NCBI RefSeq assembly: GCF_965641715.1
Contig: NZ_OZ282453.1
Direction: 5' to 3' (one strand)
Length of the DNA: 64,000 nt
Source of the DNA: Escherichia coli
Lineage (GTDB): Bacteria; Pseudomonadota; Gammaproteobacteria; Enterobacterales; Enterobacteriaceae
Shown: in pieces, positions 1-64,000 of the stretch
Numbering within the stretch: position 1 is the first letter of the stretch
Layout: each line of letters starts with the position of its first letter
Translations under genes and position numbers: made by a program
The notes under the pieces: model-generated
What the model saw: the letters and a program-made list of their open reading frames with translations, nothing else
Told to the model about the DNA's origin: nothing
The model's database searches: none

Positions 1-164
1 CGTATAACACAGCAGCAGGCGGACGCTGCAGATGATTATTCTGCGGTGACATATATTCATCCCTGAAATGTATTAATGAAATAAACGATATTTTACGCGC
101 AATAAATGTTTGGCGCATTAGTTGTTTGAGCGAAAAATATCTGGAAAGCAGATCACAGTAAATA

Positions 165-200
165 AAAAAACCTGCTGGTGAGGCAGGTTCTTTTATTTAC
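165..200. terminator. Hairpin (7-bp stem AACCTGC/GCAGGTT) flanked by an A-run on one side and a T-rich tract on the other; possible bidirectional intrinsic terminator
   Basis: Seen in sequence: aaaaaaaCCTGCtggtgagGCAGGttcttttattt. Confidence 0.4.
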
Positions 201-482
201 TACTTTGATGTTAAGTTACTGATACTGCAACATGGCATCTCAACGAGCGAATTATAACCACCTCGCGACCGTGTTGCAATTAAGATAATGAGATTTATAA
301 TCCTGACTGTTGGGAAGTTGCGCCGGATCGAACCCATTTCAAGTCCTGGCTACCGGACGGGTGGTGCCGCAGGTAGTGCTCTGATCCGGAGTGCAACATG
401 GCGACTCAACATACGTAAACCAGTATCGACAGGCAGCGTAAGGGTAAGGTGCTGGTGTTGCGCTCCTTAATAAGGAGAGCGG

Positions 483-572
483 ATGGACACGCTGACACAA
501 AAGTTAACCGTGCTCATTGCTGTACTGGAGCTATTAGTAGCTCTGTTACGGTTGATTGATTTGTTGAAGTAA
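483..572 (+). CDS. Small ORF encoding a 29-aa hydrophobic/amphipathic peptide MDTLTQKLTVLIAVLELLVALLRLIDLLK
   Basis: ATG preceded by AAGGAG at about 6 nt spacing; followed by a GGGGG/CCCCC hairpin at about 592-620; not in the ORF track (below its length cutoff). Confidence 0.4.
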   Translation: MDTLTQKLTVLIAVLELLVALLRLIDLLK

Positions 573-680
573 CGGGCAAATTGAAACGCATCTAAGGGGG
601 AAACCGCTTCCCCCTTTAATAAAGCTATACTCGTCATACTTCAAGTTGCATGTGCTGCGACTTGAATTATCTAGAGTATA

Positions 681-998
681 TTATTCTATTTCTTGGTTGA
701 ATATATTCTGTAGTTCACGATTAAAAATTGCTATTACAGTTTCAGGTGATTCACCTCGTAATTTCCGCTCATCAATACACTCATCTCTTATATAAATCAA
801 CGCATCATTTATTAGCGGGTCAGCATCTTCTCGATCACGTTGATGAAATGTTGGATGTAGCCGGAATCGCTCCAGTCGATAGACGGAACCTGTAAATAAT
901 TCAGAGCATTTATGGACCTCAAGTCTGAAGGAAAACGGATCTTCAGGTACAGGGACCTCATAATCGTAAATAGCAACCAGCTCTTTTTGCACGATCAT
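681..998 (-). CDS. yehK: Uncharacterized 105-aa protein, YehK-like
   Basis: Track ORF of 105 aa; position next to yehI and length match my recollection of K-12 YehK. Confidence 0.55.
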   Translation of the reverse strand: MIVQKELVAIYDYEVPVPEDPFSFRLEVHKCSELFTGSVYRLERFRLHPTFHQRDREDADPLINDALIYIRDECIDERKLRGESPETVIAIFNRELQNIFNQEIE

Positions 999-1058
999 CG
1001 CTTTCCCCGCTGGTAAGTCGTGTTGATAACGGGCAGTTGCATCACTGCCCGCTGTGTT

Positions 1059-4000
1059 TTAATGGAAAATGACGTCAGGTGCGCTTAACGCCTCACTCAA
1101 ATCAAACACATCAAGTTCGGCAAAAGTGACGGATTTATTGTCACGGTACACTCGAAGAGAACGGAAGCTCATTAGCGCTTTGCTATCAACATTGTAGTGG
1201 TTAAAACCGGGTGAAAACTTAAGGACCAGCCGGTACTCACCCAGGTCATAGACAAATGCGTCCTCATAGCCTGACTCCCAGCCTTTGTATCGCATTCCCA
1301 TAAGTTGCCCAACGGTAGCGGATTTACCTTCCCAGCGAGTCAGGCTGTTACTGGTTGACTCGTCAGGTGTGAGCAGCACCGTGCGGCGCGACAACTGGCG
1401 AAAAGGCGGCATAATTTCGTAATCGGCAAAAAGCTGTGCAAATTCACTGCGCATTTCTGCTGTCATTTCTAACGGGTGGGCAATGCCAATCAGAGCATCC
1501 GCAGGAAGGTCAATGGGCTCATCCTGCGCATTGCAGAACTCCCCCTCTGCGGCCACACGAAAGGCGTTGAGTAAACGACGCGGTTCATTTGCCGGATAAA
1601 CCCCCCATATTAATCGCTGGGTAACCAGGCGGGTAAAGGGATGATTAACAAACAGAGAATGAAAATCTGCCAGCGACCAGCGTCGGGTGGTACGTAGGGC
1701 AGCTTCAAGACGCGGGAGCAGGTTTTTGCTCACCTGAGTAGCATCTTTTTTTAGCCCTTTTAGTCGGGCCAGTGCCTCGGGCGCTTTCAGTTGATCGTCA
1801 TCGGCACGCAACCGGGGAACACTTTTCTGGCGAACGTTTTGTTGATCAAAGATAACCGGGTTGAGGTTTTCATCGAAGCGAACGGTAAACTGCCGGGGAC
1901 CAAAATCAAAAATCAACGCCTGCGGATCATCAAGACCCAGTGTTGGGACTAATCTGTCCGCTAACTCTTCCTGGCTTAGCCCGCGATTTTCTGCGACCAC
2001 CTGAAGAAATTCCGCTGCGTTTTCACGTAATGAAGAGGATTTCGCCCGTTGTGATACATGATGCAGCTGTATCAGCGCCATATCATTATTCATCAAGGTA
2101 AGTATATTCAGACCAATGACAGCACGGGCAGATTTGCCTTCTTGTGGCCAGGCGAGGATCTGTGTCGTCAGATCCCGAGCCGTGCTTTCGTCACCAAAGA
2201 GACTTAACGCCAGAAATGCCCAGTTGTCTTTTGCGGGGGCACCAGCTTGTTGCCACGCAGTGAAGAGATCCCAGGCAAAAGCGGCCAGCGTTTGTGGCTG
2301 GCAAAACGTTTTCAGTTGTTCCAGACCGCTATAAAAACGTCCGCCCTGGGTAAAGCGCAGCATTTCGCCGATAATTTCCAGAGCGTCATCGGTAACAGGC
2401 TGATTATTAGTGATAAGTCGCGGCCTGGACCACATTGCCGGATGCCAGAAATCAGGGGCTTTTGGAATGCGTGCCGGGTAAATGTCCATTGGACCCTGTT
2501 TCAGTAAATGCTCCAGGGCAGGCCATACATCTGTACGCTGCCAGCGGTTTGCCACGGTTTGCAGCAATTCACCATGTCCCTGTTCGTAAAGTAAACGCAG
2601 GGCAAGTAATGCAGCTTCGCTATTATCGCTGGATTTGGTGAAGACAAGAGGGATAAGTGCAGTAGCCGTATGTTCCGGCCAATGTAAAATCCACTGGCGA
2701 GCCAGATCACGCTGCACCGCGAAACGTCGCCAGACGCGGGCAACGGGCAGGGCCAGTTCTGTTGCGCCAAAATTTAAAATTAACGGAAATGTTTCTTTTG
2801 GACGATGTAAAAAAGCCAACATCAGACCTGGTAGCGCATCCAACCCGAGGATACTGAGAAAATAGTCCTCACCCGCGAACAGATGTTTTTTCTCATTGAT
2901 ACGCAGCCAGAAGGTCAAAGCCATCTCACGCGGCAACTGTGCCAATAAATACAGGTTCCAGACACTCTTTTCCGGACGATAACGTGAGTAGTTGTCATTT
3001 TCCCATATGTTAATTAACGCTTCTATGTGACCGCTGCGGAGCGCCTGTTCTGCTAATTGTGCTTCCGGGGAGTTCCAGCCATTCAGGATCTCTTCAACCC
3101 GCCCCTGGTAGTAATGCCACTGAACAATGAGTGAATTGCGTGCAGCATCCAGTTTTCCGGGGAGTATATAATTCAGAAACAGCCATACATCATCCCCAAA
3201 ACCCAGTTCCTGTAATACAACTCGCCCACTTTTTTGTTCCATGCGTTCCGCAAGAGATTCCGTGCTGAAATAACGGGCAGACTCAGTGGAGGCAAGCCAC
3301 TCTTGTTCGCCTGGTTGCCAGTAAACTTGCGGGGTTAATTCGAGCGGTGCCAAATCAAGACGTGGAGCTGTCATTTTTTTCTTACTACGCCACGGTGGTG
3401 AAACGAGGATTTCAGGCAGATTGCTGTTATCGGTGCCATCAATAACCGGTTTGGGCGGTGCCAATAAATAACTATTCAGTACTGCCCGGGCTTGAGTACT
3501 TAACCACTGCATCACCTCTTCTGCCAGTTGTGGCTGCGATGCCATCAGCGTTTGTAACAGCGTACGCCAGTATTCATCGCGTGCTTTTTGCTGGGCAGGC
3601 AGCTTTTTGTCTTCGATGATTGGATAACCAGGGCGGGCTGGTGGTTCTTTTAACGCCAGCAGTTCTGCCAGTGCCGCGAGCGTCGCGTGGGGGAAGTTTT
3701 TACTGTATTTAGCCACACGTTGCAGGCTGGGTTTGTTTTTATCAGCCACCAGTAGCAAGGTGTGGATGACCTGCGGATGGTTAATTTGTACCAACAGACT
3801 GCCGCAATCTTCTTTATGGGCATACATCGCGAGGCGCGGAATGGCTGCCAGTCCTTGTTCGCGCAAAAGGGCGGCGCAGGCCGCGTAGCCGAAGTGGTTT
3901 TTTTGTGACATGTAGCTGGCTTCGCGATCGCTAAATACGTCCAGGCCCCAGTATCGTTCGAGTTTTTTTACCGCCGTATTATCAGTAGCAACGACCTTTA

Positions 4001-4691
4001 ACCACTCCTTTGAATGGAGACTTGACCGGGAGCTTTCAAGACTGGCGAGTTCATTGGCTATTTCAGGCTTTTCCGGGAGGATCAGCGCAATAAAAGGACG
4101 GCGAATTTTGGGTATTCCTGGCAGTGCGGCAATGAGTTTATCGGCACAACGCTGCCAGCAACTTTCCTCTGCCAGCGACAGATGCTTACGCAAACGGAGA
4201 TCGAAATCGTTATAGGTCGCGGAGCCATAACCGTAGCCATAGTCCTCGTCCTGATACTGCAATGTCACTACCAGAGGATCACTCTCATAACACCGCGCAA
4301 TAAACTGGCGTGCAATCACCACCTCAGTCGCATATTCCAGCCCCTCTTGTTGGACGATTTCGTCGAGCAACTGTTGGCTGTCATTTTGCGCGATACAGGC
4401 TAGCGCCGCCATTGTCCGGGCCGGGATTGAGGGTTTGTGTTCGCCGATCAAGTTGATGGCCTGCGTGATGGCGGACTGCCACTCCAGTGAAAAATTTTCA
4501 TAACGCCAGACAATGTTTTTTTTCTTCTCAGCTTTTTTTAGCAATTCATCACCCAGTGTCTGGATGAGGCTTTCAGTGATAACAGGCGCTGGTTCGCCCG
4601 GCCAATTGCGATGGCTGAGTGGTGTTTTACCCTTTTTATATTTCAGTTCCAGTTGGGCGTTATCAGCCAGCCACGGTAATTCCTTGTCCAT
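1059..4691 (-). CDS. yehI: Large uncharacterized protein (1210 aa), YehI-like, DUF4132-type C-terminal region
   Basis: Track ORF 1210 aa; paralogous to the two downstream giant ORFs (shared motifs WPGEP, RKHLSLAEE, LDFGPRQFTV, YEIMPPFRQL); lacks the N-terminal WGR-like domain. Confidence 0.7.
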   Translation of the reverse strand: MDKELPWLADNAQLELKYKKGKTPLSHRNWPGEPAPVITESLIQTLGDELLKKAEKKKNIVWRYENFSLEWQSAITQAINLIGEHKPSIPARTMAALACIAQNDSQQLLDEIVQQEGLEYATEVVIARQFIARCYESDPLVVTLQYQDEDYGYGYGSATYNDFDLRLRKHLSLAEESCWQRCADKLIAALPGIPKIRRPFIALILPEKPEIANELASLESSRSSLHSKEWLKVVATDNTAVKKLERYWGLDVFSDREASYMSQKNHFGYAACAALLREQGLAAIPRLAMYAHKEDCGSLLVQINHPQVIHTLLLVADKNKPSLQRVAKYSKNFPHATLAALAELLALKEPPARPGYPIIEDKKLPAQQKARDEYWRTLLQTLMASQPQLAEEVMQWLSTQARAVLNSYLLAPPKPVIDGTDNSNLPEILVSPPWRSKKKMTAPRLDLAPLELTPQVYWQPGEQEWLASTESARYFSTESLAERMEQKSGRVVLQELGFGDDVWLFLNYILPGKLDAARNSLIVQWHYYQGRVEEILNGWNSPEAQLAEQALRSGHIEALINIWENDNYSRYRPEKSVWNLYLLAQLPREMALTFWLRINEKKHLFAGEDYFLSILGLDALPGLMLAFLHRPKETFPLILNFGATELALPVARVWRRFAVQRDLARQWILHWPEHTATALIPLVFTKSSDNSEAALLALRLLYEQGHGELLQTVANRWQRTDVWPALEHLLKQGPMDIYPARIPKAPDFWHPAMWSRPRLITNNQPVTDDALEIIGEMLRFTQGGRFYSGLEQLKTFCQPQTLAAFAWDLFTAWQQAGAPAKDNWAFLALSLFGDESTARDLTTQILAWPQEGKSARAVIGLNILTLMNNDMALIQLHHVSQRAKSSSLRENAAEFLQVVAENRGLSQEELADRLVPTLGLDDPQALIFDFGPRQFTVRFDENLNPVIFDQQNVRQKSVPRLRADDDQLKAPEALARLKGLKKDATQVSKNLLPRLEAALRTTRRWSLADFHSLFVNHPFTRLVTQRLIWGVYPANEPRRLLNAFRVAAEGEFCNAQDEPIDLPADALIGIAHPLEMTAEMRSEFAQLFADYEIMPPFRQLSRRTVLLTPDESTSNSLTRWEGKSATVGQLMGMRYKGWESGYEDAFVYDLGEYRLVLKFSPGFNHYNVDSKALMSFRSLRVYRDNKSVTFAELDVFDLSEALSAPDVIFH

Positions 4692-4700
4692 GCTCTTTCC

Positions 4701-7700
4701 TTATTCAAACAGGGCTTCAATATCGTTAATTAGCTCGCTGGCGGTGATGGCATCGAGTACGGAGAGCTGCGCTTCCTGTATTGAATTACTCCCCCAGCCA
4801 TAGCTTTCCGCTTTGCCTTCCCATAGCCACAGCTTGCTTAAGAGTTGCTCGGCACTCAGTTCGGCTGGCGACATGCCTACCGCAAAGCCTTCATCGATTT
4901 CCATGATTAACGACCAGCGGCCCAGAGGTTTGATCATCCAGCCGATCCAGCCTCCATCCTGTGGTTCGCCCTTTATCCAGCCTTTATTCGCCAGCCCCAT
5001 TACCCGACCGCTCGGGCATTTTCTGCCTGCCCAGCGGGTCAGTTCGCTGGCATTGCGCTCGGTTTCTGTCAGGGCGTAACTGTTACGGTCGAGCTGGCGG
5101 AACGGCGGTAGCAGTTCGTAGTCGGCAAAAAGCTGCCCAAATGCGGCGGCATCCGTCGGTGATATTTCCAGAACGTGAGGAATACCAACAGAGATATCGC
5201 CTTCCGGCAGGGTGAAAAGATCATCGTCAGCGGTGCTGTAGCTGTTATCTTCCGCTACGCGGAAGCACGTCAGTAGCTGGTTTTCGGTGCTATAAACGCC
5301 CCAAATCAGACGGCGGGTTAAGTGGTGTACCAGTGGATGTTCAACCAGGAAGAGCTGAAAGTTTTCTGGCGACCAGCGGCGACGCAGGCACATGGCGGAT
5401 TCCAACCTTGCTACCTGCTGGGCGGCGACGGTACGCGCATCTTTTTTCAGCAGTTTGTAGCGGTTAACAGCATCGTTCGCCTGTGATTCATCATCGCTTT
5501 TGTTTGGTTTGGGCAGGTCTTTCAGACGGCTGCCGGAAGCGTCACGCACAAACGGTTTTAAGGTTTCATCAAAGCTGACGGTGAACTGGCGTGGGCCGAA
5601 ATCCAGCAGCAACGAACCGTTATCATCCAGACTGAGATCCGGTGCTAACCGATCTTCAAGCTCCGCCACTGTCAGTTCGCGACTTTCAGCAATGTCGGCA
5701 ATTTTCTCTTTCGCCCGCTCCTGTAAAGCTTTGAATTTCAGTTTCTGAGCAATGCCGTTAAGCTGCATCAGAGCGATATCACTACCGATAGCGGCGAGAA
5801 TATCCAACCCAACGGTGGCGCGTTTATGCTGAGATTCGCCAGGCCAGGCGCGTATTAATGGCGTCAGTTTGCGAGCGGTGTCGTCGTTACCGAGAACACA
5901 TAACGCAGTGAACGCCCAGCTTTCTTTCGATGGTGCACCCGTAGTCAGCCAGGCGGTAAACAGATCCCAGGCAAATTCAGCCAGTGAGTCGGCGGTACAG
6001 GCATCTTTCACCTGCAATAATCCCGGATACAGCGCCTCTTCCTGAGGGAAGCGGAGCATTTCACCGAGGTGGAGGAGGGCGTTATCTGGCAGTACCTTGC
6101 TGCTATTTTTGAGTTTTGGGCGAGTCCATAATGGAGGTTGATAAAACAACGGTAAAGGGGGGATTTTCGCCGGGTATTTACCCACAGGACTGTTGTCGTT
6201 ATTTTTATTTTGAGTTTCCCAGGGCGGCGAGACTAGTACCATTGGTAGAATTTCTGAGTTTGCAAAATCTTCATTGCGACTATTCAGCAATTGCTGACAT
6301 TGTTGCAATAAATTTGCCGCTTGCGACGATAATCCGATGACTAATTTTTCGACCAATAAAGGATTTGCATTAAGTAATGAAACCAGCAACGTATGTTTGC
6401 GTTTATCATCTTTTTTTACCAATTCTTCGGCTAATGCCGCTATCGTGGCAGAAGGAAAATTTTCGGCACTTTTTATTAGTCGTTCATAACAGCGTTTATT
6501 AGTATCGGCGGCTTCGATGAGTGCCGTAATGGCCAACGGATGATTAATACATTTCAGTACGTCACCGCAATTATCTTCTTCAGCATAGGAAGCCAGGCGA
6601 GCCAGTGCCGCTATACCTTGTTCCCGTAATACCGTAGCTGACCAACTGGCACCATAGGTGTTAAATACATCAATGTATTGATAGTTCTCCAGTATTTCGA
6701 GCGTGAATGGATCTGTCGCTACCAGTTTCAACATTTCAAGTTGTGGAACATCTGCGACCTGGTGTAAACGATGTACGATCTCATGGGCCACTTCGGGTAT
6801 TTCTGGCATTAAAATGGCAATTAACGGTTGGCGATAGAGTGATATATCTGGTAACGCAACGAGTAATTTTGCAATGCAATTTTGCCATACTTCTTCTTCT
6901 GCTAGTGATAAATGTTTACGCAGACGTAAACTAAATTTGTCGTTATTCCTTCTATAACTGTCCTTGCTGCTATCTGCATAATTAATAAAGAAAGTCAAAT
7001 GTTCATCTTTATAGTCAAAATCGAAATCAATTTGCCACCAGAAGATGACAGTTTCAGTTGCGTATTCGATACCGAAGGTGCTTACAATTTCATCCAGCAA
7101 CTCGGATGAGGTTTCATCATTCCAGCCCTGACAAAAACATATTTCCAGAAAAGTAAGTACCGCCATAGTACGCGCGGGTATCTCAGTCTTTTGGGCCTTA
7201 ATTAAGCTGATTGCCTGGCTAATCGCATCAGCCCATTCATCAGAGCATGAGCTGTAATCGAAAGTCAGATTTTTATAATAATGATAAGTACGATTTGCCA
7301 ATCGGGAAATTAAATTTTGTTTTTCGGGTTTGGTTGGTTTTTTAACTGGCTCTCCCGGCCAAAGGCGGTGGCTGAGGGCATGGCGGGCAATATTCGGGGG
7401 AAGAATAATGGGATCGTTGTCTGCCAGCCAGGGTAAACCATTAGTTGCTGCCTGGCGATTTATTGAGGCTTTTTCCTCTGTGACCAGGACTTTCTTTGCT
7501 GAGGCATCATGTGAGTGAGCGTTAGCGTCTACTTGCTCCACATACCCCTTCTTCACCTTCTCCGCAATCAGCTTCAGTTCCACTTTTTCCGCCGCCGCAG
7601 CATCTGCAAAGCTTTTTACCTGACTTTGCCCGTTAGTGCCGACTTTACCCCAGGTTATATGCAGCTCGTTTCCCTGCTGCTCCACCGCCCAGAATTTATG

Positions 7701-7733
7701 TGATTTTTCGTCCTGATAAATATAGGTTTTCAT
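4701..7733 (-). CDS. Large paralog (1010 aa) with N-terminal WGR-like domain and DUF4132-like C-terminal region
   Basis: Track ORF; N-terminus MKTYIYQDEKSHKFWAVEQQGNELHITWGKVGTNGQ is WGR-like; C-terminal half aligns by eye with its neighbours. Confidence 0.65.
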   Translation of the reverse strand: MKTYIYQDEKSHKFWAVEQQGNELHITWGKVGTNGQSQVKSFADAAAAEKVELKLIAEKVKKGYVEQVDANAHSHDASAKKVLVTEEKASINRQAATNGLPWLADNDPIILPPNIARHALSHRLWPGEPVKKPTKPEKQNLISRLANRTYHYYKNLTFDYSSCSDEWADAISQAISLIKAQKTEIPARTMAVLTFLEICFCQGWNDETSSELLDEIVSTFGIEYATETVIFWWQIDFDFDYKDEHLTFFINYADSSKDSYRRNNDKFSLRLRKHLSLAEEEVWQNCIAKLLVALPDISLYRQPLIAILMPEIPEVAHEIVHRLHQVADVPQLEMLKLVATDPFTLEILENYQYIDVFNTYGASWSATVLREQGIAALARLASYAEEDNCGDVLKCINHPLAITALIEAADTNKRCYERLIKSAENFPSATIAALAEELVKKDDKRKHTLLVSLLNANPLLVEKLVIGLSSQAANLLQQCQQLLNSRNEDFANSEILPMVLVSPPWETQNKNNDNSPVGKYPAKIPPLPLFYQPPLWTRPKLKNSSKVLPDNALLHLGEMLRFPQEEALYPGLLQVKDACTADSLAEFAWDLFTAWLTTGAPSKESWAFTALCVLGNDDTARKLTPLIRAWPGESQHKRATVGLDILAAIGSDIALMQLNGIAQKLKFKALQERAKEKIADIAESRELTVAELEDRLAPDLSLDDNGSLLLDFGPRQFTVSFDETLKPFVRDASGSRLKDLPKPNKSDDESQANDAVNRYKLLKKDARTVAAQQVARLESAMCLRRRWSPENFQLFLVEHPLVHHLTRRLIWGVYSTENQLLTCFRVAEDNSYSTADDDLFTLPEGDISVGIPHVLEISPTDAAAFGQLFADYELLPPFRQLDRNSYALTETERNASELTRWAGRKCPSGRVMGLANKGWIKGEPQDGGWIGWMIKPLGRWSLIMEIDEGFAVGMSPAELSAEQLLSKLWLWEGKAESYGWGSNSIQEAQLSVLDAITASELINDIEALFE

Positions 7734-7745
7734 TGTTAAATCCTT

Positions 7746-10700
7746 TTAATCAAACAGTGATTCAATGTCGTTAATCAGCTCGCTGGCGGTGATGTCGTCG
7801 AGCATGGAGAAAGTGGGTGAGGATTGTTTACCATAGCGATCATAAGGGGCGGTGATTTTTACGCTTTCGACAGGCAGCAGGTCGCTATACCCCGTTTCGC
7901 CATAAATTAATGAAAAAGGTTCCGTTTCAAGTTCGAGAGCACCATAAGGGGTAGATTTGCGCATCGCATAAACGCTGCCGCTTTCTTCCAGACGTTGCCA
8001 GCCTCGGCGTTCCAGCCCGACAATGCGTCCGGCCTGGCAGAGACGTCCGTTCCAGCGTGACAATTCATGGACATTACGTTCGTTATCAGCAAGGTGGTAA
8101 CTACCACGTTCGAGCTGTTGGAAAGGGGGAAGCAGTTCGTAATCAACGTAAATTTGCCTGAATGCAGCGGCGGATTCAGGGGGGATTTCCAGCACATGCG
8201 GTATACCGATGTTTCCTGCTGGCAGCGTGAATAACTCATCCTGCGCATCGCTGTAAGTGCTGTCTTCTGCCACGCGAAAACAGGTGATAAGAGCGTTTTC
8301 ATCGTTATAAACCCCCCATAACAGCCGTCGGGTTAAGTGACGTACCAGCGGATGCTCCACCAGAAACAGGCGGAACTGCTCTGCCGTCCAGCGTCTGCGC
8401 TGGCACATAGCCTGTTCCAGACGGGTAATATGCTGGCTGGCGATAGCACGAACATCTTTTTTCAACTGTTTGAAGAGATTAACTGCGTCAGTTGCCAGTG
8501 TTTTATCATCGCTCTGGTTTGGCTTAGGTAAATCTTTCAGGACTTTGCCGTTTGCATCGCACACTACAGGTTTTAAGGTTTCGTCAAAACCAACGGTGAA
8601 TTTGCGGGGGCCGAAATCCAGTATCAGCGAGCCACTGCTATCAAGCCCTAAATCTGGAGCCAGGCGGTCTTCCATTTCAGCCATAGTCAGCCCACGGTTT
8701 TCAGCAACTATGTTGATTTTCTCGCGGGCATGTTCCTGTAATGCTTTGAATTTAATTTTTCGCGCGATGCCATTAAGCAGCATTAGCGCAACATCGCTGC
8801 CAATATCAGCTAATACATCCAGCCCGGACACCGCCCGTTTATGCTGGGATTCCCCAGGCCAGGCGCGGATAAGCGGGGTTAATTTACGCGCGGTGTCGTC
8901 ATTGCCTAAAATCCCAAGCGAAGTAAATGCCCAGTTTTCTTTTGCGGGTGCGCCAGCTTCTGTCCAGGCGGTATACAGATCCCAGCCAAATTCAGCCAGT
9001 GATTCGCGGGTGAAGATTTCTCTAATGATATCCAGCCCAGCGTAGGCGGTAATGTCGCGAGGAAAGCTCAGCATAGTGCCGAGGTGGCGCATAGCGTCAT
9101 CTGACAGAGGCAGGTTGTTACTTTTAAGCCGTGGTCTGCGCCATAAGGTGAACTGATAAAAGCCGGGCAGTGGGGCGATTTTAGCGGGATATTCTTCCAG
9201 CGGCTCGCTATCAAATAATGTTGCCAGCGCAGCTAAAACATCAGGTTGGTTATACCCCTGGGCGATTTCTTCAATCGTTTCTCGCTGGTTTAAATTCACC
9301 AGCAGACGAAGCGCCTGGCGGGCACAATCACGATCTTTTCCTTTTTTGCCCAAGGCCACAGGAAGTAGCCCGGCGGCAGCATGGCGTGGGAAGTTAGCCA
9401 GCCATTTTCGAGCATCTTCAGCAGACATTTTTTTCTGTAATCGCTGCGCCATCGGTAATGCTAATTCGCTGACGCCCAGGAAGAGGGTGAATATCCATAA
9501 CTGTTGTGGCTTACGTTGCAGACATTTCATAAACGCAGGAATGGCCGCATCACCAAAAATCGCCAGAATTTCTCTCTCGCCGGAGAATTGCTCTTCATTA
9601 ATTATTTGATTGAGAAAAGAAATAGCATGCTGAGTGGGTAGGAAGCAGAGCGCGTACAACTGCCAGTGTCTGCTTCCTTTGTTATGGTATTGCGCAAACT
9701 CGGCTTTCAGCGCGGGGAAATCGAAACGTAACAGGGCATCAACTGCGCTTTGTGGCATTATTTTTTTTTCGTATTGTTCTTCTCCGGTTCTGCGCCATTC
9801 CTTAAACCCCAGTCGCCAAAGGATTTGCTGTTCTGGCGTTAAAGGGATGAAAGACGTTTCCCAGCGTTCTTTTTTTATCGGTGGCAGGTCGGTAAATAAG
9901 GTTTGCTGTGATGCCTGATATTGCGCGATTTCACTGAATCTGGATATGTCAGTATGACTGATTAACTCTGTAATTCCTGGTGTGATATCCGTGACGGCAG
10001 GAATGGGAAGTACCGGTAAATCAAATACGGGTATGACATTCTTTTTCTTATTTATTACCCACGGTGGAGCGACAAGCAGCTCCGGCAACATATCCACAGT
10101 GGCATATTCACATTCTTCAGCTACTGGCAGCGGACGACATTCAGATAAGATGCCTGCCGCCTTAGCATTAACCCAGGGAATGACCTCGCATACTAACTCT
10201 GGCGTGGCGGTAATCAGTTTGACAAGCGCTTTACGCCACTCATTATTTTCATGTATTGCCAGCAAAGTAGCATAAGCGGCAATAGCCGCAGCGGGATGTT
10301 TTTGGCAGGCTTTGCTTAAGTATTCCAGGTGCTTTTTCTTGCCATTTACACCGAGGATCAGAATTTGAATCGCATCCGGGTGATTCGTTTTCCATAGCCA
10401 TTTGACAAGATCTTCAGTCTCGCTGATACGCTCGAAGAGATAAGTGGGATTGTCAGAATGCTCTTCCGTAAACTCAAGAAGTATCCGGCTTACACCGCGC
10501 ACCCCATTATTTGCCAGCAACATTGCCAGATAAGCGCGAAAATCATGATACAACGGTGGGAAGTCGTATTTTTCTGCTGTAGTCAGAGCGGCGTCATCGG
10601 TTACCACCAGTCTTAACCAGGTCATCGCCGGAACGTTTTGATCTGCATAACGTAGCGCCATAGCATTGGCAATATCCGGGCGTTCAGGGAGCAGTAACGC

Positions 10701-11543
10701 CGCAAAAGGTTGTCGTGCTGGGGATAGCGAGGGAATAGCAGCGAGTACTTTATCTACACAGCGTTGCCACTCATCTTCTGAAGCGAGTGAAAGATGATGA
10801 CATAGACGTTGATGCCAACTCGGTAGCGATTCTGCTTCGTGATTAGGTGGAATGATGGTGGTTACTGCGCCTTTTACTGGTTTATATTTGAGTTGAAGAG
10901 CGAGAAGGGCGATTTCAACGGCACTTTCCAGACCACAGCGAATGACTAAGTCATCGACCAGTTCATCTTGAGAGTAAGAGTTCCAAAAGCCCCAGAGCAA
11001 TGCTGCATCAGATTGCGCACTCCCTGTCGGTTGATTACCCTTAACTCGCATTTGTAACTCAGCAAAAGCCTGCTGCCAGTTTTCTGGATAAGAGCGGTAA
11101 TTGTTGTCGGGATCATATGCCCTGGTGTTATTCGCGATGCGCTTCCATATTTGGCCATCTTTGTACAGATAATTGATCTCTCTGGGGCGAGAGCGATGAG
11201 GAAAAGCAAATCGATTAATATCGTCAGTGACCGGAATGACTGCATCATCAGCCAGCCAGGGGCGTTGGTTTTTACTCTCAGGGGAAGTTTCAACTTCAGG
11301 AGTGGCTTTGGTAATGGGGGGGATATGCACGTTTGCTGAAGCATTTTCCACATAGCCTTTTTTCGTTTTCTCCGCGATAAGCTTCAGTTTCGCTTTTTCC
11401 GCTGCTGCAACATCAGCAAAATTTTTTACCTGGCTTTGCCCTTGGGTACCAACTTTTCCCCAGCTGATATGCAACTCGTTTCCCTGCTGCTCCACCGCCC
11501 AGAATTTATGTGATTTTTCGTCCTGATAGATAAAGTGTCTCAT
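7746..11543 (-). CDS. molR: MolR-like large protein (1265 aa), intact; WGR-like N-terminus plus DUF4132-like region
   Basis: Track ORF 1265 aa next to metG; N-terminus MRHFIYQDEKSHKFWAVEQQGNELHISWGKVG; in K-12 this gene is, as I recall, a pseudogene. Confidence 0.6.
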   Translation of the reverse strand: MRHFIYQDEKSHKFWAVEQQGNELHISWGKVGTQGQSQVKNFADVAAAEKAKLKLIAEKTKKGYVENASANVHIPPITKATPEVETSPESKNQRPWLADDAVIPVTDDINRFAFPHRSRPREINYLYKDGQIWKRIANNTRAYDPDNNYRSYPENWQQAFAELQMRVKGNQPTGSAQSDAALLWGFWNSYSQDELVDDLVIRCGLESAVEIALLALQLKYKPVKGAVTTIIPPNHEAESLPSWHQRLCHHLSLASEDEWQRCVDKVLAAIPSLSPARQPFAALLLPERPDIANAMALRYADQNVPAMTWLRLVVTDDAALTTAEKYDFPPLYHDFRAYLAMLLANNGVRGVSRILLEFTEEHSDNPTYLFERISETEDLVKWLWKTNHPDAIQILILGVNGKKKHLEYLSKACQKHPAAAIAAYATLLAIHENNEWRKALVKLITATPELVCEVIPWVNAKAAGILSECRPLPVAEECEYATVDMLPELLVAPPWVINKKKNVIPVFDLPVLPIPAVTDITPGITELISHTDISRFSEIAQYQASQQTLFTDLPPIKKERWETSFIPLTPEQQILWRLGFKEWRRTGEEQYEKKIMPQSAVDALLRFDFPALKAEFAQYHNKGSRHWQLYALCFLPTQHAISFLNQIINEEQFSGEREILAIFGDAAIPAFMKCLQRKPQQLWIFTLFLGVSELALPMAQRLQKKMSAEDARKWLANFPRHAAAGLLPVALGKKGKDRDCARQALRLLVNLNQRETIEEIAQGYNQPDVLAALATLFDSEPLEEYPAKIAPLPGFYQFTLWRRPRLKSNNLPLSDDAMRHLGTMLSFPRDITAYAGLDIIREIFTRESLAEFGWDLYTAWTEAGAPAKENWAFTSLGILGNDDTARKLTPLIRAWPGESQHKRAVSGLDVLADIGSDVALMLLNGIARKIKFKALQEHAREKINIVAENRGLTMAEMEDRLAPDLGLDSSGSLILDFGPRKFTVGFDETLKPVVCDANGKVLKDLPKPNQSDDKTLATDAVNLFKQLKKDVRAIASQHITRLEQAMCQRRRWTAEQFRLFLVEHPLVRHLTRRLLWGVYNDENALITCFRVAEDSTYSDAQDELFTLPAGNIGIPHVLEIPPESAAAFRQIYVDYELLPPFQQLERGSYHLADNERNVHELSRWNGRLCQAGRIVGLERRGWQRLEESGSVYAMRKSTPYGALELETEPFSLIYGETGYSDLLPVESVKITAPYDRYGKQSSPTFSMLDDITASELINDIESLFD

Positions 11544-11683
11544 TCTGCATCCCTGTAATTTTATCCAGTTGAATGCAGATGCTACCAGTATTTATGCGGG
11601 TTAGAGAGAGACAAAATCGTAAGAAAACAACTTTAGGAATTTATAAAGAAAAGGCGCTGTCGATGCAGCGCCTTGAAGGGGGA

Positions 11684-13717
11684 TTATTTCACCTGATGAC
11701 CCGGTTTAGCACCAGCATCCGGGCTTAGCAGGAAAATATCTTTCCCGCCAGGACCGGCAGCCATCACCATGCCTTCGGAGATACCGAAGCGCATTTTACG
11801 TGGTGCCAGGTTAGCCACCATAATGGTGTGACGACCAATCAGTACCTGCGGATCCGGGTAAGCAGAACGAATGCCAGAGAAGACATTGCGTTTTTCACCG
11901 CCGAGATCCAGCGTCAGGCGCAGCAGTTTGTCAGAACCTTCAACAAACTCTGCGTTTTCAATCAGCGCCACGCGCAGGTCAACTTTAGCGAAGTCGTCAA
12001 AGGTGATGGTTTCCTGAATCGGATCATCTGCCAGCGGGCCAGTTACCGGCGCGGCAGCTGCTTTCACTTCTTCTTTAGACGCTTCCACCAGTGCTTCAAC
12101 CTGCTTCATATCTATGCGGTTATACAGCGCCTTGAACGGATTCACTTTATGGCCCAGCAGCGGTTGCTGGATACCATCCCAGGTCAGTTCCGTATTCAGG
12201 AATGCTTCTGCGCGCTCGGTCAGTTTCGGCAGTACCGGCTTCAGGTAAGTCATCAGCACGCGGAACAGGTTTATGCCCATCGAGCAAATTGCCTGCAGGT
12301 CAGCATCGCGGCCTTCCTGTTTCGCCACCACCCACGGAGCCTGTTCATCGACATAGCGGTTAGCCAGATCAGCCAGCGCCATGATTTCGCGCACTGCTTT
12401 ACCAAATTCGCGGCTTTCCCACGCTTCACCAATCACTTCAGCGGCATCAGTGAAGGTTTTGTACAACTGCGGGTCAGCCAGTTCGCTTGCCAGCACGCCG
12501 TCAAAACGCTTGTTGATAAAGCCCGCATTACGAGAGGCCAGGTTAACCACTTTGTTAACGATATCGGCATTCACGCGCTGAACGAAATCTTCCAGGTTGA
12601 GATCGATATCATCAATGCGCGAAGAGAGTTTCGCAGTGTAGTAGTAACGCAGGCTGTCGGCGTCAAAATGATTCAGCCAGGTGCTGGCCTTAATAAAGGT
12701 GCCACGAGACTTAGACATCTTCGCGCCATTCACCGTCACATAGCCGTGAACAAACAGGTTGGTCGGCTTGCGGAAGTTGCTGCCTTCCAACATGGCAGGC
12801 CAGAACAGACTGTGGAAGTAAACGATGTCTTTGCCGATGAAGTGATACAGCTCAGCGGTGGAATCTTTCTTCCAGTATTCATCGAAGTTTACAGTGTCGC
12901 CGCGCTTGTCGCACAGATTCTTGAAAGAACCCATGTAGCCAATCGGTGCGTCCAGCCAGACGTAGAAGTATTTGCCCGGCGCGTTCGGAATTTCGAAACC
13001 GAAGTACGGTGCATCTCGGGAGATATCCCACTGTTGCAGGCCGGATTCAAACCATTCCTGCATTTTGTTGGCCACCTGCTCCTGCAACGCGCCGCTGCGA
13101 GTCCATGCCTGCAACATTTCGCTGAAAGAGGGCAGATCAAAGAAGAAGTGTTCGGAATCACGCATTACCGGCGTAGCGCCAGAAACCACCGATTTTGGTT
13201 CGATCAATTCAGTCGGGCTATATGTTGCGCCGCAGACTTCACAGTTATCGCCGTATTGATCCGGCGATTTACATTTCGGGCAGGTACCTTTCACAAAACG
13301 GTCCGGCAGGAACATGCCTTTTTCCGGATCGTACAGTTGAGAGATGGTGCGGTTTTTAATAAAACCGTTCTCTTTCAGGCGGCTGTATATAAGCTCCGAC
13401 AGCTGACGGTTCTCTTCGCTGTGCGTAGAGTGGTAATTGTCGTAGCTGATGTTAAAGCCTGCGAAATCAGTCTGATGTTCCTGACTCATTTCGCCAATCA
13501 TCTGCTCCGGGGTGATACCAAGCTGCTGAGCTTTCAGCATGATTGGCGTACCGTGGGCATCGTCGGCGCAGATGAAGTTGACTTCGTGGCCGCGCATTCG
13601 CTGGTAACGGACCCAGACATCAGCCTGGATGTGCTCCAGCATATGGCCGAGGTGGATTGAGCCGTTGGCGTACGGCAGTGCGCACGTTACCAGAATTTTC
13701 TTCGCGACTTGAGTCAT
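11684..13717 (-). CDS. metG: Methionine--tRNA ligase
   Basis: Translation [29 protein letters not shown] (HIGH motif), KMSKS present, C-terminal tRNA-binding domain; start set at MTQ rather than the track's upstream MPT. Confidence 0.95.
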
Positions 13718-13884
13718 AGTAGGCATTACTTCTTTGTAGTGAAAAGGGCTTAGATAGTACCAAATGGGGCATGGTTACGTAAGTCCTGTGCAAGCATCTT
13801 ATGATGCATTATTAGGTAAGTACTTAGCTGTTAACTTCAGGTAAACTAATAGCGATAAGTTATCTTTATAAATAAGGAGTCGGG

Positions 13885-14994
13885 ATGAACGAACAATCCC
13901 AGGCCAAATCACCAGAAGCCTTGCGCGCAATGGTCGCCGGGACACTGGCCAATTTTCAGCACCCAACCCTGAAGCATAACCTCACCACGCTGAAAGCGTT
14001 GCACCATGTCGCCTGGATGGACGACACGTTGCATGTGGAACTGGTTATGCCATTCGTCTGGCATAGCGCGTTTGAAGAGTTAAAAGAGCAATGTAGCGCC
14101 GAACTGCTGCGTATCACCGGGGCGAAAGCTATCGACTGGAAACTGTCGCACAATATCGCCACCTTAAAACGCGTGAAGAATCAGCCGGGTATTAATGGCG
14201 TGAAGAACATCATTGCGGTCAGTTCCGGTAAAGGCGGCGTGGGTAAATCCTCCACGGCGGTAAACCTGGCGCTGGCACTGGCGGCGGAAGGGGCGAAAGT
14301 CGGTATTCTGGACGCCGATATCTACGGCCCATCAATTCCCACCATGCTGGGCGCAGAAAATCAGCGTCCAACTTCGCCGGACGGTACCCATATGGCACCG
14401 ATTATGTCTCATGGCCTGGCAACCAATTCAATTGGTTATCTGGTCACTGACGACAATGCGATGGTGTGGCGTGGACCGATGGCGAGCAAGGCGTTAATGC
14501 AGATGTTGCAGGAAACCTTGTGGCCGGATCTCGACTATCTGGTGCTTGATATGCCGCCAGGCACCGGTGACATTCAATTGACGCTGGCGCAGAACATTCC
14601 GGTAACTGGTGCAGTCGTGGTCACCACCCCGCAGGACATCGCGTTGATCGATGCGAAAAAAGGCATTGTGATGTTCGAGAAAGTCGAGGTTCCGGTGCTC
14701 GGTATTGTCGAGAACATGAGTGTGCATATTTGTAGTAACTGTGGTCACCATGAACCGATTTTCGGTACCGGTGGTGCAGAGAAACTGGCTGAAAAATACC
14801 ATACACAGCTGCTGGGGCAGATGCCGTTACACATCTCCTTACGTGAGGATCTCGATAAAGGCACGCCAACGGTTATCAGCCGTCCGGAGAGCGAATTTAC
14901 CGCTATCTACCGCCAGCTGGCTGACCGCGTTGCAGCTCAGCTCTACTGGCAGGGTGAAGTTATTCCAGGCGAGATTTCCTTCCGCGCGGTCTAA
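13885..14994 (+). CDS. apbC: Fe-S cluster carrier ATPase ApbC/Mrp
   Basis: 369 aa; P-loop SGKGGVGKS; divergent from metG. Confidence 0.9.
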   Translation: MNEQSQAKSPEALRAMVAGTLANFQHPTLKHNLTTLKALHHVAWMDDTLHVELVMPFVWHSAFEELKEQCSAELLRITGAKAIDWKLSHNIATLKRVKNQPGINGVKNIIAVSSGKGGVGKSSTAVNLALALAAEGAKVGILDADIYGPSIPTMLGAENQRPTSPDGTHMAPIMSHGLATNSIGYLVTDDNAMVWRGPMASKALMQMLQETLWPDLDYLVLDMPPGTGDIQLTLAQNIPVTGAVVVTTPQDIALIDAKKGIVMFEKVEVPVLGIVENMSVHICSNCGHHEPIFGTGGAEKLAEKYHTQLLGQMPLHISLREDLDKGTPTVISRPESEFTAIYRQLADRVAAQLYWQGEVIPGEISFRAV

Positions 14995-15255
14995 CGCCTA
15001 TTAACCATTCTGGTTATTCTTCATACACCGCAGAGATGTTACATTGATGCGGTGTATTTGTTTTTGCCGCATTAATGAACACTTATTTAATACTGCGAAT
15101 ATTCAGTGGATCTTAGTCCGAAACTGTACAAAGGCGATTGATTGTGCAACCACTGTCTCTTTATCATCCCTCGTGGCTGTGTAGCGGATGTACAGCTATA
15201 GTGTGTTATGCACTCAATCTACCCGGCATAACCTTTACTACAGGGATAACGTTCA

Positions 15256-15537
15256 ATGAATAAGTATTGGTTGTCAGGAGCTGTTTTTCTTGCTTATGGA
15301 CTAGCATCACCCGCGTTCTCTTCTGATACTGCAACATTAACCATCAATGGCAGAATTAGTTCCCCTACATGCAGTATGGATGTTGTTAATAATCATCTTC
15401 AGCAACGTTGTGGGCAGTTGTTACAACGAGTTGAAACCAACTATCGTGCTTCTTCTACTGCAAAAGGCGTTACGACAGAAGTGGTAGCTGTGGGTAATAA
15501 CGACAAACGCAAAATCGTGTTAAATCGCTACGATTAA
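15256..15537 (+). CDS. yehE: Small secreted protein YehE-like (93 aa)
   Basis: Signal-peptide-like N-terminus; position upstream of the fimbrial operon. Confidence 0.55.
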   Translation: MNKYWLSGAVFLAYGLASPAFSSDTATLTINGRISSPTCSMDVVNNHLQQRCGQLLQRVETNYRASSTAKGVTTEVVAVGNNDKRKIVLNRYD

Positions 15538-15828
15538 TTTGCCAACACCGTTTTAAGCATATTTAAAAAGCCAAAATCATTCCTATGAATGATTTTGGCT
15601 TTTTTATTCATCCCATAAATGTTATTTACGGTAATTTACGGTAATTAATCAGTTTCAAAAATGTTTGTTATAGCGAATTATTTGTTGTATTTATATCGCA
15701 TTAGTTAATTTGTTTTAAATCAACAAAACAATATGTTTACATTGCGGCAACCTTTTTGATGTGAGAAATTTGTTTCCAAGAGATACAGACTCTTAACAAA
15801 ACAAAATAAACTTATTAAGGAATGCATC

Positions 15829-16371
15829 ATGAAACATTCAATTATTGCTGTCGCTGTCTTATCTTCTGTATTTATGAGTGCTGGTATTTTCGCTGCTGAA
15901 GTAGATACCGGAACTTTAACCATTAAAGGTAATATTGCTGAATCACCATGTACATTTGTCGCTGGCGGTGATTCAGTCAGTATTAATATGCCGACTGTAC
16001 CCACCACTGTATTTGATGGAAAAGCGAAATATTCAACTTATGATGGCGCGGTTGGTGTAACCAGCAGTATGCTGAAAATTACTTGTCCGAAGACTATTGA
16101 TGGCGTAAAACTTTCGTTGATCACCAACGAGAAAATTCTTGGTAATGATAAGGCAATATCCAGTAGTAATGACACAGTTGGATACTATCTCTATTTGGGA
16201 GATAGCAGTGACGTACTGGATATTTCCGCACCATTTAATATTGAAAGTTATAAAACTGCTGATGGACAATATGCAATACCGTTTAAGGCAAAATATCTGA
16301 AGTTGACTGACAGTGGTGTTGCATCTGGTACTGTTAACTCTTCATTGGTTATGCGTGTTGCCCAGGATTAA
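15829..16371 (+). CDS. yehD: Fimbrial major subunit (chaperone-usher pathway)
   Basis: 180 aa, signal peptide MKHSIIAVAVLSSVFMSAGIFA, fimbrillin-like; first gene of the yeh operon. Confidence 0.75.
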   Translation: MKHSIIAVAVLSSVFMSAGIFAAEVDTGTLTIKGNIAESPCTFVAGGDSVSINMPTVPTTVFDGKAKYSTYDGAVGVTSSMLKITCPKTIDGVKLSLITNEKILGNDKAISSSNDTVGYYLYLGDSSDVLDISAPFNIESYKTADGQYAIPFKAKYLKLTDSGVASGTVNSSLVMRVAQD

Positions 16372-16410
16372 ATATTTAAAATAATCATCTTGTTTTTTCA
16401 GTAAGTTAAA

Positions 16411-17133
16411 ATGGCCGCCATATTCATGGCGGCCAGCATAAATATAAGAGGCATTAAGATGAAAGGGTTATTATCTTTACTCATCTCTTCTATGATATTC
16501 CCCGTGCATGCCGGAATGGTTATTTTCGGGACCCGTATCATTTACCCGGCAGAGCAGAAAGAGGTCATGGTACAACTGATGAATCAGGGAAACCGCTCTT
16601 CGCTGATGCAGGCGTGGATTGATGATGGCGACACGTCTCTGCCGCCAGAAAAGATTCAGGTTCCTTTCATGTTAACGCCACCAGTAGTGAAAGTAGCGGC
16701 CAATTCTGGGCAACAAATAAAAATTAAAATCATGCCTAATAAATTACCCAGTAATAAGGAAAGTATTTTTTATCTTAATGTTCTGGATATTCCACCGAAT
16801 AGCCCAGAAGATGAAGGAAAGAATGCGTTAAAATTTGCCATGCAAAACAGAATCAAGTTGTTTTACCGACCTGCTGGTATTGCTCCGGTAAATAAAACGA
16901 CTTTTAAAAAATTACGAGTGAGTCGTAGCGGTAATAACGTAGTCATAAAAAATGACTCGCCAAATTGGGTAACGATTTCTGATGTTAAGGCTAATAACGT
17001 CAAAGTGAATTATGAAACAATCATGATTGCACCACATGAAAGTCAGAATGTTAGTGTAAAAAATAATAATGCGAATAGCTGGCAACTGACCATTATCGAT
17101 GACCACGGCAACTATATTAGTGACAAAATTTAA
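16411..17133 (+). CDS. yehC: Periplasmic fimbrial chaperone (PapD-like)
   Basis: Track ORF; signal peptide MKGLLSLLISSMIFPVHAG; PapD-like motifs (IYPAEQKE, NRIKLFYRP); true start may be the internal Met at 16459. Confidence 0.8.
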   Translation: MAAIFMAASINIRGIKMKGLLSLLISSMIFPVHAGMVIFGTRIIYPAEQKEVMVQLMNQGNRSSLMQAWIDDGDTSLPPEKIQVPFMLTPPVVKVAANSGQQIKIKIMPNKLPSNKESIFYLNVLDIPPNSPEDEGKNALKFAMQNRIKLFYRPAGIAPVNKTTFKKLRVSRSGNNVVIKNDSPNWVTISDVKANNVKVNYETIMIAPHESQNVSVKNNNANSWQLTIIDDHGNYISDKI

Positions 17134-17148
17134 TTGCAGGAGCTGCCT

Positions 17149-19629
17149 ATGTTGAGAATGACCCCACTTGCATCAGCAATAGTCGCGTTATTGCTCGGCA
17201 TTGAAGCACATGCAGCAGAAGAAACCTTTGACACCCATTTTATGATGGGAGGAATGAAAGGTGAGCAAGTAACAAATTTGCGTCTTGATGATAATCAGCC
17301 TTTACCTGGGCAGTACGACATTGATATTTATGTCAATAAACAATGGCGTGGAAAATATGAGATTATCGTCAAAGATAACCCACATGAAACTTGCCTGACG
17401 CGTGAAATTGTAAAGCGGTTAGGTATAAATAGCGATAATTTTGCACGCGAAAATCAGTGTTTAACATTTGAGCAACTTGTTCAGGGCGGAAGCTACTCCT
17501 GGGATATTGGGATTTTTCGTTTGGATCTCGCTGTTCCGCAAGCCTGGGTCGAAGAGCTGGAAAATGGTTACGTTCCGCCAGTAAACTGGGAGCGGGGAAT
17601 CAATGCGTTTTATACGTCTTATTACGTAAGTCAGTATTACAGTGACTATAAAGCCTCGGGCAATAGTAAGAGCACTTATGTGCGTTTTAACAGTGGGCTA
17701 AATTTGCTGGGATGGCAGCTGCATTCAGATGCCAGTTTTAGCAAAACGGATAATAATCCTGGTGAGTGGAAAAGCAACACACTGTTTCTGGAGCATGGAT
17801 TTTCTCAAATTCTCGGTGCGCTGCGTATTGGTGATATGTACACCTCATCCGATATATTTGATTCCGTTCGCTTCACCGGGGTTCGGTTATTTCGTGATAT
17901 GCAGATGTTGCCAAACTCGAAGCAAAATTTTACCCCACGGGTACAGGGGATTGCCCAGAGTAACGCGTTGGTAACTATTGAACAGAACGGTTTTGTCGTT
18001 TATCAGAAAGAGGTTCCACCAGGTCCGTTTTCGATTAGTGATTTGCAGTTAGCGGGCGGAGGGGCGGATCTTGATGTTAGTGTTAAGGAAGCCGATGGTT
18101 CTGTGACTACGTATCTGGTGCCTTATGCGGCAGTACCTAATATGCTGCAACCAGGTGTATCAAAATATGATTTTGCGGCAGGCCGTAGTCATATTGAAGG
18201 TGCGAGCAAGCAAAGTGATTTTGTCCAGGTCGGTTATCAGTATGGTTTTAATAATTTATTGACGCTGTATGGCGGCACGATGGTTGCTAATAATTACTAT
18301 GCCTTTACCCTCGGAACAGGTTGGAACACGCGTATTGGCGCAATTTCAGTCGATGCAACTAAATCGCACAGTAAGCAAGACAATGGTGATGTGTTTGACG
18401 GACAAAGTTATCAAATTGCCTATAACAAATTTTTGAGCCAAACATCAACACGTTTTGGTCTGGCGGCCTGGCGTTATTCGTCGCGTGATTACCGCACATT
18501 TAACGATTATGTGTGGGCAAATAATAAAGATAATTATCGTCGTGATAAAAACGATGTCTATGATATTGCCGATTATTACCAGAATGATTTTGGTCGCAAA
18601 AATAGCTTTTCCGCCAATATGAGTCAGTCATTGCCAGAAGGCTGGGGATCTGTGTCATTAAGTACTTTATGGCGTGATTACTGGGGGCGAAGCGGCAGTA
18701 GTAAAGATTATCAACTGAGTTATTCCAATAACTGGCGGCGGATAAGCTATACCCTCGCGGCAAGCCAGGCGTATGACGAGAACCACGCCGAAGAGAAACG
18801 CTTTAATATTTTTATATCGATTCCCTTTGACTGGGGCGATGACGTTACGACGCCGCGGCGGCAAATATATATGTCTAACTCAACGACCTTTGATGATCAG
18901 GGTTTTGCTTCAAACAATACCGGATTATCGGGAACCGTTGGGAACCGCGATCAGTTTAACTATGGTATCAACTTGAGCCATCAACATCAGGGAAATGAAA
19001 CGACAGCTGGGGCCAATTTGACCTGGACCGCACCGGCCGCAACAGTGAATGGCAGCTATAGTCAGTCGAGTACTTATCGACAGGTCGGAGCCAGTGTTTC
19101 AGGGGGACTGGTTGCCTGGTCTGGTGGCGTTAATCTGGCGAACCGTCTTTCCGAAACGTTTGCAGTGATGCATGCGCCGGGAATCAAAGATGCTTATGTC
19201 AATGGGCAAAAATATCGCACAACAAACCGTAATGGTGTGGTGGTGTACGACGGACTGACACCTTATCGGGAAAATCACCTGATGATGGATGTGTCGCAAA
19301 GCGATAGCGAAACAGAATTACGCGGGAATCGTAAAATGACCGCCCCTTATCGCGGCGCGGTCGTTCTGGTTGATTTTGATACCGATCAGCGTAAGCCCTG
19401 GTTTATAAAAGCATTAAGATCCGATGGACAGCCATTAACGTTTGGTTATGAAGTCAATGATATGCATGGTCATAACATTGGTGTTGTCGGCCAGGGCAGT
19501 CAGATATTTATTCGCACCAATGAAATACCGCCAGCGGTTAATGTGGCAATTGATAAGCAACAAGGGCTTTCATGCACAATCACCTTCGGTAAAGAGATTG
19601 ATGAAAGTAAAAATTATATCTGTCGGTGA
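17149..19629 (+). CDS. yehB: Fimbrial outer-membrane usher
   Basis: About 826 aa from MLRMTPLASAIVALLLG; usher-type; start set at an internal ATG of the track ORF. Confidence 0.85.
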   Translation: MLRMTPLASAIVALLLGIEAHAAEETFDTHFMMGGMKGEQVTNLRLDDNQPLPGQYDIDIYVNKQWRGKYEIIVKDNPHETCLTREIVKRLGINSDNFARENQCLTFEQLVQGGSYSWDIGIFRLDLAVPQAWVEELENGYVPPVNWERGINAFYTSYYVSQYYSDYKASGNSKSTYVRFNSGLNLLGWQLHSDASFSKTDNNPGEWKSNTLFLEHGFSQILGALRIGDMYTSSDIFDSVRFTGVRLFRDMQMLPNSKQNFTPRVQGIAQSNALVTIEQNGFVVYQKEVPPGPFSISDLQLAGGGADLDVSVKEADGSVTTYLVPYAAVPNMLQPGVSKYDFAAGRSHIEGASKQSDFVQVGYQYGFNNLLTLYGGTMVANNYYAFTLGTGWNTRIGAISVDATKSHSKQDNGDVFDGQSYQIAYNKFLSQTSTRFGLAAWRYSSRDYRTFNDYVWANNKDNYRRDKNDVYDIADYYQNDFGRKNSFSANMSQSLPEGWGSVSLSTLWRDYWGRSGSSKDYQLSYSNNWRRISYTLAASQAYDENHAEEKRFNIFISIPFDWGDDVTTPRRQIYMSNSTTFDDQGFASNNTGLSGTVGNRDQFNYGINLSHQHQGNETTAGANLTWTAPAATVNGSYSQSSTYRQVGASVSGGLVAWSGGVNLANRLSETFAVMHAPGIKDAYVNGQKYRTTNRNGVVVYDGLTPYRENHLMMDVSQSDSETELRGNRKMTAPYRGAVVLVDFDTDQRKPWFIKALRSDGQPLTFGYEVNDMHGHNIGVVGQGSQIFIRTNEIPPAVNVAIDKQQGLSCTITFGKEIDESKNYICR

Positions 19630-19639
19630 GAGGTGAAAT

Positions 19640-20674
19640 ATGATGTTCAGAAATGCAATATTACTAATATTTATATTGTGGGCTAATTTTACCTGGGCTG
19701 GATGTCGTACTACTGCATCATTAAATATTACTGATAGTATTAATGTTGGGGGGATTTTAGCGAATGAAACTTCCTTTAGTAAAAGTGTCGTGTTTACTGG
19801 GATATCTTGTGATACGAGCACGGATAAAATAGTTTATAAAAATATCCAAAGTGATTGGGTTGAAGTTGGGCCTTTTGGTAATGGCGAAAAATTAAAGGTT
19901 AAAATAGAGTCTTTAGGTAAAACCAGCGACACGATTGGGAAATCCAGCAATGCGCAGGCAGTATTACCCTATGTGGTTAAAATAGCCAGAGGTACACCTG
20001 ATTTTACTGGAGAAAGAAAATCTACCTGGTTTATTTCAGATACCGTGATTGCAAATATTGGCGGTGAGTCATCGTCATCCATCGACTTTTGGTTGGGTAT
20101 TTGTAAGGCATTGAAGTTTAACTGGTGTGTGAATTATCTCACCAGCAAACTGGCGGGGGATACTTTTACGCTTGGGTTAAGTATTTCCTATTATCCTAAA
20201 AATACGACCTGTAAGCCTGAAAACACAGTTATAAAAGTAGATGATATCGCCTTGTCCCAGCTCAGAAATCAGGGAAAGATTGCGGCGAACAGTAAGGAAG
20301 GAACAATTACGTTGAAATGTGATAATCTTTTCGGCGACAAAAAACAAGCATCGCGGAATATGGTTGTATATCTTTCTAGCAGTGACTTAGTTAAAGGAAG
20401 TAATACTATTTTGCGTGGTAAAACAGATAATGGTGTAGGGTTTGTGTTGGATCTAACAGAACCACCAAAAGGGACTGAGGCTGCCATTAAAATTTCGGCC
20501 AACGGCGATCAGGGCGCGGCGACATCATTATGGAAAACAGATAAACCAGGAGTTTCATTAAATAGCAACATTATTAATATACCTGTCATGGCCAGTTACT
20601 ATGTATATGATGAAAAAAAAGTTAAATCTGGCGTACTGGAGGCAACCGCATTAATCAACGTGAAATACGACTAA
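19640..20674 (+). CDS. yehA: Fimbrial adhesin-like tip protein
   Basis: 344 aa with signal peptide; last gene of the operon; AT-rich. Confidence 0.7.
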   Translation: MMFRNAILLIFILWANFTWAGCRTTASLNITDSINVGGILANETSFSKSVVFTGISCDTSTDKIVYKNIQSDWVEVGPFGNGEKLKVKIESLGKTSDTIGKSSNAQAVLPYVVKIARGTPDFTGERKSTWFISDTVIANIGGESSSSIDFWLGICKALKFNWCVNYLTSKLAGDTFTLGLSISYYPKNTTCKPENTVIKVDDIALSQLRNQGKIAANSKEGTITLKCDNLFGDKKQASRNMVVYLSSSDLVKGSNTILRGKTDNGVGFVLDLTEPPKGTEAAIKISANGDQGAATSLWKTDKPGVSLNSNIINIPVMASYYVYDEKKVKSGVLEATALINVKYD

Positions 20675-20755
20675 TAACAAGCAAGACGAGCAAGTGGCTA
20701 ATAATAAGAAATAATAAGGTGTCTGCATTTCCCCCTCTCTCCGAGGGGGCTTTTT

Positions 20756-21094
20756 TTAGCGATGATAAAAAATCTCACCGTCGTAGGCTTTAATGATTTT
20801 TCCGTCGGTATTATTGATCAGCACATATGCACCGCCCATATAGGTCCAGTGGGTTCCGGCGTCAGGTGCGGGCAGGTTACGCAACTGCCACTGCTTAATG
20901 TTGTACTCATCGGTACGGTACATCTCTGGTACGGTGTCACCTGGTTTGAAATGCTTGAAGTCAGCAATGAAGCTGCTTAACTCATACTTTGAAATTCCCG
21001 AGGCATTGGTCGAACCCGCGGTGGCTGGTGCGGCCCATGCTGCGCTGGTTACCAGCAAAAGCGCACCCAGCAACATCTTATTTTTTATGGTCAT
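20756..21094 (-). CDS. rcnB: Periplasmic nickel/cobalt homeostasis protein RcnB (YohN)
   Basis: 112 aa from MTIKNKMLLGALLLVTSAAWA (signal peptide); downstream of rcnA; track ORF is longer but the start was chosen at the signal peptide. Confidence 0.7.
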   Translation of the reverse strand: MTIKNKMLLGALLLVTSAAWAAPATAGSTNASGISKYELSSFIADFKHFKPGDTVPEMYRTDEYNIKQWQLRNLPAPDAGTHWTYMGGAYVLINNTDGKIIKAYDGEIFYHR

Positions 21095-21311
21095 ATACTC
21101 TCCACTTTGGGGATCAGTAAAATCAGTCGCATATCTTTCCCGCCATACAATATAACCGACAAGAGATATTTTGTTAGTGATCCCATGATTTCGTAAAAAG
21201 TGTAAATGAAAGGATGCAGCAAAAGCATCCTCATTGAACGAGAAGTGAACGGAATAAGCTGATTTAAGAATCATCCTGGGCTAAAGGGATAACGAAGCCC
21301 AGGTGATTGTT

Positions 21312-22163
21312 TTATCTCATAATACCCATAAAGCCATGCACTCCCATATACAACCCGACTAAACCAATCAACAGACTGGAAAAATAGGGGGCGCGTTTAG
21401 CGAGAGTGTTAAATCCGCTCCAGCGTTTTGCAACTTGTTGAACACTGATTGCCGCTCCAACGCCTACTGTAACCAGCGTTAATGCCAGGCCGATGCTGAA
21501 ACTGACGACCAGTGTTGCGCCCAGTGTCAGGGCTTTCAACTGAATGCAAATCAACAGCACGGTAATTGCTGCCGGGCAGGGAATAAGGCCACCTGTTAAG
21601 CCAAATAACAAAATTTGCCAGTTGGTGACCTCTCTACCATCAAAGCGTCGTTTAATGTCATTGGCATGGGCTCGTGCATGGGCATCCTGATACTCTTCGT
21701 TGTCGCCATGTTCATGATGGTGATGATGTTCGTGGTCGTGGTCGTGGTCGTGGTCTTGATGATCTTCGTGATCGTGGTGATGATGCTCATGATCATGCTC
21801 GTGCATATTCTCCAGCCAGTTGCGTTCGCCGCGCCAGGTACGCCAGAACATCCAGAACGCGGTGCCAATAATGATCACTGCGGAAATCAACTGGAGCCAC
21901 GGTTCTGCTGATTGAGCAGTAAAGCGCTTGCTGATCACCATCCCGCCAAAGGCAATCAACCAGACCACCGCGGTATGCGAAATGGTTGCTGCCAGTCCGA
22001 GCATCACCGCCTGTTTAGTGGTGCCTTTGATGGCGATGATAAACGCCGCCATCATCGTTTTTGAGTGCCCTGGTTCCAGGCCATGAAGCGCACCAAGTAA
22101 GATGGCGCTGGGGATGAAGAACCAGGCGTTTCCTTGCTGAAGAAGAGTTGTAAATTCGGTCAT
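21312..22163 (-). CDS. rcnA: Nickel/cobalt efflux permease RcnA
   Basis: 283 aa membrane protein with a central His/Asp/Glu-rich loop (HEHDHEHHHHDHEDHQDHDHDHDHEHHHHHEH). Confidence 0.9.
   Translation of the reverse strand: MTEFTTLLQQGNAWFFIPSAILLGALHGLEPGHSKTMMAAFIIAIKGTTKQAVMLGLAATISHTAVVWLIAFGGMVISKRFTAQSAEPWLQLISAVIIIGTAFWMFWRTWRGERNWLENMHEHDHEHHHHDHEDHQDHDHDHDHEHHHHHEHGDNEEYQDAHARAHANDIKRRFDGREVTNWQILLFGLTGGLIPCPAAITVLLICIQLKALTLGATLVVSFSIGLALTLVTVGVGAAISVQQVAKRWSGFNTLAKRAPYFSSLLIGLVGLYMGVHGFMGIMR
21732..21755. repeat. Hexanucleotide tandem repeat (GTGGTC x4 on the + strand) encoding the HD-repeat part of the RcnA His-rich loop
   Basis: Seen in sequence: cgtggtcgtggtcgtggtcgtggtc. Confidence 0.7.
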
Positions 22164-22200
22164 GATAATAATTCTTAGTATTAATTCGGCAATCTTATTC

Positions 22201-22235
22201 TACTCCCCCCCAGTACCTGATACTACCCCCCAGTA
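22201..22235. promoter_or_regulatory. Two inverted-repeat sites of the TACT-G6-N-AGTA type (RcnR operator) in the rcnA-rcnR intergenic region
   Basis: Seen: TACTCCCCCCCAGTA and TACTACCCCCCAGTA 5 bp apart; matches the published RcnR recognition motif as I recall it. Confidence 0.65.
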
Positions 22236-22283
22236 GATTAATAGTGCTATGATTTTTCATGTTCTTGTTAACCAGGTGTTGCC

Positions 22284-22556
22284 ATGTCTCATACAATCCG
22301 TGATAAACAGAAACTGAAAGCGCGTGCCAGTAAGATTCAGGGCCAGGTCGTGGCGCTCAAGAAAATGCTCGACGAGCCGCACGAATGCGCTGCAGTTTTA
22401 CAACAGATTGCTGCTATCCGTGGCGCGGTAAACGGTCTGATGCGGGAAGTGATTAAAGGTCATCTGACGGAACACATCGTTCACCAGGGGGATGAGCTAA
22501 AACGTGAAGAAGATCTGGATGTTGTTCTGAAGGTGCTGGATTCATATATCAAATAA
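22284..22556 (+). CDS. rcnR: Ni/Co-responsive transcriptional repressor RcnR (CsoR/RcnR family)
   Basis: 90 aa; divergent from rcnA; contains the H-x-C-containing helix typical of the family. Confidence 0.85.
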
Positions 22557-22644
22557 TTTATTAACGCGATTGTAAAACTGCCGTTTTTCCTCGTTTACAA
22601 CGGGTGCGCTGGACATTACCATCCTCCTCTGCGATTTATCATCG

Positions 22645-22778
22645 CAACCAAACGACTCGGGGTGCCCTTCTACGTGAAGGCTGAGAAATACCCGTATCAC
22701 CTGATCTGGATAATGCCAGCGTAGGGAAGTCACGGACCACCAGGTCATTGCTTCTTCACGTTATGGCAGGAGCAAACT
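22645..22778 (+). promoter_or_regulatory. TPP (THI-box) riboswitch leader of thiMD
   Basis: Sequence ggggtgcccttctacgtgaaggctgagaaatacccgtatcacctgatctggataatgccagcgtagggaa matches the classic thiM aptamer; lies immediately upstream of the thiM start. Confidence 0.8.
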
Positions 22779-23567
22779 ATGCAAGTCGACCTGCTGAGTT
22801 CCGCGCAATCTGCGCACGCGTTACACCTTTTTCACCAACATTCCCCTCTTGTGCATTGCATGACCAATGATGTGGTGCAAACCTTTACTGCCAATACCTT
22901 GCTGGCGCTCGGTGCATCGCCAGCGATGGTTATCGAAACCGAAGAGGCCAGTCAGTTTGCGGCTATCGCCAGTGCCTTGTTGATTAACGTTGGCACGCTG
23001 ACGCAGCCACGCGCACAGGCGATGCGTGCCGCCGTTGAGCAAGCAAAAAGCTCTCAAACCCCCTGGACGCTTGATCCAGTAGCGGTTGGTGCGCTCGATT
23101 ATCGTCGCCATTTTTGTCATGAACTTTTATCTTTTAAACCGGCAGCGATACGTGGTAATGCTTCGGAAATCATGGCATTAGCTGGCGTTGCTACTGGCGG
23201 ACGGGGAGTGGATACCACTGACGCGGCAGCTAATGCGATACCCGCTGCACAAACACTGGCACGGGAAACTGGCGCAATCTTCGTGGTCACTGGCGAGGTG
23301 GATTATGTTACCGATGGTCGTCGCACCGTTGGCATTCACGGCGGCGATCCGTTAATGGCCAAAGTGGTAGGAACTGGCTGTGCATTATCGGCAGTTGTCG
23401 CTGCCTGCTGTGCGTTACCAGGCGATATGCTGGAAAATGTCGCATCTGCCTGTCACTGGATGAAACAAGCCGGAGAACGCGCAGTCGCCAGAAGCGAGGG
23501 GCCAGGCAGTTTTGTTCCACATTTCCTTGATGCGCTCTGGCAATTGACGCAGGAGGTGCAGGCATGA
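22779..23567 (+). CDS. thiM: Hydroxyethylthiazole kinase
   Basis: 262 aa; ThiM-like sequence; overlaps the thiD start by 4 nt. Confidence 0.9.
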
Positions 23568-24364
23568 AACGAATTAACGCTCTGACGATTGCCGGTACTG
23601 ATCCGAGTGGTGGTGCGGGGATTCAGGCCGATCTTAAAACCTTCTCGGCACTTGGCGCTTATGGTTGCTCAGTTATTACTGCTCTGGTGGCGCAAAACAC
23701 CCGTGGCGTACAGTCGGTGTATCGCATTGAGCCTGATTTTGTCGCTGCCCAGCTCGATTCGGTGTTCAGCGATGTGCGAATCGACACCACTAAAATCGGT
23801 ATGTTGGCGGAAACCGATATTGTTGAAGCGGTGGCAGAACGGTTGCAACGTTATCAGATCCAAAACGTGGTACTCGACACCGTTATGCTGGCAAAAAGCG
23901 GCGACCCACTGCTTTCACCTTCGGCGGTTGCTACGCTGCGCAGTCGATTATTGCCACAGGTTTCATTAATAACGCCAAACTTGCCCGAAGCTGCTGCCTT
24001 GCTCGACGCGCCACACGCGCGCACCGAACAGGAAATGCTGGAACAAGGGCGATCGCTGTTGGCGATGGGCTGTGGCGCAGTGCTAATGAAAGGTGGTCAT
24101 CTGGATGATGAGCAAAGCCCGGACTGGCTGTTTACCCGCGAGGGTGAACAACGGTTTACCGCACCGCGCATTATGACCAAAAACACCCACGGCACTGGTT
24201 GTACACTCTCTGCGGCGTTGGCTGCACTACGCCCGCGCCATACAAACTGGGCTGACACCGTACAGGAGGCAAAAAGCTGGCTTTCATCGGCGTTAGCACA
24301 GGCCGACACGCTGGAAGTTGGTCACGGTATTGGTCCGGTTCACCACTTCCACGCCTGGTGGTGA
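23564..24364 (+). CDS. thiD: Hydroxymethylpyrimidine/phosphomethylpyrimidine kinase
   Basis: 266 aa; N-terminus [31 protein letters not shown] typical of ThiD/PdxK kinases. Confidence 0.9.
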
Positions 24365-24419
24365 GCACCGTACTATAGCTGCTTTGGTTATTGTCAGCCT
24401 TTGGCACTGACATTCAGGG

Positions 24420-25247
24420 ATGAAACCAATGCAGCTAAGCATTACCAGTCGAAAAAAACTCACCGCTCTATTATGCGCTCTTGGGCTAATTTCCATCGTT
24501 GCAATTTATCCGCGTCAGACGGTGAATTTTTTCTATTCGACAGCAGTTCAGATTACAGACTACATCCACTTCTACGGTTATCGCCCGGTTAAATCTTTCG
24601 CTATTCGCATTCCTGCCAGTTACACCATTCACGGAATAGATGTTTCGCGCTGGCAGGAGCGGATCGACTGGCAGCGGGTGGCAAAAATGCGCGACAACGG
24701 TATCCGCTTACAGTTTGCTTTTATTAAGGCGACGGAAGGCGAAAAGCTGGTGGACCCGTATTTTTCGCGTAACTGGCAACTAAGCCGCGAAAATGGCCTG
24801 CTGCGCGGGGCGTATCATTATTTCTCCCCGTCGGTAGCAGCGCCGGTTCAGGCGCGATTATTTCTGCAAACGGTGGATTTCTCACAAGGCGATTTCCCTG
24901 CCGTGCTGGACGTAGAAGAACGGGGAAAATTATCGGCAAAAGAATTACGCAAGCGGGTAAGTCAGTGGCTAAAAATGGTCGAAAAAAGTACGGGAAAAAA
25001 GCCGGTTATTTACTCAGGAGCCGTTTTTTATCACACCAATCTGGCGGGCTATTTCAATGAATATCCGTGGTGGGTGGCTCACTACTATCAACGTCGTCCG
25101 GACAATGACGGCATGGCCTGGCGCTTCTGGCAGCATTCCGACCGTGGACAGGTAGATGGCATCAATGGTCCGGTGGATTTTAATGTATTTAATGGCACGG
25201 TGGAGGAGTTGCAGGCATTCGTTGATGGGATTAAAGAAACGCCTTAA
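24420..25247 (+). CDS. yegX: Glycoside hydrolase family 25 (lysozyme-like) protein YegX
   Basis: 275-aa track ORF; N-terminal membrane anchor; GH25-like; start may be a few codons downstream. Confidence 0.7.
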   Translation: MKPMQLSITSRKKLTALLCALGLISIVAIYPRQTVNFFYSTAVQITDYIHFYGYRPVKSFAIRIPASYTIHGIDVSRWQERIDWQRVAKMRDNGIRLQFAFIKATEGEKLVDPYFSRNWQLSRENGLLRGAYHYFSPSVAAPVQARLFLQTVDFSQGDFPAVLDVEERGKLSAKELRKRVSQWLKMVEKSTGKKPVIYSGAVFYHTNLAGYFNEYPWWVAHYYQRRPDNDGMAWRFWQHSDRGQVDGINGPVDFNVFNGTVEELQAFVDGIKETP

Positions 25248-25298
25248 ATAAGAAGCAGTGATATACTCCCACCAGACTCCCTGGCAGGAAAAAGACAA

Positions 25299-26045
25299 AT
25301 GGAACAAGCGCATACCCAGCTGATTGCCCAACTGAACGAGCGTATTTTAGCGGCGGATAACACGCCGCTTTATATTAAGTTTGCCGAAACGGTAAAAAAT
25401 GCCGTGCGCAGCGGGGTGCTGGAGCATGGCAATATTTTGCCCGGTGAGCGTGATTTAAGTCAGTTAACCGGCGTTTCGCGCATTACGGTGCGCAAGGCGA
25501 TGCAGGCGCTGGAAGAAGAGGGCGTGGTGACGCGTTCGCGTGGTTACGGCACGCAGATCAACAACATCTTCGAATACTCGTTGAAAGAAGCGCGAGGTTT
25601 TTCTCAGCAGGTGGTATTGCGCGGGAAAAAGCCCGATACGCTATGGGTTAACAAGCGTGTCGTGAAATGTCCCGAAGAAGTCGCGCAGCAGCTGGCGGTC
25701 GAAGCGGGAAGTGATGTCTTTTTGCTTAAGCGTATTCGCTATGTCGATGAAGAAGCGGTATCGATTGAGGAATCGTGGGTTCCGGCGCATTTAATTCATG
25801 ATGTTGATGCCATCGGAATTTCTCTTTATGACTATTTCCGCAGCCAGCACATTTACCCACAACGTACACGTTCCCGCGTTAGCGCCCGGATGCCAGATGC
25901 CGAGTTTCAGTCACATATTCAGTTAGATAGCAAAATACCGGTGCTGGTGATCAAGCAAGTGGCGCTTGACCAACAGCAACGGCCTATTGAATACAGCATT
26001 AGCCACTGTCGCAGCGATCTATACGTTTTTGTTTGCGAGGAGTAG
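25299..26045 (+). CDS. yegW: GntR/HutC-family transcriptional regulator YegW
   Basis: 248 aa; N-terminal winged HTH (LPGERDLSQLTGVSRITVRKAMQAL) plus UTRA-like C-terminus. Confidence 0.8.
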   Translation: MEQAHTQLIAQLNERILAADNTPLYIKFAETVKNAVRSGVLEHGNILPGERDLSQLTGVSRITVRKAMQALEEEGVVTRSRGYGTQINNIFEYSLKEARGFSQQVVLRGKKPDTLWVNKRVVKCPEEVAQQLAVEAGSDVFLLKRIRYVDEEAVSIEESWVPAHLIHDVDAIGISLYDYFRSQHIYPQRTRSRVSARMPDAEFQSHIQLDSKIPVLVIKQVALDQQQRPIEYSISHCRSDLYVFVCEE

Positions 26046-26984
26046 TTCCTCGCGCGTTGGCGCACAATCACCGCCCCGATGCCCGACAACCCACGACGCC
26101 ACTGCATTGCCCAGTAATACGGCATCCGCCAGTGGCAGACCAGAGGCCAGCCCGGCAAGTACGCCACCGGCATGACTGTCGCCCGCCCCAATGGTGTCGA
26201 CAACTTGCGTTGGAAATGCCGGAATGCAGCCAGAAGCGTCGTTGCTGAAATACCATGCGCCTTCTTTATCGAGACGAACGATCAACGGCGCGGCAAATTT
26301 CTCCTGCCATTGTTTGCCAAGTGTTGTTATCTCTGCGGATAAAGCAAAACGTTCGGCGGCAATCTCAGCCTCTTGACGATTGAGTGACACTAAAGGTCGA
26401 CAGGCCATGATCCGCGCCAGTAATGCATCCGGGATATCGCCAATACGTGGGCCAAAATCGATAAACGGCGTCACGTCTTGCAGCTTTTCCAGCCATTCCA
26501 CTAATAATTCGCCGCAGGGCGAGGCCATTTGATAACCGGAAAAATAGAGCAGGCTGCCAGGCGCAACGGTTAATCGCGCCAGACACTGGCGATTCCACTG
26601 ATTTTCCACACCGCTGAATGACATAAAAGTGCGTTCGCCATCCGGCTCAACCAGCGCCAGACACCAGCCGTTATCACCTTCGGCGTTATCGATCAGGCTG
26701 ATTAAGCCCTCTTTTGCCATCCGGTTGCGAATAATCTCCGCCCACACGCCCTGACCGAGCGGCAAGGCGTTACCCGCTTCGATGCCGAGGCGTTTTAACG
26801 CCACGGCAATATTCAGGGCGCAGCCGCCAACGTTAACGCTCTGCTGTTTCAGTTCGATATCGCACCCACGCCAGGGGAGGGCATAAGCGTCGGCGATCAC
26901 GTCAATGACCGCCGCGCCGACGACCATCACCGGCTGACGCGTGGTTAATTCAGGCAGCAGCGTGTGTAATCGAGCGCCGCTCAT
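26019..26984 (-). CDS. yegV: PfkB-family sugar/nucleoside kinase YegV
   Basis: 321 aa; ribokinase-like motifs (DTIGAGDSHAGG). Confidence 0.8.
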   Translation of the reverse strand: MSGARLHTLLPELTTRQPVMVVGAAVIDVIADAYALPWRGCDIELKQQSVNVGGCALNIAVALKRLGIEAGNALPLGQGVWAEIIRNRMAKEGLISLIDNAEGDNGWCLALVEPDGERTFMSFSGVENQWNRQCLARLTVAPGSLLYFSGYQMASPCGELLVEWLEKLQDVTPFIDFGPRIGDIPDALLARIMACRPLVSLNRQEAEIAAERFALSAEITTLGKQWQEKFAAPLIVRLDKEGAWYFSNDASGCIPAFPTQVVDTIGAGDSHAGGVLAGLASGLPLADAVLLGNAVASWVVGHRGGDCAPTREELLLANKNV

Positions 26985-27985
26985 ACCACCTCCCGTTGTT
27001 GGCGATACTTCGCCAGCGCTGTGGCATAGCGGTTGAAATCAAGCTGATTTACCGCATCCAGTTCCGCCTTTAACGCAGGATCGATAGCGTTAACGCCATG
27101 CAACGCGCCGCAAATCGCCGTCGCCATAGCGCCGATGGTGTCTGTGTCGCCGCCAAGGTTAGCGCACAGGACGGCGCAACGGTTCGGGTCGGTTTGTGCC
27201 AGTTCAACCAGCGCAATGGCGCACGGAACGGACTCAATAGTGCTGGTACCTGCGCCAACGACCTGGTAAAGCTGTTCGCTGGCGGATTCAGTGCCGTCGG
27301 CATTGCGCACAATTTTCAGCGCAATCTCCAGACGTGCTGCCAGTGAGGCGCTGAAGGTAGTGATGCGTTTTTGCTGTGCATGTCGCGCAATTGAAGGCAG
27401 TGAATCAACAATCGCTGACCAGCTTTCTCCGTCAATGGCACGAGAAATCGCCCATGCGATGACTACCGCGCCTGCAACCGCCAGATCGGATTTATGGGTC
27501 GGGCTGGACGCCAGCGCCACATCATCAATAAAGGAATCAACATCGTGCGCCGGAAGCAAACAACCTAATGGCGAGACGCGCATCGCTGCGCCGTTGGTCA
27601 CGCCGTTGTTTTCCAGTTCAGCAACGGGTTTACCGTCGCGAATGGCGTTGAGAGCAATCTTCGAGGTCGGACCTAGTACGTTTTTGTTAAAGGCGTCGAA
27701 ACGCAGCGCCCAGTCGAGAATATTACGCCCAATCAGATTCGGGTCGATCTTGCCTTCACGTTCCAGTAACGCATCCGCCAGACACAGCGCCATCGAGGTA
27801 TCGTCGGTGAATTCGGCGCGGTTAAAATAACAGGCCGCGTTATTCTCCTTTGGTCCAGGCAGAAAACGGTCAATCCAGCCAAAGTGTGCTTTAACGCGGC
27901 TGCGTGGCCAAAGCTCGGAGGGCATCCCCATCGCATCCCCTAACGCCTGCCCATAAAGAGCACCGAGAATACGTTCTGTTTTCAT
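26981..27985 (-). CDS. yegU: ADP-ribosylglycohydrolase-family protein YegU
   Basis: 334 aa; N-terminus RILGALYGQALGDAMGMP typical of ARH/DraG family; 4-nt overlap with yegV. Confidence 0.8.
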   Translation of the reverse strand: MKTERILGALYGQALGDAMGMPSELWPRSRVKAHFGWIDRFLPGPKENNAACYFNRAEFTDDTSMALCLADALLEREGKIDPNLIGRNILDWALRFDAFNKNVLGPTSKIALNAIRDGKPVAELENNGVTNGAAMRVSPLGCLLPAHDVDSFIDDVALASSPTHKSDLAVAGAVVIAWAISRAIDGESWSAIVDSLPSIARHAQQKRITTFSASLAARLEIALKIVRNADGTESASEQLYQVVGAGTSTIESVPCAIALVELAQTDPNRCAVLCANLGGDTDTIGAMATAICGALHGVNAIDPALKAELDAVNQLDFNRYATALAKYRQQREVV

Positions 27986-29259
27986 TTAACTTCCCCTTGT
28001 GTCAACGCAATATCGCGATCATCGACCTTGATAGCCGTAATTTCGTTGTCGGATTCGCGGAAAAAAATCATGAACAGCACGGCGATAATGGCAATCATCA
28101 CCGCGCCAAAAGTCCACATCCCGGACCAGTTGAAAGTCAGTCCGTTTACCGGTTCCTGATAAGCGAACATCTTTTCCATCATCACACCGCCAAGACGATA
28201 GCCGAGCAAACTGCCGAAGCCCTGGCAGCAGAGCGTGATCAGCCCCTGCGCGGCGGTACGCATATGCACGGGGGCTTTTTTATCGACATAGATGTAAGCG
28301 GTAACGTAGTAAAAATCGTAACTTACGCCGTGAAGCAAAATACCGAGGAACAGTAACGCGTAGGTGAAATATTCATCCGCACTACCGTAAATAAAGAAGC
28401 CATAGCGGATCGCAGCGGTGATTAGACCAAGCAATAATACCTTTTTGATACCAAAGCGTTTAGTGAAAAACGGCAATGCCAGCATAAAGAAGATTTCAGA
28501 GAACTGGCCGAGCGTCATCCAGCCGGTGGCGTTTTTCATGCCAACTTCGGTCAGATAACCGTTGGCAAAGATGTAATAGAACGCCAGTGGCATCGCAAAC
28601 AGGAATGAACAGAAGAAAAAGACGAGGAAGTTTTTATCGCGCAGCAGGATCAGCGCATCCAGGCCGAGCATGACTTTAATGTCCATTTTGCCGGTGCTTT
28701 TTGGTGGCGTGTCGGGCAGGAAAAACGCAAACACACCGAGCAGAGCAGAACTTCCGGCGGTAATCAGCAGCGGGATGTTAGTCGGTGAGATATCGGCATA
28801 CCCCAGCATTTGCGGCAAGAAACCACATGCCAGACCGGAGGCAATCCAGCCGATAGTGCCCATCACACGAATGCGCGGGAAATCACGCTCAACATCCGGC
28901 ACGTTGGCAAAAGCGATGCTGTTAGTCAGCGCAATGGTCGGCATATAGGTTAGCGAGTAGGCCAGCAGTAACGGGAAGAACCCGGCAAAAGTGGTCTGTT
29001 GCGCGGCGAAATACATCAGCACCGCACCAGCGAACATCAATACCGCCAGCACTTTCTGCGCCGAGAAAAAGCGGTCAGTGATGGAGCCAACCAGAATTGG
29101 CGACAGGATCGCCGCAATGGCTGTGCAGGCATACGACCAGCCAATTTCTCCGGCACTAAAACCGCTTTTACTTAACCACAACCACAATGGCACAAACCAC
29201 GCGCCCCAGATAAACCATTCAACAAACATCATGAACGACAGCTTTGCTGTTGTTTTCAT
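27982..29259 (-). CDS. yegT: MFS nucleoside:H+ symporter-family transporter YegT
   Basis: 425 aa, polytopic membrane protein; 4-nt overlap with yegU. Confidence 0.8.
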   Translation of the reverse strand: MKTTAKLSFMMFVEWFIWGAWFVPLWLWLSKSGFSAGEIGWSYACTAIAAILSPILVGSITDRFFSAQKVLAVLMFAGAVLMYFAAQQTTFAGFFPLLLAYSLTYMPTIALTNSIAFANVPDVERDFPRIRVMGTIGWIASGLACGFLPQMLGYADISPTNIPLLITAGSSALLGVFAFFLPDTPPKSTGKMDIKVMLGLDALILLRDKNFLVFFFCSFLFAMPLAFYYIFANGYLTEVGMKNATGWMTLGQFSEIFFMLALPFFTKRFGIKKVLLLGLITAAIRYGFFIYGSADEYFTYALLFLGILLHGVSYDFYYVTAYIYVDKKAPVHMRTAAQGLITLCCQGFGSLLGYRLGGVMMEKMFAYQEPVNGLTFNWSGMWTFGAVMIAIIAVLFMIFFRESDNEITAIKVDDRDIALTQGEVK

Positions 29260-29515
29260 CTTTTAATTCCTTCATGACAGGTAATGTAAGGTACGCGATG
29301 ACAATACCACTTAATAATACCTTTTAAATACCTTTGCGGTGAAAACTTGACCGCGCTAACATTTTTTCTGATGAATCGAGCCAACAGAAAACGCTGAAAA
29401 AACATCCAAAAGATGGAAAAACTCGCCCGTAACGACCAGGATTATGATTGCCCGCAAAAGGCGGGCCAGGACAATCCATAGCCGATATCCAATCGGAATT
29501 TACGGGAGCATAGTA

Positions 29516-30568
29516 ATGACAGATATTGCGCAGTTGCTTGGCAAAGACGCCGACAACCTTTTACAGCACCGTTGTATGACTATTCCTTCTGACCAGCTTT
29601 ATCTCCCCGGACATGACTACGTAGACCGCGTGATGATTGACAATAATCGCCCGCCTGCGGTGTTACGTAATATGCAGACGTTGTACAACACCGGGCGTCT
29701 GGCTGGCACAGGATATCTTTCTATTCTGCCCGTTGACCAGGGCGTTGAGCACTCTGCCGGAGCTTCATTTGCTGCTAACCCGCTCTACTTTGACCCGAAA
29801 AACATTGTTGAACTGGCGATCGAAGCGGGCTGTAACTGTGTGGCATCAACTTACGGCGTGTTGGCGTCGGTATCGCGGCGCTATGCGCATCGCATTCCAT
29901 TTCTCGTAAAACTTAATCACAACGAGACGCTAAGTTACCCGAATACCTACGATCAAACGCTGTATGCCAGCGTGGAGCAGGCCTTCAACATGGGCGCGGT
30001 GGCGGTTGGTGCGACTATCTATTTTGGCTCGGAAGAATCACGTCGCCAGATTGAAGAAATTTCTGCGGCTTTTGAACGTGCGCACGAGCTGGGCATGGTG
30101 ACAGTGCTGTGGGCCTATTTGCGTAACTCCGCCTTTAAGAAAGATGGCGTTGATTACCATGTCTCCGCCGACCTGACTGGTCAGGCGAACCATCTGGCGG
30201 CAACCATAGGTGCAGATATCGTCAAACAAAAAATGGCGGAAAATAACGGCGGCTATAAAGCAATTAATTACGGTTATACCGACGATCGCGTGTACAGCAA
30301 GTTAACCAGCGAAAACCCGATTGATCTGGTGCGTTATCAGTTAGCTAACTGCTATATGGGCCGGGCCGGGTTGATAAACTCCGGCGGTGCTGCAGGCGGT
30401 GAAACTGACCTCAGCGATGCAGTGCGTACTGCAGTTATCAACAAACGCGCTGGCGGAATGGGGCTGATTCTTGGACGTAAGGCGTTCAAGAAATCGATGG
30501 CTGACGGCGTGAAACTGATTAACGCCGTGCAGGACGTTTATCTCGATAGCAAAATTACTATCGCCTGA
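29516..30568 (+). CDS. fbaB: Fructose-bisphosphate aldolase class I
   Basis: 350 aa from [24 protein letters not shown]; the track ORF starts 24 codons upstream. Confidence 0.9.
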
Positions 30569-30574
30569 TACGCC

Positions 30575-30725
30575 TTATACGAACAACACCACCCCGTAGG
30601 ACGGATAAGGCGTTTACGCTGCATCCGGCAACCTATGCCTGATGCGACGCTGAAGCGTCTTATCATGCCTACACAGCGCTGCCACGTATGTTTACACTGC
30701 ATCCGGCATAAAATAACGCGCACTT
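30575..30725. repeat. REP/BIME-type palindromic units (several copies)
   Basis: Seen: gcctgatgcgacgctgaagcgtcttatcatgcctac and repeated gcatccggca motifs. Confidence 0.7.
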
Positions 30726-30822
30726 TGCTACGGCTTCCCTATCGGGAGGCCGTTTTTTTTGCCTTTCACTCCTCTAACAATTTTCATATTGTCGTTTTTG
30801 TGATCGTTATCTCGACATTTAA

Positions 30823-33022
<2,200 letters not shown>

Positions 33023-33031
33023 GGACGGTAT

Positions 33032-33484
33032 ATGACTAACCTGTTTGTTCGTAGCGGAATTTCTTTTGTCGATCGTAGCGAAGTTTTAACCCATATCGGT
33101 AATGAGATGCTCGCCAAAGGTGTGGTTCATGATACCTGGCCACAGGCATTAATTGCCAGAGAAGCAGAATTCCCTACCGGGATAATGCTTGAGCAGCACG
33201 CCATTGCAATACCGCATTGTGAGGCGATTCATGCTAAGTCGTCAGCCATTTATCTGTTAAGGCCAACAAATAAAGTTCATTTTCAGCAAGCGGATGATGA
33301 TAACGACGTGGCGGTATCGTTGGTTATTGCGTTGATTGTGGAAAATCCGCAGCAGCAATTGAAACTTTTACGCTGTTTATTTGGCAAGTTACAACAGCCC
33401 GATATCGTCGAGACACTAATCACTCTTCCTGAAACTCAGTTAAAGGAATACTTCACAAAGTATGTTTTAGATTCAGACGAATAA
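33032..33484 (+). CDS. gatA: PTS galactitol-specific EIIA
   Basis: 150 aa; operon context. Confidence 0.85.
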   Translation: MTNLFVRSGISFVDRSEVLTHIGNEMLAKGVVHDTWPQALIAREAEFPTGIMLEQHAIAIPHCEAIHAKSSAIYLLRPTNKVHFQQADDDNDVAVSLVIALIVENPQQQLKLLRCLFGKLQQPDIVETLITLPETQLKEYFTKYVLDSDE

Positions 33485-33514
33485 ATCCCTCTGTAACAAT
33501 AAAAAGGACTATTT

Positions 33515-33799
33515 ATGAAACGCAAGATTATTGTCGCTTGCGGAGGCGCGGTTGCGACCTCTACGATGGCGGCGGAAGAAATTAAAGAGTTGTGTCAGAG
33601 TCATAATATTCCTGTTGAATTAATCCAGTGTCGGGTTAATGAAATAGAAACCTATATGGATGGCGTGCATTTGATATGCACCACTGCCAGGGTGGATCGT
33701 AGTTTTGGCGATATTCCGTTAGTTCACGGCATGCCTTTTGTTTCTGGTGTCGGTATCGAAGCATTACAAAATAAAATTCTGGCTATCTTACAGGGGTGA
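33515..33799 (+). CDS. gatB: PTS galactitol-specific EIIB
   Basis: 94 aa; N-terminal active-site Cys motif ([16 protein letters not shown]). Confidence 0.85.
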
Positions 33800-33802
33800 C
33801 CT

Positions 33803-35158
33803 ATGTTTTCAGAAGTCATGCGTTATATTCTCGATCTCGGCCCTACGGTGATGTTGCCGATTGTCATCATTATTTTTTCTAAAATTTTAGGCATGAAGGC
33901 AGGCGATTGCTTTAAAGCGGGTCTGCATATCGGGATTGGCTTTGTTGGCATTGGCCTTGTGATTGGCTTAATGCTGGATTCCATTGGTCCGGCGGCGAAA
34001 GCGATGGCGGAAAATTTCGACCTGAATCTGCATGTGGTCGATGTCGGCTGGCCGGGCTCTTCACCAATGACCTGGGCGTCGCAAATTGCGCTGGTGGCGA
34101 TTCCGATTGCGATTCTGGTTAACGTGGCGATGTTACTGACCCGTATGACGCGGGTGGTAAATGTTGATATCTGGAATATCTGGCATATGACCTTCACCGG
34201 CGCGTTGCTGCATCTGGCAACCGGTTCATGGATGATAGGGATGGCAGGTGTGGTAATTCACGCGGCGTTTGTTTATAAGCTCGGCGACTGGTTTGCCCGC
34301 GATACCCGAAATTTCTTTGAGCTGGAAGGCATTGCAATCCCGCACGGTACGTCGGCGTATATGGGGCCAATTGCGGTGCTGGTCGATGCTATCATCGAGA
34401 AAATCCCAGGCGTTAACCGAATTAAATTTAGCGCCGACGATATTCAGCGCAAATTTGGTCCGTTTGGCGAGCCTGTCACCGTGGGTTTTGTGATGGGGCT
34501 GATTATCGGCATCCTCGCGGATTACGATGTCAAAGGTGTATTGCAGCTGGCGGTAAAAACGGCGGCAGTTATGCTGCTGATGCCACGGGTGATTAAACCC
34601 ATCATGGATGGTTTAACGCCCATCGCTAAGCAGGCCCGTAGTCGTTTACAGGCGAAGTTCGGCGGTCAGGAGTTCCTGATTGGCCTGGATCCCGCATTAC
34701 TGCTGGGGCATACGGCGGTGGTATCGGCAAGCCTGATTTTTATTCCACTCACCATTTTAATTGCTGTTTGTGTGCCGGGTAATCAGGTGCTGCCGTTTGG
34801 CGATCTTGCCACTATCGGCTTCTTTGTGGCGATGGCGGTCGCGGTGCATCGTGGAAATCTGTTCCGCACCTTAATCTCGGGTGTCATCATTATGAGCATC
34901 ACCCTGTGGATCGCGACGCAAACTATTGGTTTGCACACCCAACTGGCGGCTAATGCTGGGGCGTTAAAAGCCGGAGGTATGGTGGCTTCAATGGATCAGG
35001 GCGGTTCTCCCATTACCTGGTTACTGATTCAGGTTTTCTCCCCGCAAAATATTCCCGGTTTCATTATTATCGGCGCAATTTATCTTACCGGTATTTTCAT
35101 GACCTGGCGTAGAGCGCGTGGTTTTATTAAACAAGAGAAAGCCGTTCTCGCAGAATAA
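33803..35158 (+). CDS. gatC: PTS galactitol-specific EIIC permease
   Basis: 451 aa polytopic membrane protein. Confidence 0.9.
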   Translation: MFSEVMRYILDLGPTVMLPIVIIIFSKILGMKAGDCFKAGLHIGIGFVGIGLVIGLMLDSIGPAAKAMAENFDLNLHVVDVGWPGSSPMTWASQIALVAIPIAILVNVAMLLTRMTRVVNVDIWNIWHMTFTGALLHLATGSWMIGMAGVVIHAAFVYKLGDWFARDTRNFFELEGIAIPHGTSAYMGPIAVLVDAIIEKIPGVNRIKFSADDIQRKFGPFGEPVTVGFVMGLIIGILADYDVKGVLQLAVKTAAVMLLMPRVIKPIMDGLTPIAKQARSRLQAKFGGQEFLIGLDPALLLGHTAVVSASLIFIPLTILIAVCVPGNQVLPFGDLATIGFFVAMAVAVHRGNLFRTLISGVIIMSITLWIATQTIGLHTQLAANAGALKAGGMVASMDQGGSPITWLLIQVFSPQNIPGFIIIGAIYLTGIFMTWRRARGFIKQEKAVLAE

Positions 35159-35205
35159 TTTTTACCTGAGGGGGAGGTTATCCCCCTTAACAATCAGGAG
35201 TTTTT

Positions 35206-36246
35206 ATGAAATCAGTGGTGAATGATACTGATGGTATCGTGCGCGTTGCAGAAAGCGTCATTCCTGAAATTAAACATCAGGATGAGGTGCGGGTAAAAAT
35301 TGCCAGCTCGGGCTTATGTGGTTCCGATTTACCCAGGATATTTAAAAATGGTGCACATTATTATCCAATAACGTTAGGCCATGAATTTAGCGGCTATATT
35401 GATGCGGTAGGATCCGGTGTTGATGATTTACACCCTGGCGATGCGGTTGCCTGTGTGCCGTTATTACCCTGTTTTACTTGTCCAGAGTGTCTGAAAGGGT
35501 TTTATTCCCAGTGCGCAAAATATGATTTTATTGGCTCACGGCGTGATGGTGGATTTGCCGAATATATTGTCGTTAAGCGAAACAATGTCTTTGCACTACC
35601 TGCGGATATGCCTATTGAGGATGGGGCTTTTATTGAACCGATTACCGTTGGCCTGCATGCTTTTCATTTAGCGCAAGGTTGTGAGAATAAAAACGTTATT
35701 ATTATTGGTGCCGGAACCATTGGCCTGCTGGCCATTCAGTGCGCTGTCGCGCTGGGAGCAAAGAGTGTGACGGCGATCGACATTAGCTCAGAAAAACTGG
35801 CACTGGCAAAATCTTTCGGTGCGATGCAAACATTTAACAGTAGCGAAATGAGCGCGCCGCAAATGCAGGGCGTTTTACGCGAGCTGCGCTTTAATCAGCT
35901 TATCCTCGAGACGGCTGGCGTACCGCAAACTGTGGAACTGGCGGTAGAGATTGCCGGTCCTCATGCCCAACTGGCGCTGGTGGGGACGTTGCATCAGGAT
36001 CTGCATTTAACATCGGCAACGTTTGGCAAAATATTGCGTAAAGAGCTGACGGTTATCGGCAGTTGGATGAACTACTCCAGCCCTTGGCCTGGGCAGGAGT
36101 GGGAAACGGCGAGCCGGTTGCTGACAGAACGTAAGTTAAGCCTGGAGCCATTAATCGCTCACCGTGGAAGCTTTGAATGCTTCGCCCAGGCGGTGCGTGA
36201 CATCGCTCGTAATGCTATGCCGGGCAAAGTGTTGCTCATTCCCTGA
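35206..36246 (+). CDS. gatD: Galactitol-1-phosphate 5-dehydrogenase (Zn-dependent MDR family)
   Basis: 346 aa; zinc-ADH motifs (GHEFSGYI, structural Cys cluster CFTCPECL). Confidence 0.9.
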   Translation: MKSVVNDTDGIVRVAESVIPEIKHQDEVRVKIASSGLCGSDLPRIFKNGAHYYPITLGHEFSGYIDAVGSGVDDLHPGDAVACVPLLPCFTCPECLKGFYSQCAKYDFIGSRRDGGFAEYIVVKRNNVFALPADMPIEDGAFIEPITVGLHAFHLAQGCENKNVIIIGAGTIGLLAIQCAVALGAKSVTAIDISSEKLALAKSFGAMQTFNSSEMSAPQMQGVLRELRFNQLILETAGVPQTVELAVEIAGPHAQLALVGTLHQDLHLTSATFGKILRKELTVIGSWMNYSSPWPGQEWETASRLLTERKLSLEPLIAHRGSFECFAQAVRDIARNAMPGKVLLIP

Positions 36247-36345
36247 AACCGCGGGCCAGCGTGATGCTGGCCCGGTATTGTGCAAAACAGATCATTCACC
36301 AATGGTCCCCCTTCGTTTACACTAGCCACAATTGAATATGGGTAA

Positions 36346-37125
36346 ATGACGATGAATTCATTCGAGCGAAGGAATAAGATCATCCAATTAGTGAATGAAC
36401 AGGGAACCGTGCTTGTTCAGGATCTGGCGGGAGTATTTGCTGCCTCGGAAGCGACAATCCGTGCCGATTTGCGCTTTCTCGAACAAAAAGGCGTGGTTAC
36501 GCGCTTTCATGGCGGTGCGGCGAAAATAATGTCCGGTAATAGTGAAACCGAGACCCAGGAAGTCGGGTTTAAAGAGCGATTTCAGCTCGCCAGCGCGCCA
36601 AAAAACAGAATAGCGCAGGCGGCAGTCAAAATGATCCACGAAGGGATGACCGTTATTCTCGACAGCGGAAGTACGACAATGCTTATCGCCGAAGGATTAA
36701 TGACCGCCAAAAATATCACGGTGATTACCAACAGTCTCCCGGCAGCGTTTGCCCTTTCCGAAAATAAAGACATTACTCTGGTCGTCTGCGGTGGCACGGT
36801 CCGCCATAAAACGCGCTCGATGCATGGTTCCATTGCCGAGCGTTCATTGCAGGATATTAATGCCGATTTAATGTTTGTCGGTGCTGATGGTATTGATGCG
36901 GTTAATGGTATTACGACCTTTAATGAAGGTTATTCGATTAGCGGGGCGATGGTCACCGCCGCTAATAAAGTGATTGCCGTTCTCGATTCATCGAAATTTA
37001 ACCGTCGCGGTTTTAATCAGGTACTGCCAATCGAAAAAATCGACATTATTATTACCGACGATGCTGTGTCAGAGGTGGATAAACTGGCATTGCAGAAGAC
37101 ACGGGTGAAATTAATTACGGTGTAG
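36346..37125 (+). CDS. gatR: DeoR-family repressor of the gat operon, uninterrupted
   Basis: 259-aa ORF with N-terminal HTH and DeoR C-terminal domain; no IS element interrupts it here. Confidence 0.85.
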   Translation: MTMNSFERRNKIIQLVNEQGTVLVQDLAGVFAASEATIRADLRFLEQKGVVTRFHGGAAKIMSGNSETETQEVGFKERFQLASAPKNRIAQAAVKMIHEGMTVILDSGSTTMLIAEGLMTAKNITVITNSLPAAFALSENKDITLVVCGGTVRHKTRSMHGSIAERSLQDINADLMFVGADGIDAVNGITTFNEGYSISGAMVTAANKVIAVLDSSKFNRRGFNQVLPIEKIDIIITDDAVSEVDKLALQKTRVKLITV

Positions 37126-37129
37126 TATT

Positions 37130-37200
37130 GTTCTGTATGCCGGATAAGGTATTTACACCGCATCCGGCATTACGGATTCTCCCTGGTTCAAGAGAGAATA
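37130..37200. repeat. REP-like palindromic element
   Basis: Seen: tgccggataaggtatttacaccgcatccggca. Confidence 0.55.
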
Positions 37201-37206
37201 GTTTGA

Positions 37207-38106
37207 TTAACGCAATAATGGACAATCTGGTGGTAATCGACAACGCAACGCCGCCGGAAGTATTTCAATATGGAAGTTTTGCCCACTCAACGGTTCGCCA
37301 TCAAGATTAAAAGTGATTTCGTGTGGGGCTTGTATATCAAACCACGACGAAGCGCCTTCGATAATATTCGGGTTATCTTCGTCAGATTTTAAGGTTGATA
37401 CGAGAGCCGGAAGAATTTCATCGCCGGTAAAAATGCGCAGTTGCAGCAAGCCATCGTTAATTAACGCGTTCGGACACAATTGCTGACCGCCACCGGCCTG
37501 ACGCCCGTTACCAATACCAATGACCAGGGCGTCACCTTGCCAGTGAAAGTTTTCACCGCGGATTTCACAACGGTCCGGTTGCAGAGTATCCATGCGCATT
37601 AAGCCATGAATGATGTAAGAGACGCCACCCAGCGCGGCTTTTAATTTTTCCGGCGTTTCTGTGGTAATACGTGTCCCAAACCCGCCTGTCGCCATATTAA
37701 TAAAACAGGTTTGTTTGTTGACCTGCGCCATATCTATCGCAATGGCGTTACCGGCAATTGCCAGTTTCAGCGCCTTATCCAGTGCCTCAGGAATCCCTAC
37801 ACTGGTGGCAAAATCATTGGCGGTTCCTAATGGCAAAATTCCCAGCGCGGGTATGTTATCCCCCTCACACTGAATCAACGCCGTAGAAACTTCATTAATG
37901 GTGCCATCGCCACCACCGGCAATCACCGTTGCGACGCCCAACTTCCGGGCCTCCTCTACATATCGTGCGGCATCGCCTTTCTCCCAGGTGACCCGCACAT
38001 GGATCGTCATTCCTTCCTCACGCAACAGCATAATTGCTTCGCGCAATGGTAAATTGTCAGTACTTTTGCCATTAAGAATCAGTAAGCTGGCGGGAAATTC
38101 TGCCAT
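37207..38106 (-). CDS. yegS: Lipid kinase YegS (DAGK catalytic-domain family)
   Basis: 299 aa; N-terminus [15 protein letters not shown]; GGDGT motif. Confidence 0.9.
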
Positions 38107-38519
38107 GATCGTATGTGCCTTTATGATTGGTCTGTAGATAGTGTAGAGCAGAAAAGAAAAGGTGGAGTCAGAACAGGATGAAAGTCGGAGGATAAAAAGT
38201 CAGTTCAAGTATGGGGGATTCAGTGGTTACCACCAGGAGCTTGCAATGGGAACAGCGAATATTAACGGTAGCCACCGATAAATTTCAAAAAAGAGCATAT
38301 GCCTAATATTCAACCAAACAGTGGCATCTTAAATATACTATTCCAAATATATTAAAGCCCCCATGGAGTTACCCGGAAGGGCCTCCATGTCCGTAATTCC
38401 TACTTATGTAGGAAATGTTGTACAGAACATTTATTATAATCCTATTCAAATATAATAATCAGCCATTATTATATTTAAACACTAGAGAGTGTCGTTGGTA
38501 TTTAATGGGGAAAGGTGAG

Positions 38520-38837
38520 ATGAAAAAGATAGCTGCTATATCATTAATTAGTATTTTTATTATGTCTGGTTGTGCTGTGCATAATGATGAGACAAGTATC
38601 GGTAAATTTGGTCTTGCATATAAAAGTAATATTCAGCGTAAACTCGATAACCAATACTACACCGAAGCCGAAGCTTCTTTAGCCAGGGGCAGAATATCTG
38701 GTGCAGAAAATATAGTAAAAAATGATGCAGCCCATTTCTGTGTTACTCAGGGCAAAAAAATGCAGATAGTTGACCTGAAGACAGAAGGTGCAGGATTACA
38801 TGGCGTCGCTCGTCTGACATTCAAATGTGGAGAGTGA
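38520..38837 (+). CDS. yegR: Small lipoprotein YegR-like (105 aa)
   Basis: MKKIAAISLISIFIMSGC lipobox; AT-rich; start chosen at the internal ATG of the track ORF. Confidence 0.6.
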   Translation: MKKIAAISLISIFIMSGCAVHNDETSIGKFGLAYKSNIQRKLDNQYYTEAEASLARGRISGAENIVKNDAAHFCVTQGKKMQIVDLKTEGAGLHGVARLTFKCGE

Positions 38838-38995
38838 GAATATTTTTTGGTAAGCGTCAAACATGCGCGTTCTGGTTGTGCTTAGCCGGAACCTGTGCGA
38901 GCACGATGCCAATAAGTGAAAGGCATCGTGCTATGAAGGGAGATTCTATCGATGTGGTCAATGGAAGACGGTGACCAGGGATAGGGCTTATGCAT

Positions 38996-39022
38996 AAAAA
39001 ATAAGCCCGTGTAAGGGCGTTT
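38996..39022. other. P2-type integrase core/attachment sequence (prophage boundary on the int side)
   Basis: Seen: aaaaaataagcccgtgtaaggg, matching the P2 att core AAAAAATAAGCCCGTGTAAGGG as I recall it; lies about 80 bp from the int stop. Confidence 0.65.
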
Positions 39023-39101
39023 ATATACCCTTACAACAGGGGCTTTCAGCGGTGCAATGCGGGTTTGCGCGGCACGCAAGACCACTGAAAGCCATAATAA
39101 A

Positions 39102-40115
39102 CTACCCTACTGTGGACACTGTGTGGACACTCTGAGAGCCAACACCACCACGTAGAGGATTAAGCGTTATCGCGTCCTGTAGGTACTCAGGGGCGAAGTG
39201 CGCATATGTCATTGTCTGCTCAATTCTTGAATGCCCAAGTATTCTCTGAAGCGTGATAATGTTGCCTCCGTTTATCATAAAGTGCGTGGCGAAGCTGTGC
39301 CGCAATGCGTGCGTAGCCTGACCCGGTGGTAGGTCGGGTTTCAGCTCCTTCATTAGCCGTCTGAACGCGGGATAGTTAGCATCAGTGAACAGATAGCCAC
39401 GCTTACCCGTTGTGATCATTGTTGCCAGTTCCTCGGATATAGGAACGGTTCGCGGCTTGTTGGTTTTTGTCTTAACGAAAGTGACGCGATTTTGAATGAT
39501 ATTTTCCGCTTTCAGTTTTGCTGCCTCACTCCATCTCGCGCCGGTGCTAAGGCAAAGAATCGCAATTTTTTTATTATCACCGTCCACTTTTGACAGCAGA
39601 AGCGCGATCTCCTCTTGCGTCAGGTAGCCGGTTTCTGGCTTATCCTCTTTGAGTCTTTTAAGACCTCGGAAAGGATGCTCCCCGAAAAATAGCTCCGCAT
39701 CTATCAACGCGGTAAACATCCCGCTAAGACACGTTAAATCACGATTTATACTCGATGGCTTGATGCCTTGAGAACGCCGCACAGTGCTGTATTGGCTTAT
39801 CAATGACTTAGTAATCTGAAAGGCACAAGGGTCACTGGTTATCTTTGTGAACAACTCTAACTTGCCCAGGTAATCTCGGCCGTGAGTTTCATACTTGCCT
39901 TTCAGCTCCCACCAGATTTTTGTTAGCTCTGACAGATGCCGCTTATCTGTCGGTTTCGCCAACCATTTTTTGTTGTGATGGTTGTACTGGGTATGCTTCT
40001 CGAAAGCGATAGCTTCGCTTTTCTTGTCAAATTTCCTGCGGATGCGCTTTCCGTTGCGCCCTGCAGGTCTAATGTCCACTTCATAACGACCATCATCGAG
40101 CTTTTTAACAGACAT
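39102..40115 (-). CDS. int: P2-type tyrosine integrase
   Basis: About 337 aa from MSVKKLDDGRYEVDIRPAGRNGKRIRRKF; C-terminal catalytic motifs HALRHSFATHF and LGHSRIEQTMTYAHF. Confidence 0.9.
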   Translation of the reverse strand: MSVKKLDDGRYEVDIRPAGRNGKRIRRKFDKKSEAIAFEKHTQYNHHNKKWLAKPTDKRHLSELTKIWWELKGKYETHGRDYLGKLELFTKITSDPCAFQITKSLISQYSTVRRSQGIKPSSINRDLTCLSGMFTALIDAELFFGEHPFRGLKRLKEDKPETGYLTQEEIALLLSKVDGDNKKIAILCLSTGARWSEAAKLKAENIIQNRVTFVKTKTNKPRTVPISEELATMITTGKRGYLFTDANYPAFRRLMKELKPDLPPGQATHALRHSFATHFMINGGNIITLQRILGHSRIEQTMTYAHFAPEYLQDAITLNPLRGGVGSQSVHTVSTVG

Positions 40116-40211
40116 AAAGCCTCCCGATGATGTTACTGCGTACTTCAATTTCCTGATTTAAATAACAAAAACTCACCGTGCATTTACTGCACAGATAAGC
40201 ACCGTAAATGG

Positions 40212-40508
40212 TTAGCCAGTTTTCTGGTCTGAGTGGGGTGACGTTGTTGTCTGCTGCCCAAAGTGCGCGAGAGCCGGTGCAATCTGCCCAGCTTCTGGTG
40301 ATATCGTCTCAGTCATGAACCACATGGTATATTTTTTGAACTGTGGATGATTCAAAATCTTCATCACTGCTTGTATGCCCATATCTTTTACTCCCTTCTC
40401 ATAACTAGAAAGAGAGCTATACGGAACTCCAGTTAAGTCACTGAATTCTTTTCTATTCATACGTTCCGACTCACGCATGATGGCCAGCTTCTCGTTGACG
40501 GGTATCAT
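40212..40508 (-). CDS. C: Immunity repressor C (HTH)
   Basis: About 98 aa from MIPVNEKLAIMRESERMNRKEFSDLTGVPYSSLSSYEKG; divergent from cox. Confidence 0.75.
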   Translation of the reverse strand: MIPVNEKLAIMRESERMNRKEFSDLTGVPYSSLSSYEKGVKDMGIQAVMKILNHPQFKKYTMWFMTETISPEAGQIAPALAHFGQQTTTSPHSDQKTG

Positions 40509-40591
40509 CGTAATTAACACTCCACTATTGATAGAAAAACGATAACGGAGTAATCTTCGCTTCGTTACCGCAGATTTATGGCTCCAATATG

Positions 40592-40621
40592 GCAATTAAA
40601 AGCCATTAGGAGCAATTAAAA
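40592..40621. promoter_or_regulatory. Direct repeats GCAATTAAAA x2 spaced 20 bp in the C-cox switch region; candidate C operator half-sites around the early promoter
   Basis: Seen in sequence; P2 C repressor is known to bind direct repeats flanking the early promoter -35 (recalled). Confidence 0.4.
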
Positions 40622-40643
40622 CACTAACGAGGAATAGTCACAA

Positions 40644-40919
40644 ATGAATAGGGTCATTGAGAGCGCGAGCGACGCGGTTCCGTATCAGGAGTTTGCGCGT
40701 CTTATTGGTAAAACCCCTGCTGCTGTCAAAGGGATGATTGAGAAAGGCAAACTACCGATAGTTGAGATGACTGATCCGCAGTCTACAAGTGGGAGAGCAG
40801 GGGAATACCGGGTATATCTGCCAGCATGGAACAAAGGCATGAAGATGGCCTATGACAGTCGCCCTAAAGAAATTCGTGATGGTTGGTTGATGTGGTTGGG
40901 ATTAGGTGAACCAGCATAA
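40644..40919 (+). CDS. cox: Cox excisionase/early-promoter repressor
   Basis: 91 aa; strongly P2 Cox-like by recollection (AVPYQEFARLIGKT...GRAGEYRVYLPAWN...IRDGWLMWLGLGEP). Confidence 0.85.
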   Translation: MNRVIESASDAVPYQEFARLIGKTPAAVKGMIEKGKLPIVEMTDPQSTSGRAGEYRVYLPAWNKGMKMAYDSRPKEIRDGWLMWLGLGEPA

Positions 40920-41100
40920 GGAGCCAGAAATGAAAGAGCCACGTTGTATAGCTCAGTTACTGCGTAACGAAAGTCCACGCCCGATGAAGTTCAACATCAC
41001 TCATGGTAAAGGGCGTAAAGGCATCATCATCCGCACTCGCAAGCCTGGATTTATTGCTATGGCTAAACGCTTTATGAAATCCCGAGGGATATCGTTATGA
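40906..41100 (+). CDS. Small early-operon ORF (64 aa), hypothetical
   Basis: Track ORF; position between cox and B as in P2. Confidence 0.4.
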   Translation: MNQHKEPEMKEPRCIAQLLRNESPRPMKFNITHGKGRKGIIIRTRKPGFIAMAKRFMKSRGISL

Positions 41101-41597
41101 CGGTTATGACTCTTGCATTAGTTCAAAAACAACCTGCAGCTCTACGCGTCGTTATAGGAAAGCATCTTGCGGAACCTCGCTGGCACGATACCTGTGATTT
41201 TTATAATCAGATGATGGAGCGTGACCGCTTGACTGTCTGTTTTCATGCTCGGTTAAAACAGCGTCACGCAGTAATGCGCTTTGAAGAAATGAATGATGTC
41301 GACCGCGAACGTCTGGCTTGTGCTATCGATGAGCTGCGCGCTGCTTTTTCAAAACGTCGTCAGGTTGGCGCAAGTGAATCTGCATATATTAGTTTTCTAA
41401 CGGTGGGTCAGCGCCGCTCTTTATTTCTACACGCGGGATTGAGTGAGGTCGAGTTCAATCAGCCTTACTGGCGCATTGACGAAGATGCTTGTTATTGGCG
41501 AGAGAAACTATTCCGCGCTTTGCGTGAGCTTTTTGGGTTATTTGAACACGCGCCAACGATATTAACCTCGGTAAAGCCTGAGCAGTATTTACATTAA
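41097..41597 (+). CDS. B: Replication protein B (helicase loader-like)
   Basis: 166 aa; same length and position as P2 gpB. Confidence 0.7.
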   Translation: MTVMTLALVQKQPAALRVVIGKHLAEPRWHDTCDFYNQMMERDRLTVCFHARLKQRHAVMRFEEMNDVDRERLACAIDELRAAFSKRRQVGASESAYISFLTVGQRRSLFLHAGLSEVEFNQPYWRIDEDACYWREKLFRALRELFGLFEHAPTILTSVKPEQYLH

Positions 41598-41645
41598 TTA
41601 ATCTGGATTCGTTTTATTACACGCCTTACTGCGTGGGGATTCCTT

Positions 41646-41882
41646 TTGTCTGGAGATAGGCAAATGCATAAACAAAATAAAGTGCCGACGTGTGTGCTCT
41701 CGGTACATCTGGCGCAAGCGTTGCGCGATGCGCAGCTCGATACCGCGACCCGTTTATCCTCTCATTTTGATCGCCTAATTGCGCACATCAGTAAGTTAGA
41801 ACTCAACCGCACCGAGATCATCGAGCTATTGGGGCAAGAGTCCGAAAAATTGCACAACTCAATTTTTCATTGTGCTTGCTAA
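41646..41882 (+). CDS. Small early ORF (78 aa), hypothetical
   Basis: Track ORF; P2 has small ORFs here. Confidence 0.4.
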   Translation: MSGDRQMHKQNKVPTCVLSVHLAQALRDAQLDTATRLSSHFDRLIAHISKLELNRTEIIELLGQESEKLHNSIFHCAC

Positions 41883-41904
41883 TCAATTTTAGAAGGAGAC
41901 AAAA

Positions 41905-42180
41905 ATGAGTATCCGTATCGAGATAAATCATCAGTATGTAGTTACAAGCGATCGCTACCAGTTCATTTTGCAGGAAAAGAAAGTGGCGACTGCTGGAAAA
42001 AATAAAGGTAGCGAATGGCTTGATACTGTCGGGTATTACCCGACGATTCAAAAACTGATTTCTGGTCTGGTACTACATGACCTTTTAAATGGCGGTGCTG
42101 ATAGTTTTGCGGCGTTGGGTGAGCAGGTCGAGCAGTTGGGACTGCAATGTCAGACCGCGTTTTGTGCTGATGGCCGTTGA
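41905..42180 (+). CDS. Small early ORF (91 aa), hypothetical
   Basis: Track ORF. Confidence 0.4.
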   Translation: MSIRIEINHQYVVTSDRYQFILQEKKVATAGKNKGSEWLDTVGYYPTIQKLISGLVLHDLLNGGADSFAALGEQVEQLGLQCQTAFCADGR

Positions 42181-44461
42181 GACTCGGGGGCGTATTGCCC
42201 CCTCGCTAGCCCTGCCAATATCTAAGCGCACCGGCGATACTTTCGTTGGTGCTTATCCCTGGAATGCTCCCCGCGCTGCCATTGGCCGTGACAGACCCCT
42301 TACACGTGCCGAATTCCGTCAGGTGCAAGGTGTTTTATACCGGATTGACCGCCTGCCTTTCTTTCTTAAGACGTTGTTTACTTCCCGTTATAACTTCATT
42401 CGTCGCACAAAGAGCCCGCCCGGGGCGCTCTATTTCCTGAAAAACACCTTTGAGCGGAAGCTGTTGCCGCGTCTTGAGCGCGTTAACGAGCTGTGCGGGA
42501 TGAATGAATCTGCGTCGATTGGTTTCTTGTCTGAGCGTGACGAATATGCGCGCTTGCCTGATATGAATGACAAAGAGCTGAAAAAATTTGCGGCCAGAAT
42601 TGCCGCGCAGCTCTGGCGTAAATACGAGGAACTCAGCGACGAATGGGCTGAGGCATTCGGCGGTAAAGAGACCCTTTTCACCGATGAGGCGCAGGTGCAC
42701 ATATATGGTCAGGTGGCTGGTGTTGCACGCGCGTTCAACTTAACCCCGCTCTACTGGAAAAAATACCGTAAGGGTCAGATGACGATCCGCATGGCGTTTT
42801 CCGCTATTTCCCGTCTGATAAAAGATGATTGGTGGGTTAACCAGCTCAAGGCGCAGCGTATGCGCTGGCGCGAGGCGCTGCTTATCGCTGCCGGTGAAGT
42901 CAACAAAGACCGTTCACCTTACGCCAGCAAAATGGCGATCCGCGAGGTTCACTCGCGCCGGCTGGCTAATCTCGAATACCTGAAATCCTGTGAGCTGGAA
43001 AACAAAGTTACCGGCGAACGTATCGACCTCATCAGTAAAGTCATGGGGAGTATTTCAAACCCTGAAATACGCCGTATGGAGCTGATGAACACCATTGCCG
43101 GAATTGAACGCTATGCGGCCAGCGTTGGTGATGTGGGAATGTTTATCACGCTGACCACGCCGTCGAAGTATCACCCGACCCGACAGGTCGGCAAAGGTGA
43201 CAGCAAAACGGTGCAGCTCAATCACGGCTGGAACGAAACCGCATTCACCCCTAAAAACGGCCAGCGCTATCTGTGCCGAATCTGGAGCCTGATGCGTACC
43301 GCTTTCAAAGATAACGATTTGGAAGTGTATGGGATGCGCGTTGTCGAGCCGCACCACGACGGCACGCCACACTGGCATATGATGCTTTTTTGCAAACTCA
43401 GTCAGCGTAAAGCTATCAACGAAATTATGCGTCGTTATGCCCTCAAAGAGGACGGACACGAAAAGGGCGCGGCAAAACAGCGCTTTGAGTCGCGTCACCT
43501 TAATCAGGGGGGCGCGGCGGGTTATATCGCCAAATACATTGCCAAAAATATCGACGGCTACGCGCTTGACGGTCAGCTCGATCACGATACCGGCAAATCT
43601 CTGAAAGATACGGCCGCAGCCGTAACCGCATGGGCGTCTACATGGCGTATCCCTCAGTTTAAACCGATTGGCCTCCCGACAATGGGCGCTTACCGCGAAC
43701 TGCGTAAGCTGCCGCGCGGGGTGAGTATCGCCAGCGAGTTTGACGACCGTGTCGAGGCCGTCCGGGCTGCTGCAGATGAGGGGGAATTTGACCTGTACAT
43801 CAGCGCGCAGGGTGGGGCAAACATGCCGCGTGATGCTCAGGCGGTCAGGGTCGCCCGTAAGGTGACGGATGAGGTAAACGAATACGAGGAGGATATCGAG
43901 AAAGTGGTCGGTATTTATGCCCCTCATCTTGGGGTGAGCCGCGTACATGTAACCCGTACAGCGGAATGGCGCATAGTTCCAAAGGTTTTGGCCGTTGAGC
44001 CTTTGACCTTAAAAAGCGGCTCTGCCGCGCCTCGGAGTCCTGTCAATAACTGTGGAAAGCTTGCCGACGGTGGCGATCCAGTTATGACACCTACACCGTC
44101 TGAGCAAGCCGCAGCGGTGTTAAATCTGATTGAGGCCGGGGTTATCGGCTGGAATGAGCCAGACGTCATGAAGGTTCTTAACGGCGCGTTAAAAGCTGGC
44201 GCACCTCGCAATAATCGCCAGCAAAGAAGCAATGCGCCACTCAAAACGAGCGAGCAAGCTCCATCAGCCAGGATGACAACACCAGAAAGGGATCGCGTGG
44301 CGAAAATTCGTTTCGATTTGGCTCAGGAGGGCATTACCCCAGAACGGTGGGCGCTCGAAGCGCTGGCGCGTGGGGCAACGGTGATTTATGGCGATAAAAA
44401 AATCAAATACGCGGCTGCTGATGAGTGGCCGGGATTCTCAATTCAAGAGGAGCAGAATTAA
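42170..44461 (+). CDS. A: Replication initiation endonuclease A (rolling-circle Rep)
   Basis: About 763 aa from MAVETRGRIAPSLALPISKRTGDTFVGAYPW; HUH-like motif (HHDGTPHWHMMLF) and active-site Tyr region (AGYIAKYIAKNIDGY). Confidence 0.9.
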   Translation: MAVETRGRIAPSLALPISKRTGDTFVGAYPWNAPRAAIGRDRPLTRAEFRQVQGVLYRIDRLPFFLKTLFTSRYNFIRRTKSPPGALYFLKNTFERKLLPRLERVNELCGMNESASIGFLSERDEYARLPDMNDKELKKFAARIAAQLWRKYEELSDEWAEAFGGKETLFTDEAQVHIYGQVAGVARAFNLTPLYWKKYRKGQMTIRMAFSAISRLIKDDWWVNQLKAQRMRWREALLIAAGEVNKDRSPYASKMAIREVHSRRLANLEYLKSCELENKVTGERIDLISKVMGSISNPEIRRMELMNTIAGIERYAASVGDVGMFITLTTPSKYHPTRQVGKGDSKTVQLNHGWNETAFTPKNGQRYLCRIWSLMRTAFKDNDLEVYGMRVVEPHHDGTPHWHMMLFCKLSQRKAINEIMRRYALKEDGHEKGAAKQRFESRHLNQGGAAGYIAKYIAKNIDGYALDGQLDHDTGKSLKDTAAAVTAWASTWRIPQFKPIGLPTMGAYRELRKLPRGVSIASEFDDRVEAVRAAADEGEFDLYISAQGGANMPRDAQAVRVARKVTDEVNEYEEDIEKVVGIYAPHLGVSRVHVTRTAEWRIVPKVLAVEPLTLKSGSAAPRSPVNNCGKLADGGDPVMTPTPSEQAAAVLNLIEAGVIGWNEPDVMKVLNGALKAGAPRNNRQQRSNAPLKTSEQAPSARMTTPERDRVAKIRFDLAQEGITPERWALEALARGATVIYGDKKIKYAAADEWPGFSIQEEQN

Positions 44462-44925
44462 TGAGCAAAATCCATGAGTTAAAAATTGCACCTGAGTATT
44501 TTAACTCTGTGATATCTCAGGAAAAACGTGCTGAATTTCGTCTCAATGACCGCGATTATTCTAGCGGTGATATTCTCGGGTTGCATGAATGGGAACCGGT
44601 AAACAGATATACCGGGAAACGTGTATCAGTGAGGGTGACAAACGTTACGGATTTATCTGAATGGGCGGAAAATTATGTGATGCTGAGTTTTCAGTTAATG
44701 ATGCCAGATGTCCAGTGCGGTATGTCCCTAATGAACTGGAAAGAGTTAAGCGAGAAGGGGCTTGTTTTCAGAGTTAATCACGAAATTCTACACCCGTTAG
44801 GGCTGGCTATTAGATATGAAACACTTAACAGCGTTTCTGGTAGGGCTTACATCGCTGATGATGGTGTCTGGCAATATTCCGACAAGTTGGTCGCAGATGC
44901 TAAAAAAAATGGGTGGTTAAAATGA
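44461..44925 (+). CDS. Hypothetical phage protein (154 aa), possible PUA/ASCH-like fold
   Basis: Start ATG overlaps the A stop; N-terminus MSKIHELKIAPEYFNSVISQEKRAEFRLNDRDY. Confidence 0.5.
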   Translation: MSKIHELKIAPEYFNSVISQEKRAEFRLNDRDYSSGDILGLHEWEPVNRYTGKRVSVRVTNVTDLSEWAENYVMLSFQLMMPDVQCGMSLMNWKELSEKGLVFRVNHEILHPLGLAIRYETLNSVSGRAYIADDGVWQYSDKLVADAKKNGWLK

Positions 44926-45161
44926 GTCATATGCGAATGATGCCAGTGCCGCCGATACATTCAACGCAAAACATTAAGCTGATGGCCGTCGTACATCGCC
45001 TGCAACAAATTATGATTAACGAGAATCTGACCCCTGACGAACTGGTCGGGTGTGCCGGTGTCGTCCGGGATAATCACCGCAAATACAGCGATATCAGCAA
45101 TCCGAAAATTGAGGCGTTTCGGCCACCAAATATGGCAAAGCCACCACCGCGTCGACCATAG
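44913..45161 (+). CDS. Hypothetical small ORF (82 aa)
   Basis: Track ORF only. Confidence 0.3.
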   Translation: MVKMSHMRMMPVPPIHSTQNIKLMAVVHRLQQIMINENLTPDELVGCAGVVRDNHRKYSDISNPKIEAFRPPNMAKPPPRRP

Positions 45162-45443
45162 CAAACGCCGCCGGTGCTGAAACTTGTTTTCAGTGCCAGC
45201 GGTGTTGAGCAACGAGCCCCGCGAGACGTTAGCCTGCACCGTAGAGACCACCCCCAACCGGCACGATTAAAGTCGGTTTTATTATGCAATTTTCCCACAA
45301 TTTCCCGGTTTTTTAGCCGTGCATGCAACAGGTGCATTTTTTTGCATACGTTGGGGATGCCTGTTCTGGCCGCGCGCCGCCAGAGCAGGCGCGGATCCAG
45401 AGTGGTCATGCAACTGCATTAAAAACGACCCATAAAGCGGGCA

Positions 45444-45462
45444 GGCGAGGCGGGGTAAGCGT
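45444..45462. other. Candidate cos (cohesive-end) site
   Basis: Seen: GGCGAGGCGGGGTAAGCGT; the first 12 nt match the P2/186 cohesive end GGCGAGGCGGGGAAAGCAC as I recall it; sits in a GC-rich, structured non-coding stretch. Confidence 0.5.
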
Positions 45463-45533
45463 TGCGCGCGCCTGTCAAAGATATTAAGATTGTCTCAAAA
45501 TCGATTGATTTTATTGAACTAATGGAGCTAGGA

Positions 45534-47090
45534 ATGATTAAGGGTATAGGTCTTCAAAACTTCAGGAGCTTTGTCAACAAAACGTTTATTGATTTAAAAC
45601 CAATTACAGTATTTGTTGGTAAGAACAGCAGTGGTAAAAGTTCCCTATTGCGCACATTTCCTTTACTTCGTCAATCTGTAGAAGAAAATACTACTGGCCC
45701 AATACTATGGTATGGGAGATATGTGGATTTTGGCGATTTTACAGATGTACTTTCCCGAAACTCTGAAAAAAAAGAAATTACGTTTAGTTTTTCACTCTCA
45801 ATTCCGCCAGAGGTTTCACAAAGATATACATATTATCGTTCTACTGATTTAGCAAAGCAACCAACAGATATTGAAGCAGAGTTAACTGTTTACTCTAAAG
45901 ATAAAAAAACAAAAACGAAAACGATTAAGCTTATATTGGCTGATTTAACAATATTTATTTCAATGGATGAGAGTAGTAATGTTAAATTACTCATTGAATC
46001 AGATGATAAAACAATAGAGCGTGATGGGATAATAGCTAAAAATCTTGGGCAGTTCATACCAAATCTAATTTTGAAGGGTAAGGAAGACAGTCCTCCTCCA
46101 AGCACATCATTCTATTTGAGACATTCTAGGCATGACAGGGCGTTAGAATTGTCATTTATTGATTCAGCGGCGAAATATATAAAGAAATATTTCCATACTA
46201 AATCTGATATAAATCAAGTGACAGAGGCATTCAAAAGAATTGGCTTTATACCCAAAGCGTACGCTAGTAAATTAGTTGCTTTTCTATTTAAGGAACAAAA
46301 AGTTTTTAGTAGAAACTTTGAATTTCAACATGATGAAATAATGAATGAGTTATATCCATTTATAATTGGATGGAATATTAATAATCTTATAGATATAATA
46401 AATACATCCTTGTCAGATTCATTCAGAAATGTAAAGTACATAGCTCCACTGCGTGCTACATCAGAAAGATTTTATCGTTTTCAAGATTTACAGGTTAATG
46501 AGATAGATCATACTGGTTCCAATCTTGCAATGCTTTTGAATTCATTAAGACCGGCTGATAAATCAAAATTTGAAGATTGGACAAAGTTAAATTTTGATTT
46601 CATTATCAAGGTTGAACAAAGTGGCTCTCACTTTGCAATTTTAATAAACACCGGTGAAAATAGTGAGAACTATAATGTTAGTGATATGGGGTTTGGTTAT
46701 TCTCAGGTTTTGCCGATAGTTACAGCCATTTGGCTTGAGACAGAACGTCGTGCTACCACGGTTAGAAAACCTATAACATTTATCATTGAGCAGCCAGAAT
46801 TGCATTTACATCCGTCATATCAGCATAATTTAGCAAGTATTTTTGCAAAAGTAGTAACTAAAGCAAAAGAAAATAATGTAGATTTGAAGATAATTTTTGA
46901 GACACATAGCCAGACCATGATTGAAGCACTTGGTGAATATATTGAGGAAAATGAAAGTCTTTCACAGGATGATATTTCAATACTGGTATTTGAAAAAGAT
47001 GATAAGCAGCAGACTATAGTTAAGAAATCTTATTTTGACGAGAATGGTTTCCTAAAAAATTGGCCGGTTGGCTTTTTCTCGGGTAAGTAG
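45534..47090 (+). CDS. Cargo gene 1: ABC/OLD-type (AAA_15/AAA_21-like) ATPase, about 518 aa
   Basis: Walker A GKNSSGKSS; Walker B/D-loop FIIEQPELHLHP; H-loop-like IFETHS; AT-rich; SD GGAG upstream of the ATG chosen at MIKGIGLQNFRSF. Confidence 0.75.
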   Translation: MIKGIGLQNFRSFVNKTFIDLKPITVFVGKNSSGKSSLLRTFPLLRQSVEENTTGPILWYGRYVDFGDFTDVLSRNSEKKEITFSFSLSIPPEVSQRYTYYRSTDLAKQPTDIEAELTVYSKDKKTKTKTIKLILADLTIFISMDESSNVKLLIESDDKTIERDGIIAKNLGQFIPNLILKGKEDSPPPSTSFYLRHSRHDRALELSFIDSAAKYIKKYFHTKSDINQVTEAFKRIGFIPKAYASKLVAFLFKEQKVFSRNFEFQHDEIMNELYPFIIGWNINNLIDIINTSLSDSFRNVKYIAPLRATSERFYRFQDLQVNEIDHTGSNLAMLLNSLRPADKSKFEDWTKLNFDFIIKVEQSGSHFAILINTGENSENYNVSDMGFGYSQVLPIVTAIWLETERRATTVRKPITFIIEQPELHLHPSYQHNLASIFAKVVTKAKENNVDLKIIFETHSQTMIEALGEYIEENESLSQDDISILVFEKDDKQQTIVKKSYFDENGFLKNWPVGFFSGK

Positions 47091-47092
47091 TT

Positions 47093-48205
47093 ATGTTGAT
47101 TAATATCGAAAATGCGACACCTGAGAAGGTGCTAAATAACTCATTTGCCATAGCGGTTGAAAATATACTTCGGGCATTCGCTGAACAAAAACACTTGGTT
47201 ATAGGGGCAAGGGTTTTTTTTAAAACTATTATCAATGATCAAAGCGGGCTTTATAGCCTTTCATCAAAAAGTTACGCGCAAGAGGCTTTGTCGGGTCTAA
47301 CAGAGTACTATGCTATCTTGGATCAGGTCTCATTTTATGTATCTGTCGACTTTAATATTAGTGATAAATCATTTAAATGGGTTCAGATCGGTGAATCTTT
47401 TAAATTTGTTTGTGGTCCATTGTATTTTAATGACTCGGCACAATTGCAAAAAACGAAAATAGTATGTGAAAATCCTTTGGATTCTGATTTTTTTAAGGTT
47501 ATAGCGGCTCATTATGCCGAAGGTATTAACTTATCTCGCTGCGAAATGGGTTTTATCGCTCTAAATGGCGGTGGGGGCAGTACTAAGGATATATTCGAGC
47601 GTGCAATTCAAAATAATGAGATAGTTTTTTGTATTGTGGATAATGACAAAAAACATCCTGGAGCCCCATTCGGAGGTACTTGCTCACATTTTTTGGGCTC
47701 ACAAATTACTCGCTCAGGTTTCGTGGAGATTTTAGATGTACATGAAATAGAATCTCTAGTTCCTTTATCGACAATTGAAGATGTATTAAGAAGTCAAAGT
47801 CAATTGCAACAAAAAGAAAAATCTCTCATTTTCTTTAAGCATCTTTGCTCCGTAGATGAATCAGTAAAATTTTATATTGACCATAAAAAAGGTTTTGATT
47901 TTAAAACAGCCCTTGAACTCGATCGAAAACATGGTGCATATTGGCGTCCGATATTAAAGAAGCTTGATATAAAATATGATTGTGAGTATATCGAATCAAA
48001 ACGTTGTAGCTGCAACGCTGCTTGTGTAAGTTATGATGGTTTTGGAGAGAATTTGCTCAGCAATACATTGAAATATATACAAAAGGGAAGTTTAAAAAAA
48101 TATAATCCTCACCTAACACCAGTGCTTTCTGATAAATGGTATAAGTTAGGTAAGAATTTCTTTAGTTGGAGTTGTGGTCCATATAAAAAAGCAAGGGTTG
48201 GTTAA
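47093..48205 (+). CDS. Cargo gene 2: 370-aa partner protein, possible TOPRIM/DUF4435-like effector with C-terminal Cys cluster
   Basis: ATG 2 nt after the cargo-1 stop; hydrophobic strand plus DxD (IVFCIVDNDKKHPG); CEYIESKRCSCNAAC cluster; AT-rich. Confidence 0.65.
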   Translation: MLINIENATPEKVLNNSFAIAVENILRAFAEQKHLVIGARVFFKTIINDQSGLYSLSSKSYAQEALSGLTEYYAILDQVSFYVSVDFNISDKSFKWVQIGESFKFVCGPLYFNDSAQLQKTKIVCENPLDSDFFKVIAAHYAEGINLSRCEMGFIALNGGGGSTKDIFERAIQNNEIVFCIVDNDKKHPGAPFGGTCSHFLGSQITRSGFVEILDVHEIESLVPLSTIEDVLRSQSQLQQKEKSLIFFKHLCSVDESVKFYIDHKKGFDFKTALELDRKHGAYWRPILKKLDIKYDCEYIESKRCSCNAACVSYDGFGENLLSNTLKYIQKGSLKKYNPHLTPVLSDKWYKLGKNFFSWSCGPYKKARVG

Positions 48206-48300
48206 ATTATCACAGCCCCGATAAAGTGGGCTGTGATGTTATTATCTGTGGTTCTTGAGTTACAGGGCTGAATATAATGTTGAGATGTTTATTTTGAAAA

Positions 48301-49308
48301 TCAAAGTGAATATTTTTTAAATCTTATAACTTCCATTTCTAACCAGTTGTTTAGTTCTTTGAACCGTTCCTGTAAAGGAGTTAACTCATTTCGGACAAAC
48401 ACTTGTGCAGCTTTTACAACATCACCAAAACCGCCAACATTGTCAGGCATAATTCCCATCATTTGTGGTGGTACCCTATGAGCACTCAACAAATCTTCTG
48501 CACTAACCTTTTTGATATTGAAAAAATCATCTTTCGTGGCGACTTCACTCAACGGCACAATCTTGATGCCATCCGGTTTCCCGTTGGGCGCGTAGAAAAA
48601 CAGGTTTTTGAAATTCCCGAGTCCTTTTGAGTCGCGCATCGCGTTACGGAGAGATTCAACATCGGTGCTGCTCTGTGCCGCGTCGGTGACATACATGATG
48701 TACCCCGCATGTGCGCCATTCTGATAATACTTGCGGCGAAACAGGGTAGCGGATTCATTCAGCCAGGCGGAATTAAGCGCGCTCAGGTATTCCGGCATCC
48801 CGTACAGCTCCTGATTGATATCGGGCTCAAGCAGGTGACACACAGAACCGGGGGCGAACGGGTGCGGCTGGGTGTAGCTCGACACGTACCAGTAAACGCC
48901 ATCTTCGACACCCCGGCGGGTGTATTTGGCCGGTGAGGTTTCCAGTTTTAAGAGCTGGCCGGTGACGCTCATGCGCTTCTCAAGATAGCCGTTGGCAAAA
49001 ACCAGATAATCAAGCACAAGGCGACTGAAATCCTGACGTGACAGCAACGGGTGCGGGATATAGGTGCTCGTCAGAATGTTACGTTTCACGTAAATCGGCG
49101 AGCTGTGATGGACGGCGGCGCGCAGGCTTTTTGCCAGTCCCGAGAAATTGACCGGCGGCTCGTACCATTTCCCGTTATTGATACACTCTACGTAGTCGAG
49201 GATGTCGCGGCGATCCAGAACGGGAGAAGGCTCACCAAAGGTGAACGCCTCCATTTTTTGCGGTGCGCTGGCGGTCATTGTGGCGGGTTTCTTCTGTCGT
49301 TTTTTCAT
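48301..49308 (-). CDS. Q: Portal protein (gpQ)
   Basis: 335 aa; position and length as P2 Q; divergent from the capsid operon. Confidence 0.85.
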   Translation of the reverse strand: MKKRQKKPATMTASAPQKMEAFTFGEPSPVLDRRDILDYVECINNGKWYEPPVNFSGLAKSLRAAVHHSSPIYVKRNILTSTYIPHPLLSRQDFSRLVLDYLVFANGYLEKRMSVTGQLLKLETSPAKYTRRGVEDGVYWYVSSYTQPHPFAPGSVCHLLEPDINQELYGMPEYLSALNSAWLNESATLFRRKYYQNGAHAGYIMYVTDAAQSSTDVESLRNAMRDSKGLGNFKNLFFYAPNGKPDGIKIVPLSEVATKDDFFNIKKVSAEDLLSAHRVPPQMMGIMPDNVGGFGDVVKAAQVFVRNELTPLQERFKELNNWLEMEVIRFKKYSL

Positions 49309-49309
49309 C

Positions 49310-51079
49310 TTAGTTAATATCCAGAATTGAGGTTGATTGCATGCCGCTACCGGCGGAAAGCGGCTCGTTTAACAGGGCGTGCATGGTCGCCCACGCAATA
49401 TCCGCGTGACTGGCTTCCTCGCTGCGGCTGGCTTCATAGGTGGCACTGCGCCCGCTGCTGGTCATGGTTTTACGGATCGCCATAAATGACTGCGTGATGT
49501 CGGTTGCTCCGGCGTCATATTCCAGACACCCGCGTCGGATGGTGTCTTTCGCTTTCAGCACCATCGCGGTTTTCATTTCCGGCGTGTAGCGAATGGCGCG
49601 CGCTGCCGGGAAGAAGGAGCGCACGAGCTGGTAAACACCCTGGCCGATGCCGGTCGCATCGATGCCGATATACTCGACGCAATATTTCTCTGTCAGCTCG
49701 CGGATGGCCTCGGCCTGCGTCGCAAAACCCATCCCTTTCCACTGGTGACGCTCAAGGATGCGGAACTTGCCACCGGCAACCAGTGGCGGAGCCAGTACCG
49801 CACAGCCTGCGCTGTCGCCGGTGTGCGACGGGTCATAGCCAATCCAGACCGGACGCCAGTTAAACGGACGGTCAGAGAACGGCGCAAAGTCCTCCCATTC
49901 TTCCATCGCATCGACCATGCAGCGCTGCAGCTCCTCGAACGGGAATACCGACGCTTTATCGTCGACGAATTCGCACATGAAGAGGTTGCGGAAATCGTCG
50001 GCGCTGTTTTCCTGTTTCAGTTGATCCAGATTAAACAGGGTGCAGCCACCGGCGAGGGCATCCTCAATGGTGACGATCTGCCGCCACTGCCCGTCCGGGC
50101 ACAGCACGCCACCGGCGAGCGCCTTATGACTGATGTCAATGTCGACACGCTCACTCGCGCTGCTGCGTCCCCTGTTGAACAGCTCACCTGACCAGAACGG
50201 ATACGCGCCGTGCGCCAGCGTCGAAGGGGTTGAAAAATAGGTGGTGCGCAGGTGGGATTGTGACGCCATCCCCGAGGCCACTTTACGCAGCCGCTGAAAG
50301 TTGGGGATCCAGAAGATTTCATCGACATACAGGTCGCCGTTATGGCTCTGCGCGGTGTTGGAGTTTGTCCCGAGGAAAATCAGCTCTGCACCGTTGTTGC
50401 CGATAACAATCGGGTCGCCTGACAGGTCGACGTCGACCATGCGCGCAAAGGCGATGATGTACTTTCGGAACACGTAAGCCAGCGTCTTACTGGCTGACAA
50501 AAATATCTGGTTTTGCCCGGTTTTGAGGGCGCGCAGTAATGACTCACGGGCAAAGTAGAACGTCGCGCCAATCTGGCGTGATTTGAGGATGTGGCGAATA
50601 CGGTGCGCGATACCGGCCTTGTGCCAGTTGAGCTGATACTCAAAGGACTGGTCGAAGAAAATCTCTTCCAGCTTTTCGATGGCCTCATCGCTGAAAAAAT
50701 TGCGTTTCGGCTTGCGGCGATCGCCCTTGTTACGACTGGCAATGTTGGGGTTTAAATCCACTTCATTACCGGTCTGGCCGTAGCGGTTGATGCGTGCGAA
50801 CCGTTCCATCTGGCGTGACAGAAAGTCAGCGACCTTAAAGTCATGCGGCGTCAGGTCAGGCTTTGCATAAAGCTGAATCAGGCGCGCCTCGAGCGTCGTT
50901 TCCACGCGGTTAAGCGGGGCGGTTTCCTCCCACCCGTCACGCTGTTTCCAGCTCTGCACGGTCGGGCGCTTAACCTGCAGTGTGTCGGCGATTTGTGGCA
51001 CGGAAAATCCCTGCCAGAACAACAGCCGCGCCTGTCGTCGCGGGTCATGCAAAAGGGAGAGGTCAGTCGAAATGGTCAT
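49310..51079 (-). CDS. P: Terminase large (ATPase) subunit (gpP)
   Basis: About 589 aa from MTISTDLSLLHD; the track ORF begins at an upstream TTG. Confidence 0.85.
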   Translation of the reverse strand: MTISTDLSLLHDPRRQARLLFWQGFSVPQIADTLQVKRPTVQSWKQRDGWEETAPLNRVETTLEARLIQLYAKPDLTPHDFKVADFLSRQMERFARINRYGQTGNEVDLNPNIASRNKGDRRKPKRNFFSDEAIEKLEEIFFDQSFEYQLNWHKAGIAHRIRHILKSRQIGATFYFARESLLRALKTGQNQIFLSASKTLAYVFRKYIIAFARMVDVDLSGDPIVIGNNGAELIFLGTNSNTAQSHNGDLYVDEIFWIPNFQRLRKVASGMASQSHLRTTYFSTPSTLAHGAYPFWSGELFNRGRSSASERVDIDISHKALAGGVLCPDGQWRQIVTIEDALAGGCTLFNLDQLKQENSADDFRNLFMCEFVDDKASVFPFEELQRCMVDAMEEWEDFAPFSDRPFNWRPVWIGYDPSHTGDSAGCAVLAPPLVAGGKFRILERHQWKGMGFATQAEAIRELTEKYCVEYIGIDATGIGQGVYQLVRSFFPAARAIRYTPEMKTAMVLKAKDTIRRGCLEYDAGATDITQSFMAIRKTMTSSGRSATYEASRSEEASHADIAWATMHALLNEPLSAGSGMQSTSILDIN

Positions 51080-51245
51080 GGTTGCCTCGTACTGGTGAAT
51101 ACGGGGCAAGGCTAAGGAAATAGCCGGGTATTATCGCTAACCCCCTGTTGTGTCAGGGGTTGCACTTCCGCAAGCGGTGGCTGATGTGGGGCGGAGTCGG
51201 GAAACTACCCCCGAACCGAAAACCCAACATCAGGACACCTGAACA

Positions 51246-52100
51246 ATGGCAAAGAAAGTTTCTAAATGGTTTCGCATTGGCGTCGAGGGTGACACCTGCG
51301 ATGGCCGTGTCATCAGCGGTGATGACATTCAGGAAATGGCGGATTCCTTCGACCCGCGTGTCTATGGCTGTCGCATTAACCTCGAACACCTGCGCGGCAT
51401 TCTGCCCGACAGTGTGCTCAAACGTTATGGCGACGTGACCGAAGTAAAAGCGGAAATCATCAGCGATGACTCTGCCCTGAATGGCAAAAAGGCGCTGTTT
51501 GGCAAAATCGCACCGCTGGACGAACTGGTCAGCATGGTGCGCAGCGGTCAGAAAGTTTACACCTCGATGGAGATCCGCCCTAACTTCGCCAACAGCGGCA
51601 AATGTTATCTCGTTGGCCTGGCGGTGACCGATGACCCGGCAAGCCTCGGCACCGAATACCTCGAATTCTGCAGCCGTGCGACCCAGAACCCGTTGGCCGG
51701 TAAAAAAGCTCACCCTGACGACCTGTTTTCCGTTGCCACGCTGGCTGAGCTGGAATTCGAGGACGTCCCCGACACTGTCCTCAACAGCCTGACCGACAAG
51801 GTCAAAGCCATTTTCAGCCGCAAGCAGGCGAGCGATGACGCGCGTCTGGCAGATGTGCATGAGGCGGTCACTACTGTCACTGAGCAGGTGCAGACCAGCC
51901 TGAGCAATAGCGAAAAACGTGTAACCGAACTCGAAACCGCGTTTGCGCAGTTTAAGCAGGATGTGACCCGCCAGACCGAAGAAAACGCGCAGGCGTTTAC
52001 CACGCTGAAAAGTTCCCTCGATAACACCGAGAGCCATCGCCAGCCGCGCCGCGAGAAGTCGAAAGGCGGAACGGGCGACGAGCTGCTGACCAACTGCTGA
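51246..52100 (+). CDS. O: Capsid scaffolding protein (gpO)
   Basis: 284 aa; MAKKVSKWFRIGVEGDTCDGRVISGDDIQEMA. Confidence 0.85.
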   Translation: MAKKVSKWFRIGVEGDTCDGRVISGDDIQEMADSFDPRVYGCRINLEHLRGILPDSVLKRYGDVTEVKAEIISDDSALNGKKALFGKIAPLDELVSMVRSGQKVYTSMEIRPNFANSGKCYLVGLAVTDDPASLGTEYLEFCSRATQNPLAGKKAHPDDLFSVATLAELEFEDVPDTVLNSLTDKVKAIFSRKQASDDARLADVHEAVTTVTEQVQTSLSNSEKRVTELETAFAQFKQDVTRQTEENAQAFTTLKSSLDNTESHRQPRREKSKGGTGDELLTNC

Positions 52101-52160
52101 TAACCCGCCGGGTGCGCGTCACCCGGCCTGATGCCCCTTTTTAGAAAAACAGGAATAACA

Positions 52161-53228
52161 ATGCGTAAAGATACCCGCTTTAAATTTAATGCTTACCTGT
52201 CCCGCGTGGCGGAGCTGAACGGCGTCGACACCGACGATGTGGCAAAGAAATTCACCGTCGAGCCGTCCGTGACGCAAACCCTGATGACCACCCTGCAGGC
52301 GTCATCTGCGTTTCTGACCAAAGTGAATATCGTGCCGGTCGACGAGCTGAAAGGCGAAAAAGTCGGGGTGGGCGTCAACGGTACGATTGCCAGCACCACT
52401 GACACCGCCGCTGATGATGAGCGTAAGACCGCTGATTTTACCGCGCTCGAATCCAACAAATACGAATGTGCGCAAATCAACTTCGATTTCCATATTCGTT
52501 ACAAACAGCTCGATCTGTGGGCGCGATTCCAGGACTTTCAGACCCGTATCCGTGACGCGATTATCAAGCGCCAGTCGCTCGATTTCATCATGGCCGGTTT
52601 CAACGGTATTACCCGTGCGGCGACCTCCAACCGTAAGCAGAACCCGCTGCTGCAGGATGTCGCGGTGGGCTGGCTGCAAAAGTACCGCAATGAAGCTGCG
52701 GCACGCGTGATGTCAAAAATCACCGACGAAGACGGCAAGGTGATTTCCGATGTGATCCGCGTGGGTAAAAACGGTGACTATGAAAACCTCGATGCGCTGG
52801 TCATGGATGCGACCACCAACCTGATTGATGAGATTTATCAGGATGACCCGGAGCTCGTCGTTATCACTGGCCGTAAGCTGATGGCGGATAAATATTTCCC
52901 GCTGGTCAACAAGGCGCAGGAAAACAGCGAAACGCTGGCCGCTGACATCATCATCAGCCAGAAGCGGATCGGCAACCTGCCCGCCGTGCGCGTGCCGTAC
53001 TTCCCGGCGAATGCCCTGATGGTGACGCGCCTCGATAACCTGTCGATTTACTTCATGGATGATGCGCACCGCCGCGCCATCATTGAAGAGCCGAAAAAAG
53101 ACCGTATCGAAAACTACGAGTCAATGAATATTGACTATGTGATCGAGGCTTACGCGGCCGGTTGCCTGATTGAGAACATCAATTTAGGTGACTTCACTGC
53201 ACCTGCCGCACCGGAAAGCGGGGAGTAA
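52161..53228 (+). CDS. N: Major capsid protein (gpN)
   Basis: About 355 aa from MRKDTRFKFNAYLSRVAELNG. Confidence 0.9.
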   Translation: MRKDTRFKFNAYLSRVAELNGVDTDDVAKKFTVEPSVTQTLMTTLQASSAFLTKVNIVPVDELKGEKVGVGVNGTIASTTDTAADDERKTADFTALESNKYECAQINFDFHIRYKQLDLWARFQDFQTRIRDAIIKRQSLDFIMAGFNGITRAATSNRKQNPLLQDVAVGWLQKYRNEAAARVMSKITDEDGKVISDVIRVGKNGDYENLDALVMDATTNLIDEIYQDDPELVVITGRKLMADKYFPLVNKAQENSETLAADIIISQKRIGNLPAVRVPYFPANALMVTRLDNLSIYFMDDAHRRAIIEEPKKDRIENYESMNIDYVIEAYAAGCLIENINLGDFTAPAAPESGE

Positions 53229-53231
53229 GCC

Positions 53232-53987
53232 ATGACGAGTCCCGCAGCGCGTCACATGATGCGGGTCTCGGCCTCTGAAACTGCGCGGCGGGCTGCTGCT
53301 CCGCTGCGCAATGCAACTGCCTATGAGCAGATGCTCGTCAAGCTGGCCGCAGACTGTCGCACGTTAAAACAAATCCGCTCCAACGAGCGCAAGGCAGACA
53401 AAAAACGTGAGCTGTTACCGTTTTATCTGCCGTGGGTGGCTGGAGTCATCGCCAGTGGCAAAGGGGCACAGGATGACATCGTCATGACCGTCATGCTCTG
53501 GCGTCTTGATGCTGATGACATTGCCGGTGCGCTGGAAATCGCCCGCTACGCGATGACGTATGGCCTGACCATGCCGACCGGCGGCCACCGCCGCACAACG
53601 CCGTATTTACTGGCCGAAGAGGTCGCCCTGTCAGCGCAGCGCTTGCTTGATGCAAAACAGCCAGTCGTGCTGTCGCTCCTGCTCGACACCATCGCACTGA
53701 CCGAACGTGCAGACATGCCCGATATCGTGCGCGCGAAGTTGTACAAAATCACCGGCTACGTGCTGCGTGATGCTGGCAACCTGACTGACGCGCTGGCGCA
53801 CCTGCAGCGTGCGATCCAGTTAGAACGGACTATCGGTGTGAAAAAGGATATTGAGCAGCTTGAACGCGCGCTGAGACCCAAACCAGAACCTGCACCCAAA
53901 CAGAATAAACCGCGTACGCGCAAACCTGCCGCTAAACCGGCGGCACAGCGCGGGCGTCCCCCGAAAGCGGCAAAAGCCGCAGGTTAA
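53232..53987 (+). CDS. M: Terminase small/endonuclease subunit (gpM)
   Basis: 251 aa; position after N; basic C-terminus. Confidence 0.8.
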   Translation: MTSPAARHMMRVSASETARRAAAPLRNATAYEQMLVKLAADCRTLKQIRSNERKADKKRELLPFYLPWVAGVIASGKGAQDDIVMTVMLWRLDADDIAGALEIARYAMTYGLTMPTGGHRRTTPYLLAEEVALSAQRLLDAKQPVVLSLLLDTIALTERADMPDIVRAKLYKITGYVLRDAGNLTDALAHLQRAIQLERTIGVKKDIEQLERALRPKPEPAPKQNKPRTRKPAAKPAAQRGRPPKAAKAAG

Positions 53988-54086
53988 CCGAGCGCTCCCC
54001 GAGCCGGGCGGCACGCCGGTCAATGCGGGTATTGATTGCCCTGACTGCGACCGGCGTCCACCGCCCACCCATTACCCGAGGTTGTC

Positions 54087-54593
54087 ATGACGACAGTGAT
54101 TATTGAGCCAAAAAAAGAGCCGCAGGACGTGCCGGGCGTGGTGATACCGCCACCGGGCGTGAGTGAGCCGGCAATAAAAAACACCTTCTTTTTTCCTGAT
54201 GTTGATCCGAAGCGCGTGCGTGAGCTGATGCGTCTGGAGCAGACCGTTTCCCCGCTGCGCCTGAATGATGCGATTAAAGCCGGTATGGCCGAAACCAATG
54301 CGGAGCTTGCCCTGTGGCGGGTTGACCAGATGGCCGCAGGTCATCAGACGCTGGCAGATGTGCCTGCCGATGATATCGACGGTGAAAGCGTGCGCTGTTT
54401 CCACTATTTCCGCGCCGTCTGCGCCATGACCAGCGCCACCCTGTTTGAACGCTATCGCGGCATCGATGCGACGGCGAAAGGTGACCGCAAGGCGGAAAGC
54501 ACCGAGGCGGTTATCGATGAACTGTGGCGGGATATGCGCTGGTCTGTGGCGCGTATTCAGGATAAGCCGCGCTGCATTGTCGGCCAAATCTGA
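54087..54593 (+). CDS. L: Head completion/stabilization protein (gpL)
   Basis: 168 aa; position. Confidence 0.8.
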   Translation: MTTVIIEPKKEPQDVPGVVIPPPGVSEPAIKNTFFFPDVDPKRVRELMRLEQTVSPLRLNDAIKAGMAETNAELALWRVDQMAAGHQTLADVPADDIDGESVRCFHYFRAVCAMTSATLFERYRGIDATAKGDRKAESTEAVIDELWRDMRWSVARIQDKPRCIVGQI

Positions 54594-54796
54594 TGAAGGT
54601 TTACGCGATGCAGGGTGACACCCTTGATGCGATTTGCGCCCGGTATTACGGGCGCACTGAGGGCGTCGTTGAAACGGTGCTGCAGGCGAATCCGGGGCTG
54701 TCAGAGTTGGGCGTTATTCTACCGCACGGCACGGCCATTGAACTGCCCGAAACCGACAGCGCCCCGAAAACCGAAACGGTGATTCTATGGGACTGA
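54593..54796 (+). CDS. X: Tail protein X (LysM-like)
   Basis: 67 aa; position. Confidence 0.75.
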   Translation: MKVYAMQGDTLDAICARYYGRTEGVVETVLQANPGLSELGVILPHGTAIELPETDSAPKTETVILWD

Positions 54797-55008
54797 GTGT
54801 GGAAAAAATCACGACCTTTATCGCTTACTGGCTGGCCGTGGGGCTGGCGTATTTCGGGGCGATGTCGCCCGAAAAGCTGGCGCTGTATGTGGGGAGTGCC
54901 TGCGCCATTTTTACCGCGCTGACGAATTACTGGTTTAAGCGCAAAACCTTTCGCTATCTGAAATCGCTCGGACTCGATAAGGGGGCGATACGTGAGCTCA
55001 ATCATTAA
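54787..55008 (+). CDS. Y: Holin-like membrane protein (gpY)
   Basis: 73 aa with two hydrophobic segments, directly upstream of the endolysin. Confidence 0.65.
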   Translation: MGLSVEKITTFIAYWLAVGLAYFGAMSPEKLALYVGSACAIFTALTNYWFKRKTFRYLKSLGLDKGAIRELNH

Positions 55009-55501
55009 ACGCTGCAGTGTGGCCGCCGTGCTGGCGCTGGCGGCACTGGTGCCTGACTTTCGTCTGCTTAACACCTCGCCCGAGGGGCTGGCGCTGATTG
55101 CTGACCTTGAAGGATGTCGCCTGACGCCTTACCAGTGCAGCGCGGGCGTGTGGACGTCGGGCATTGGCCACACTGCCGGGGTTGTCCCGAAAGGGGATAT
55201 TACCGAACAGCGCGCGGCGGAAAACCTCGTCGCGGATGTGCTCAACACTGAGCAACGGCTCGCGGTCTGTGTGCCGGTGGATATGCCACCGCGCGTCTAT
55301 GACACGCTGGTCAGTTTTGCCTTTAACGTGGGAACGGGGGCCGCCTGCCGGTCGACGCTGGTCTCGTATATCAAACGTCATCAGTGGTGGCAGGCGTGCG
55401 ACCAGCTCACCCGCTGGGTGTATGTGAAGGGTGTCCGAAACCGGGGGCTGGAAAACCGCCGCGATCGGGAGTGGGCTTACTGCGTTAAGGGGATGCAATG
55501 A
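54992..55501 (+). CDS. K: Endolysin (phage lysozyme, gpK)
   Basis: 169 aa; lysozyme motif LEGCRLTPYQCSAGVWTSGIGHT. Confidence 0.85.
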   Translation: MSSIIKRCSVAAVLALAALVPDFRLLNTSPEGLALIADLEGCRLTPYQCSAGVWTSGIGHTAGVVPKGDITEQRAAENLVADVLNTEQRLAVCVPVDMPPRVYDTLVSFAFNVGTGAACRSTLVSYIKRHQWWQACDQLTRWVYVKGVRNRGLENRRDREWAYCVKGMQ

Positions 55502-55923
55502 AAGTGCTGATTATTCTGCTGGCCGGGTTGCTCGCCATGGTGCTGTGGCTGCGCCACGATAACGCGAATTTATCCCGCTCCTTTGAAAAGGCGAACCGGG
55601 TCGCCAATGAGCAAAAGACGACGATTGGCATGCTGAAAAATCAGTTTGCCGTATCGCAGCGCATCGCCAGGACGAATGAAGCCGTGCAGGTCAGGCTCAG
55701 TGACGAGCTGAACGCCGCCGGAGAGCTGGCGGCAAGACGTGAACAAACCATAACGAGGCTGCTGAATGAAAACGAGGATTTGCGCCGCTGGTATAGCGCT
55801 GATTTGCCTGATGCTGTGCGCCGGTTGCACATCCGCACCGGCTGCGCCTCCGCTGCCTATTGTTTACAACGCCTGCCCGAAGGTGAGCTTCTGCCCGATG
55901 CCGGGCAGCGATCCCACGACTAA
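55498..55923 (+). CDS. lysB: i-spanin (LysB/Rz-like)
   Basis: 141 aa; N-terminal TM helix then coiled-coil region. Confidence 0.75.
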   Translation: MKVLIILLAGLLAMVLWLRHDNANLSRSFEKANRVANEQKTTIGMLKNQFAVSQRIARTNEAVQVRLSDELNAAGELAARREQTITRLLNENEDLRRWYSADLPDAVRRLHIRTGCASAAYCLQRLPEGELLPDAGQRSHD

Positions 55924-56056
55924 CGGCGACCTGAGTGCTGATATTCGCAGGCTTGAGCACGCGCTCACCGCCTGCGCGCTAAAGGTCGAAACCATCAAAG
56001 ACTGTCAGGATAAAATCGATGCAGAAAATGAAAAGCCTGCGCCAGGCGCTTACTGA
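55766..56056 (+). CDS. lysC: o-spanin lipoprotein (LysC/Rz1-like), embedded out of frame in lysB
   Basis: 96 aa; lipobox LCAGC; Pro-rich; overlaps lysB 3' end in another frame. Confidence 0.7.
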   Translation: MKTRICAAGIALICLMLCAGCTSAPAAPPLPIVYNACPKVSFCPMPGSDPTTNGDLSADIRRLEHALTACALKVETIKDCQDKIDAENEKPAPGAY

Positions 56057-56486
56057 CGCCGTGCCGCAGTTAAAAAACAATCCCGAAATGATGCGCATCT
56101 TTGCCGATGAGGGAAATATCTATGCGCGTCTCGCGGCCTCGCTGTCTCATGAAAAGAATTACACCCTGAATGTGATCGTCTGCGATTTTGTGGGCGACCC
56201 TGACCTGATTTTCGTGCCGGTGGCGGCATGGCTGCGTGAGAACCAGCCGGATATCTGCACGCTGGATGAGGGGCGCAAAAAGGGCTATCGGTTCCAGATG
56301 GATTTAAACGACGGTGATAATGTGGATATCAGTATCAGCCTGCAGCTCACCGAGCGCACTCTCGTCAGGGATGAAAATGGTGCGCTGCACGTCAGCTATG
56401 CGCCTGAACCACCTTTACCCGAGCCGGTGACGCGGCCAACTGAGCTGTATATCAATGGCGAACTGGTGAGCAAATGGGATGAATGA
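56019..56486 (+). CDS. R: Tail completion protein R
   Basis: 155 aa; position. Confidence 0.75.
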   Translation: MQKMKSLRQALTDAVPQLKNNPEMMRIFADEGNIYARLAASLSHEKNYTLNVIVCDFVGDPDLIFVPVAAWLRENQPDICTLDEGRKKGYRFQMDLNDGDNVDISISLQLTERTLVRDENGALHVSYAPEPPLPEPVTRPTELYINGELVSKWDE

Positions 56487-56946
56487 ATTTAAACCTTTTG
56501 ATGACAAGCTTGCGGGGTTGATTGCGGCAATATCACCGGCGGGTAGGCGTAAGCTGGCCGCTGAAATAGCAAAGCAACTGCGCAGATCGCAACAGCAACG
56601 CATCAAACAGCAAATTGCGCCTGATGGCACGCCGTATCAGGCTCGTAAGCGCCAGCCGCTCAGGGCAAAATCGGGGCGAATCAAAAGGTCGATGTTCCAG
56701 AAATTGCGAACCAGTCGCTACATGAAAGCCAGTGGCCGCAATGATGCCGCCGTGGTGGAGTTTACCGGCAAAGTGCAACGCATCGCCCAGATTCATCAGC
56801 TCGGACTCAAAGACCGGCCAAACCCTCATGCTCAGGACGTGCAATACCCGGAACGCCAGTTACTCGGATTTAGCATGACTGATAAGGAGTTGATTGAACT
56901 GTTAATTAACATGCATTTCAGAAAAAATACTGTGGCTGAATGCTGA
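56479..56946 (+). CDS. S: Tail completion protein S
   Basis: 155 aa; position. Confidence 0.75.
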   Translation: MNEFKPFDDKLAGLIAAISPAGRRKLAAEIAKQLRRSQQQRIKQQIAPDGTPYQARKRQPLRAKSGRIKRSMFQKLRTSRYMKASGRNDAAVVEFTGKVQRIAQIHQLGLKDRPNPHAQDVQYPERQLLGFSMTDKELIELLINMHFRKNTVAEC

Positions 56947-57038
56947 GAGTCCTAAGAAAATAGAGAAAGCAGATATTATACAAAAAAGATAATATCTGCT
57001 GCTGGGTCGATATTTGAATGTATTTATTTAATCTATTG

Positions 57039-57791
57039 CTAACGTTCGAATATTATTATCACCCCAAGAGTGAGATGTATATGATCTTCTATTTGTTCAT
57101 ATTCTTCTTGGGTGTAAGAAAGTTTAGCTAATTCTTCTGTTGCTGAAAAGACATCAATGGATACTTGGACGCCTGATGGGATTTCATTTTTTATTTCATT
57201 AATGTATTTGTTGTATTTTCTTGTGATTAGTATTATTGCGCGATCTCTGTCGACGGTGGTTGAGCAATATCGATTGGATTTGCTGTTGTTATTGTGGAAT
57301 GATTCGAATGCGCAATTGAGGGCAAGTCTTAGATTTGATGATCCTGTATTTCCAGTGTGATTGAAGTATTCTATGTTTCTTCTTAAGTCTTCAAATAGTT
57401 TTGCCTTATTTGGATTGTCCCCTTTAACTTCAATAGCACATTTTGGATAATCAAACCCATTATTATTGCCTAGTATGGCAATGTCTATCCTACCTTTTCT
57501 GGTTGTGTTTGCTTTGATTCTTAGTATTTGCCTTGAAAATATTTTCCCCGGCGTTAGTCTTTTTGAAAATGGCACCGTTGAAGTTATAAAATCCCCTGTA
57601 TCATATTCAAAAATTATTTTCTCATCATCTATGTGAAAATTTTTACTATCAAGTAGGGCTTTGCCTATTGATACAGTAGCGACGTATTCGGTATTGATTT
57701 TACCACCAGAACTGAAATTCATTAAACGTGTGATTTTAGCTGCATTGGACATGCCATCCTTTACTGCTGTGATTATTTCGTAATTGTCCAT
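57039..57791 (-). CDS. Cargo gene (moron), 250 aa, candidate PD-(D/E)xK-fold nuclease
   Basis: Opposite strand to the late genes; AT-rich; motif RIDIAILG...CAIEVKGD (D...E-x-K). Confidence 0.6.
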   Translation of the reverse strand: MDNYEIITAVKDGMSNAAKITRLMNFSSGGKINTEYVATVSIGKALLDSKNFHIDDEKIIFEYDTGDFITSTVPFSKRLTPGKIFSRQILRIKANTTRKGRIDIAILGNNNGFDYPKCAIEVKGDNPNKAKLFEDLRRNIEYFNHTGNTGSSNLRLALNCAFESFHNNNSKSNRYCSTTVDRDRAIILITRKYNKYINEIKNEIPSGVQVSIDVFSATEELAKLSYTQEEYEQIEDHIHLTLGVIIIFER

Positions 57792-58109
57792 ATTATTTAC
57801 TCAGGTAACTGTTTTATTTTGATTGTTCTTACTGGATGTTTTATAAGTATAATAATTTGGATTATGCTAATCAACTAGTCTTCTTTCGGCTTTTACTAAT
57901 GACTCATTTATGAATGATAATGTTATGATTCCAGCAACCGAAGTGGGTATTTTTTTGCACCCAAGTGATCGTTTTGTGGAACTAATATGAGTCTATAAGT
58001 ATCCCTATTTCACTAGTAGGTTGAGACGTCACACTTGCTGGCTGTTGTTTCATGCCCCACAAAACTCAGCTCAATTGTCGCTGGCCTCACTAGGCGGCAT
58101 CCTTTCCCC

Positions 58110-58751
58110 ATGAATACTTTAAATTCCATTCAGGATATCGCCCGAGCGATCCGAAACCTTATCCGCACCGGCATTGTGACTGCAGTCAATCCCGATGAGG
58201 GGCTTTGTCGTGTCCAGACCGGCGGCATGCAAACCACCTGGCTAAACTGGCTGACCTGCCGCGCCGGTCGCTCGCGTGTCTGGTGGGCTCCCTCGGTTGG
58301 CGAGCAGGTGCTTATTCTTGCCATTGGTGGCGAGCTTGACACCGCCTTTGTGCTGCCTGGTATTTTCTCTGATGACCATCCCGCGCCGTCGACCTCGCCC
58401 GATGCGTTTCACGTCACTTTTCCTGACGGGGCGGTTATCGAGTACGAGCCCGAAAACGGGGCGCTCACCGTGTCCGGTATCAAAACTGCCGACGTTACCG
58501 CATCGGAGTCCATCACCGCCACCGTGCCGGTGGTGCTGGTTAAGGCATCGACCTGCATCACCCTCGATACACCCGAGGTGGTGTGTACCAACAAGCTGAC
58601 AACCGGCACGCTCGAAGTGAAAAAAGGCGGGACGATGTCGGGGAACATCGAGCACACCGGCGGGAAATTTACCTCGAACGGCGTGCAGGTCGATGACCAC
58701 GACCACGGCGGCGTGAAGCGGGGCGATGACAGAACGGTGGGGACACAATGA
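58110..58751 (+). CDS. V: Baseplate spike/assembly protein V
   Basis: About 213 aa from MNTLNSIQDIARAIRNL. Confidence 0.85.
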   Translation: MNTLNSIQDIARAIRNLIRTGIVTAVNPDEGLCRVQTGGMQTTWLNWLTCRAGRSRVWWAPSVGEQVLILAIGGELDTAFVLPGIFSDDHPAPSTSPDAFHVTFPDGAVIEYEPENGALTVSGIKTADVTASESITATVPVVLVKASTCITLDTPEVVCTNKLTTGTLEVKKGGTMSGNIEHTGGKFTSNGVQVDDHDHGGVKRGDDRTVGTQ

Positions 58752-59098
58752 TGGTGCGTTATCTGGGAATGAACAGCCACACCGGTCTCAGTATTTCTGA
58801 GGTGGAACACATCAGGCAAAGCGTGCGCGACATTCTGGTCACGCCGGTGGGCTCGCGGGTCATGCGTCGGGAATATGGCTCGCTACTGTCTGCACTGATT
58901 GACCAGCCGCAGACCCCGGCGCTGCGCCTGCAGATTATGGCCGCGTGCTACTCGGCTATCCAGAAGTGGGAACCGCGCGTCAGTTTGTCGACCATCGCCT
59001 TTGAACGCGGAGAGGATGACGGAGCGATGTACGTCGATATGACCGGCACGCGTTCGGCATCAGGCCAGCCTTTTTCTATCACCCTTCCACTGAGTTAA
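58748..59098 (+). CDS. W: Baseplate protein W (GPW/gp25 family)
   Basis: 116 aa; position. Confidence 0.8.
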   Translation: MMVRYLGMNSHTGLSISEVEHIRQSVRDILVTPVGSRVMRREYGSLLSALIDQPQTPALRLQIMAACYSAIQKWEPRVSLSTIAFERGEDDGAMYVDMTGTRSASGQPFSITLPLS

Positions 59099-59103
59099 AC
59101 GTT

Positions 59104-60012
59104 ATGGCTATTGTTGACCTGAGCCAGCTCGCCGCACCTGATGTTGTGGAAGAGCTGGACTATGAAACCATCCTGACAGAGCGAAAGGCGACGCTCGTCT
59201 CGCTGTATCCCGAAGAGCAACAAGACGCGGTCGCGCGCACGCTGACGTTTGAATCAGAGCCGATCGTGAAACTGCTGCAGGAAAATGCTTATCGGGAGGT
59301 TATCTGGCGTCAGCGTGTCAATGAGTCGGCACGGGCGGTGATGCTGGCTTACGCTGCCGGTCATGACCTCGATAACCTTGGCGCAAATTACAACGTTGAA
59401 CGTCTCGTTATTACGCCTGCTGATGAAACCACGCTGCCGCCGACACCTGCTGTGATGGAGTCGGACACCGATTATCGCCTGCGTATTCAACAGGCTTTTG
59501 AGGGAATGAGTGTTGCCGGGTCGACCGGTGCGTATCAGTTTCATGGCCGCAGCGCTGACGGGCGGGTCGCCGATATTTCTGTTATCAGCCCGGAGCCTGC
59601 CTGCGTGACCGTGTCGGTGCTGTCCCGGGAGAATAACGGCGCGGCATCCGGGGAACTGCTCGCCGTGGTGCGTAATGCGCTGAACGATGAGGATGTGAGG
59701 CCGGTTGCTGACCGTGTGACCGTGCAGTCGGCGGTCATTGTCGACTACACCATTGATGCCGCGCTTTATCTTTATCCCGGCCCCGAAAGCGAGCCGGTGC
59801 TCAGTGCGGCAAAAGCGAAGCTGCAGACCTATATCAACGCGCAGCACCGGCTCGGGCGTGACATCCGCAAGTCTGCCATCTATGCAGCACTCCACGTTGA
59901 GGGCGTGCAGCGTGTCGAACTTGTCGCGCCGGTGGCTGACATCGTACTCAATGAGACGCAGGCGTCATATTGCACTGCGTACAGTGTAAATATCGGGGGC
60001 AACGATGAGTGA
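59104..60012 (+). CDS. J: Baseplate protein J
   Basis: 302 aa; position. Confidence 0.85.
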   Translation: MAIVDLSQLAAPDVVEELDYETILTERKATLVSLYPEEQQDAVARTLTFESEPIVKLLQENAYREVIWRQRVNESARAVMLAYAAGHDLDNLGANYNVERLVITPADETTLPPTPAVMESDTDYRLRIQQAFEGMSVAGSTGAYQFHGRSADGRVADISVISPEPACVTVSVLSRENNGAASGELLAVVRNALNDEDVRPVADRVTVQSAVIVDYTIDAALYLYPGPESEPVLSAAKAKLQTYINAQHRLGRDIRKSAIYAALHVEGVQRVELVAPVADIVLNETQASYCTAYSVNIGGNDE

Positions 60013-60535
60013 TACCCGTCTGCTGCCGGTGGGCTCGTCGCCGCTTGAGGTGGCGGCGGCGCGCGCCTGCGCGGATATCGAAAATACCCCTGTCCCGCTG
60101 CGTCGCCTCTGGAACCCTGACAACTGCCCCGCAAACCTGCTGCCGTGGCTGGCCTGGGCGTTTTCGGTTGATCGCTGGGATGAGAGCTGGCCGGAAGAAA
60201 CCAAACGCGAGGTTATCCGCAGCGCGTGGTTTATCCATGCGCACAAAGGGACGATAGGTGCGGTGCGTCGTGTGGTCGAGCCGCTCGGGTATCTGATTAA
60301 CGTGACGGAGTGGTGGGAGACGAACGACCCGCCGGGCACGTTTCGCCTTGATATCGGCGTGCTGGAGACCGGCATCACCGAGGAAATGTATTACGAAATG
60401 GAGAGGCTTATTGCTGATGCAAAGCCAGCCAGCCGCCATCTTATTGGCCTGAATATTATCCAGGACATACCGGGTTATCTCTTCACCGGAGCCCTGACCT
60501 ATGACGGCGACATCATCACGGTTTACCCCGGATAA
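60005..60535 (+). CDS. I: Baseplate/tail protein I
   Basis: 176 aa; position. Confidence 0.8.
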
Positions 60536-60546
60536 GTGAGAACACA

Positions 60547-62229
60547 ATGACAGTGAAATATAAAACCGTTATCACCCGAGCCGGTGCGGAAAAACTGGCG
60601 GCGGCGACGCTCCCGAACGGGAAAAAAGTCAATTTTGCGGTGATGGCCGTCGGGGACGGTGGCGGTAAGCTTCCCGAGCCGGACGCCAGTCAGACAAAAC
60701 TCGTCAATGAGGTCTGGCGTCATGCGCTGAACAAAATCTGCCTGGACAAAAAACATAAAAATTATGTCGTGGCGGAGCTGGTGATCCCCCCGGAGACCGG
60801 CGGTTTCTGGCTGCGTGAAATGGGGCTTTACGATGACACCGGCACGCTGATTGCGGTCGGCAATATGGCCGAAAGTTATAAGCCCGAACTGGCGGAAGGG
60901 TCAGGCCGCGCACAGACGCTGCGCATGGTGATCATGGTGAGCGATATCGACACCGTCGAGCTGTCCATCGATACAACACTGGTGATGGCGACGCAGGATT
61001 ATGTCGACGATAAACTCGCAGAGCATGAGCAGTCCCGTCGCCATCCTGACGCCACGCTGAAAGAAAAAGGGTTCACGCAGTTAAGCAGTGCGACCGACAG
61101 CACGTCTGAGGCGCTCGCCGCGACGCCGAAAGCGGTCAAAGTGGCGTATGACCTTGCGAAAGGTAAATACACGGCTCAGGACGCGACCACGGCGCAGAAA
61201 GGGATTGTCCAGCTCAGTAGCGCCACCGACAGCGTGTCTGAGACCCTCGCCGCGACGCCGAAAGCGGTTAAGGCGGCGAATGATAATGCTAATGGCCGCG
61301 TTCCTTCCTCGCGCAAAATTAACGGACATTCCCTGAATGCTGACATCAGTGTCACCTCGCAGGATATTTTCGACGGTCAGGCTATTGGGCTGGTAATGGA
61401 GGATTTAGATACCCTGAAAACGCCGGGTATTTACTTTCAGCCAGCGAACGCCAATACCTCAGCCGCCAGACATTACCCTGAAAATAACGCCGGGACGCTG
61501 GTCATTTATAAAAATGCCGGAGTGACTCAGGTATACCGGGTTTATAACAGCTCCCGGAGCTACTCGCGCAGCCAGTATTCAACAGGTGCATGGACACCGT
61601 GGACGCCTGATGATGTTTTTCCGGTAGGCGCGCCCGTTGCGTGGCCGTCTGACAGTGTTCCTGCTGGTTATGCCGTCATGCAGGGACAAACTTTTGATAA
61701 AGCCGCTTATCCGCTTCTTGCGGCTGTGTACCCATCGGGTGTTATTCCTGATATGCGGGGCTGGACAATCAAAGGTAAACCGGCCAGCGGTCGTGCAGTG
61801 CTTTCACAGGAACTGGATGGCATCAAGTCACATACTCACAGCGCAAGTGCATCAAATACAGACTTAGGTACTAAATCAAGCAGTGCATTTGATTACGGTA
61901 CTAAAACGGCCAGCACATTTGACTATGGTACTAAAACCACTAACAGCACCGGAGCGCATGCGCACGGTATTTCTGTTGGTAACACAGGCGCAGGTAATGG
62001 TATTTCAGCAGGTTACAACTCAGGGCTGGGCAATGGAACGACGGGGAGTGCAGGTGCGCACGCCCATACGGTCGGTATTGGCGCTCACAACCACACCGTT
62101 GGAATTGGTGCTCACAGTCATACTGTGGCAATAGGGGCTCACGGACATAACATCACTGTTAACGCAGCCGGTAACGCTGAAAACACCGTCAAAAACATCG
62201 CATTCAACTATATCGTGAGGCTTGCCTGA
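60547..62229 (+). CDS. H: Tail fiber protein H
   Basis: 560 aa; conserved N-terminus [20 protein letters not shown]; internal tandem repeat; divergent C-terminus. Confidence 0.85.
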
Positions 62230-62807
62230 TGACTTTCAAAATGACCGGGAAAAGCCGGACAATCACTGTTTATAACTATCGCGCAGATACCTGTGAATTT
62301 ATTGGAAAAGGTGACGCCCTGATCCCACCATTTACCGGACTCCCTGCCTGTTGTACCAGTGAAAAACCGCCAGAAACCAGCGCGGGATGTATTCCCGTTT
62401 ACGACACTGAAAGCGGACGATGGAACATCACTGAAGACCACAGGGGTGAGGTTGTCTATGACACTGAAACAGGTCATCAGATGGAGATAACCGAACCGGG
62501 TAAATATCCGACAGGGACAACAACCGCTGCACCTGAAAACCCGTGGCAAAAATGGAATGGTAAAGCATGGATTGATGATGCTGATGCAGAACGGAATGCA
62601 TTGACTGAGTCTGCGAAAAACAACAAAAGCATGCTTCTTAAGCAGGCCAATACTGCGGTTGCGACATTACAGGACGCTGTTGATCTGGAGATGGCAACCG
62701 AAGATGAAAAAGCACAGCTCGCGGCATGGAGGAAATACCGTGTTTTACTGAGCCGCATCCAGCCAGAGAATGCCCCGGATATTGAATGGCCGCCGCTGCC
62801 AGTCTGA
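62229..62807 (+). CDS. G: Tail fiber assembly chaperone G
   Basis: 192 aa; start overlaps the H stop. Confidence 0.75.
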   Translation: MTFKMTGKSRTITVYNYRADTCEFIGKGDALIPPFTGLPACCTSEKPPETSAGCIPVYDTESGRWNITEDHRGEVVYDTETGHQMEITEPGKYPTGTTTAAPENPWQKWNGKAWIDDADAERNALTESAKNNKSMLLKQANTAVATLQDAVDLEMATEDEKAQLAAWRKYRVLLSRIQPENAPDIEWPPLPV

Positions 62808-62941
62808 TCCGACATCCGGCGGGCAGTTGCCCGCCTTTTCCTTTCCCGTCGTTGTGCCAGACCTTAGCCAACCCTGACAAATAGCCCCTCATCACCACAC
62901 AACAGAAAATACACTCACCCCTTAACCACGGAGTTAAACGG

Positions 62942-64000
62942 ATGAGTGACTATCATCACGGCGTCGAGGTCATCGAGATTAACGATGGCGTGCGCACCAT
63001 TTCCACCGTTTCAACCGCCATTATCGGCATGGTCTGTACGGCCAGCGATGCTGACGAGAAAACATTTCCCCTCAATGAGCCGGTACTCATTACGAACGTG
63101 CAGAGTGCTATCGGTAAGGCTGGCAAAAAGGGCACGCTGTCGACGTCCCTGCAGGCTATCGCTGACCAGTGCAAACCTGTCATCGTGGCCGTGCGTGTGG
63201 CCGAAGGTATTGAAGATCCGGAGAACCCCGAAGCGGCGCACAAACAGACCATTTCCAATATCATCGGCACCACCGATGAAAACGGCAAATATACCGGGCT
63301 GAAAGCCCTGCTGACGGCGAAAACCGTCACCGGCGTTAAGCCACGGATTCTCGGCGTGCCGGGGCTGGATTCGCAGGAAGTGGCGACCGCGCTCGCGTCC
63401 ACCTGTCAGAGCCTGCGCGCCTTTGGCTATATCAGCGCGTGGGGCTGTAAAACCATTTCCGATGCCATCGACTACCGCGAGAATTTCAGCCAGCGTGAGC
63501 TGATGGTCATCTTCCCTGATTTTCTGGCATGGGACACCACGGCGAACGCGACCGCGACAACCTGGGCGACGGCGCGCGCACTCGGCCTGCGTGCCAAAAT
63601 CGACCAGACGGTCGGCTGGCATAAAACCCTGTCTAACGTTGGCGTTAACGGTGTGACCGGCGTCAGTGCCTCAGTATCGTGGGATTTGCAGGAACCGGCG
63701 ACCGACGCCAACCTGCTGAATCAGGCTGGTGTCACTACGCTTATCCGCAATGATGGTTTCAAATTTTGGGGAAACCGTACCTGCTCAGATGATCCGCTTT
63801 TCCTGTTTGAAAACTACACCCGCACCGCGCAGGTGCTGGCCGACACGATGGCGGAGGCGCACGCGTGGGCGATGGATAAACCCATTACCCCGACCCTCAT
63901 TCGCGATATCGTTTCCGGTATCAATGCCAAATTCCGCGAGCTGAAAACCAACGGTTATATCGTTGACGGCTTCTGCTGGTACGACCCGGAGTCGAACGAC
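62942..64000 (+). CDS. FI: Tail sheath protein FI (partial, runs off the window end)
   Basis: Translation MSDYHHGVEVIEINDGVRTISTVSTAIIGMVCTASDADEKTFPLNEPVLITNVQSAIGKAGKKGTL is P2 FI-like; frame open to position 64000. Confidence 0.85.
   Translation, partial: MSDYHHGVEVIEINDGVRTISTVSTAIIGMVCTASDADEKTFPLNEPVLITNVQSAIGKAGKKGTLSTSLQAIADQCKPVIVAVRVAEGIEDPENPEAAHKQTISNIIGTTDENGKYTGLKALLTAKTVTGVKPRILGVPGLDSQEVATALASTCQSLRAFGYISAWGCKTISDAIDYRENFSQRELMVIFPDFLAWDTTANATATTWATARALGLRAKIDQTVGWHKTLSNVGVNGVTGVSASVSWDLQEPATDANLLNQAGVTTLIRNDGFKFWGNRTCSDDPLFLFENYTRTAQVLADTMAEAHAWAMDKPITPTLIRDIVSGINAKFRELKTNGYIVDGFCWYDPESND

Follow-up and report, generated by a model that had tools for sequence, protein, structure and literature searches.

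Among the described systems closest to the yegTUV genes of Escherichia coli is the psuK(yeiC)-psuG(yeiN)-psuT(yeiM) operon of the same bacterium, in which a dedicated nucleoside permease is combined with a PfkB kinase and a glycosidase. In the Psu pathway, the PfkB kinase phosphorylates the 5'-OH of the nucleoside, and the glycosidase then yields ribose-5-phosphate and the base. The same logic is proposed here for YegT, YegV and YegU, with the difference that the kinase-first order has been demonstrated for Psu and is reached by inference for yegTUV. The parts differ as well: the Psu glycosidase belongs to the PsuG family whereas YegU has the ADP-ribosylglycohydrolase (ARH) fold, the permease is of the CNT type rather than the NHS type of YegT, and on the pseudouridine kinase profile (PsuK, NF007355), whose cut-off is 540 bits, YegV obtains 19.

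A second parallel is found in Salmonella, where STM4065-4066-4067 encode a permease, a PfkB kinase and a putative ADP-ribosylglycohydrolase, and where the kinase acts on a riboside, namely aminoimidazole riboside. A GntR-family regulator, STM4068, is said to have been placed next to these three genes by Dougherty and Downs in 2003. The locus is nevertheless separate from Salmonella's own yegTUV. The structure 1TYY, which we take to be that of STM4066, was not among the PDB matches of YegV or of two YegV-type kinases, which argues that STM4066 and YegV are not close relatives. Salvage of nicotinamide riboside by PnuC and NadR, in which import is followed by a trapping kinase, provides a third comparison, and 14 clostridial ARH-PfkB loci are served by a PnuC-family transporter. 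The kinase in these loci is of the PfkB type rather than the P-loop kinase of NadR, the next enzyme is a hydrolase rather than an adenylyltransferase, and the E. coli module uses YegT, not PnuC.

The individual proteins also have well-studied relatives. ARH3, ARH1, DraG and Tri1 hydrolyze at C1'' of a ribose that bears a 5''-phosphate ester, their substrates being ADP-ribosylated proteins, poly(ADP-ribose) and O-acetyl-ADP-ribose, with alpha-configured ligands named in PDB titles 7ARW and 7AQM. YegU resembles them in its all-alpha ARH fold, binuclear metal site and catalytic Glu, but it lies in a transporter-kinase operon, has relatives that are fused to a kinase and does not reach the equivalog cut-offs. 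To our knowledge, every characterized ARH-family enzyme acts on ADP-ribosyl conjugates, and we know of none that acts on a simple 5-phosphoribosyl compound. YegT shares family and fold with the nucleoside:H+ symporters NupG and XapB, including the protonation site in a GXXXD motif, yet it is only about 27% identical to NupG and does not retain the residues with which NupG contacts uridine. The crystal structure of YegT has been published, and neither binding of U, A, C or G by ITC nor transport of uridine, cytidine, xanthosine or gemcitabine in uptake assays was detected; on this evidence from the literature the canonical nucleosides tested are excluded as the substrate, in contrast to NupG and XapB.

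The locus analyzed here lies at 24420-29259 of a 64,000-nucleotide stretch of E. coli DNA (the window), where all five ORFs (yegX, yegW, yegV, yegU and yegT) are intact (Table 1). It is 100% identical to the locus of E. coli A30 and is found, carrying these gene names, in 5424 of 5426 complete E. coli genomes; the operon is thus the already-known yegTUV, and its repressor is YegW (GgaR). The families named in a preliminary description of this DNA (GH25, GntR/HutC, PfkB, ADP-ribosylglycohydrolase and a nucleoside-type MFS transporter) were all borne out by Pfam. That description had also called the cluster uncharacterized, which does not hold for YegW, published as GgaR, or for the solved structure of YegT, but still holds for the substrate of YegT, YegU and YegV: papers from 2024-2025 continue to describe the functions of yegTUV as unknown.

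Table 1. Features of the yegX-yegW-yegVUT locus (positions in the window)
Feature	Position	Strand	Basis or remark
yegX: membrane-anchored GH25 muramidase-like protein	24420/24429..25247	+	Pfam GH25
yegW (ggaR): GntR/HutC-type repressor with UTRA effector domain	25299..26045	+	Pfam GntR + UTRA
yegV: PfkB (ribokinase-superfamily) kinase, putative riboside 5'-kinase	26019..26984	-	Pfam PfkB
yegV/yegW convergent (tail-to-tail) coding overlap, 27 nt	26019..26045	.	ORF ends
yegU/yegV ATGA overlap	26981..26984	-	GGGAGG upstream; kept in Salmonella
yegU: ARH-fold (ADP-ribosylglycohydrolase) hydrolase, putative glycosidase	26981..27985	-	Pfam ADP_ribosyl_GH
yegT/yegU ATGA overlap	27982..27985	-	GGGGAA 8 nt upstream; kept in Salmonella
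yegT: NHS-family MFS permease, first gene of the operon	27982..29259	-	425-aa ORF; Pfam Nuc_H_symport
Probable secondary GgaR site within yegT, GGTATCAAAAAGGTATTATTGCTTGGT	28426..28452	-	Composite pattern; ORF nt ~808-834
Conserved GTACCTTAC box downstream of the GGTAT boxes, with inverted TACC half-site	29286..29294	-	Upstream-region alignment
Probable primary GgaR operator: three direct (A/T)GGTATT boxes, spacing 11 + 13 nt	29303..29335	-	Repeats; inside 190-bp probe

The translational-coupling anatomy that had been proposed for the operon is real, with 4-nt ATGA stop/start overlaps at both the yegT/yegU and the yegU/yegV junction, each of which, as read from the sequence, follows an SD-like motif. 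At the corresponding junctions of other genomes, an in-frame start giving a -4 overlap was found in 19 of 28 cases between transporter and ARH genes and in 29 of 48 between ARH and PfkB genes, counts obtained by a nearest-start method that is biased towards -4. A feature absent from the preliminary description is the tail-to-tail overlap of yegV and yegW, which is an identical 27 nt in 22 of 25 Enterobacterales loci; the pair is a listed excludon candidate.

YegT falls clearly within the NHS family, with 611 bits (1e-183) against PF03825 (Nuc_H_symport), above the cut-off, and 653 bits against NCBIfam TIGR00889 (cut-off 446), and it is proposed as the putative importer of the operon's substrate. 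YegU matches PF03747 over residues 8-302 with 224 bits (4e-66; cut-off 26.2). Its E24, T60-D61-D62 and D280/D282/T283 align with E41, T76-D77-D78 and D314/D316/T317 of ARH3; in 23 homologues D61 and D282 never vary, and the conservation of D62, D280 and T283 is 90% or more. The AF2 model (pLDDT 97) has the all-alpha ARH fold, and Foldseek gave MJ1187, a protein of unknown function, as the best PDB match (TM 0.82/0.90), with ARH3 and DraG at TM 0.73-0.79. YegU thus keeps the complete ARH metal and catalytic set as well as the fold, and is predicted to be catalytically competent. YegV matches PF00294 with 190.6 bits (5e-56; cut-off 25.8), and the residues conserved over 69 family members include D28, N58, N202, E205 and G-A-G-D269; within the catalytic GAGD and NxxE motifs, D269 occurs in 69/69, N202 in 65/69 and E205 in 67/69. 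No equivalog cut-off is reached by YegV, and its closest profile and PDB matches are ribokinases.

YegW combines an N-terminal GntR winged helix (PF00392, 59 bits) with a C-terminal UTRA domain (PF07702, 125 bits) and reaches no specific equivalog cut-off. Published work describes it, under the name GgaR, as a repressor with yegTUV as its single target; its deletion gives roughly 30-fold derepression, and it binds a 190-bp upstream probe and, more weakly, a probe of yegT nt 571-869. The pattern GGTATN6GGTATTATTN3TGGT occurs exactly twice in the 64 kb, at the promoter and inside yegT, where none would be expected by chance. The promoter copy overlaps a -10-like TATTAT (promoter-like site at 29343-29314), and the GGTAT boxes are the best-conserved stretch of the yegT upstream regions of 14 Enterobacterales and Vibrio genomes, being palindromic in Vibrio; the second copy falls inside the published probe with weaker binding. 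The two copies therefore match the two published binding regions, and the GGTAT boxes are, as judged from sequence, the probable GgaR operator. Half-sites of the TGGTAT type are typical of HutC-subfamily operators.

The remaining gene, yegX, encodes a clear GH25 protein (184 bits, 4e-54, cut-off 27; best PDB match 2WAG, 2e-32), which RefSeq starts at the second ATG (24429) to give 272 aa. Residues 10-28 form a hydrophobic N-terminal segment, and further along are the catalytic-type motifs GIDVS (D71) and LDVE (D161, E163), whose D71 and D161/E163 we assume to be catalytic by analogy with solved GH25 enzymes. A tblastn search of 95 loci detected yegX only in L001 and L014, both from E. coli; in Salmonella, Citrobacter, Enterobacter and others the gene is absent, and yegW there abuts thiD. 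The inclusion of yegX in the module by the preliminary description is thus not sustained, and yegX is an unrelated, E. coli-specific neighbor.

A survey of the module took in 83 loci of Proteobacteria, Firmicutes, Actinobacteria, Chloroflexi and other groups, with ORF calls and clustering that are crude in genomes other than E. coli. A YegV-like PfkB gene adjoins a YegU-like ARH gene in 68 of these, and the pair is the conserved core of the module. Among the closest relatives of YegU are fusions in both arrangements, PfkB-ARH (P0187, P0204, P0214) and ARH-PfkB (P0199, P0227, P0248, P0270, P0217); the operon context together with these fusions argues for a small-molecule substrate of YegU. The transporter beside the pair varies across the 83 loci between families that are not related to one another, with NHS in 30, NCS1 (PF02133) in 21, PnuC in 14 and an ECF type in L092, and the PnuC of the module passes NCBIfam TIGR01528 (150 bits, cut-off 42). 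NHS, NCS1 and PnuC proteins transport nucleosides, nucleobases or vitamin ribosides. A GntR/UTRA regulator homologous to YegW lies next to the pair in 54 of 83 loci; Edwardsiella and Serratia marcescens have the ARH and GntR genes with no adjacent kinase or transporter, which counts against the pathway proposed below. Some modules are flanked by genes for purine-nucleoside phosphorylases (DeoD-type and others), DeoB-like proteins or DeoC, and the clusters that recur in many of the loci comprise the ARH, PfkB, GntR and transporter families along with the enterobacterial synteny genes fbaB, thiD and thiM. The earlier idea of a nucleoside-like uptake and catabolic unit gains support from this comparison.

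We consider it reasonably likely that yegTUV and yegW encode a pathway which, under the control of a repressor, takes up a non-canonical riboside from the environment and cleaves it. In this pathway YegT, a proton symporter, would import the riboside, and YegV would phosphorylate its ribose 5'-OH, both trapping the compound in the cell and creating the 5-phosphoribosyl handle that ARH-fold enzymes recognize. YegU, with its binuclear metal site, would then hydrolyze the glycosidic bond to yield ribose-5-phosphate and the free aglycone. YegW (GgaR), bound to the GGTAT boxes over the -10 region and to the second site in yegT, would keep the operon off, the inducer most likely being the phosphorylated intermediate or a close analogue, and the ATGA junctions would couple the translation of YegT, YegU and YegV. 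Three elements of this pathway are what we infer: that the kinase acts first, that the substrate is a riboside, and what serves as the inducer. An association of the module with the gut is counted as support: yegT truncations accumulate in S. Typhi, and an STM4067 (ARH gene) mutant is attenuated in the pig intestine.

The preliminary description implied the opposite order, deglycosylation followed by phosphorylation, and the ribokinase matches of YegV make it possible that YegU converts the imported riboside to ribose and aglycone, like the nucleoside hydrolases RihA/B/C, with YegV serving as a dedicated ribokinase. Consistent with such a role, D28 and N58 of YegV are kept and align with the sugar-binding positions of ribokinase. 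However, YegV scores far below the RbsK cut-offs (82.7 versus 299.65 for TIGR02152, 59.8 versus 341 for NF008353), the GGKG Lys that contacts ribose in ribokinase is replaced by Cys55 in 60 of the 69 family members, RbsK is already present in E. coli, and all known ARH substrates bear a phosphate ester at ribose 5''. Furthermore, uptake through PnuC, a facilitator, requires that the riboside be phosphorylated inside the cell, and the association of PnuC with the module therefore favors a trapping kinase that acts on the imported riboside itself. The ARH/PfkB fusions fit consecutive steps in either order and therefore do not discriminate. The order implied earlier is probably reversed, and hydrolysis first is rather unlikely. 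A more distant reading treats YegU as an eraser of ADP-ribosylation on protein or another macromolecule, like DraG, ARH1, ARH3 or Tri1, with its neighbors incidental. The ARH fold and complete catalytic set would suit such an enzyme, but YegU stays well under the equivalog cut-offs of DraG (80.5 versus 337 bits, TIGR02662) and Tri1 (69.8 versus 490 bits, NF041672) and shares translational coupling with a permease and a kinase, its relatives include fusions to the kinase, and no gene for an ADP-ribosyltransferase came to notice beside the 83 modules, where individual annotation covered the clusters shared by many loci. In the alignment with ARH3, a 3-residue segment ahead of the GNGGAMR motif is also missing, and N and V stand in place of F143 and Y149, which we take to be adenine-stacking. 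We regard macromolecular de-ADP-ribosylation as very improbable, although an ADP-ribosylated substrate as such, as had been suggested, is neither supported nor contradicted.

The published proposal is that yegTUV uses or makes ADP-glucose, which GgaR senses and thereby sets glycogen. ADP-glucose is the sole experimentally reported (claimed) effector of GgaR, freeing it from the fbaB/yegT probe in gel shifts where glucose and ADP do not, and glycogen level is the sole phenotype: ggaR deletion roughly doubles early glycogen, and a low-glycogen screen picked up a yegV deletion. Glucose and ADP were the only controls, however, which leaves room for the ribose-5'-phosphate moiety to act as an analogue, and glucose induces only about 3-fold in vivo versus the 30-fold or so seen upon deletion. 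None of the 83 loci has a glg gene beside the module, the transporters that replace one another there (PnuC, NCS1 and ECF S-component types) are not known as carriers of nucleotide sugars, and ADP-glucose has no O- or N-linked leaving group at ribosyl-1'' of the kind that ARH enzymes cleave. A direct link to ADP-glucose thus seems doubtful in the extreme, if a shade less remote than an eraser role; the riboside pathway, for its part, accounts for the effector and the phenotype only as analogue or indirect effects. The chance is likewise very slim that the module serves thiamine salvage by importing aminoimidazole riboside or another such precursor. This suggestion draws on thiM-thiD immediately upstream in Enterobacteriaceae, on TenA near the module in two Lactobacillaceae loci and on STM4065-4067, where the same permease/PfkB/ARH architecture includes a kinase, STM4066, that phosphorylates this riboside. 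Yet only one family places thiMD next to the module, an arrangement to be counted once, and thiMD is served by a TPP riboswitch of its own; in 11 other loci no such riboswitch precedes the module, the one found there belonging to tenA. Cleavage of the phosphorylated riboside (AIR) would moreover destroy the precursor, and STM4066 appears distant from YegV by the 1TYY comparison above.

The pathway for a non-canonical riboside thus remains the favored reading of yegTUV, an orphan operon already known, whose function can now be tested more directly.

The five genes of the yegX-yegW-yegVUT region are intact open reading frames (Table), and their products all fall into the expected Pfam families: GH25 for YegX, GntR plus UTRA for YegW, PfkB for YegV, ADP_ribosyl_GH for YegU and Nuc_H_symport for YegT. 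The preliminary description of these genes was correct on both counts. The same stretch, with exactly these gene names, was found in 5424 of 5426 complete E. coli genomes. Nucleotides 24420-29259 are 100% identical to E. coli strain A30, an isolate from baboon faeces, and match almost every other complete E. coli genome at 95-99% identity (the next-best listed match being 98.9%), which suggests that the window derives from a somewhat divergent E. coli lineage. The region is flanked by rcnR and a TPP riboswitch with thiM-thiD on one side, and by fbaB and the gat operon on the other. Both junctions within the yegTUV operon consist of ATGA, with GGGGAA and GGGAGG a few bases upstream. This is the classic anatomy of translational coupling, as had been noticed from the start, and the three reading frames are likely to be coupled.

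Features of the yegX-yegT region and of its thiM-thiD flank, in window coordinates
Feature	Position	Strand	Remark
TPP riboswitch	22648-22744		directly upstream of thiM-thiD and yegX
thiM-thiD	22779-24364		thiM and thiD overlap by 4 nt
yegX	24420 or 24429 to 25247	+	intact ORF
yegW	25299-26045	+	intact ORF
yegV	26019-26984	-	intact ORF
yegU	26981-27985	-	intact ORF
yegT	27982-29259	-	intact ORF
yegV/yegW coding-end overlap	26019-26045		27 nt, tail to tail; leaves no space for a terminator
Three direct (A/T)GGTATT boxes	29303-29335	-	upstream of yegT; overlap a -10-like TATTAT
Composite GGTAT motif, promoter copy	29306-29332
Composite GGTAT motif, yegT-internal copy	28426-28452		ORF nt ~808-834, inside the published secondary-binding probe

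To call the locus uncharacterized was an overstatement, since repression by GgaR, a structure of YegT and transport tests of YegT have all been published. Saito et al. (2024; PMC10819704) renamed YegW as GgaR and described it, from ChIP-chip, gel shift and Northern blot evidence, as a single-target repressor of yegTUV, which is transcribed as a 3.3-kb mRNA. GgaR bound strongly to a site in the 190 bp preceding yegT, and less strongly to one at nucleotides 571-869 of the yegT reading frame. Deletion of ggaR raised yegTUV mRNA about 30-fold and approximately doubled early glycogen, whereas induction by glucose was only about 3-fold. GgaR was freed from DNA in vitro by ADP-glucose, and not by glucose or ADP. 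On the transporter side, Xiao et al. (2025; PMC11979927) solved the structure of YegT, found that the uridine-contacting residues of NupG are not conserved in it, and detected no significant binding of uridine, adenosine, cytidine or guanosine by ITC; in an independent transport study (PMC11241209), YegT did not take up uridine, cytidine, xanthosine or gemcitabine. Canonical nucleosides are thus experimentally disfavoured as YegT substrates. Among open-access papers and preprints, a coverage that could miss a report in a subscription journal, the GgaR, YegT-structure and transport papers were the only ones to bear on an established function of YegU or YegV. A 2025 preprint still enters YegV as an uncharacterised sugar kinase, and the original statement that the substrate is not established therefore holds.

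The module had also been drawn to include yegX, and this part has to be given up. Salmonella has no yegX, its yegW abutting thiD, and a tblastn search found yegX in only two of 95 loci, both from E. coli; judged by this distribution, yegX is outside the module. The gene product (24429-25247) resembles GH25 muramidases, is anchored in the membrane at its N-terminus and has its catalytic-type motifs intact; the insertion of yegX between yegW and thiD is specific to E. coli. Between two E. coli lineages, YegX shows 92% protein identity, compared to 97% for YegU. No paper characterising yegX was found among open-access papers and preprints, where subscription-journal reports could escape notice. 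The TPP riboswitch and thiM-thiD directly upstream of yegX are an ordinary thiamine salvage unit.

Neither YegU nor YegV reached a specific curated model. YegV scored 83 bits against the ribokinase model (cut-off 300) and 19 against pseudouridine kinase (cut-off 540), and YegU scored 80 bits against DraG (cut-off 337) and 70 against Tri1 (cut-off 490). By sequence, the closest solved structure to YegU is MJ1187, a protein whose function is not known (1e-29), followed by ARH3 and DraG, and the AF2 model of YegU (pLDDT 97) superposes on all three; the closest structures to YegV are assorted ribokinases (~1e-16). The ARH metal and catalytic set of YegU is complete (E24, T60-D61-D62 and D280/D282/T283, aligning with E41, T76-D77-D78 and D314/D316/T317 of ARH3), and in YegV the GAGD and NxxE motifs of PfkB catalysis are retained along with the sugar-pocket Asp/Asn. 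Both proteins therefore look enzymatically active, and each falls into a subfamily with no assigned function. The position of the ribokinase GGKG lysine is occupied by cysteine in 60 of 69 YegV-family members.

The best 120 matches of a first YegU homology search were all at least 81% identical, and informative distances were reached by an exhaustive search of cluster representatives (235 at E<=1e-30). Among the best matches are proteins of 600-760 amino acids which, by Pfam, are fusions of the PfkB and ARH domains in both orders, arguing by Rosetta-stone logic that YegU and YegV act on consecutive steps. The genomic survey comprised 83 loci, 78 with a YegU-family alignment and five from exact-protein look-ups, and its statements about other genomes depend on simple ORF calling and clustering. 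The ARH gene is adjoined by a YegV-like PfkB gene at 68 of the 83 loci and by a GntR/UTRA regulator at 54. The neighbouring transporter varies: an NHS permease (the family of YegT) at 30 loci, in Enterobacterales and Vibrio; an NCS1 permease (PF02133) at 21, in Aeromonas, Serratia oryzae, Bacilli, Lactobacillaceae, Dialister, Parasutterella, Chloroflexi and Streptomyces; and a PnuC-family transporter of about 230 amino acids at 14, in clostridial, lachnospiraceal and related Firmicutes. With 150 bits, the PnuC protein clears the cut-off of the NCBIfam PnuC model (42); the swapped NCS1 transporters reached no specific NCBIfam cut-off that would name a substrate, and neither did an isochorismatase-family (nicotinamidase-like) protein encoded at one locus (L095), where 4-nt overlaps couple its gene and that of an NCS1 permease to an ARH-PfkB fusion. 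On a metagenomic contig, a PfkB-ARH fusion lies behind a GntR/UTRA gene and an ECF transporter and is followed by DeoB-like, NCS1 and DeoC genes, and purine-nucleoside phosphorylases lie beside two modules. Such non-orthologous displacement of the transporter, with the enzyme pair unchanged, argues for a single type of substrate, a ribosyl-bearing small molecule taken up by the cell. Nucleosides, nucleobases and vitamin ribosides are the cargo of the displacing families.

Several loci depart from this plan. Four from Edwardsiella and Serratia (L038, L040, L041, L050) have a YegU-like ARH gene and a GntR gene beside purB/hflD-like genes, with no adjacent PfkB kinase or transporter, and may represent a reduced or re-wired module. 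At two others (L077, 2445-5012, and L088), a protein of about 855 amino acids with ARH-like motifs by eye (e.g. GWDTDCNVG) has as neighbours ABC transporter genes of the sugar type and a PfkB>ARH pair whose gene order is reversed. In Marinimicrobia and Ignavibacteria (L082, L085), the ARH gene is flanked by a GntR gene and a protein whose N-terminal domain is AIR-synthase-related by a weak Pfam match, and genes that by eye encode putative TonB-dependent-type outer-membrane receptors replace the inner-membrane permease and kinase. At one further locus (L010), a guanidine-I riboswitch (10918-11023) precedes a pair of genes of the small multidrug-resistance family; this riboswitch seems to have no connection with the adjacent ARH-PfkB-NCS1-DeoD module.

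In our leading model, which we hold to be more likely than not, a riboside would be imported, YegV would add a 5'-phosphate, and YegU would then cut the glycosidic bond to yield ribose-5-phosphate and the aglycone. A bolder reading, to which we give a lower probability, is that YegU and YegV represent a widespread, unrecognised class of riboside salvage, in which a PfkB kinase devoted to the pathway is followed by an ARH-fold glycosidase for small ribotides. The opposite order, with cleavage before phosphorylation, seems unlikely on several grounds. To our knowledge, in all characterised ARH substrates the ribose that is cleaved at C1'' is esterified with phosphate at 5''. The ligands among fold matches of the YegU model (ADP-ribose, ADP, alpha-NAD+ and analogues) agree with this, and no solved ARH-fold structure in that search was described with a simple ribotide bound. 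PnuC-type facilitators, as in the PnuC/NadR system, need a kinase in the cytoplasm that phosphorylates the riboside once it is inside, and YegV lacks the ribokinase lysine and falls below the ribokinase cut-off. PsuK and PsuG provide a precedent for the same kinase-then-glycosidase order.

Three other readings rank below this model. A role in ADP-glucose or glycogen metabolism has direct but thin experimental support; it leaves the transporter spectrum unexplained, finds no glg neighbour and does not account for ARH chemistry. That YegU removes ADP-ribose from proteins is at odds with its operon, with the fusions and with its scores below the equivalog cut-offs. A role with thiamine precursors draws on the adjacency of thiMD, a TenA neighbour and the Salmonella STM4065-4067 operon, which is identical in architecture to yegTUV and whose kinase phosphorylates aminoimidazole riboside. 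However, the thiMD synteny with yegW is confined to a single lineage, the Enterobacteriaceae, no TPP riboswitch controlling the module was found in 11 other loci, and 1TYY, which we take to be the structure of STM4066, is absent from the PDB matches of YegV-type kinases. The thiamine link was rejected on these grounds.

The upstream regions of yegT offer a candidate operator. In an alignment of 14 Enterobacterales and Vibrio genomes, conservation is highest in the GGTATT boxes and in a GTACC box, and in Vibrio the arrangement becomes a TGGTATT...AATACCA palindrome. The 64-kb window contains exactly two copies of the composite motif GGTATN6GGTATTATTN3TGGT, where chance alone would give none; because both copies coincide with published GgaR probes, we propose them as GgaR operators. 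When the region was scanned for terminators and promoters, the numbers of matches were no higher than chance, and the promoter-like site overlapping the GGTAT boxes is used only as context. A CRP SELEX site has been reported in the fbaB/yegT spacer and may serve either side. The yegV/yegW pair has been named among RNA-seq excludon candidates, and 22 of 25 Enterobacterales loci have the same 27-nt overlap; transcribed towards each other, the repressor and its only target could come under additional antisense control. The compounds compared with ADP-glucose for release of GgaR were glucose and ADP only. ADP-glucose itself contains a ribose-5'-phosphate ester, and the true inducer is probably the phosphorylated intermediate of the proposed pathway.

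As to the substrate, we would roughly rank pyridine ribosides ahead of modified nucleosides from RNA turnover, and these ahead of alpha-configured ribosides. Pyridine ribosides come first because of the PnuC and isochorismatase-family contexts, which hint at a route in which nicotinamide or nicotinic-acid riboside could be converted to the mononucleotide and then to base plus ribose-5-phosphate. An NMN nucleosidase activity has long been reported in E. coli, and we know of no gene assigned to it; this route, if true, could supply one. The substrate could alternatively be an alpha-riboside, such as the alpha-ribazole-type lower-ligand nucleosides freed from cobamides in the gut, a candidate because known ARH enzymes are specific for the alpha anomer.

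The locus is catalogued, its regulator is published, and nucleoside-type operons of transporter, kinase and glycosidase are familiar. The novelty would lie in an ARH-fold enzyme acting as the glycosidase, in a cross-phylum clade without an assigned substrate. Among the orphan operons of E. coli, yegTUV is one of the better conserved, and the two enzymes at its core are met again in gut Firmicutes, in Proteobacteria and in further phyla. Thanks to the fusions, the displaced transporters and the operator motif, this long-standing orphan can be tested directly, and the comparative data narrow the search to a small panel, the ribosides of NHS, NCS1, PnuC and ECF transporters. If the model is true, the published link of GgaR to ADP-glucose and glycogen would need reinterpretation, a nutrient or cofactor-salvage route of many gut bacteria would be identified, and ARH-fold enzymes, so far known for erasing ADP-ribose marks, would acquire a function in metabolism, the glycosidic cleavage of ribotides.

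Follow-up and report, generated by a model that had tools for sequence, protein, structure and literature searches.

A species-wide palindrome beside the P2 attachment site of Escherichia coli lies within an apparent fossil prophage end

The small RNA gene cyaR is an insertion site of phage P2, and E. coli K-12 retains there a cryptic P2 remnant that comprises ogrK and the D' pseudogene yegZ (PMC3032704). In the P2 reference record, the attP core is flanked by an Int P arm, an IHF site, a Cox site and a P' arm. The attachment site in the cyaR terminator is the classical P2 site locI. The Int arm-type boxes of P2 follow the consensus tgTGGaCa and usually occur as direct repeats (PMC3448106). 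The ogr/F operon of P2-like phages ends in a Rho-independent terminator, a GC-containing hairpin placed just upstream of the string TCGATGTGG. Perfect palindromes can reportedly arise through quasi-palindrome correction by intramolecular template switching, said to have been described by Ripley in 1982 and by Dutra and Lovett in 2006. On the RNA side, Rho-terminated mRNAs can carry protective 3' stem-loops that are stable, free of a U-tract and located a few dozen nucleotides past the stop codon (Dar and Sorek 2018, PMC6061677). Here we compare with these systems a hairpin that lies next to the P2-type attachment core in a 64,000-nucleotide stretch of E. coli DNA (the window), in which the following features frame the locus.

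37207-38106, minus strand: yegS (ORF list and RefSeq E. coli annotation).
38520-38837, plus strand: yegR, a small lipoprotein-like host gene (ORF list; name from RefSeq E. coli; relatives carry PF27694 YegR).
38996-39017, minus strand: att core, the 3' end of cyaR with its terminator and U-tract, AAAAAATAAGCCCGTGTAAGGG, with one match in the window.
39041-39093, no strand assigned: inverted TGAAAGCC-type boxes on the phage side, corresponding to the Cox-binding region of P2 attP (inverted repeats and motif matches).
39102-40148, minus strand: integrase of the resident P2-type prophage (Pfam Int_N, 2.5e-24; Phage_integrase, 4.4e-22).
39111-39132, plus strand: P' arm with two direct Int arm-type repeats, TGTGGACACTG and TGTGGACACTC (direct-repeat search; consensus of PMC3448106).
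40644-40919: Cox protein of the resident prophage (Pfam PF10743, 4.5e-40).
45300-45462, plus strand: cos of the resident prophage with its 186-type right flank; the cos sequence GGCGAGGCGGGGTAAGCGT lies at 45444-45462, with 2 mismatches.

The core is the crossover site of P2-type phages, and the same string is annotated as the attP core in the P2 reference record. On the phage side, the two arm-type repeats at 39111-39132 read TGTGGACACT(G/C), a block identical to that in the P' arm of P2, and an HTH repressor is also found by Pfam among the prophage genes beyond the integrase. Strains with an empty site have yegR, 63 nt, the hairpin, 66 nt and then, on the opposite strand, the 3' end of CyaR, for which the Rfam model scores 100.7 bits and ends inside the core. 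The hairpin is thus host chromosomal DNA, which forms the bacterial arm of attL when a P2-type prophage occupies the cyaR terminator, and in empty sites it falls between the convergent genes yegR and cyaR. Its placement between yegR and the core agrees with the first-pass annotation of this DNA, the yegR stop being at 38837 and the core at 38996-39017; the distance from the stop to the start of the hairpin is 63 nt.

The hairpin itself is a perfect inverted repeat, AGCACGATGCC-AATAAGTGAAA-GGCATCGTGCT, at 38900-38932. An inverted-repeat search found the arms to be 100% complementary with 11 nt between them, so the perfect 11-bp stem had been recognized correctly, and at the right locus; its coordinates, given as 38901-38937, began one base late and ended five bases too far. 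The parts are as follows.

38900-38910, no strand assigned: 5' arm, AGCACGATGCC (inverted-repeat search).
38911-38921, no strand assigned: loop, AATAAGTGAAA in the window (alignment and haplotype tables).
38922-38932, no strand assigned: 3' arm, GGCATCGTGCT (inverted-repeat search).
38933-38948, no strand assigned: 16-nt spacer from the hairpin to the P-arm fossil described below, ATGAAGGGAGATTCTA, without a T-run.

Seven of the 11 stem pairs are G-C, and the loop has 11 nt. Folded as RNA in a 53-nt context, the hairpin reaches -23.8 kcal/mol on the plus strand, which is the yegR-sense strand, and -22.0 kcal/mol on the minus strand (z about -6; 0 of 200 shuffles equally stable), and as single-stranded DNA it reaches -13.3 and -13.2 kcal/mol (z -6.0 and -6.4). 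The stability extends to the 145-nt spacer as a whole, whose RNA fold beats its shuffles somewhat more clearly on the plus strand (z -4.7) than on the minus strand (z -4.1). When perfect hairpins with arms of at least 11 bp and loops of 3-20 nt were counted, a dinucleotide shuffle of 64 kb contained 0.37 of them on average and 50 of 200 shuffles contained at least one. A hairpin of this kind is therefore not rare by chance in a sequence of this length, and the case for anything beyond chance rests on conservation and context.

The 157-nt spacer is present, in one copy each, in 5415 of the 5426 complete E. coli genomes searched. The 33-nt hairpin was matched in 5109 genomes, with 214 identical matches, 1561 at 95-99% identity (one mismatch in 33 nt) and 3316 at 90-95% (two or three mismatches), and in an alignment of representative genomes the differences lay in the loop while the arms were identical. 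The first five or six loop bases vary among E. coli, with GATAAGTGAAA and GTTACGTGAAA as the common loops and the AATAAG type of the window as a rare one, and the 3' GTGAAA of the loop is invariant. For a sample not conditioned on the hairpin, metagenome contigs were scanned for an invariant 29-mer to the right of it. Of the 89 spacers aligned, 79 come from metagenome contigs, nine from genome or MAG loci picked by hand and one from the window; the stem is perfect in 79 of the 89, has one G.U pair on the plus strand in nine and has an A.C mismatch in one. The 81 sites that were classified comprise 53 empty sites, 26 with a prophage and two with the K-12 remnant; the hairpin occurs in all three classes, with perfect stems in 47 of 53 empty and 23 of 26 occupied sites. 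Conservation with and without a prophage had been proposed as a check on the hairpin, and no class of site was found to lack it. The hairpin is a real, species-wide, single-copy palindrome in E. coli.

The variants that do occur in the stem are few.

38909 C>T and 38908 G>A: variants in the 5' arm (haplotype tables).
38931 C>T and 38927 C>T: variants in the 3' arm (haplotype tables).

The three commoner ones (38909, 38931 and 38927 C>T) retain G.U pairing on the yegR-sense strand, and 38908 G>A, which creates the A.C mismatch, is rare. All are single transitions; no compensatory double substitution was found in the stem across the spacers examined. Mean heterozygosity is 0.012 and 0.006 in the two arms, compared with 0.10 in the loop and a range of 0.03-0.10 over the rest of the spacer. 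This lower polymorphism of the arms relative to their surroundings leans towards constraint without reaching statistical significance, for polymorphic sites (3 of 22 in the stem versus 4 of 11 in the loop; Fisher p about 0.15) as for deep-split sites (0 of 22 versus 10 of 106; p about 0.11). Variation concentrated in the loop, together with G.U pairs kept on the yegR-sense strand, is what would be expected if the stem-loop were a selected RNA element of the yegR 3' UTR, which might define or protect a 3' end after Rho-dependent or leaky termination or, in an alternative role, limit read-through antisense into cyaR and yegQ. We regard such selection as unlikely. The contrasts in polymorphism are not significant, and the strand bias of the stem variants (three of four sites, p about 0.3) is not significant either and may reflect a C>T mutation bias. 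The persistence of a perfect stem, moreover, needs no selection, since 22 neutral positions would not have had time to decay within the age of E. coli as a species.

The DNA on the two sides of the hairpin resembles two different parts of a phage end.

38842-38890, plus strand: fossil cos flank from the right terminus of a 186-type phage (local and multi-phage alignment).
38949-38994, plus strand: fossil of the P arm of P2 attP (P2 record annotation, alignment and motif match).

To the right, the local alignment to P2 scores 38, against a mean of 12.7 and a maximum of 24 in shuffles (0 of 2000 as good); the significant alignment covers 38949-38978 only, and a looser one continues to 38994. Up to the core, the spacer sequence is TCGATGTGGTCAATGGAAGACGGTGACCAGGGATAGGGCTTATGCAT and that of P2 is TCGATGTGGTCAATGTGTGGACGTGACCAGAAATAAATCC...TTGTACGT, and the P2 stretch that matches is the annotated Int P arm with its IHF site. 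The block TCGATGTGGTCAATG is identical to P2 at 15 of 15 positions and GTGACCAG at 8 of 8. The first arm-type box, TGTGGTCA at 38953-38960, is intact and the second has decayed, with GGAAGACG in place of TGTGGACG; a 16-nt deletion in the IHF region is present in most E. coli, and the lineages L191 and L298 retain more of this region. Compared with the P arm in the attP or attR of P2, the block order is the same, the distance to the core is nearly the same and one tgTGGaCa-type box is present, but the E. coli sequence lies on the bacterial side of an empty site and the hairpin is not part of the arm.

We recovered 22 genuine P2-like arms from IMG/VR, all of which contain the 15-mer block TCGATGTGGTCAATG. 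In 20 of them, 0-3 nt separate TCGATGTGG from a GC-rich terminator hairpin with its T-run; the remaining two have an interrupted T-rich tail of 7 nt. The E. coli hairpin resembles these ogr/F terminators in position, just upstream of the arm. It differs from them in having no T-run, in its 16-nt spacer as against 0-7 nt and in its loop of 11 nt as against 4-8 nt, and no sequence similarity to the 22 phage terminators inspected was found.

To the left, the spacer shows 78% identity in alignment to a stretch of the phage 186 right end that lies some 60-110 nt from cos; the score is 43, against a mean of 16.8 and a maximum of 26 in shuffles (0 of 2000). The aligned part takes in most of an imperfect hairpin, hp1 (38865-38898), in which two G.U pairs are invariant and a frequent T/C variant at 38876 preserves pairing on the plus strand only. 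The corresponding modern sequence is the cos flank of the resident prophage, to which the spacer, unlike its comparison with phage 186, has no significant similarity. The E. coli spacer also lacks the 19-nt cohesive end of a 186-type (Eganvirus) cos flank, and the 186-type phages in turn have no 11-bp palindrome at the corresponding place.

A sister lineage carries a fuller version of the same arrangement. L005, a GTDB species representative labelled E. coli, has yegR nucleotides 90% identical to E. coli yegR and a spacer type that none of the 5426 complete E. coli genomes carries. In a search of a 2.3-Gb database, its spacer matches the last 64 nt of 186, SEN1, SW9, Midge, EtG and Yersinia Eganvirus phages at E=1e-3. 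Pairwise alignment gives 78% identity to the cos flank over 81 nt and, directly beside it, 84% identity to P2 att over 74 nt. L005 retains the cos-proximal CCCA-TTAAG-TGGG hairpin of a segment that reads ..TCATGCAACTGCATTAAAACCGACCCATAAAGCGGGCA|cos, followed by a decayed 19-nt cohesive end that matches at 11 of 19 positions (AAAGATGTTGAGGAAGCGC versus GGCGAGGCGGGGAAAGCAC). It is the sole outgroup lineage obtained: many divergent clusters found through YegR relatives turned out to be error-ridden assemblies or frameshifted ordinary E. coli, and in the more distant relatives L007-L009 the DNA downstream is different and has no cos or att similarity.

By alignment, then, the spacer represents an older prophage end of the P2/186 family in fossil form. 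The transfer must have run from phage to host, because the arm boxes and the cos flank are common to several phage genera and functional there. When the spacer was compared by blastn with 50,697 phage records, two matched, both with the same host flank, and a search of IMG/VR for an extant cos next to a P arm (GGGGAAAGC-N(1-30)-ATGTGGTCAATG) gave one chance match, in a giant-virus MAG. As a separate observation, many prophage calls in IMG/VR begin at yegR, and one phage record annotates a gene over the spacer. Loss from the int side with the att-proximal end kept can be seen at the same locus today, in K-12 with its D'-ogrK remnant and in strain E308, where the deletion junction lies inside hp1, fused to a truncated baseplate gene. 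The K-12 remnant matches the older fossil in locus and mode of decay (PMC3032704), but it is younger, larger, strain-specific and annotated, whereas the older one is about 150 nt long, unannotated and shared by virtually the whole species, strains with an 'empty' site among them.

Between the two fossil pieces, the interval 38893-38948 is taken up by the hairpin and its 16-nt spacer. In this interval, L005 holds the cos-proximal segment and the decayed cohesive end, its homology to E. coli breaks off precisely where the 5' arm begins, and its fold is not unusually stable, with z=+0.3 and no strong hairpin. The E. coli block could accordingly be unrelated to the fossil, a short insertion or a de novo palindrome that hitch-hiked to fixation. 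The abrupt end of the L005 homology fits such an origin, as do the two host-flanked matches among the phage records and the lack of significant similarity to cos flanks or to L005: for 38893-38947 against cos flanks, the best ungapped match was 18 of 37 (p=0.29), and the local score against L005 had p=0.10. Its position, by contrast, favours continuity, since MAFFT places the block without gaps on the cos-proximal segment of seven phages and L005, at about 51-52% identity, and short strings are shared, ATGC at the end of the 5' arm and CATC and CGTG in the 3' arm. We consider an unrelated block distinctly improbable. Descent of the palindrome from the fossil we infer from position; three apparently 'compensatory' pair differences relative to a 6-bp inverted repeat of L005 were set aside, as their alignment register is statistically unsupported. 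With one outgroup, gain in E. coli is inseparable from loss in L005.

We next consider what the hairpin might do. No terminator-like site was found on either strand in 38300-39300. A U/T-tract is absent from the 0-2 nt after the stem, where the plus strand continues ATGAAGGG and the minus strand CGCACAGG, and the 11-nt loop departs from the intrinsic-terminator architecture of a GC-rich stem with a 3-8 nt loop. The earlier reading of the hairpin as having no U-tract on either strand, and as not being a canonical intrinsic terminator, is thereby borne out. Neither the gathering thresholds nor a permissive setting (E up to 1) gave an Rfam 15 match at the hairpin; the permissive scan of 36000-42000 returned only a partial naRNA4 at 37138-37173. 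A REP/BIME-like dispersed repeat was rejected, the arm sequence occurring in the window only at the hairpin and at a median of one place per genome. Two overlapping reading frames were rejected as well: a 49-aa ORF (38825-38974, plus strand) is disrupted by an extra segment of about 170 nt in B2-type strains, and a 67-aa ORF (38882-39085, minus strand) crosses the core into prophage DNA and so is impossible in empty sites.

A protein-binding palindrome acting at the DNA level, for P2 Int, IHF or Cox, for a terminase subunit recognizing a cos-derived motif or for a host regulator, has some attraction, in that the hairpin lies about 65 nt from the crossover core, beside the fossil arm-type box, and its conserved arms and variable centre are as expected of a dimer site. 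The motif searches speak against it. No TGTGGWCA occurs in 38900-38932, the matches being at 38953, 39111 and 39122, so that the nearest arm-type box, TGTGGTCA, lies outside the hairpin; no IHF consensus WATCAANNNNTTR occurs in 38838-39100, the nearest in the window being at 39798, inside int. Cox boxes follow a TTAAAGNCA-like consensus, and the P2 Cox region is an array of several. The invariant junction of the loop and the 3' arm, TGAAAGGCAT (38917-38926), does resemble the TGAAAGCC boxes of the Cox region, but instead of an array it offers a single TGAAAGGC (38917-38924), an 8-mer that occurs 15 times in the window. The cohesive end that terminase requires is absent from the spacer: a search for the 19-nt GGCG(A/T)GGCGGGGAAAGCA(C/T) with up to 3 mismatches found only the resident prophage cos at 45444. 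Half-sites of 11 bp with centres 22 bp apart would be unusual for a regulator, and the hairpin is equally conserved in prophage-free genomes. We therefore judge binding by any of these proteins very improbable. The IHF or Int site suggested by the first-pass annotation is not borne out for the hairpin, and its mention of an Int arm-type context applies to the DNA on the right, the degenerate P2 P arm, and not to the hairpin. What the hairpin occupies, in empty sites too, is a bacterial arm that itself appears to be an ancient P-arm and cos fossil.

Transcript data bear on the RNA reading. SMRT-Cappable-seq shows single-molecule reads over b2085|b2084|b2083. These loci are yegR through the yegZ pseudogene. 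Reads that cover yegR through yegZ must cross the hairpin. The K-12 Term-seq tables of Adams et al. 2021, in the passages covered (two of three cyaR occurrences), list no 3' end at the hairpin, the entries running from cyaR at 2167199(+) to gatD at 2171800(-) with nothing between. The mapping of RNA read ends, which had been named as a second check, places no terminus here; since yegR is barely expressed under the published conditions, the missing 3' end weighs only weakly against efficient termination at the hairpin. The stem-loop resembles the protective structures of Rho-terminated mRNAs in being stable, U-tract-free and a few dozen nucleotides past a stop codon, and differs from them in that no 3' end is mapped to it and reads pass through. 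The full pairing of hp1 on the plus strand only would suit an RNA element, as would the great stability of the stem-loop on the yegR-sense strand. Against it stand the absence of a U-tract, the reads that span yegR to yegZ and the sister lineage, which does without the hairpin; a yegR knockout, in addition, had no phenotype in chemostat growth (PMC3708739). A role as an RNA structural element is possible and unproven.

Taken together, these observations lead us to favour, as somewhat the more probable account, that the hairpin is a part, or an inherited by-product, of a fixed, ancient P2/186-family prophage scar, which folds in yegR read-through RNA and has no demonstrated function. The end of an older prophage of this family would have decayed beside the cyaR core, leaving the cos flank and the P arm, and the palindrome would have arisen in the E. 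coli lineage during the decay of this scar, perhaps by a deletion after which one arm was copied from the other, that is, by quasi-palindrome template switching. The homology break with L005 at the outer edge of an arm and the perfect complementarity of the arms are like quasi-palindrome correction as described, but here the event is deduced from two lineages, with no intermediate observed. All E. coli would then have inherited the palindrome. At the DNA level, with no signature of Int, of IHF or of multiple Cox boxes, it would be inert. In yegR read-through transcripts it would form a stem-loop of -20 to -24 kcal/mol, which would not terminate transcription because it has no U-tract and may at most act as a passive barrier to 3'-to-5' exonucleases. 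Where the hairpin lies, how widely it is conserved, the fossils on both sides and the missing signatures of a terminator or binding site are direct results; for the lack of a selected function, as for the palindrome's own origin, this account is an interpretation.

The hairpin alone matters little, and it illustrates that a striking perfect palindrome need not be functional. The spacer around it has wider implications. The 'empty' P2 site by cyaR in essentially all E. coli carries fossil phage DNA of about 150 nt, made up of a cos flank and an Int-binding arm, so that the 'empty' site looks like an attR and the attL looks like an attP. Repeated use and decay of the cyaR site would thus predate the diversification of the species. 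Moreover, a bacterial arm of attL that is phage-derived can mislead the calling of prophage boundaries and the prediction of att sites. More speculatively, locI might be, rather than a bare 27-bp core, a fossil attR whose arm-type box and palindrome still engage P2 recombination proteins, or the stem-loop might have been selected to control yegR read-through antisense into cyaR; we hold either to be a long shot. If locI does work as such a fossil attR, this would add to the strong preference of P2 for locI or to the directionality of excision, which may be affected since attL here resembles attP. No description of the fossil was found in the literature searched, a search to which the original locI papers are external, and we regard it as a modest but useful finding, unannotated until now. 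It gives a concrete and testable motive for asking whether P2 site choice is influenced by DNA beyond the core.

The stretch of host DNA between yegR and the att core, here called the fossil spacer, which comprises a 186-type cos-flank fossil and a P2 attP P-arm fossil (38949-38994), also turns up in phage and prophage records. In the deposited phage genome ON470606.1, a 'hypothetical protein' is annotated across the host spacer (32005-32139), and many IMG/VR prophage calls (contigs L111-L189) start at yegR, indicating that P2-like prophages are routinely credited, wrongly, with yegR and the fossil spacer. A 48-kb predicted viral contig (IMG/VR 2565956724_000008) carries the perfect 11-bp-stem hairpin of the bacterial arm of attL about 380 nt inside each end, in inverted orientation (L150 382-412; L151 4548-4578); the arrangement reflects either an artefact of assembly or a rearrangement of an unusual kind.

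Some E. coli retain, after the yegR stop codon and ahead of the fossil spacer, a remnant (~170 nt) of another small lipoprotein-like gene, the second at this place. The gene itself is whole in genomes labelled Cedecea or uncultured Enterobacteriaceae, where it stands immediately 3' of yegR with a proper terminator behind it. Its occurrences in the comparison loci, in their own coordinates, are:

L010 250-440, remnant, B2-type E. coli
L008 2822-3142, second small lipoprotein-like gene
L009 ~998-1330, second small lipoprotein-like gene

The yegS-yegR divergent intergenic region contains a perfect AT-rich palindrome, AAATATAATAAT-CAGCC-ATTATTATATTT (38448-38476), and on each strand promoter-like hexamers overlap it. 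The window holds 15 copies of the Cox-box-like 8-mer TGAAAGSC, versus 5.2 expected, with 5 of the 15 in the attL/int region (38917-39904), including one at the junction of the hairpin loop and 3' arm. Elsewhere in the window, Rfam matches were obtained for the following elements:

164-237, minus strand, OrzO-P antitoxin RNA
22648-22744, plus strand, TPP riboswitch
30599-30669, plus strand, full naRNA4/REP-type element
37138-37173, just 3' of gatR, partial naRNA4/REP-type element

The resident P2-type prophage carries a two-gene cargo directly after its cos, ahead of the likely portal gene (region 45444-48205):

45444-45462, cos, GGCGAGGCGGGGTAAGCGT
45462-47090, cargo gene 1, AAA_15/DUF3696 ATPase
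47093-48205, cargo gene 2
48301-49308, minus strand, likely portal gene, assigned by position only

PADLOC matched cargo gene 1 to NsnB (5e-55), PDC-M55A and AriA; cargo gene 2 gave a weak PDC-M55B match and no match in the Pfam search. The pair looks like cargo for defence against phages, carried at a P2 hotspot.

The spacer and hairpin also vary among lineages. Two E. coli lineages (L191 1630-1670; L298 3000-3045) have a longer P-arm fossil (GGGATCAATCC(G/T)TCT...), in which more of the P2 IHF-site region is kept than in the common spacer, and in the L298 lineage the hairpin is weakened by one A.C and one G.U pair (fold, -16.3 kcal/mol). In E. coli E308 (L190 2540-2640), a deletion junction (..GTGCGTAG joined to TCCGTCGG..) falls within hp1, the imperfect hairpin at 38865-38898 in the cos-flank fossil, where the spacer runs into a P2-like prophage's truncated baseplate J gene, with both the hairpin and attL gone. 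E308 is a present-day case in which a prophage at the yegR-cyaR locus has decayed from the int side.

Follow-up and report, generated by a model that had tools for sequence, protein, structure and literature searches.

The junction between yegR and int

In the window, by which we mean the whole stretch of 64,000 nucleotides of the Escherichia coli contig NZ_OZ282453.1 that was analysed, a P2-type integrase gene lies beside the chromosomal gene yegR, at the locus where K-12 carries a P2 remnant. This raises the question whether the short sequence between the two genes is the point at which a P2-like prophage meets the chromosome, as an earlier note made from the sequence alone had proposed, and whether that prophage is complete. 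Our analysis indicates that positions 38996-39022 are almost certainly the core of attL, at which the chromosome meets the int end of a P2-like (Peduovirus-type) prophage. The site is locI, the classical P2 site at the 3' end of cyaR between yegR and yegQ (trhP). The features around the junction are as follows (positions of the window, strand given where there is one):

38520-38837, + strand: yegR, 105 aa, with a lipoprotein-like N-terminus, so named at the corresponding place of several annotated RefSeq genomes
38949-38995: B arm of attL and attB on the yegR side, a decayed P2 P arm by alignment to the P2 P arm
38996-39017: 22-bp attP/attB identity, equal to P2 core positions 1-22 and, read as reverse complement, to the final 22 nt of the cyaR terminator region
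39018-39022: core positions 23-27, CGTTT (phage type), against AGATT in attB, attR and P2
38996-39043, - strand: terminator-like element on the int sense strand, with a hairpin at 39005-39043 (variant 20-nt block plus core) and a U tract at 38996-39004
39023-39106: P' side spacer, the counterpart of the Cox-binding region of P2 attP by alignment to the annotated P2 Cox site
39107-39133: P' arm CTACTGTGGACACTGTGTGGACACTCT, made of two direct repeats of the Int arm type; the block is the same as in P2 and extends over the last codons of int
39102-40115, - strand: int, P2 Int-type tyrosine integrase, 337 aa, intact and colinear with P2 Int (ATG-started product 39105-40115)

The phage P2 record AF063097.1, in which the P arm, IHF site, core, Cox site and P' arm are all marked, was used as the reference. 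Its attP core is annotated at 24356-24382 and reads AAAAAATAAGCCCGTGTAAGGGAGATT. The full 27-bp equivalent in the window reads AAAAAATAAGCCCGTGTAAGGGCGTTT. Upon alignment, positions 1-22 were exact and 25 of the 27 positions agreed overall; the two mismatches (positions 23 and 25) are on the side towards int, where the window has CGTTT and P2 has AGATT. The identity with attB therefore spans 22 bp instead of the 27 bp of P2. The 22-mer, AAAAAATAAGCCCGTGTAAGGG, which had been taken for the P2 att core, indeed equals positions 1-22 of the annotated core, and it is present as a single copy in the 64-kb window (38996-39017, + strand) even when 3 mismatches are allowed.

The distances are those that the earlier note had described. 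Between the 27-mer and the int stop codon (39102-39104, - strand) there are 79 bp, or 84 bp if the 22-mer is taken as the core; about 80 bp had been stated. On the other side, the core starts 158 bp beyond the end of yegR, so that the junction lies just past this gene and is followed by the P2-type int.

Arms of the attachment site and the integrase

The layout is that of P2: about 80 bp separate the core from the int stop, this interval contains a putative cox-box region, and P' repeats overlap the 3' end of int. P2 and the window share the first 22 of the 27 core bases, the P' arm repeats and the target at the yegR/cyaR 3' end, in a system that in P2 consists of attP, attB at locI, Int, IHF and Cox. 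Over its 27 nt, the P' arm block did not differ from the annotated P2 P' arm in the alignment, and it fits the arm repeat consensus of the P2 type, tgTGGaCa (PMC3448106). The region between core and P' arm has diverged more. Six cox boxes with the consensus TTAAA(G/C)NC(A/C) are found at P2 attP (PMC3936717), and motifs resembling them are partly kept at 39023-39106 (GGGGCTTTCAG, GCGGGTTTGCG and CTGAAAGCC); these are putative sites for a Cox protein that is 72% identical to that of P2.

Directly after the 22-mer, a block of 20 nt has been replaced relative to P2 (CGTTTATATACCCTTACAAC versus AGATTTAGGGTGTCACCAGT), and homology resumes beyond it. On the int sense strand the replaced block pairs with the core to form a hairpin, which is followed by CUUAUUUUUU. 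The fold energy of this element was -21.8 kcal/mol (z = -2.6), whereas the P2-type attL, with -9.7 kcal/mol (z = 0.1), has no such hairpin. The genuine cyaR gave -18.9 kcal/mol (z = -3.9). The hairpin resembles the CyaR terminator, and its most likely role, as predicted from the sequence, would be that of an intrinsic terminator for int. An Rfam search (E <= 10) gave no partial CyaR match at attL.

At the protein level, the window Int is most similar to P2 Int (83.6% identity over 336 aa, gap-free, with the divergence evenly spread). Two Pfam domains were found, Int_N and Phage_integrase (E = 2e-24 and 4e-22), and the catalytic motifs ARW, HALRHSFATH, GH and Y are conserved in the alignment with P2 Int. 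Identity to P2 is 60% for the C repressor and 43-84% for the structural proteins. The phage is a diverged relative of P2 with a slightly different attP, and should not be called P2; its attachment site is described more exactly as the 3' end of the sRNA gene cyaR. The P2 Int/att system itself is known already and sits here at its known preferred chromosomal site; the occupant is a P2 relative new to characterisation.

No sequenced virion or free attP with the CGTTT variant of int and att was found. A megablast of the int/att region against sequenced phages gave no match except a P2-type prophage record that includes host flank (82.6%). Only two viral contigs matched, and both start at yegR; they were rejected as free attP sequences, being prophage predictions with host flank and not circular phage genomes. 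Klebsiella phage Kp4868-1 (Int 76% identical) was rejected as a comparison, since its record ends at the att site and the core falls outside it.

The cyaR locus in other genomes

In K-12 MG1655 the order of the locus is trhP (yegQ), cyaR, the cryptic prophage PR-X with ogrK and the pseudogene yegZ (D'), and yegR, in agreement with the P2 remnant named in the earlier note. The yegR-side flank is the same as in the window, and the junction starts with the same core bases, except that the A run before them is one base longer; it reads AAAAAAATAAGCCCGTGTA and is joined directly to the D' fragment, leaving the core truncated. The K-12 junction is a deletion that runs from inside the attL core into gene D. 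About 630 bp is kept there (attR, ogr and part of D), in contrast to the window, which has attL and at least 25 kb of intact phage genes. Where K-12 joins a truncated core to D', the 22-mer of the window is complete and continues into the P' arm and int.

The empty site was found in strain AR434, where yegR and its flank (...GGGCTTATGCAT) run into AAAAAATAAGCCCGTGTAAGGGAGATT and ACACAGG..., followed by cyaR and yegQ. Rfam recognised CyaR on this site with 100.7 bits, and the core forms the CyaR 3' end. The yegR-side flank of the window is the same sequence as that of the AR434 site.

Occupation of this site by P2-type phages has been described before: 'cyaR RNA' is a listed insertion site, with Wphi2 in strain W, ogr-D' in K-12, P2*B in strain B and an empty site in Crooks (PMC3032704, Table 2). 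The P2-type prophages of O157:H7 TW14359, W (Wphi2) and B (P2*B) share site, orientation and flank with that of the window. A P2-type attL, with an AGATT core and the P2 P' spacer, was found in TW14359 and in four further strains that were sampled, and the Int of TW14359 is 100% identical to P2 Int. The sampled P2-type prophages at cyaR thus differ from the window in an Int that is identical or nearly identical to that of P2, in the full AGATT core and in the P' spacer, and the lineage of the window is rarer. Among 5426 complete E. coli genomes, a P'-arm-like continuation was present at this junction in 811 and the int variant of the window in 37; the K-12-type deletion junction was found in 358.

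Two relatives, L001 and L022, were 98-99% identical to the window across the junction and have the same attL (CGTTT). In both, a second core lies 32,507 bp away. It has AGATT and is located in the 3' end of cyaR next to yegQ, where Rfam again gave 100.7 bits for CyaR.

Three other sequences at this locus deserve mention. In E. coli E69 (CP089930.1, 2424-2555 of our extract L011), neither the usual yegR flank nor a P2 P arm is found to the left of the cyaR core; what adjoins cyaR here is another element or the result of a rearrangement. In a contig of a 'Collinsella sp.' MAG (L016, JAIJJM010000051.1), an attR that includes a P2-type ogr terminator and the P arm stands beside an E. coli-type cyaR; in a contig of a 'Citrobacter sp.' MAG (L012), a P2 attL comes with a yegR flank of the E. 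coli type. Both contigs are probably mis-binned E. coli DNA.

Content and completeness of the prophage

From the core to the end of the window, the sequence follows the gene order of P2. Besides int, the following features were used:

38996-64000: visible part of the P2-like prophage, in P2 gene order, ending within FI
40212-40508, - strand: C-type immunity repressor, 98 aa, with an HTH, 60% identical to P2 C
40644-40919, + strand: cox, excision directionality factor and Pc repressor, 91 aa
45444-45462, + strand: cos-like 19-mer GGCGAGGCGGGGTAAGCGT, 3 mismatches from P2 cos

The order is int, C, cox, orf78, B, orf80, orf83, A, a gene for a DUF3850 protein, the cos-like site and cargo, and then Q, P, O, N, M, L, X, holin, lysozyme, lysB/C, R, S, tin, V, W, J, I, H, G and FI. 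Using tblastn of the P2 proteins against the window, 27 matches with 43-84% identity were obtained in P2 order, including C, Cox, Orf78, B, Orf80, Orf83, A, Orf91, Q, P, O, N, M, L, X, LysB, R, S, V, W, J, I, H, G and FI, the last being the tail sheath gene that is cut at the window end. The PGAP annotation of the relatives agrees with this gene content and order. These homologues, together with the shared yegR-side flank, bear out the view that a P2-like prophage occupies the locus of the K-12 remnant. With no more than 60% identity between its C repressor and P2 C, the phage is probably a heteroimmune relative of P2.

The other junction had been placed outside the window, and neither a second core (22-mer search with 3 mismatches) nor cyaR (cyaR search) was found in the 64 kb; in the relatives it lies about 32.5 kb from attL. 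By comparison with L001, corrected for a difference of 541 bp in one cargo slot, attR is to be expected around position 71,000, some 7 kb to the right of the window end. The last 7 kb or so, from within FI through ogr and attR, thus lies beyond the window, and the completeness of this copy would follow from its relatives, in which FII, E, T, U, D and ogr are present. The visible prophage is collinear with that of L001 (97.9% and 91.9% DNA identity, the former over 21 kb). None of the complete E. coli genomes exceeded about 93% identity over the tail region, so that the right end can be deduced only through these relatives.

The alternative that has to be weighed most seriously is that the attL is genuine and the prophage behind it is defective or truncated, like that of K-12 and merely larger, instead of a complete and excisable phage. 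Exactly this locus carries the K-12 deletion derivative, whose type of remnant junction recurs in the 358 genomes mentioned above, and the right end is outside the window. In one relative of about 99% identity the D gene is frameshifted, which shows that members of the lineage can be defective. Against this, the ORFs across the visible 25 kb have the lengths of those in the annotated relatives and are syntenic with P2; the cos-like site is present, int, C and cox are intact, and the prophages of the relatives are full length with a core at either end. We consider a defective prophage unlikely.

Between the cos-like site and the portal gene Q lies a two-gene cargo (45534-47090 and 47093-48205, + strand). 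The first gene encodes an AAA_15/DUF3696 ATPase with NsnB, PDC-M55A and AriA as its best PADLOC matches, and the second a 370-aa partner with a weak PADLOC match to PDC-M55B. From these matches, the pair at 45534-48205 is a candidate anti-phage system in the old/tin hotspot of P2. A Tin homologue (57042-57791, - strand), 55.6% identical to P2 Tin and recognised by PADLOC with E = 6e-93, occupies the slot between S and V, the place of orf30 in P2; the nearest relatives have a 328-aa hypothetical protein or a DUF262 protein there. At the far end, between ogr and the P arm, the relatives carry a gene for a trypsin-like peptidase with its own terminator (34682-35533 in L001 and 7130-7981 in L022).

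Strand exchange and the fossil P arm

The two relatives with both junctions display a reciprocal pattern. Their attL consists of the bacterial left flank with CGTTT and their attR of the phage P arm with AGATT, which places the strand exchange inside the 22-bp identity. By analogy with P2, a heterobivalent tyrosine Int would bind the arm-type repeats in the P and P' arms as well as core-type sites around the crossover, and Int together with IHF would recombine attP and attB within the shared 22 bp. The products would be attL (yegR flank, core, P' arm and int) and attR (ogr, P arm, core and cyaR). For the window copy the predicted attR would run from the P arm (...ATGTGGTCAATGTGTGGACA...) through AAAAAATAAGCCCGTGTAAGGGAGATT into cyaR. 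As the phage brings along the final 22 nt of the cyaR terminator region, the gene is rebuilt intact at attR. Excision would require Int and Cox, the latter acting on the cox-box region between core and P' arm. Protein binding, IHF dependence and excision are extrapolated here from P2, and we infer that the window copy has the same attR as its relatives and is competent for excision. P2-type phages are not known to be SOS-inducible, and the excision to be expected is spontaneous.

In rebuilding cyaR the phage is similar to those that integrate in the 3' ends of tRNA, tmRNA or sRNA genes, where the attP core duplicates the 3' part of the RNA gene and the gene stays intact. It differs from the tRNA type in that the target is the terminator of an Hfq-dependent sRNA and in that only 22-27 nt is duplicated.

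The flank on the other side of the core has a phage history of its own. In the B arm (38949-38995), the first Int arm-type repeat of the P2 P arm, TCGATGTGGTCAATG, is kept as an exact 15-mer, followed by GTGACCAG, and the second repeat is degenerate. In E. coli a 16-bp gap covers part of the P2 IHF site, and Escherichia sp. MOD1-EC7003 retains a full-length version of the relic. Local alignment scores of the relic to the P arm were 38-44 (38 for the window B arm), compared with 13±2.2 for shuffled sequences, none of which (0/2000) reached these values; native Kluyvera cyaR flanks scored at background level. The sequences concerned are 38949-38995 of the window, 575-660 of L017 and 2609-2659 of L003. 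Since the yegR-side flank is a degenerate P arm, the 'empty' attB of Escherichia would itself be a fossil, the decayed attR of an older P2-like prophage, a reading that is well supported by these alignments.

One may speculate about functional consequences of the fossil P arm and of the terminator mimic. The retained arm repeat might help to make locI the preferred P2 site, and the CyaR-terminator mimic might end or stabilise the int mRNA, possibly with an Hfq-binding 3' end. We regard it as rather improbable that the relic and the mimic act in this way.

The presence of old att debris bears on a second alternative, in which the core is purely chromosomal, either a fossil att or a terminator, and the element with the adjacent int was integrated otherwise. 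That the flank is a fossil P arm and that the core is part of a terminator-like hairpin would fit this view, which is nevertheless contradicted by the comparison of attL, attR and attB: to the right of the 22-mer the bacterial cyaR sequence gives way to phage P' sequence running without a break into int, the relatives show the reciprocal switch at attR, and empty sites join the same flank straight to cyaR. We consider it very unlikely, and 38996-39022 is best read as the core of a recombined attL. A chance resemblance of the 22-mer, short as it is, to the P2 core is effectively excluded by the shuffled sequences (mean of 0.01 matches per window with 3 mismatches allowed) and by its P2-like position relative to int and the P' arm.

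The chromosomal side of the junction

Left of the junction the window is ordinary chromosome, with yeh genes, metG, apbC, the fimbrial genes yehABCD, rcn and thiMD, and, nearer to the junction, yegT-X, fbaB, the gat operon, gatR, yegS and yegR. YegR had no Pfam or PADLOC match. We considered whether yegR might have been cargo of the ancestral prophage, which was not supported: tblastn against 50,697 phage records gave only two short or partial records, namely ON470606.1, a prophage record that includes host flank, and AY639599.1 (2.4 kb). A tblastx of the interval from yegS through yegR to the core against P2 gave nothing apart from the P-arm relic. In ON470606.1 (L006) and in the IMG/VR UViGs L008 and L009, the records of P2-like prophages at this site include the host genes gatR, yegS and yegR. 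The boundaries of these public records overshoot attL, and for this reason alone 'YegR' is listed among phage proteins.

Between yegR and the fossil P arm, at 38899-38933, lies a perfect 11-bp inverted repeat (AGCACGATGCC...GGCATCGTGCT) without a U tract; it stands where P2 has the ogr terminator.

Further observations concern the more distant chromosome. At 164-237 (- strand) Rfam gave a match to the OrzO-P antitoxin sRNA (88.8 bits); its unit of about 500 bp is present in two tandem copies in the relative L021 and apparently in one in the window. At 4701-11543 (- strand), in the yehI/yehH region, two DUF4132-type ORFs of 1010 and 1265 aa were largely unalignable to the compared E. coli relative by megablast, and the yehABCD region was only about 88% identical to it. 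Parts of the chromosomal backbone are therefore rather different in sequence from that of the compared strain.

Significance

The left boundary of a P2-like prophage of about 32 kb is fixed at position 38996 of the window. The boundary call is correct and useful; it would not surprise a specialist and has little significance beyond correct annotation. For annotators, cyaR is to be expected on the far side of the prophage. The strain carries a rarer P2 relative with cargo slots that hold candidate anti-phage genes. The attP/attB identity of 22 instead of 27 bp, together with the reciprocal attL and attR, provides a natural map of the range in which the P2-type crossover can take place, and the fossil P arm adds a small evolutionary footnote: a 'bacterial' attachment site can itself be phage debris.

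What the first reader, a model, noticed from the sequence alone, without database searches (positions are those of the whole stretch)
40509..40643. C-cox immunity switch region with 20-bp-spaced direct repeats
GCAATTAAAA occurs twice, 20 bp apart, between the divergent C and cox genes. P2-type repressors bind direct rather than inverted repeats, so these are candidate operator half-sites. Their sequence would define the immunity specificity of this prophage.
Basis: partly seen in the sequence, partly recalled or inferred. Interest (0 to 1): 0.3.

Follow-up and report, generated by a model that had tools for sequence, protein, structure and literature searches.

The report
Cox-binding repeats in P2-like switch
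The two GCAATTAAAA copies are real, but they most likely belong to a one-per-helical-turn row of binding sites for the prophage's Cox protein over the repressor-gene promoter, not to the operator of the C immunity repressor, which comparative data place about 50 bp to the left; this is an ordinary part of a known kind of phage switch.

Summary
Observation confirmed. GCAATTAAAA occurs at 40592-40601 and 40612-40621, 20 bp start to start, in the 135-bp spacer between C (40212-40508, -) and cox (40644-40919, +) of a P2-like prophage at the yegR/P2 attachment site. Only 23 of 5000 shuffles give such a repeat.

Interpretation only partly right. The true period is 10 bp: TRF finds 3 copies and I count six phased units. 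The units match the P2 cox-box TTAAA(G/C)NC(A/C) as well as P2's own Cox-bound Pc region does. They lie where P2 has Pc and its cox-boxes.

The array is shared by relatives whose C proteins are only 59-82% identical. It is poorly conserved in two relatives (L024, L026) that share this C's recognition helix.

Those same relatives keep an invariant block, TTGATA-17-TAATCT (Pe, 40528-40556). It is flanked by CGATAACGG (40540-40548) and CGTTACCGC (40563-40571), the geometry of P2 O1/O2. That block is the probable C operator and immunity determinant.

Best reading: the repeats are the Cox operator over Pc. It is a new member of a known kind and of low interest. A side point is that the predicted C sites are quasi-palindromic. 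No binding was tested.

The parts
40592..40601 (+). GCAATTAAAA copy 1 (the finding). It spans the ...GCAA tail of one cox-box-like unit and the TTAAAA head of the next.
40612..40621 (+). GCAATTAAAA copy 2 (the finding).
40564..40634 (+). Phased array of cox-box-like 9-mers at 10-11 bp spacing; the predicted Cox operator. The scored six-box path covers 40564-40624: GTTACCGCA 40564, TTTATGGCT 40575, AATATGGCA 40586, TTAAAAGCC 40596, TTAGGAGCA 40606, TTAAAACAC 40616. A further weak unit, TAACGAGGA 40626, extends it to 40634. The outermost units are weak.
   Evidence: The best six-box path scores 32/48 against TTAAASNCM, against 26.4 +/- 1.7 in shuffles (9 of 1000 reach it). P2's own Cox-bound spacer scores 29. 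The array ties for the top score of both strands of the 64-kb window. The positive control recovers the P2 Pc region and att-side sites in relatives. Consensus and spacing are from PMC3936717.
40605..40643 (-). Approximate location of Pc, the leftward promoter for C. It is not pinned down. The position homologous to the P2 Pc -10 is 40605-40610 (CCTAAT on the - strand). An alternative is TTGTGA (40643-40638) - 17 nt - TTTAAT (40620-40615).
   Evidence: Alignment to the annotated P2 Pc plus my own reading of the sequence. The promoter scan found nothing here. Inference only.
40528..40556 (+). Pe, the early promoter for cox-orf78-B-A: -35 TTGATA 40528-40533, 17-nt spacer, -10 TAATCT 40551-40556.
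   Evidence: Conserved as TTGA(T/C)(A/T)-17/18-TAATCT in all eight relatives that share the C recognition region. Same layout as P2 TTGACA-17-TAGTAT. The automatic scan missed it because the -10 matches only 3 of 6.
40540..40548 (.). Predicted C operator site O1, CGATAACGG, inside the Pe spacer.
   Evidence: It lies in the longest invariant block of the alignment of eight spacers, ACGATA.C.GAGTAATCT. Geometry as P2 O1.
40563..40571 (.). Predicted C operator site O2, CGTTACCGC, 6 nt downstream of the Pe -10 and 23 bp from O1. It is weaker in the window than in relatives.
   Evidence: In every lineage the best match to O1 lies 19-23 bp downstream of it, at 6-9 of 9 positions, in otherwise diverged sequence.
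40212..40508 (-). C immunity repressor gene, 98 aa.
40644..40919 (+). cox gene, 91 aa, encoding a P2-type Cox. The Shine-Dalgarno GAGGA is at 40629-40633.
39039..39112 (.). Second predicted Cox-binding region, in the P' side of attL. It corresponds to the annotated P2 Cox site 24399-24472.
   Evidence: 116 of 141 positions are identical to P2 attP from the core to the P' arm. P2 annotation. A phased box array starting at 39065 is among the top six of the window for four boxes.
38996..39017 (.). attL core AAAAAATAAGCCCGTGTAAGGG, identical to the P2 attP core. The Int arm sites TGTGGACA x2 follow at 39111-39129.

Best explanation
The two GCAATTAAAA copies are units 1 and 3 of a 10-bp-period array of cox-box-like sites (about 40575-40634, + strand). 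The array lies immediately upstream of cox and overlaps the leftward promoter Pc that drives the C repressor gene. The prophage's own P2-type Cox protein, a winged-helix protein that polymerises and wraps DNA, is predicted to bind one protomer per helical turn along this array and shut off Pc. That commits the phage to lytic growth. The same protein is predicted to bind a homologous site next to attL (39039-39112) for excision.

The C repressor is predicted to act about 50 bp to the left. Its sites O1 (CGATAACGG, 40540-40548) and O2 (CGTTACCGC, 40563-40571) flank the -10 of the rightward promoter Pe (TTGATA-17-TAATCT, 40528-40556). Those sites, not GCAATTAAAA, would define immunity specificity.

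Shown here: positions, periodicity, match to the cox-box consensus, homology to annotated P2 features, and conservation patterns. Inferred: who binds where, and the exact Pc hexamers.
For: 1. Period 10 bp, 3.0 copies, by TRF. A relative, L021, has GCAATTAAGA GCAATTAGAC directly adjacent, also period 10.
2. [quoted passage not shown] The window's best six-box phased path scores 32/48, and 9 of 1000 shuffles reach that. P2's own spacer scores 29.
3. The same score ties for first place in the 64-kb window. It also picks out the att-side Cox region at 39065. As a control it recovers the annotated P2 Pc region and the sites beyond int in L021 and L026.
4. Position: the array aligns with P2 950-1022, which carries the annotated Pc -10 and -35.
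5. The adjacent gene encodes a Cox 71% identical to P2 Cox. The att-side region is 82% identical to P2 attP, including the annotated Cox site.
6. Identity of the cox-proximal half of the spacer follows Cox identity: 63-76% in phages with a P2-type Cox, 50-56% in phages with WPhi-, pro147- or D8-type Cox. The C-proximal half is at background (53-60%) outside the class.
7. Eight spacers from phages sharing this C's helix 3 and loop (YSSLSSYEKGVKDMG) keep ACGATA.C.GAGTAATCT invariant, and a second O1-like site lies 19-23 bp downstream of O1. In L024 and L026 of this set the GCAATTAAAA units have diverged.
8. P2, WPhi, L-413C and L014 all carry their perfect direct repeats within 60 bp of the C start, around Pe.
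Against: - No binding experiment exists for this phage.
- The cox-box consensus is short, AT-rich and degenerate. An equal array score occurs once by chance inside an ORF at about 10.9 kb. The individual outer boxes match only 4-5 of 8 positions.
- Pc itself could not be located convincingly (and my own reading).
- GCAATTAAAA is the only perfect direct repeat in the spacer. The predicted O1/O2 pair is imperfect in the window: 6 of 9 as a direct repeat, 7 of 9 as an inverted one.
- The 20-bp spacing is close to the 20-22 bp seen for C half-sites in L014 and P2.
Confidence: 0.77

Rival explanations
1. The two GCAATTAAAA copies are the O1/O2 half-sites of the C immunity repressor, and their sequence sets immunity specificity.
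For: They are the only perfect direct repeat in the spacer and are unlikely by chance. C-family repressors bind 8-10 bp direct repeats. A 20-bp spacing equals that of the clear ATCACCTAT pair in L014 and is near P2's 22 bp. A related sequence, GTAATTAAC, sits next to the C start at 40510-40518 (family D3).
Against: - They lie 36-65 bp downstream of the conserved Pe -10, over the Pc-homologous region. All characterised C operators flank the -10 or -35 of Pe.
- The period is 10 bp, with an intervening related unit.
- The motif is shared by phages with C only 59-77% identical and with different helix-3 residues: P2, Kp phi5.4, L014, 720R8. Immunity groups share at least 95% C identity (PMC3448106).
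- The motif has largely diverged in L024 and L026, which have the same C helix 3.
- In Citrobacter L010, where C is 99% identical, copy 1 is already GCAATTTAAA.
Confidence: 0.07
2. The repeats are promoter architecture only. They would be tandem -10-like elements (TTTAAT on the minus strand) and phased A-tracts that bend DNA for Pc. They would be conserved because they are the promoter, with no sequence-specific Cox contact to these particular bases.
For: Each copy reads TTTTAATTGC on the minus strand, which contains TTTAAT (5 of 6 of the -10 consensus). TTGTGA-17-TTTAAT can be drawn at 40643-40615 (my reading). AAAA tracts 20 bp apart are in helical phase. P2's Pc -10 (TATAAT) lies inside the homologous array.
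Against: - In P2 the cox-boxes and Pc overlap, so the two readings are not exclusive.
- A promoter needs one -10, not a row of four to six phased units, and the row is conserved as a row.
- The automatic promoter scan finds nothing on the minus strand here.
Confidence: 0.1
3. The sequence matters as RNA. Copy 1 would form the loop of a hairpin in the cox mRNA leader: GGCUCC..AUGGC [AAUUAAAA] GCCAU..GGAGC.
For: The window's leader 40563-40650 folds at -17.4 kcal/mol, z = -2.4, and 4 of 200 shuffles fold as well.
Against: - The consensus structure across ten related leaders is negligible (-0.88 kcal/mol), and most pairs are simply conserved or broken.
- There is no Rfam match.
- The opposite-strand leader is no better than shuffles (z = 0.07).
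- The hairpin does not explain copy 2 or the 10-bp period.
Confidence: 0.03
4. A chance repeat in AT-rich intergenic DNA with no function.
For: The word is not enriched in the window. The region is AT-rich.
Against: Only 23 of 5000 shuffles reach a 10-nt repeat. The array is conserved in phase relative to the cox ATG across genera.
Confidence: 0.03

Closest known systems
Phage P2 Cox operator: the cox-box array over the Pc promoter (Saha et al.; Berntsson et al. 2014, PMC3936717)
   Same: - Same position, immediately upstream of cox and over Pc.
- Same orientation, and a 10-bp phasing within P2's 10-11 bp range.
- Comparable match to TTAAA(G/C)NC(A/C).
- Cognate Cox 71% identical to P2 Cox, with a second homologous site beside att.
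   Different: - The unit sequence is GC(A/C)ATTA(A/G)(A/G)A, with A or G rather than G or C at box position 6.
- Two units are identical 10-mers.
- The spacer is 135 bp rather than 114 bp.
- Pc hexamers are not recognisable.
- Binding is untested.
P2 / WPhi / P2 Hy dis C operators O1-O2 (Henriksson-Peltola et al. 2007, PMC1904268)
   Same: These are the right comparison for the predicted CGATAACGG / CGTTACCGC pair at 40540-40571. It has two 8-10 bp sites, 20-23 bp apart, flanking the Pe -10 as in P2.
   Different: - GCAATTAAAA itself fails the positional and class-specificity criteria.
- The predicted true sites are quasi-palindromic. In three lineages they match better as an inverted repeat than as a direct one, unlike the plainly direct P2 and WPhi half-sites.
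Coliphage 186 Apl sites between pR and pL (PMC7498355)
   Same: A recombination directionality factor that doubles as a switch regulator. It binds direct repeats one helical turn apart, both between the face-to-face promoters and at att (abstract).
   Different: It belongs to a different protein lineage and a different switch type (CI/CII/Apl). No sequence similarity was examined here.
P2-like immunity classes I-X (Karlsson et al. 2006; Nilsson et al. 2011, PMC3448106)
   Same: Same gene order (int-C-cox) and the same attachment core as P2. The C protein is of the roughly 100-aa P2 type.
   Different: - This C is at most 71% identical to any C in 50,697 phage records and at most 82% identical to prophage C proteins outside its own class.
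- I could not compare it with classes IV-X because those sequences and the 2006 paper were not available.

Membership tests
P2-type C repressor operator (O1/O2 half-sites) | Two directly repeated 8-10 bp sequences | tested here: met
   10 of 10 identical, same strand. A related third unit lies between them.
P2-type C repressor operator (O1/O2 half-sites) | Half-sites flank the -10 or the -35 of the early promoter Pe | tested here: not met
   Pe was footprinted at 40528-40556. The repeats start 36 bp downstream of its -10, in the position of P2's Pc.
P2-type C repressor operator (O1/O2 half-sites) | The sequence is specific to the immunity class and co-varies with the C recognition helix | tested here: not met
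   The array is shared by phages with C 59-77% identical and with different helix 3. It has diverged in L024 and L026, which have the same helix 3.
P2-type C repressor operator (O1/O2 half-sites) | Bound by the cognate C protein, with repression of Pe lost when both sites are mutated | not testable with these tools
   Needs EMSA or footprinting and a reporter assay.
P2-type Cox operator (cox-box array at Pc) | Several copies (six in the P2 targets) of a 9-mer resembling TTAAA(G/C)NC(A/C) | tested here: met
   Six phased 9-mers score 5, 5, 4, 7, 5 and 6 of 8, total 32/48, and 9 of 1000 shuffles reach that. P2's own spacer scores 29. The outer units are weak.
P2-type Cox operator (cox-box array at Pc) | Boxes spaced 10-11 bp start to start | tested here: met
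   TRF period 10. Path spacings are 11, 11, 10, 10, 10.
P2-type Cox operator (cox-box array at Pc) | Overlaps the Pc promoter between Pe and cox | tested here: inconclusive
   The position is homologous to the annotated P2 Pc. However, no convincing Pc hexamers were found in the window.
P2-type Cox operator (cox-box array at Pc) | A cognate Cox protein of the P2 family is encoded next to it, with a second Cox site at att | tested here: met
   PF10743 at E 4.5e-40; PDB 4lhf at E 1e-44. The att-side region is 82% identical to P2 attP, including the annotated Cox site.
P2-type Cox operator (cox-box array at Pc) | Protected by Cox over about 70 bp, with repression of Pc | not testable with these tools
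   Needs footprinting and a Pc reporter. Note that the window's Cox carries R56 in place of the conserved W.
P2-type lysis-lysogeny switch (int-C / cox, face-to-face Pe and Pc) | Divergent genes for a roughly 100-aa HTH C protein and a roughly 90-aa Cox, next to a P2-type integrase and att site | tested here: met

The most novel reading that the evidence does not exclude
Within the finding's coordinates, the real C operator of this uncharacterised immunity class may be built from quasi-palindromic sites (CGATAACG / CGTTATCG) flanking the Pe -10. In the Klebsiella-type relative L023 they form a perfect 9-bp inverted repeat. In L024 they form a direct repeat.

If C of this class recognises a symmetric or invertible site, it would be a natural intermediate between ordinary palindrome-binding HTH repressors and the puzzling direct-repeat binding of the symmetric P2 C dimer. 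Meanwhile GCAATTAAAA serves Cox.
Probability: 0.25. Interest if true: 0.45.

Novelty: new member of a known kind. Interest (0 to 1): 0.2.

Why it matters
For annotation: in P2-like prophages, the most eye-catching direct repeat between C and cox is likely to be the Cox operator over Pc, not the immunity operator. Using it to assign immunity specificity would group heteroimmune phages together. The comparative footprint gives a concrete, testable operator and promoter assignment for a rare immunity class. That class occurs in 36 of 5426 complete E. coli genomes, with near-identical C (98-99%) also in Citrobacter and Lelliottia prophages; Klebsiella and Buttiauxella prophages carry related C proteins (79-82%) that share its recognition helix. 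The quasi-palindromic character of the predicted C sites is a small but genuine lead on how a symmetric C dimer reads 'direct' repeats. Otherwise this is a standard component of a well-studied switch.

Tried and rejected
- **Phage records, near-identity search.** Megablast of the switch region against 50,697 phage records gave no match. Only distant and protein modes found relatives.
- **Karlsson et al. 2006** (immunity classes I-VII) could not be retrieved. Assignment to a published class is therefore left open.
- **Plain cox-box scan** at two mismatches or fewer around the switch was too noisy to read. I replaced it with a phased-array score.
- **Window-wide search for the predicted C half-site** CGWTAWCGG was uninformative. 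It gave 116 hits against 45 expected, spread through coding DNA.
- **TTGACG at 40495-40500** looks like the conserved Pe -35 of other P2-like phages. I rejected it because it is 8 bp out of register, arises from C codons V4-N5, and has no -10 at 16-18 nt. I also set aside the scan's only promoter hit, TGGCCA-16-TATCAT (40481-40508), in favour of the phylogenetically conserved TTGATA-17-TAATCT.
- **RNA explanations.** No Rfam family matched. There is no conserved structure across ten relatives. The window-only hairpin has z = -2.4.
- **Equal-scoring phased array near 10.9 kb** lies inside a 1265-aa ORF and is chance.
- **Pc hexamers.** I tried to fix them from conservation on the minus strand, and no candidate is shared by all relatives.
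- **C operator of the neighbouring class** (L012, L013, 720R8, with the same helix 3 apart from its last residue but a different following loop). Only weak TAATT or TCGTAGT repeats were found.

Full report
**Context.**
- The window carries the left end of a P2-like prophage inserted beside yegS-yegR.
- The junction core AAAAAATAAGCCCGTGTAAGGG (38996-39017) is identical to the P2 attP core. The next 120 bp, up to the TGTGGACA Int arm sites, are 82% identical to P2 attP.
- The genes that follow are int (39102-40115/40148, -), C (40212-40508, -), cox (40644-40919, +), then homologues of orf78, B and A. RefSeq annotates the same genes in a near-identical E. coli prophage.
- C matches the P2 C protein (PDB 2xcj/2l49) at E 6e-35 and 59-60% identity. 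Cox matches Pfam Phage_Cox at E 4.5e-40 and P2 Cox (4lhf) at E 1e-44.
- The finding's coordinates, 40509-40643, are exactly the C-cox spacer.

**The observation.**
- GCAATTAAAA occurs at 40592-40601 and 40612-40621, 20 bp start to start.
- A 10-nt exact direct repeat arises in 23 of 5000 dinucleotide-preserving shuffles of the 135-bp spacer. The word is not enriched in the window as a whole.
- Tandem Repeats Finder reports a period of 10 bp, not 20, with three copies at 40592-40621: GCAATTAAAA, GCCATTAGGA, GCAATTAAAA, followed by a weaker CACTAACGAG.

**Where the known C operators lie.**
- In the P2 record the C half-sites O1 and O2 (GTTTAGAT, 22 bp apart) flank the -10 of Pe, within 35 bp of the C start codon. 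Pc is annotated about 60 bp further on, next to cox.
- The literature says the same. P2, P2 Hy dis and WPhi half-sites are 8-10 bp, 22-34 bp apart, and flank the -10 or -35 of Pe (PMC1904268).
- My own extraction recovers the perfect pairs at that end of the spacer: TATTGGTGAC x2 at 34 bp in WPhi, CTATATAGG x2 at 34 bp in L-413C, and ATCACCTAT x2 at 20 bp in an Enterobacter hormaechei prophage.
- The GCAATTAAAA copies are at the opposite end, 23-52 bp upstream of the cox ATG.

**What lies at that end in P2.**
- Cox binds there. The cox-box consensus is TTAAA(G/C)NC(A/C), in at least six copies spaced 10-11 bp, and the boxes overlap the -10 and -35 of Pc. Cox polymerises and wraps the DNA (PMC3936717).
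- Written in that register, the window reads ...GCAA TTAAAAGCCA TTAGGAGCAA TTAAAACAC TAACGAGG.
- A phased-array score (matches to the consensus summed over boxes 10 or 11 bp apart) gives 32/48 for six boxes starting at 40564. Shuffles give 26.4 +/- 1.7, and 9 of 1000 reach 32. P2's own Cox-bound spacer scores 29 for six boxes and ties at 22/32 for four.
- Over both strands of the 64-kb window this locus ties for first place. The att-side region (39065) is among the top six for four boxes.
- As a control, the same score peaks at the annotated Pc region in P2. It also peaks just beyond int, where the att Cox site lies, in two relatives.
- The one equal score elsewhere (about 10.9 kb) is inside a long ORF and is chance. 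The score is supportive rather than decisive.

**Comparative evidence.**
- No phage record is close: the best C is 71% identical.
- The same switch is in 36 of 5426 complete E. coli genomes, almost clonally. It is also in Citrobacter and Lelliottia, where C is 98-99% identical.
- More distant relatives came from genome and metagenome collections.
- Two patterns separate the two halves of the spacer.
  - **First pattern.** The cox-proximal array is shared, in phase with the cox ATG, by phages whose C proteins are only 59-77% identical and whose helix 3 differs (P2, 720R8, Kp phi5.4, L012-L014). Identity of that half follows Cox identity: 63-76% against 50-56% for phages with unrelated Cox types. 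The C-proximal half is at background outside the class.
  - **Second pattern.** Five further spacers (two Klebsiella-type, one Logan, two Buttiauxella-type), together with the three of the window's own class, come from phages whose C shares the window's helix 3 and following loop (YSSLSSYEKGVKDMG). In these eight, the longest invariant block is ACGATA.C.GAGTAATCT. The GCAATTAAAA units have drifted. In L021 they are GCAATTAAGA GCAATTAGAC at 10-bp spacing. In L024 and L026 they are barely recognisable.
- Even in Citrobacter, with 99% identical C, copy 1 is GCAATTTAAA.

**Pe and the probable C operator.**
- All eight spacers keep TTGA(T/C)(A/T), 17-18 nt, TAATCT. In the window these are TTGATA 40528-40533 and TAATCT 40551-40556.
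- CGATAACGG (40540-40548) lies in the promoter spacer. In every lineage the best match to it lies 19-23 bp downstream, just past the -10. In the window this is CGTTACCGC, 40563-40571.
- This is the P2 O1/O2 geometry.
- P2 alanine scanning shows that helix 3 residues Y31, T33, L34, Y36, Y37 and E38 are needed for repression (PMC2995052). The window's helix differs at T33 (S) and Y36 (S), so a different operator from P2 is expected.
- By the published criterion of at least 95% C identity within an immunity group (PMC3448106), this is its own class among sequenced phages. I could not compare it with classes IV-X.

**Mechanism proposed (inferred).**
- In the lysogen, C made from Pc occupies O1 and O2 and blocks Pe.
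- After infection or derepression, Pe transcribes rightward through the array into cox.
- Cox nucleates on the phased boxes, with the two identical units perhaps being the strongest sites. It polymerises, wraps the DNA and silences Pc. The same protein acts at 39039-39112 for excision.
- The exact Pc hexamers remain uncertain. The position homologous to P2's TATAAT reads CCTAAT (40610-40605). TTGTGA-17-TTTAAT (40643-40615) is an alternative. The automatic scan reports neither.

**Rivals.**
- The C-operator reading keeps some weight, about 0.07. GCAATTAAAA is the only perfect repeat, and the predicted O2 is weak in the window.
- A promoter-only reading is not exclusive of Cox binding.
- An RNA hairpin with copy 1 in its loop is seen only in this class (z = -2.4). 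It is not supported across relatives (-0.88 kcal/mol), and Rfam finds nothing.

**Side observation of some interest.**
- The predicted C sites are quasi-palindromic. As inverted repeats they match at 7-9 of 9 positions in the window, Citrobacter, Lelliottia and Klebsiella-type lineages, with a perfect 9 of 9 in L023. As direct repeats they match best in L024 (8 of 9) and L026 (7 of 9).
- The P2 C dimer is symmetric yet binds direct repeats. This class might therefore be informative, but that needs experiments.

**Verdict.** This is a new member of a known kind, of low interest.

Noticed in passing
window 40809 (cox codon 56): The window's Cox has Arg56 (CGG). P2 Cox, all eight other P2-type Cox sequences compared, and the near-identical E. 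coli WCHEC005784 prophage have Trp (EYWVYLP). This single T-to-C change at a conserved residue of the wing region could impair Cox, and therefore excision and the lytic switch.
   Followed up: partly
window 40555 (Pe -10): The window, like the Citrobacter, Lelliottia, Klebsiella and Buttiauxella relatives, has TAATCT. The E. coli WCHEC005784 prophage has TAATAT, closer to the consensus. The other 99.8%-identical E. coli prophages were not read. This base and 40809 are the only two differences in 801 bp. The SNP density is similar elsewhere in the prophage (7 in about 3.9 kb).
   Followed up: partly
window 38946-38995: The host-side flank left of the attL core resembles the P arm of P2 attP: CGATGTGGTCAATG is identical, followed by GACGGTGACCAG-like sequence. 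The attL here therefore looks almost like a complete attP. This fits an older P2-like remnant at the yegR site.
   Followed up: partly
window 40519-40523 / 40547-40551; L021 spacer: An ACTCC ... GGAGT inverted repeat brackets the Pe -35 and the promoter spacer. In the Klebsiella relative L021 it is a perfect 9-bp inverted repeat, ATTACTCCG / CGGAGTAAT. It overlaps O1 and the -10. Its role is unknown.
   Followed up: no
window 40495-40500: TTGACG inside the C coding sequence mimics the conserved Pe -35 (TTGACA overlapping the C start) of other P2-like phages. It is 8 bp out of register and has no -10. In this class Pe appears to have moved about 33 bp into the spacer.
   Followed up: partly
L024 / L025 (Logan assemblies), genes next to cox: The same int-C-cox switch is followed by a large Toprim-domain primase gene (884-890 aa) instead of the P2 B/A replication genes. 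The P2-type switch is joined to a different replication module.
   Followed up: no
L004 (phage WPhi) spacer, cox-proximal part: WPhi also has a 20-bp-spaced direct repeat next to cox, CTAGAAAGGAC / CTAGAAGGGAC. It is distinct from WPhi's known C half-sites TATTGGTGAC at Pe. This suggests that cox-proximal repeats are a general feature of these switches.
   Followed up: no
window ~10897-10929, minus strand: A phased cox-box-like array scores as high as the C-cox spacer but lies inside a 1265-aa ORF (7746-11543). I take it as a chance match that shows the limits of the consensus score.
   Followed up: yes

Follow-up and report, generated by a model that had tools for sequence, protein, structure and literature searches.

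The question raised by this locus is whether a short, GC-rich, ORF-poor stretch between the replication and packaging genes of an Escherichia coli prophage is the site at which terminase would cut the phage DNA, and on which side of that cut the neighboring cargo cassette lies. The window (the whole 64,000-nucleotide stretch of contig NZ_OZ282453.1, assembly GCF_965641715.1, that was analysed) carries a P2/186-type prophage integrated beside yegS/yegR, with the gene order int, repressor, cox, A, DUF3850, a 76–82-aa ORF, cos, a two-gene cassette, Q, P, O, N, M, L and on to the tail genes (Table 1). Homology to related phages indicates that 45162–45469 is very probably the cos region of an apparently intact P2/186-type (Peduoviridae) E. 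coli prophage, at which terminase would stagger its nicks by 19 nt and whose Q-side spacer appears to have been replaced by cargo. On one side of the site lies the region of gene A and on the other the portal gene Q, which like P is encoded on the opposite strand; P2 Orf91, the homologue of the A-side DUF3850 protein, is itself annotated as DUF3850. All 33 of the 33 phage and flanking genes are full length relative to an annotated relative, the window ending within the tail genes, as is the large subunit of the terminase, the enzyme expected to cut this cos.

Table 1. Positions of the features in and around the cos region, the cassette and the adjoining phage genes (window coordinates).
Feature	Position	Strand	Remarks
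Replication gene A	42170–44461	+	between cox and the DUF3850 gene
A-side genes: DUF3850/ASCH protein (P2 Orf91 homologue) and 76–82-aa ORF	44461–45161	+	Pfam DUF3850, 1.8e-18
Strong hairpin right after the stop of the 76/82-aa ORF	45162–45206	+	inverted repeat 45164–45206; start of the 186-type non-coding block
Homologue of the 186 rho-independent terminator t95b	45256–45286	+	weak stem (45256–45278), then UUUUAUUAU
Conserved TGCAT-type motifs (GTGCATGCAAC, GGTGCAT, TTGCAT)	45318–45347	.	A side of the cut
GC-rich dyad	45359–45402	.	two inverted repeats
55-bp cos core common to P2, P4 and 186	45415–45469	+	29 bp, 19-nt cohesive end, then TGCGCGC
Predicted 19-nt 5' cohesive end GGCGAGGCGGGGTAAGCGT	45444–45462	+	top-strand cut before 45444, bottom-strand cut after 45462
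AT-rich leader	45470–45533	+	GC 0.33; Shine-Dalgarno GGAG at 45524–45527
Cassette gene 1, AAA_15/AAA_21 ATPase with C-terminal DUF3696, 518 aa	45534–47090	+	Pfam
Cassette gene 2, 370 aa, no recognised domain	47093–48205	+	weak PADLOC PDC-M55B match, 2e-4
Hairpin where cassette and portal genes converge	48209–48238	.	in place of the P2/186 tQ/tW terminator
Portal gene (P2 Q / 186 W homologue)	48301–49308	-	Pfam Phage_portal
Terminase large subunit (P2 P homologue)	49310–51109	-	Pfam Terminase_6N, Terminase_6C, Terminase_5
P2 M homologue	about 53232–53984		part of the terminase proposal

The initial annotation had placed a P2/186-type cos at 45444–45455 on the strength of a 12-mer, GGCGAGGCGGGG, which occurs a single time in the window, on the + strand at those positions. 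The exact 12-mer appears in none of 100 dinucleotide-preserving shuffles, and if one mismatch is permitted a match is found in 31 of the 100; by itself, therefore, it is weak evidence for cos, and as sole proof it was dropped (31 per cent chance rate) in favor of the 55-bp core and the homology of the flank. A core of that length is described for the cos of P2 and P4 in passages of two papers (PMC9594776 and PMC5694545) that both cite Ziermann and Calendar (1990). The arrangement kept between these phages, 29 bp followed by 19 nt and then 7 bp, is found complete around the 12-mer, and a 55-bp pattern, derived from P2, P4, 186 and the window itself, matches the window once (45415–45469) and none of the 100 shuffles. 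The predicted end is G+C-rich and of the GGCGnGGCGGGGAAAGCAy type, identical at 16 of 19 positions to that of P2 and at 16 of 19 to that of 186. When the cos junctions were rebuilt by joining the ends of the database records, they read, as flank, cohesive end and following seven bases, ...TGCATTAAAACCGCCCCGTGAAGCGGGCG / GGCGAGGCGGGGAAAGCAC / TGCGCGC in P2, ...TGCATTAAAACCGCCCCGCAAAGCGGGCG / GGCGAGGCGGGGAAAGCAC / CGCGCGC in P4 and ...TGCATTAAAACCGACCCATAAAGTGGGCA / GGCGTGGCGGGGAAAGCAT / TGCGCGC in 186, beside ...TGCATTAAAAACGACCCATAAAGCGGGCA / GGCGAGGCGGGGTAAGCGT / TGCGCGC in the window sequence. The records of 186 and P2 label bases 1–19 as the cohesive end, and the note on cos in the 186 record has the top strand cut at the 5' end and the bottom strand at the 3' end.

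The flank carries further weight. A blastn search of 45100–45540 against 50,697 phage records matched 109 of them, all P2/186-type phages of enterobacteria. The approximately 280 bp upstream of the predicted top-strand cut (45162–45443) match the right ends of 186-type phage genomes at 85–89 per cent identity (E values down to 3e-110), the nearest sequenced phages reaching ∼89–91 per cent in the cos flank. The linear records of 186, Erwinia phage EtG and the Salmonella phages SEN1 and PSP3 each end on the base that aligns to window 45443. In 186, a phage with known termini, the homology to its mapped right end (E = 9e-86) spans ∼280 bp of non-coding sequence at 85.5 per cent identity and stops exactly at the right terminus. 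The alignment with P2/186 cos regions that had been proposed as a check thus bears the placement out, the right end of 186 running up to 45443 and the core of P2, P4 and 186 being matched. Similarity to 186, EtG and Yersinia phages begins at 45162, and all phage and E. coli alignments, including those to 97 cassette-free E. coli genomes, end at 45469, the final base of the core.

This boundary divides what had been read as one GC-rich region, 45170–45533. The description holds for 45170–45469 (GC 0.56, compared with 0.49 for the whole window), and does not hold for 45470–45533 (GC 0.33), which is the leader of the cassette; the marked interval is a composite of a 186-type non-coding cos region (45162–45469) and a cargo leader. 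That the stretch is poor in ORFs was noted correctly: the program-listed ORFs overlap 45170–45533 only by chance, and in a 98.9 per cent identical prophage of E. coli, RefSeq annotates no CDS in the space that separates the 76-aa ORF from the ATPase gene.

The short inverted repeats that had also been seen here are real in the sense that they fold better than shuffled controls. The hairpin at 45164–45206 folds at -29.5 kcal/mol (z = -4.9 against shuffled controls), and the same sequence is present 3' of orf97 in 186. Downstream of it, 45256–45286 aligns to 186 positions 30436–30463, labelled terminator t95b; the stem folds at just -8 kcal/mol (z = -1.45), and a terminator function for it here would follow from the homology. 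The block 45162–45300 that holds both is specific to 186-type phages. A strong hairpin 3' of the upstream ORF and a homologue of a 186 terminator might suggest that the region acts chiefly in transcription or as structured RNA, serving the cassette or the operon upstream as terminator or regulatory leader, and resembles cos only incidentally. We consider this exceedingly improbable, given that the two elements are confined to 45162–45286 and coexist with cos in 186 itself, that an Rfam search of the region returned no family (best match MIR531, E = 0.34) and that a 55-bp core, combined with alignments that stop exactly where phage genomes end, cannot be a coincidence; as the sole explanation, it is excluded by the alignment to the mapped termini of 186 and P2.

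Reading the region as cos, the A-side elements nearer the core invite comparison with what a terminase would need. GGTGCAT and TTGCAT (45331–45347) are invariant across the window, three E. coli relatives, a Yersinia phage, 186, P2 and P4 in a single alignment (A1), and form a local peak of conservation across 111 IMG/VR cos flanks among the matches listed. Because P4 is packaged by the P2 terminase and so must share its needs, the TGCAT-type motifs appear to be the best candidates for a putative terminase recognition site. The GC-rich dyad, of which 45359–45390 folds at about -24 to -27 kcal/mol (z = -2.1), is found in 186-type flanks; in alignment A1 the right end of P4 has a different GC-rich palindrome (ACCGCGCC/GGCGCGGT) at an offset position, and none is visible in the right end of P2.

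The cohesive end itself is a variant. It differs from that of P2 at positions 13, 18 and 19 and from that of 186 at three of the 19 (A5 in place of T, T13 and G18). T13 is common to the window and 34 close E. coli relatives and occurs in none of 120 IMG/VR cos loci among the matches listed, which were found with a pattern that left position 13 unconstrained; at positions 13–15 the diverged relatives read ATA where the window reads TAA. G18 (window 45461) is private to the window, the base being A in 34 of 34 close relatives and in 120 of 120 of the IMG/VR loci listed. It is possible, if improbable, that the region is a genuine cos by descent that is now non-functional, G18 near the bottom-strand cut or T13 blocking nicking such that the prophage and its cassette are locked in the chromosome. 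The uniformity of position 18 would be consistent with this, as would the rarity of these ends, since only one IMG/VR contig has the relatives' T13 variant, the exact cohesive-end sequence of the window was not found in IMG/VR, and no isolated phage of this lineage or with the same cos variant was found in the phage collection. Every phage gene tested is intact, however, and positions 13–14 vary within the lineage (TAA or ATA) without gene decay, which suggests tolerance; position 19 differs even between P2 and 186, and a single substitution such as G18 may be a polymorphism or a sequencing error. A cos that terminase would still cut is the reading carried forward here.

Immediately past the core, the phage similarity stops (at 45469) and returns at 48316, within the 3' portion of the portal gene, which from that point has 77–78 per cent DNA identity to 186 W. 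The interval 45470–48315 has no DNA-level match in the 50,697 phage records. What fills the cos-to-Q spacer is foreign, compositionally distinct DNA, with a GC content of 0.33–0.34 over 45470–48300 and identity steps at both borders. As judged from these alignments, this module of 2.8 kb and two genes has replaced the ∼170-bp spacer and the terminator native to P2/186.

Its first gene matches the Pfam families AAA_15 (2.4e-27), AAA_21 (7e-19) and DUF3696 (3.6e-07) and, in PADLOC, NsnB (3.7e-55) and PDC-M55A (6.9e-46) as well as HEC-03B and AriA, with no NCBIfam family at cut-off; its second has no Pfam, NCBIfam or PDB match. Family-level matches of both genes to a named defense system (e.g. 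Nsn, PARIS, Gabija or OLD) were not obtained, the ATPase matching NsnB, PDC-M55A and AriA only partially, and the cassette is best described from its sequence as a candidate defense module that is no member of a named system. A sigma-70 promoter scan of 44900–45700 found no promoter for the cassette. At its far end, the hairpin at 48209–48238 folds at -20.8 kcal/mol on the + strand and -19.3 kcal/mol on the - strand (z = -4.2 on each); a terminator scan did not call it, as it is without a clear T-run, and its fold alone supports a role as terminator.

The same cassette is present on a diverged backbone in four E. coli genomes, two of which (EC11 and UTAK-6) were compared with the window. Identity to these two is 0.895–0.897 in gene A, 0.89–0.91 in the non-coding cos flank (45162–45414), 0.87 in the 55-bp core and 0.89 in Q, compared with 1.00 in the leader (45470–45533), 0.98 in the two cassette genes and 0.97 in the spacer at 48206–48300. 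Because identity is 0.97–1.00 within 45470–48300 and 0.87–0.91 around it, the cassette has been shared more recently than the backbone, which indicates a recent exchange of the module between backbones ∼11 per cent apart (A, cos and Q), with breakpoints at the cos core and at the portal stop codon. In UTAK-6 (NZ_CP157151.1, coordinates 4068–5711 of locus L130), the RefSeq DUF3696 CDS starts 87 bp further upstream than in other relatives, inside the cos core; this is probably a start-codon artefact, and the equivalent of that start in the window is a TTG at 45462. Among 5,426 complete genomes of E. coli, 38 carry the cassette, and each has it in this prophage slot. That the 55-bp core serves as a bridge for exchange of cassettes between P2-like phages and P4 was considered and set aside, for almost no exchange of defense genes between P2 and P4 has been reported (bioRxiv 10.64898/2026.02.27.708500) and the cassette occurs in E. 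coli in this prophage slot only.

The initial annotation had put the cassette on the Q (portal) side of cos, and this is where it lies, between the core and Q. It had further supposed that the linear genome would start with the cassette, and by the P2/186 convention (base 1 is the first of the cohesive end, and Q follows) the order would indeed be 19 nt, 7 bp and then the cassette. The contrast it drew with P2 is also sound, in that tin and old of the P2 record occupy the A-side interval bounded by Orf91 and cos. In P2 and 186 some 170 bp separate cos from the portal stop codon and hold only the tQ/tW terminator. Since conservation across P2, P4 and 186 reaches just 7 bp past the cohesive end in the direction of Q, the sequence from that point to the portal stop may be regarded as a dispensable slot for insertion or replacement.

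Cargo in this slot is not supported as unusual: the interval is a published hotspot, and filled slots recur in sampled P2-like contigs. A scan of IMG/VR for GGCGNGGCGGGGNAAGCNNNGCGCGC gave at least 120 loci, in which portal and A homologues were located by tblastn; 99 loci with a portal gene are among the matches listed, and as a sample they are neither independent nor unbiased, which makes the figures rough. Among these listed matches, the distance from the cohesive end to the portal stop is at most 200 bp in 83 of the 99, 389–490 bp in three and 1.4–3.7 kb in 13. The 13 large inserts listed comprise about ten different cassettes with a GC content of 0.32–0.37, all of which start directly after TGCGCGC. 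Cargoes in the slot of the listed loci include a retron RT-Toprim of type I-C, a type IV retron RT (RT_IV), NsnA/NsnB, a PD-T4-4/HEC-02-like ATPase pair, PDC-M38 and an OLD/AriA-like ATPase. One such locus (IMGVR_UViG_3300012217_000002, L057) has 1,991 bp from cos to portal with a retron RT-Toprim of type I-C (PADLOC E = 2.9e-204), an insert that matches the published Ec67-type replacement.

In the IMG/VR loci listed, a single locus can have both its A-side and its Q-side slot filled. Among the listed matches with both distances, the 10 loci that carry Q-side cargo have a median A-side distance of 1,585 bp, compared with 2,501 bp for the 58 that do not. The A-to-cos distance in the window, 986 bp, is near the minimum among 70 loci (again among the matches listed), and apart from the DUF3850 gene and the small ORF its tin/old slot is empty.

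Elsewhere in the prophage, an AT-rich insert (GC ∼0.33) lies at 56947–58110 between the tail genes S and V, with an ORF of 250 aa on the minus strand (57039–57791). The 98.9 per cent identical relative has a different gene between S and V, which makes this another variable slot. The tail-fibre genes H and G (60547–62804) are the structural genes most diverged from a close relative, at 91 and 84 per cent amino acid identity, most others being 97–100 per cent identical.

Several earlier reports describe comparable arrangements. The retrons Ec67 and Ec86 are stated in a passage of PMC6868368 citing Dodd and Egan (1996) to replace ∼180 bp between cos and the terminator of the packaging genes, and a passage of PMC5694545 citing Dodd and Egan (1996) and Nakayama (1999) calls the cos-to-Q interval a hotspot. 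The ctx of phiCTX is cargo in the same cos-to-portal slot (PMC6868368, PMC5694545), and phiRSY1 has four ORFs (ORF1–4) between cosL and its gpQ homologue (PMC5694545). Like the cassette in the window, all of these are foreign DNA in the stretch from cos to the portal terminator or stop. The cargo of the window, however, is a two-gene module with a DUF3696 ATPase, neither retron (Ec67/Ec86) nor toxin (phiCTX), and in comparison with Ec67/Ec86 the native terminator has gone as well, a different hairpin standing in its stead.

Of the individual phages, 186 is like the window in its non-coding flank, the layout of its 55-bp core, the upstream hairpin and t95b-like terminator and its portal and terminase neighbors; it differs in having tum/orf97 upstream, where the window has DUF3850 and a small ORF, and in a 170-bp cos-to-tW spacer where the window has a 2.8-kb cassette. 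The cos of P2 and P4 shares with the window the core, the GGTGCAT/TTGCAT motifs and the TGCATTAAAA motif. P4 is further alike, according to the relevant passages of PMC9122126, in carrying variable cargo directly after the core on the left-end side, whereas P2 has its cargo (tin, old) on the A side, nothing but a terminator between cos and Q, and three of 19 cohesive-end positions that differ. The P2 gpA–gpQ defense hotspot (Rousset et al. 2022, PMC9122126) resembles the window in that, as presented in the parts of that paper dealing with it, a cos-adjacent, AT-rich, defense-like cassette lies between gpA and gpQ. Those parts treat A-to-Q as one hotspot and leave the side of cos unstated, whereas in the window the side and the exact boundaries are resolved.

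From these comparisons a course of events may be proposed. After induction, terminase would recognise the conserved A-side sequences of cos and nick the top strand at 45443/45444 and the bottom strand, offset by 19 nt, at 45462/45463. The packaged linear genome would then have a left end of GGCGAGGCGGGGTAAGCGT and TGCGCGC followed at once by the cassette, and a right end of ...AAAGCGGGCA. As nothing past +26 is conserved across P2, P4, 186 and the cargo-bearing phages, the Q side would tolerate replacement, and a 2.8-kb AT-rich candidate defense module could have taken the place of the ∼170-bp spacer and terminator there.

The order in which the two ends of P2/186 DNA leave the virion is not stated in several papers that cite Chattoraj and Inman (1974). 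Entry of the cassette ahead of the remaining genome would follow if, as in lambda, the end with the terminase-binding flank is packaged first and what goes in last comes out first, a lambda rule that has itself been questioned (PMC10287942). For a prophage-encoded defense gene that is expressed in the lysogen, the order of entry may matter little.

The finding of cos is correct yet ordinary, a variant cohesive end and a new cargo in an arrangement already described. Its uses are concrete: the location of cos fixes the ends of the packaged genome, and definition of the cassette as a discrete 2.8-kb module (45470–48300) helps the cloning or testing of a candidate defense system. Examples of cargo in the cos-to-portal interval have been on record since 1996, and the division of the published A-to-Q hotspot by cos into two slots, with a boundary precise to the base, is a small refinement and no new principle. 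On a more speculative reading, of little likelihood, the gpA–gpQ hotspot would be two separate slots split by cos, with Q-side cargo at the terminus of the virion genome 7 bp past the cohesive end; or G18 may have disabled cos and fixed prophage and cassette in place. If the Q-side end does enter the cell first, cassettes in the Q-side slot could be exposed or expressed before circularisation, or could be selected for another role than those on the A side.
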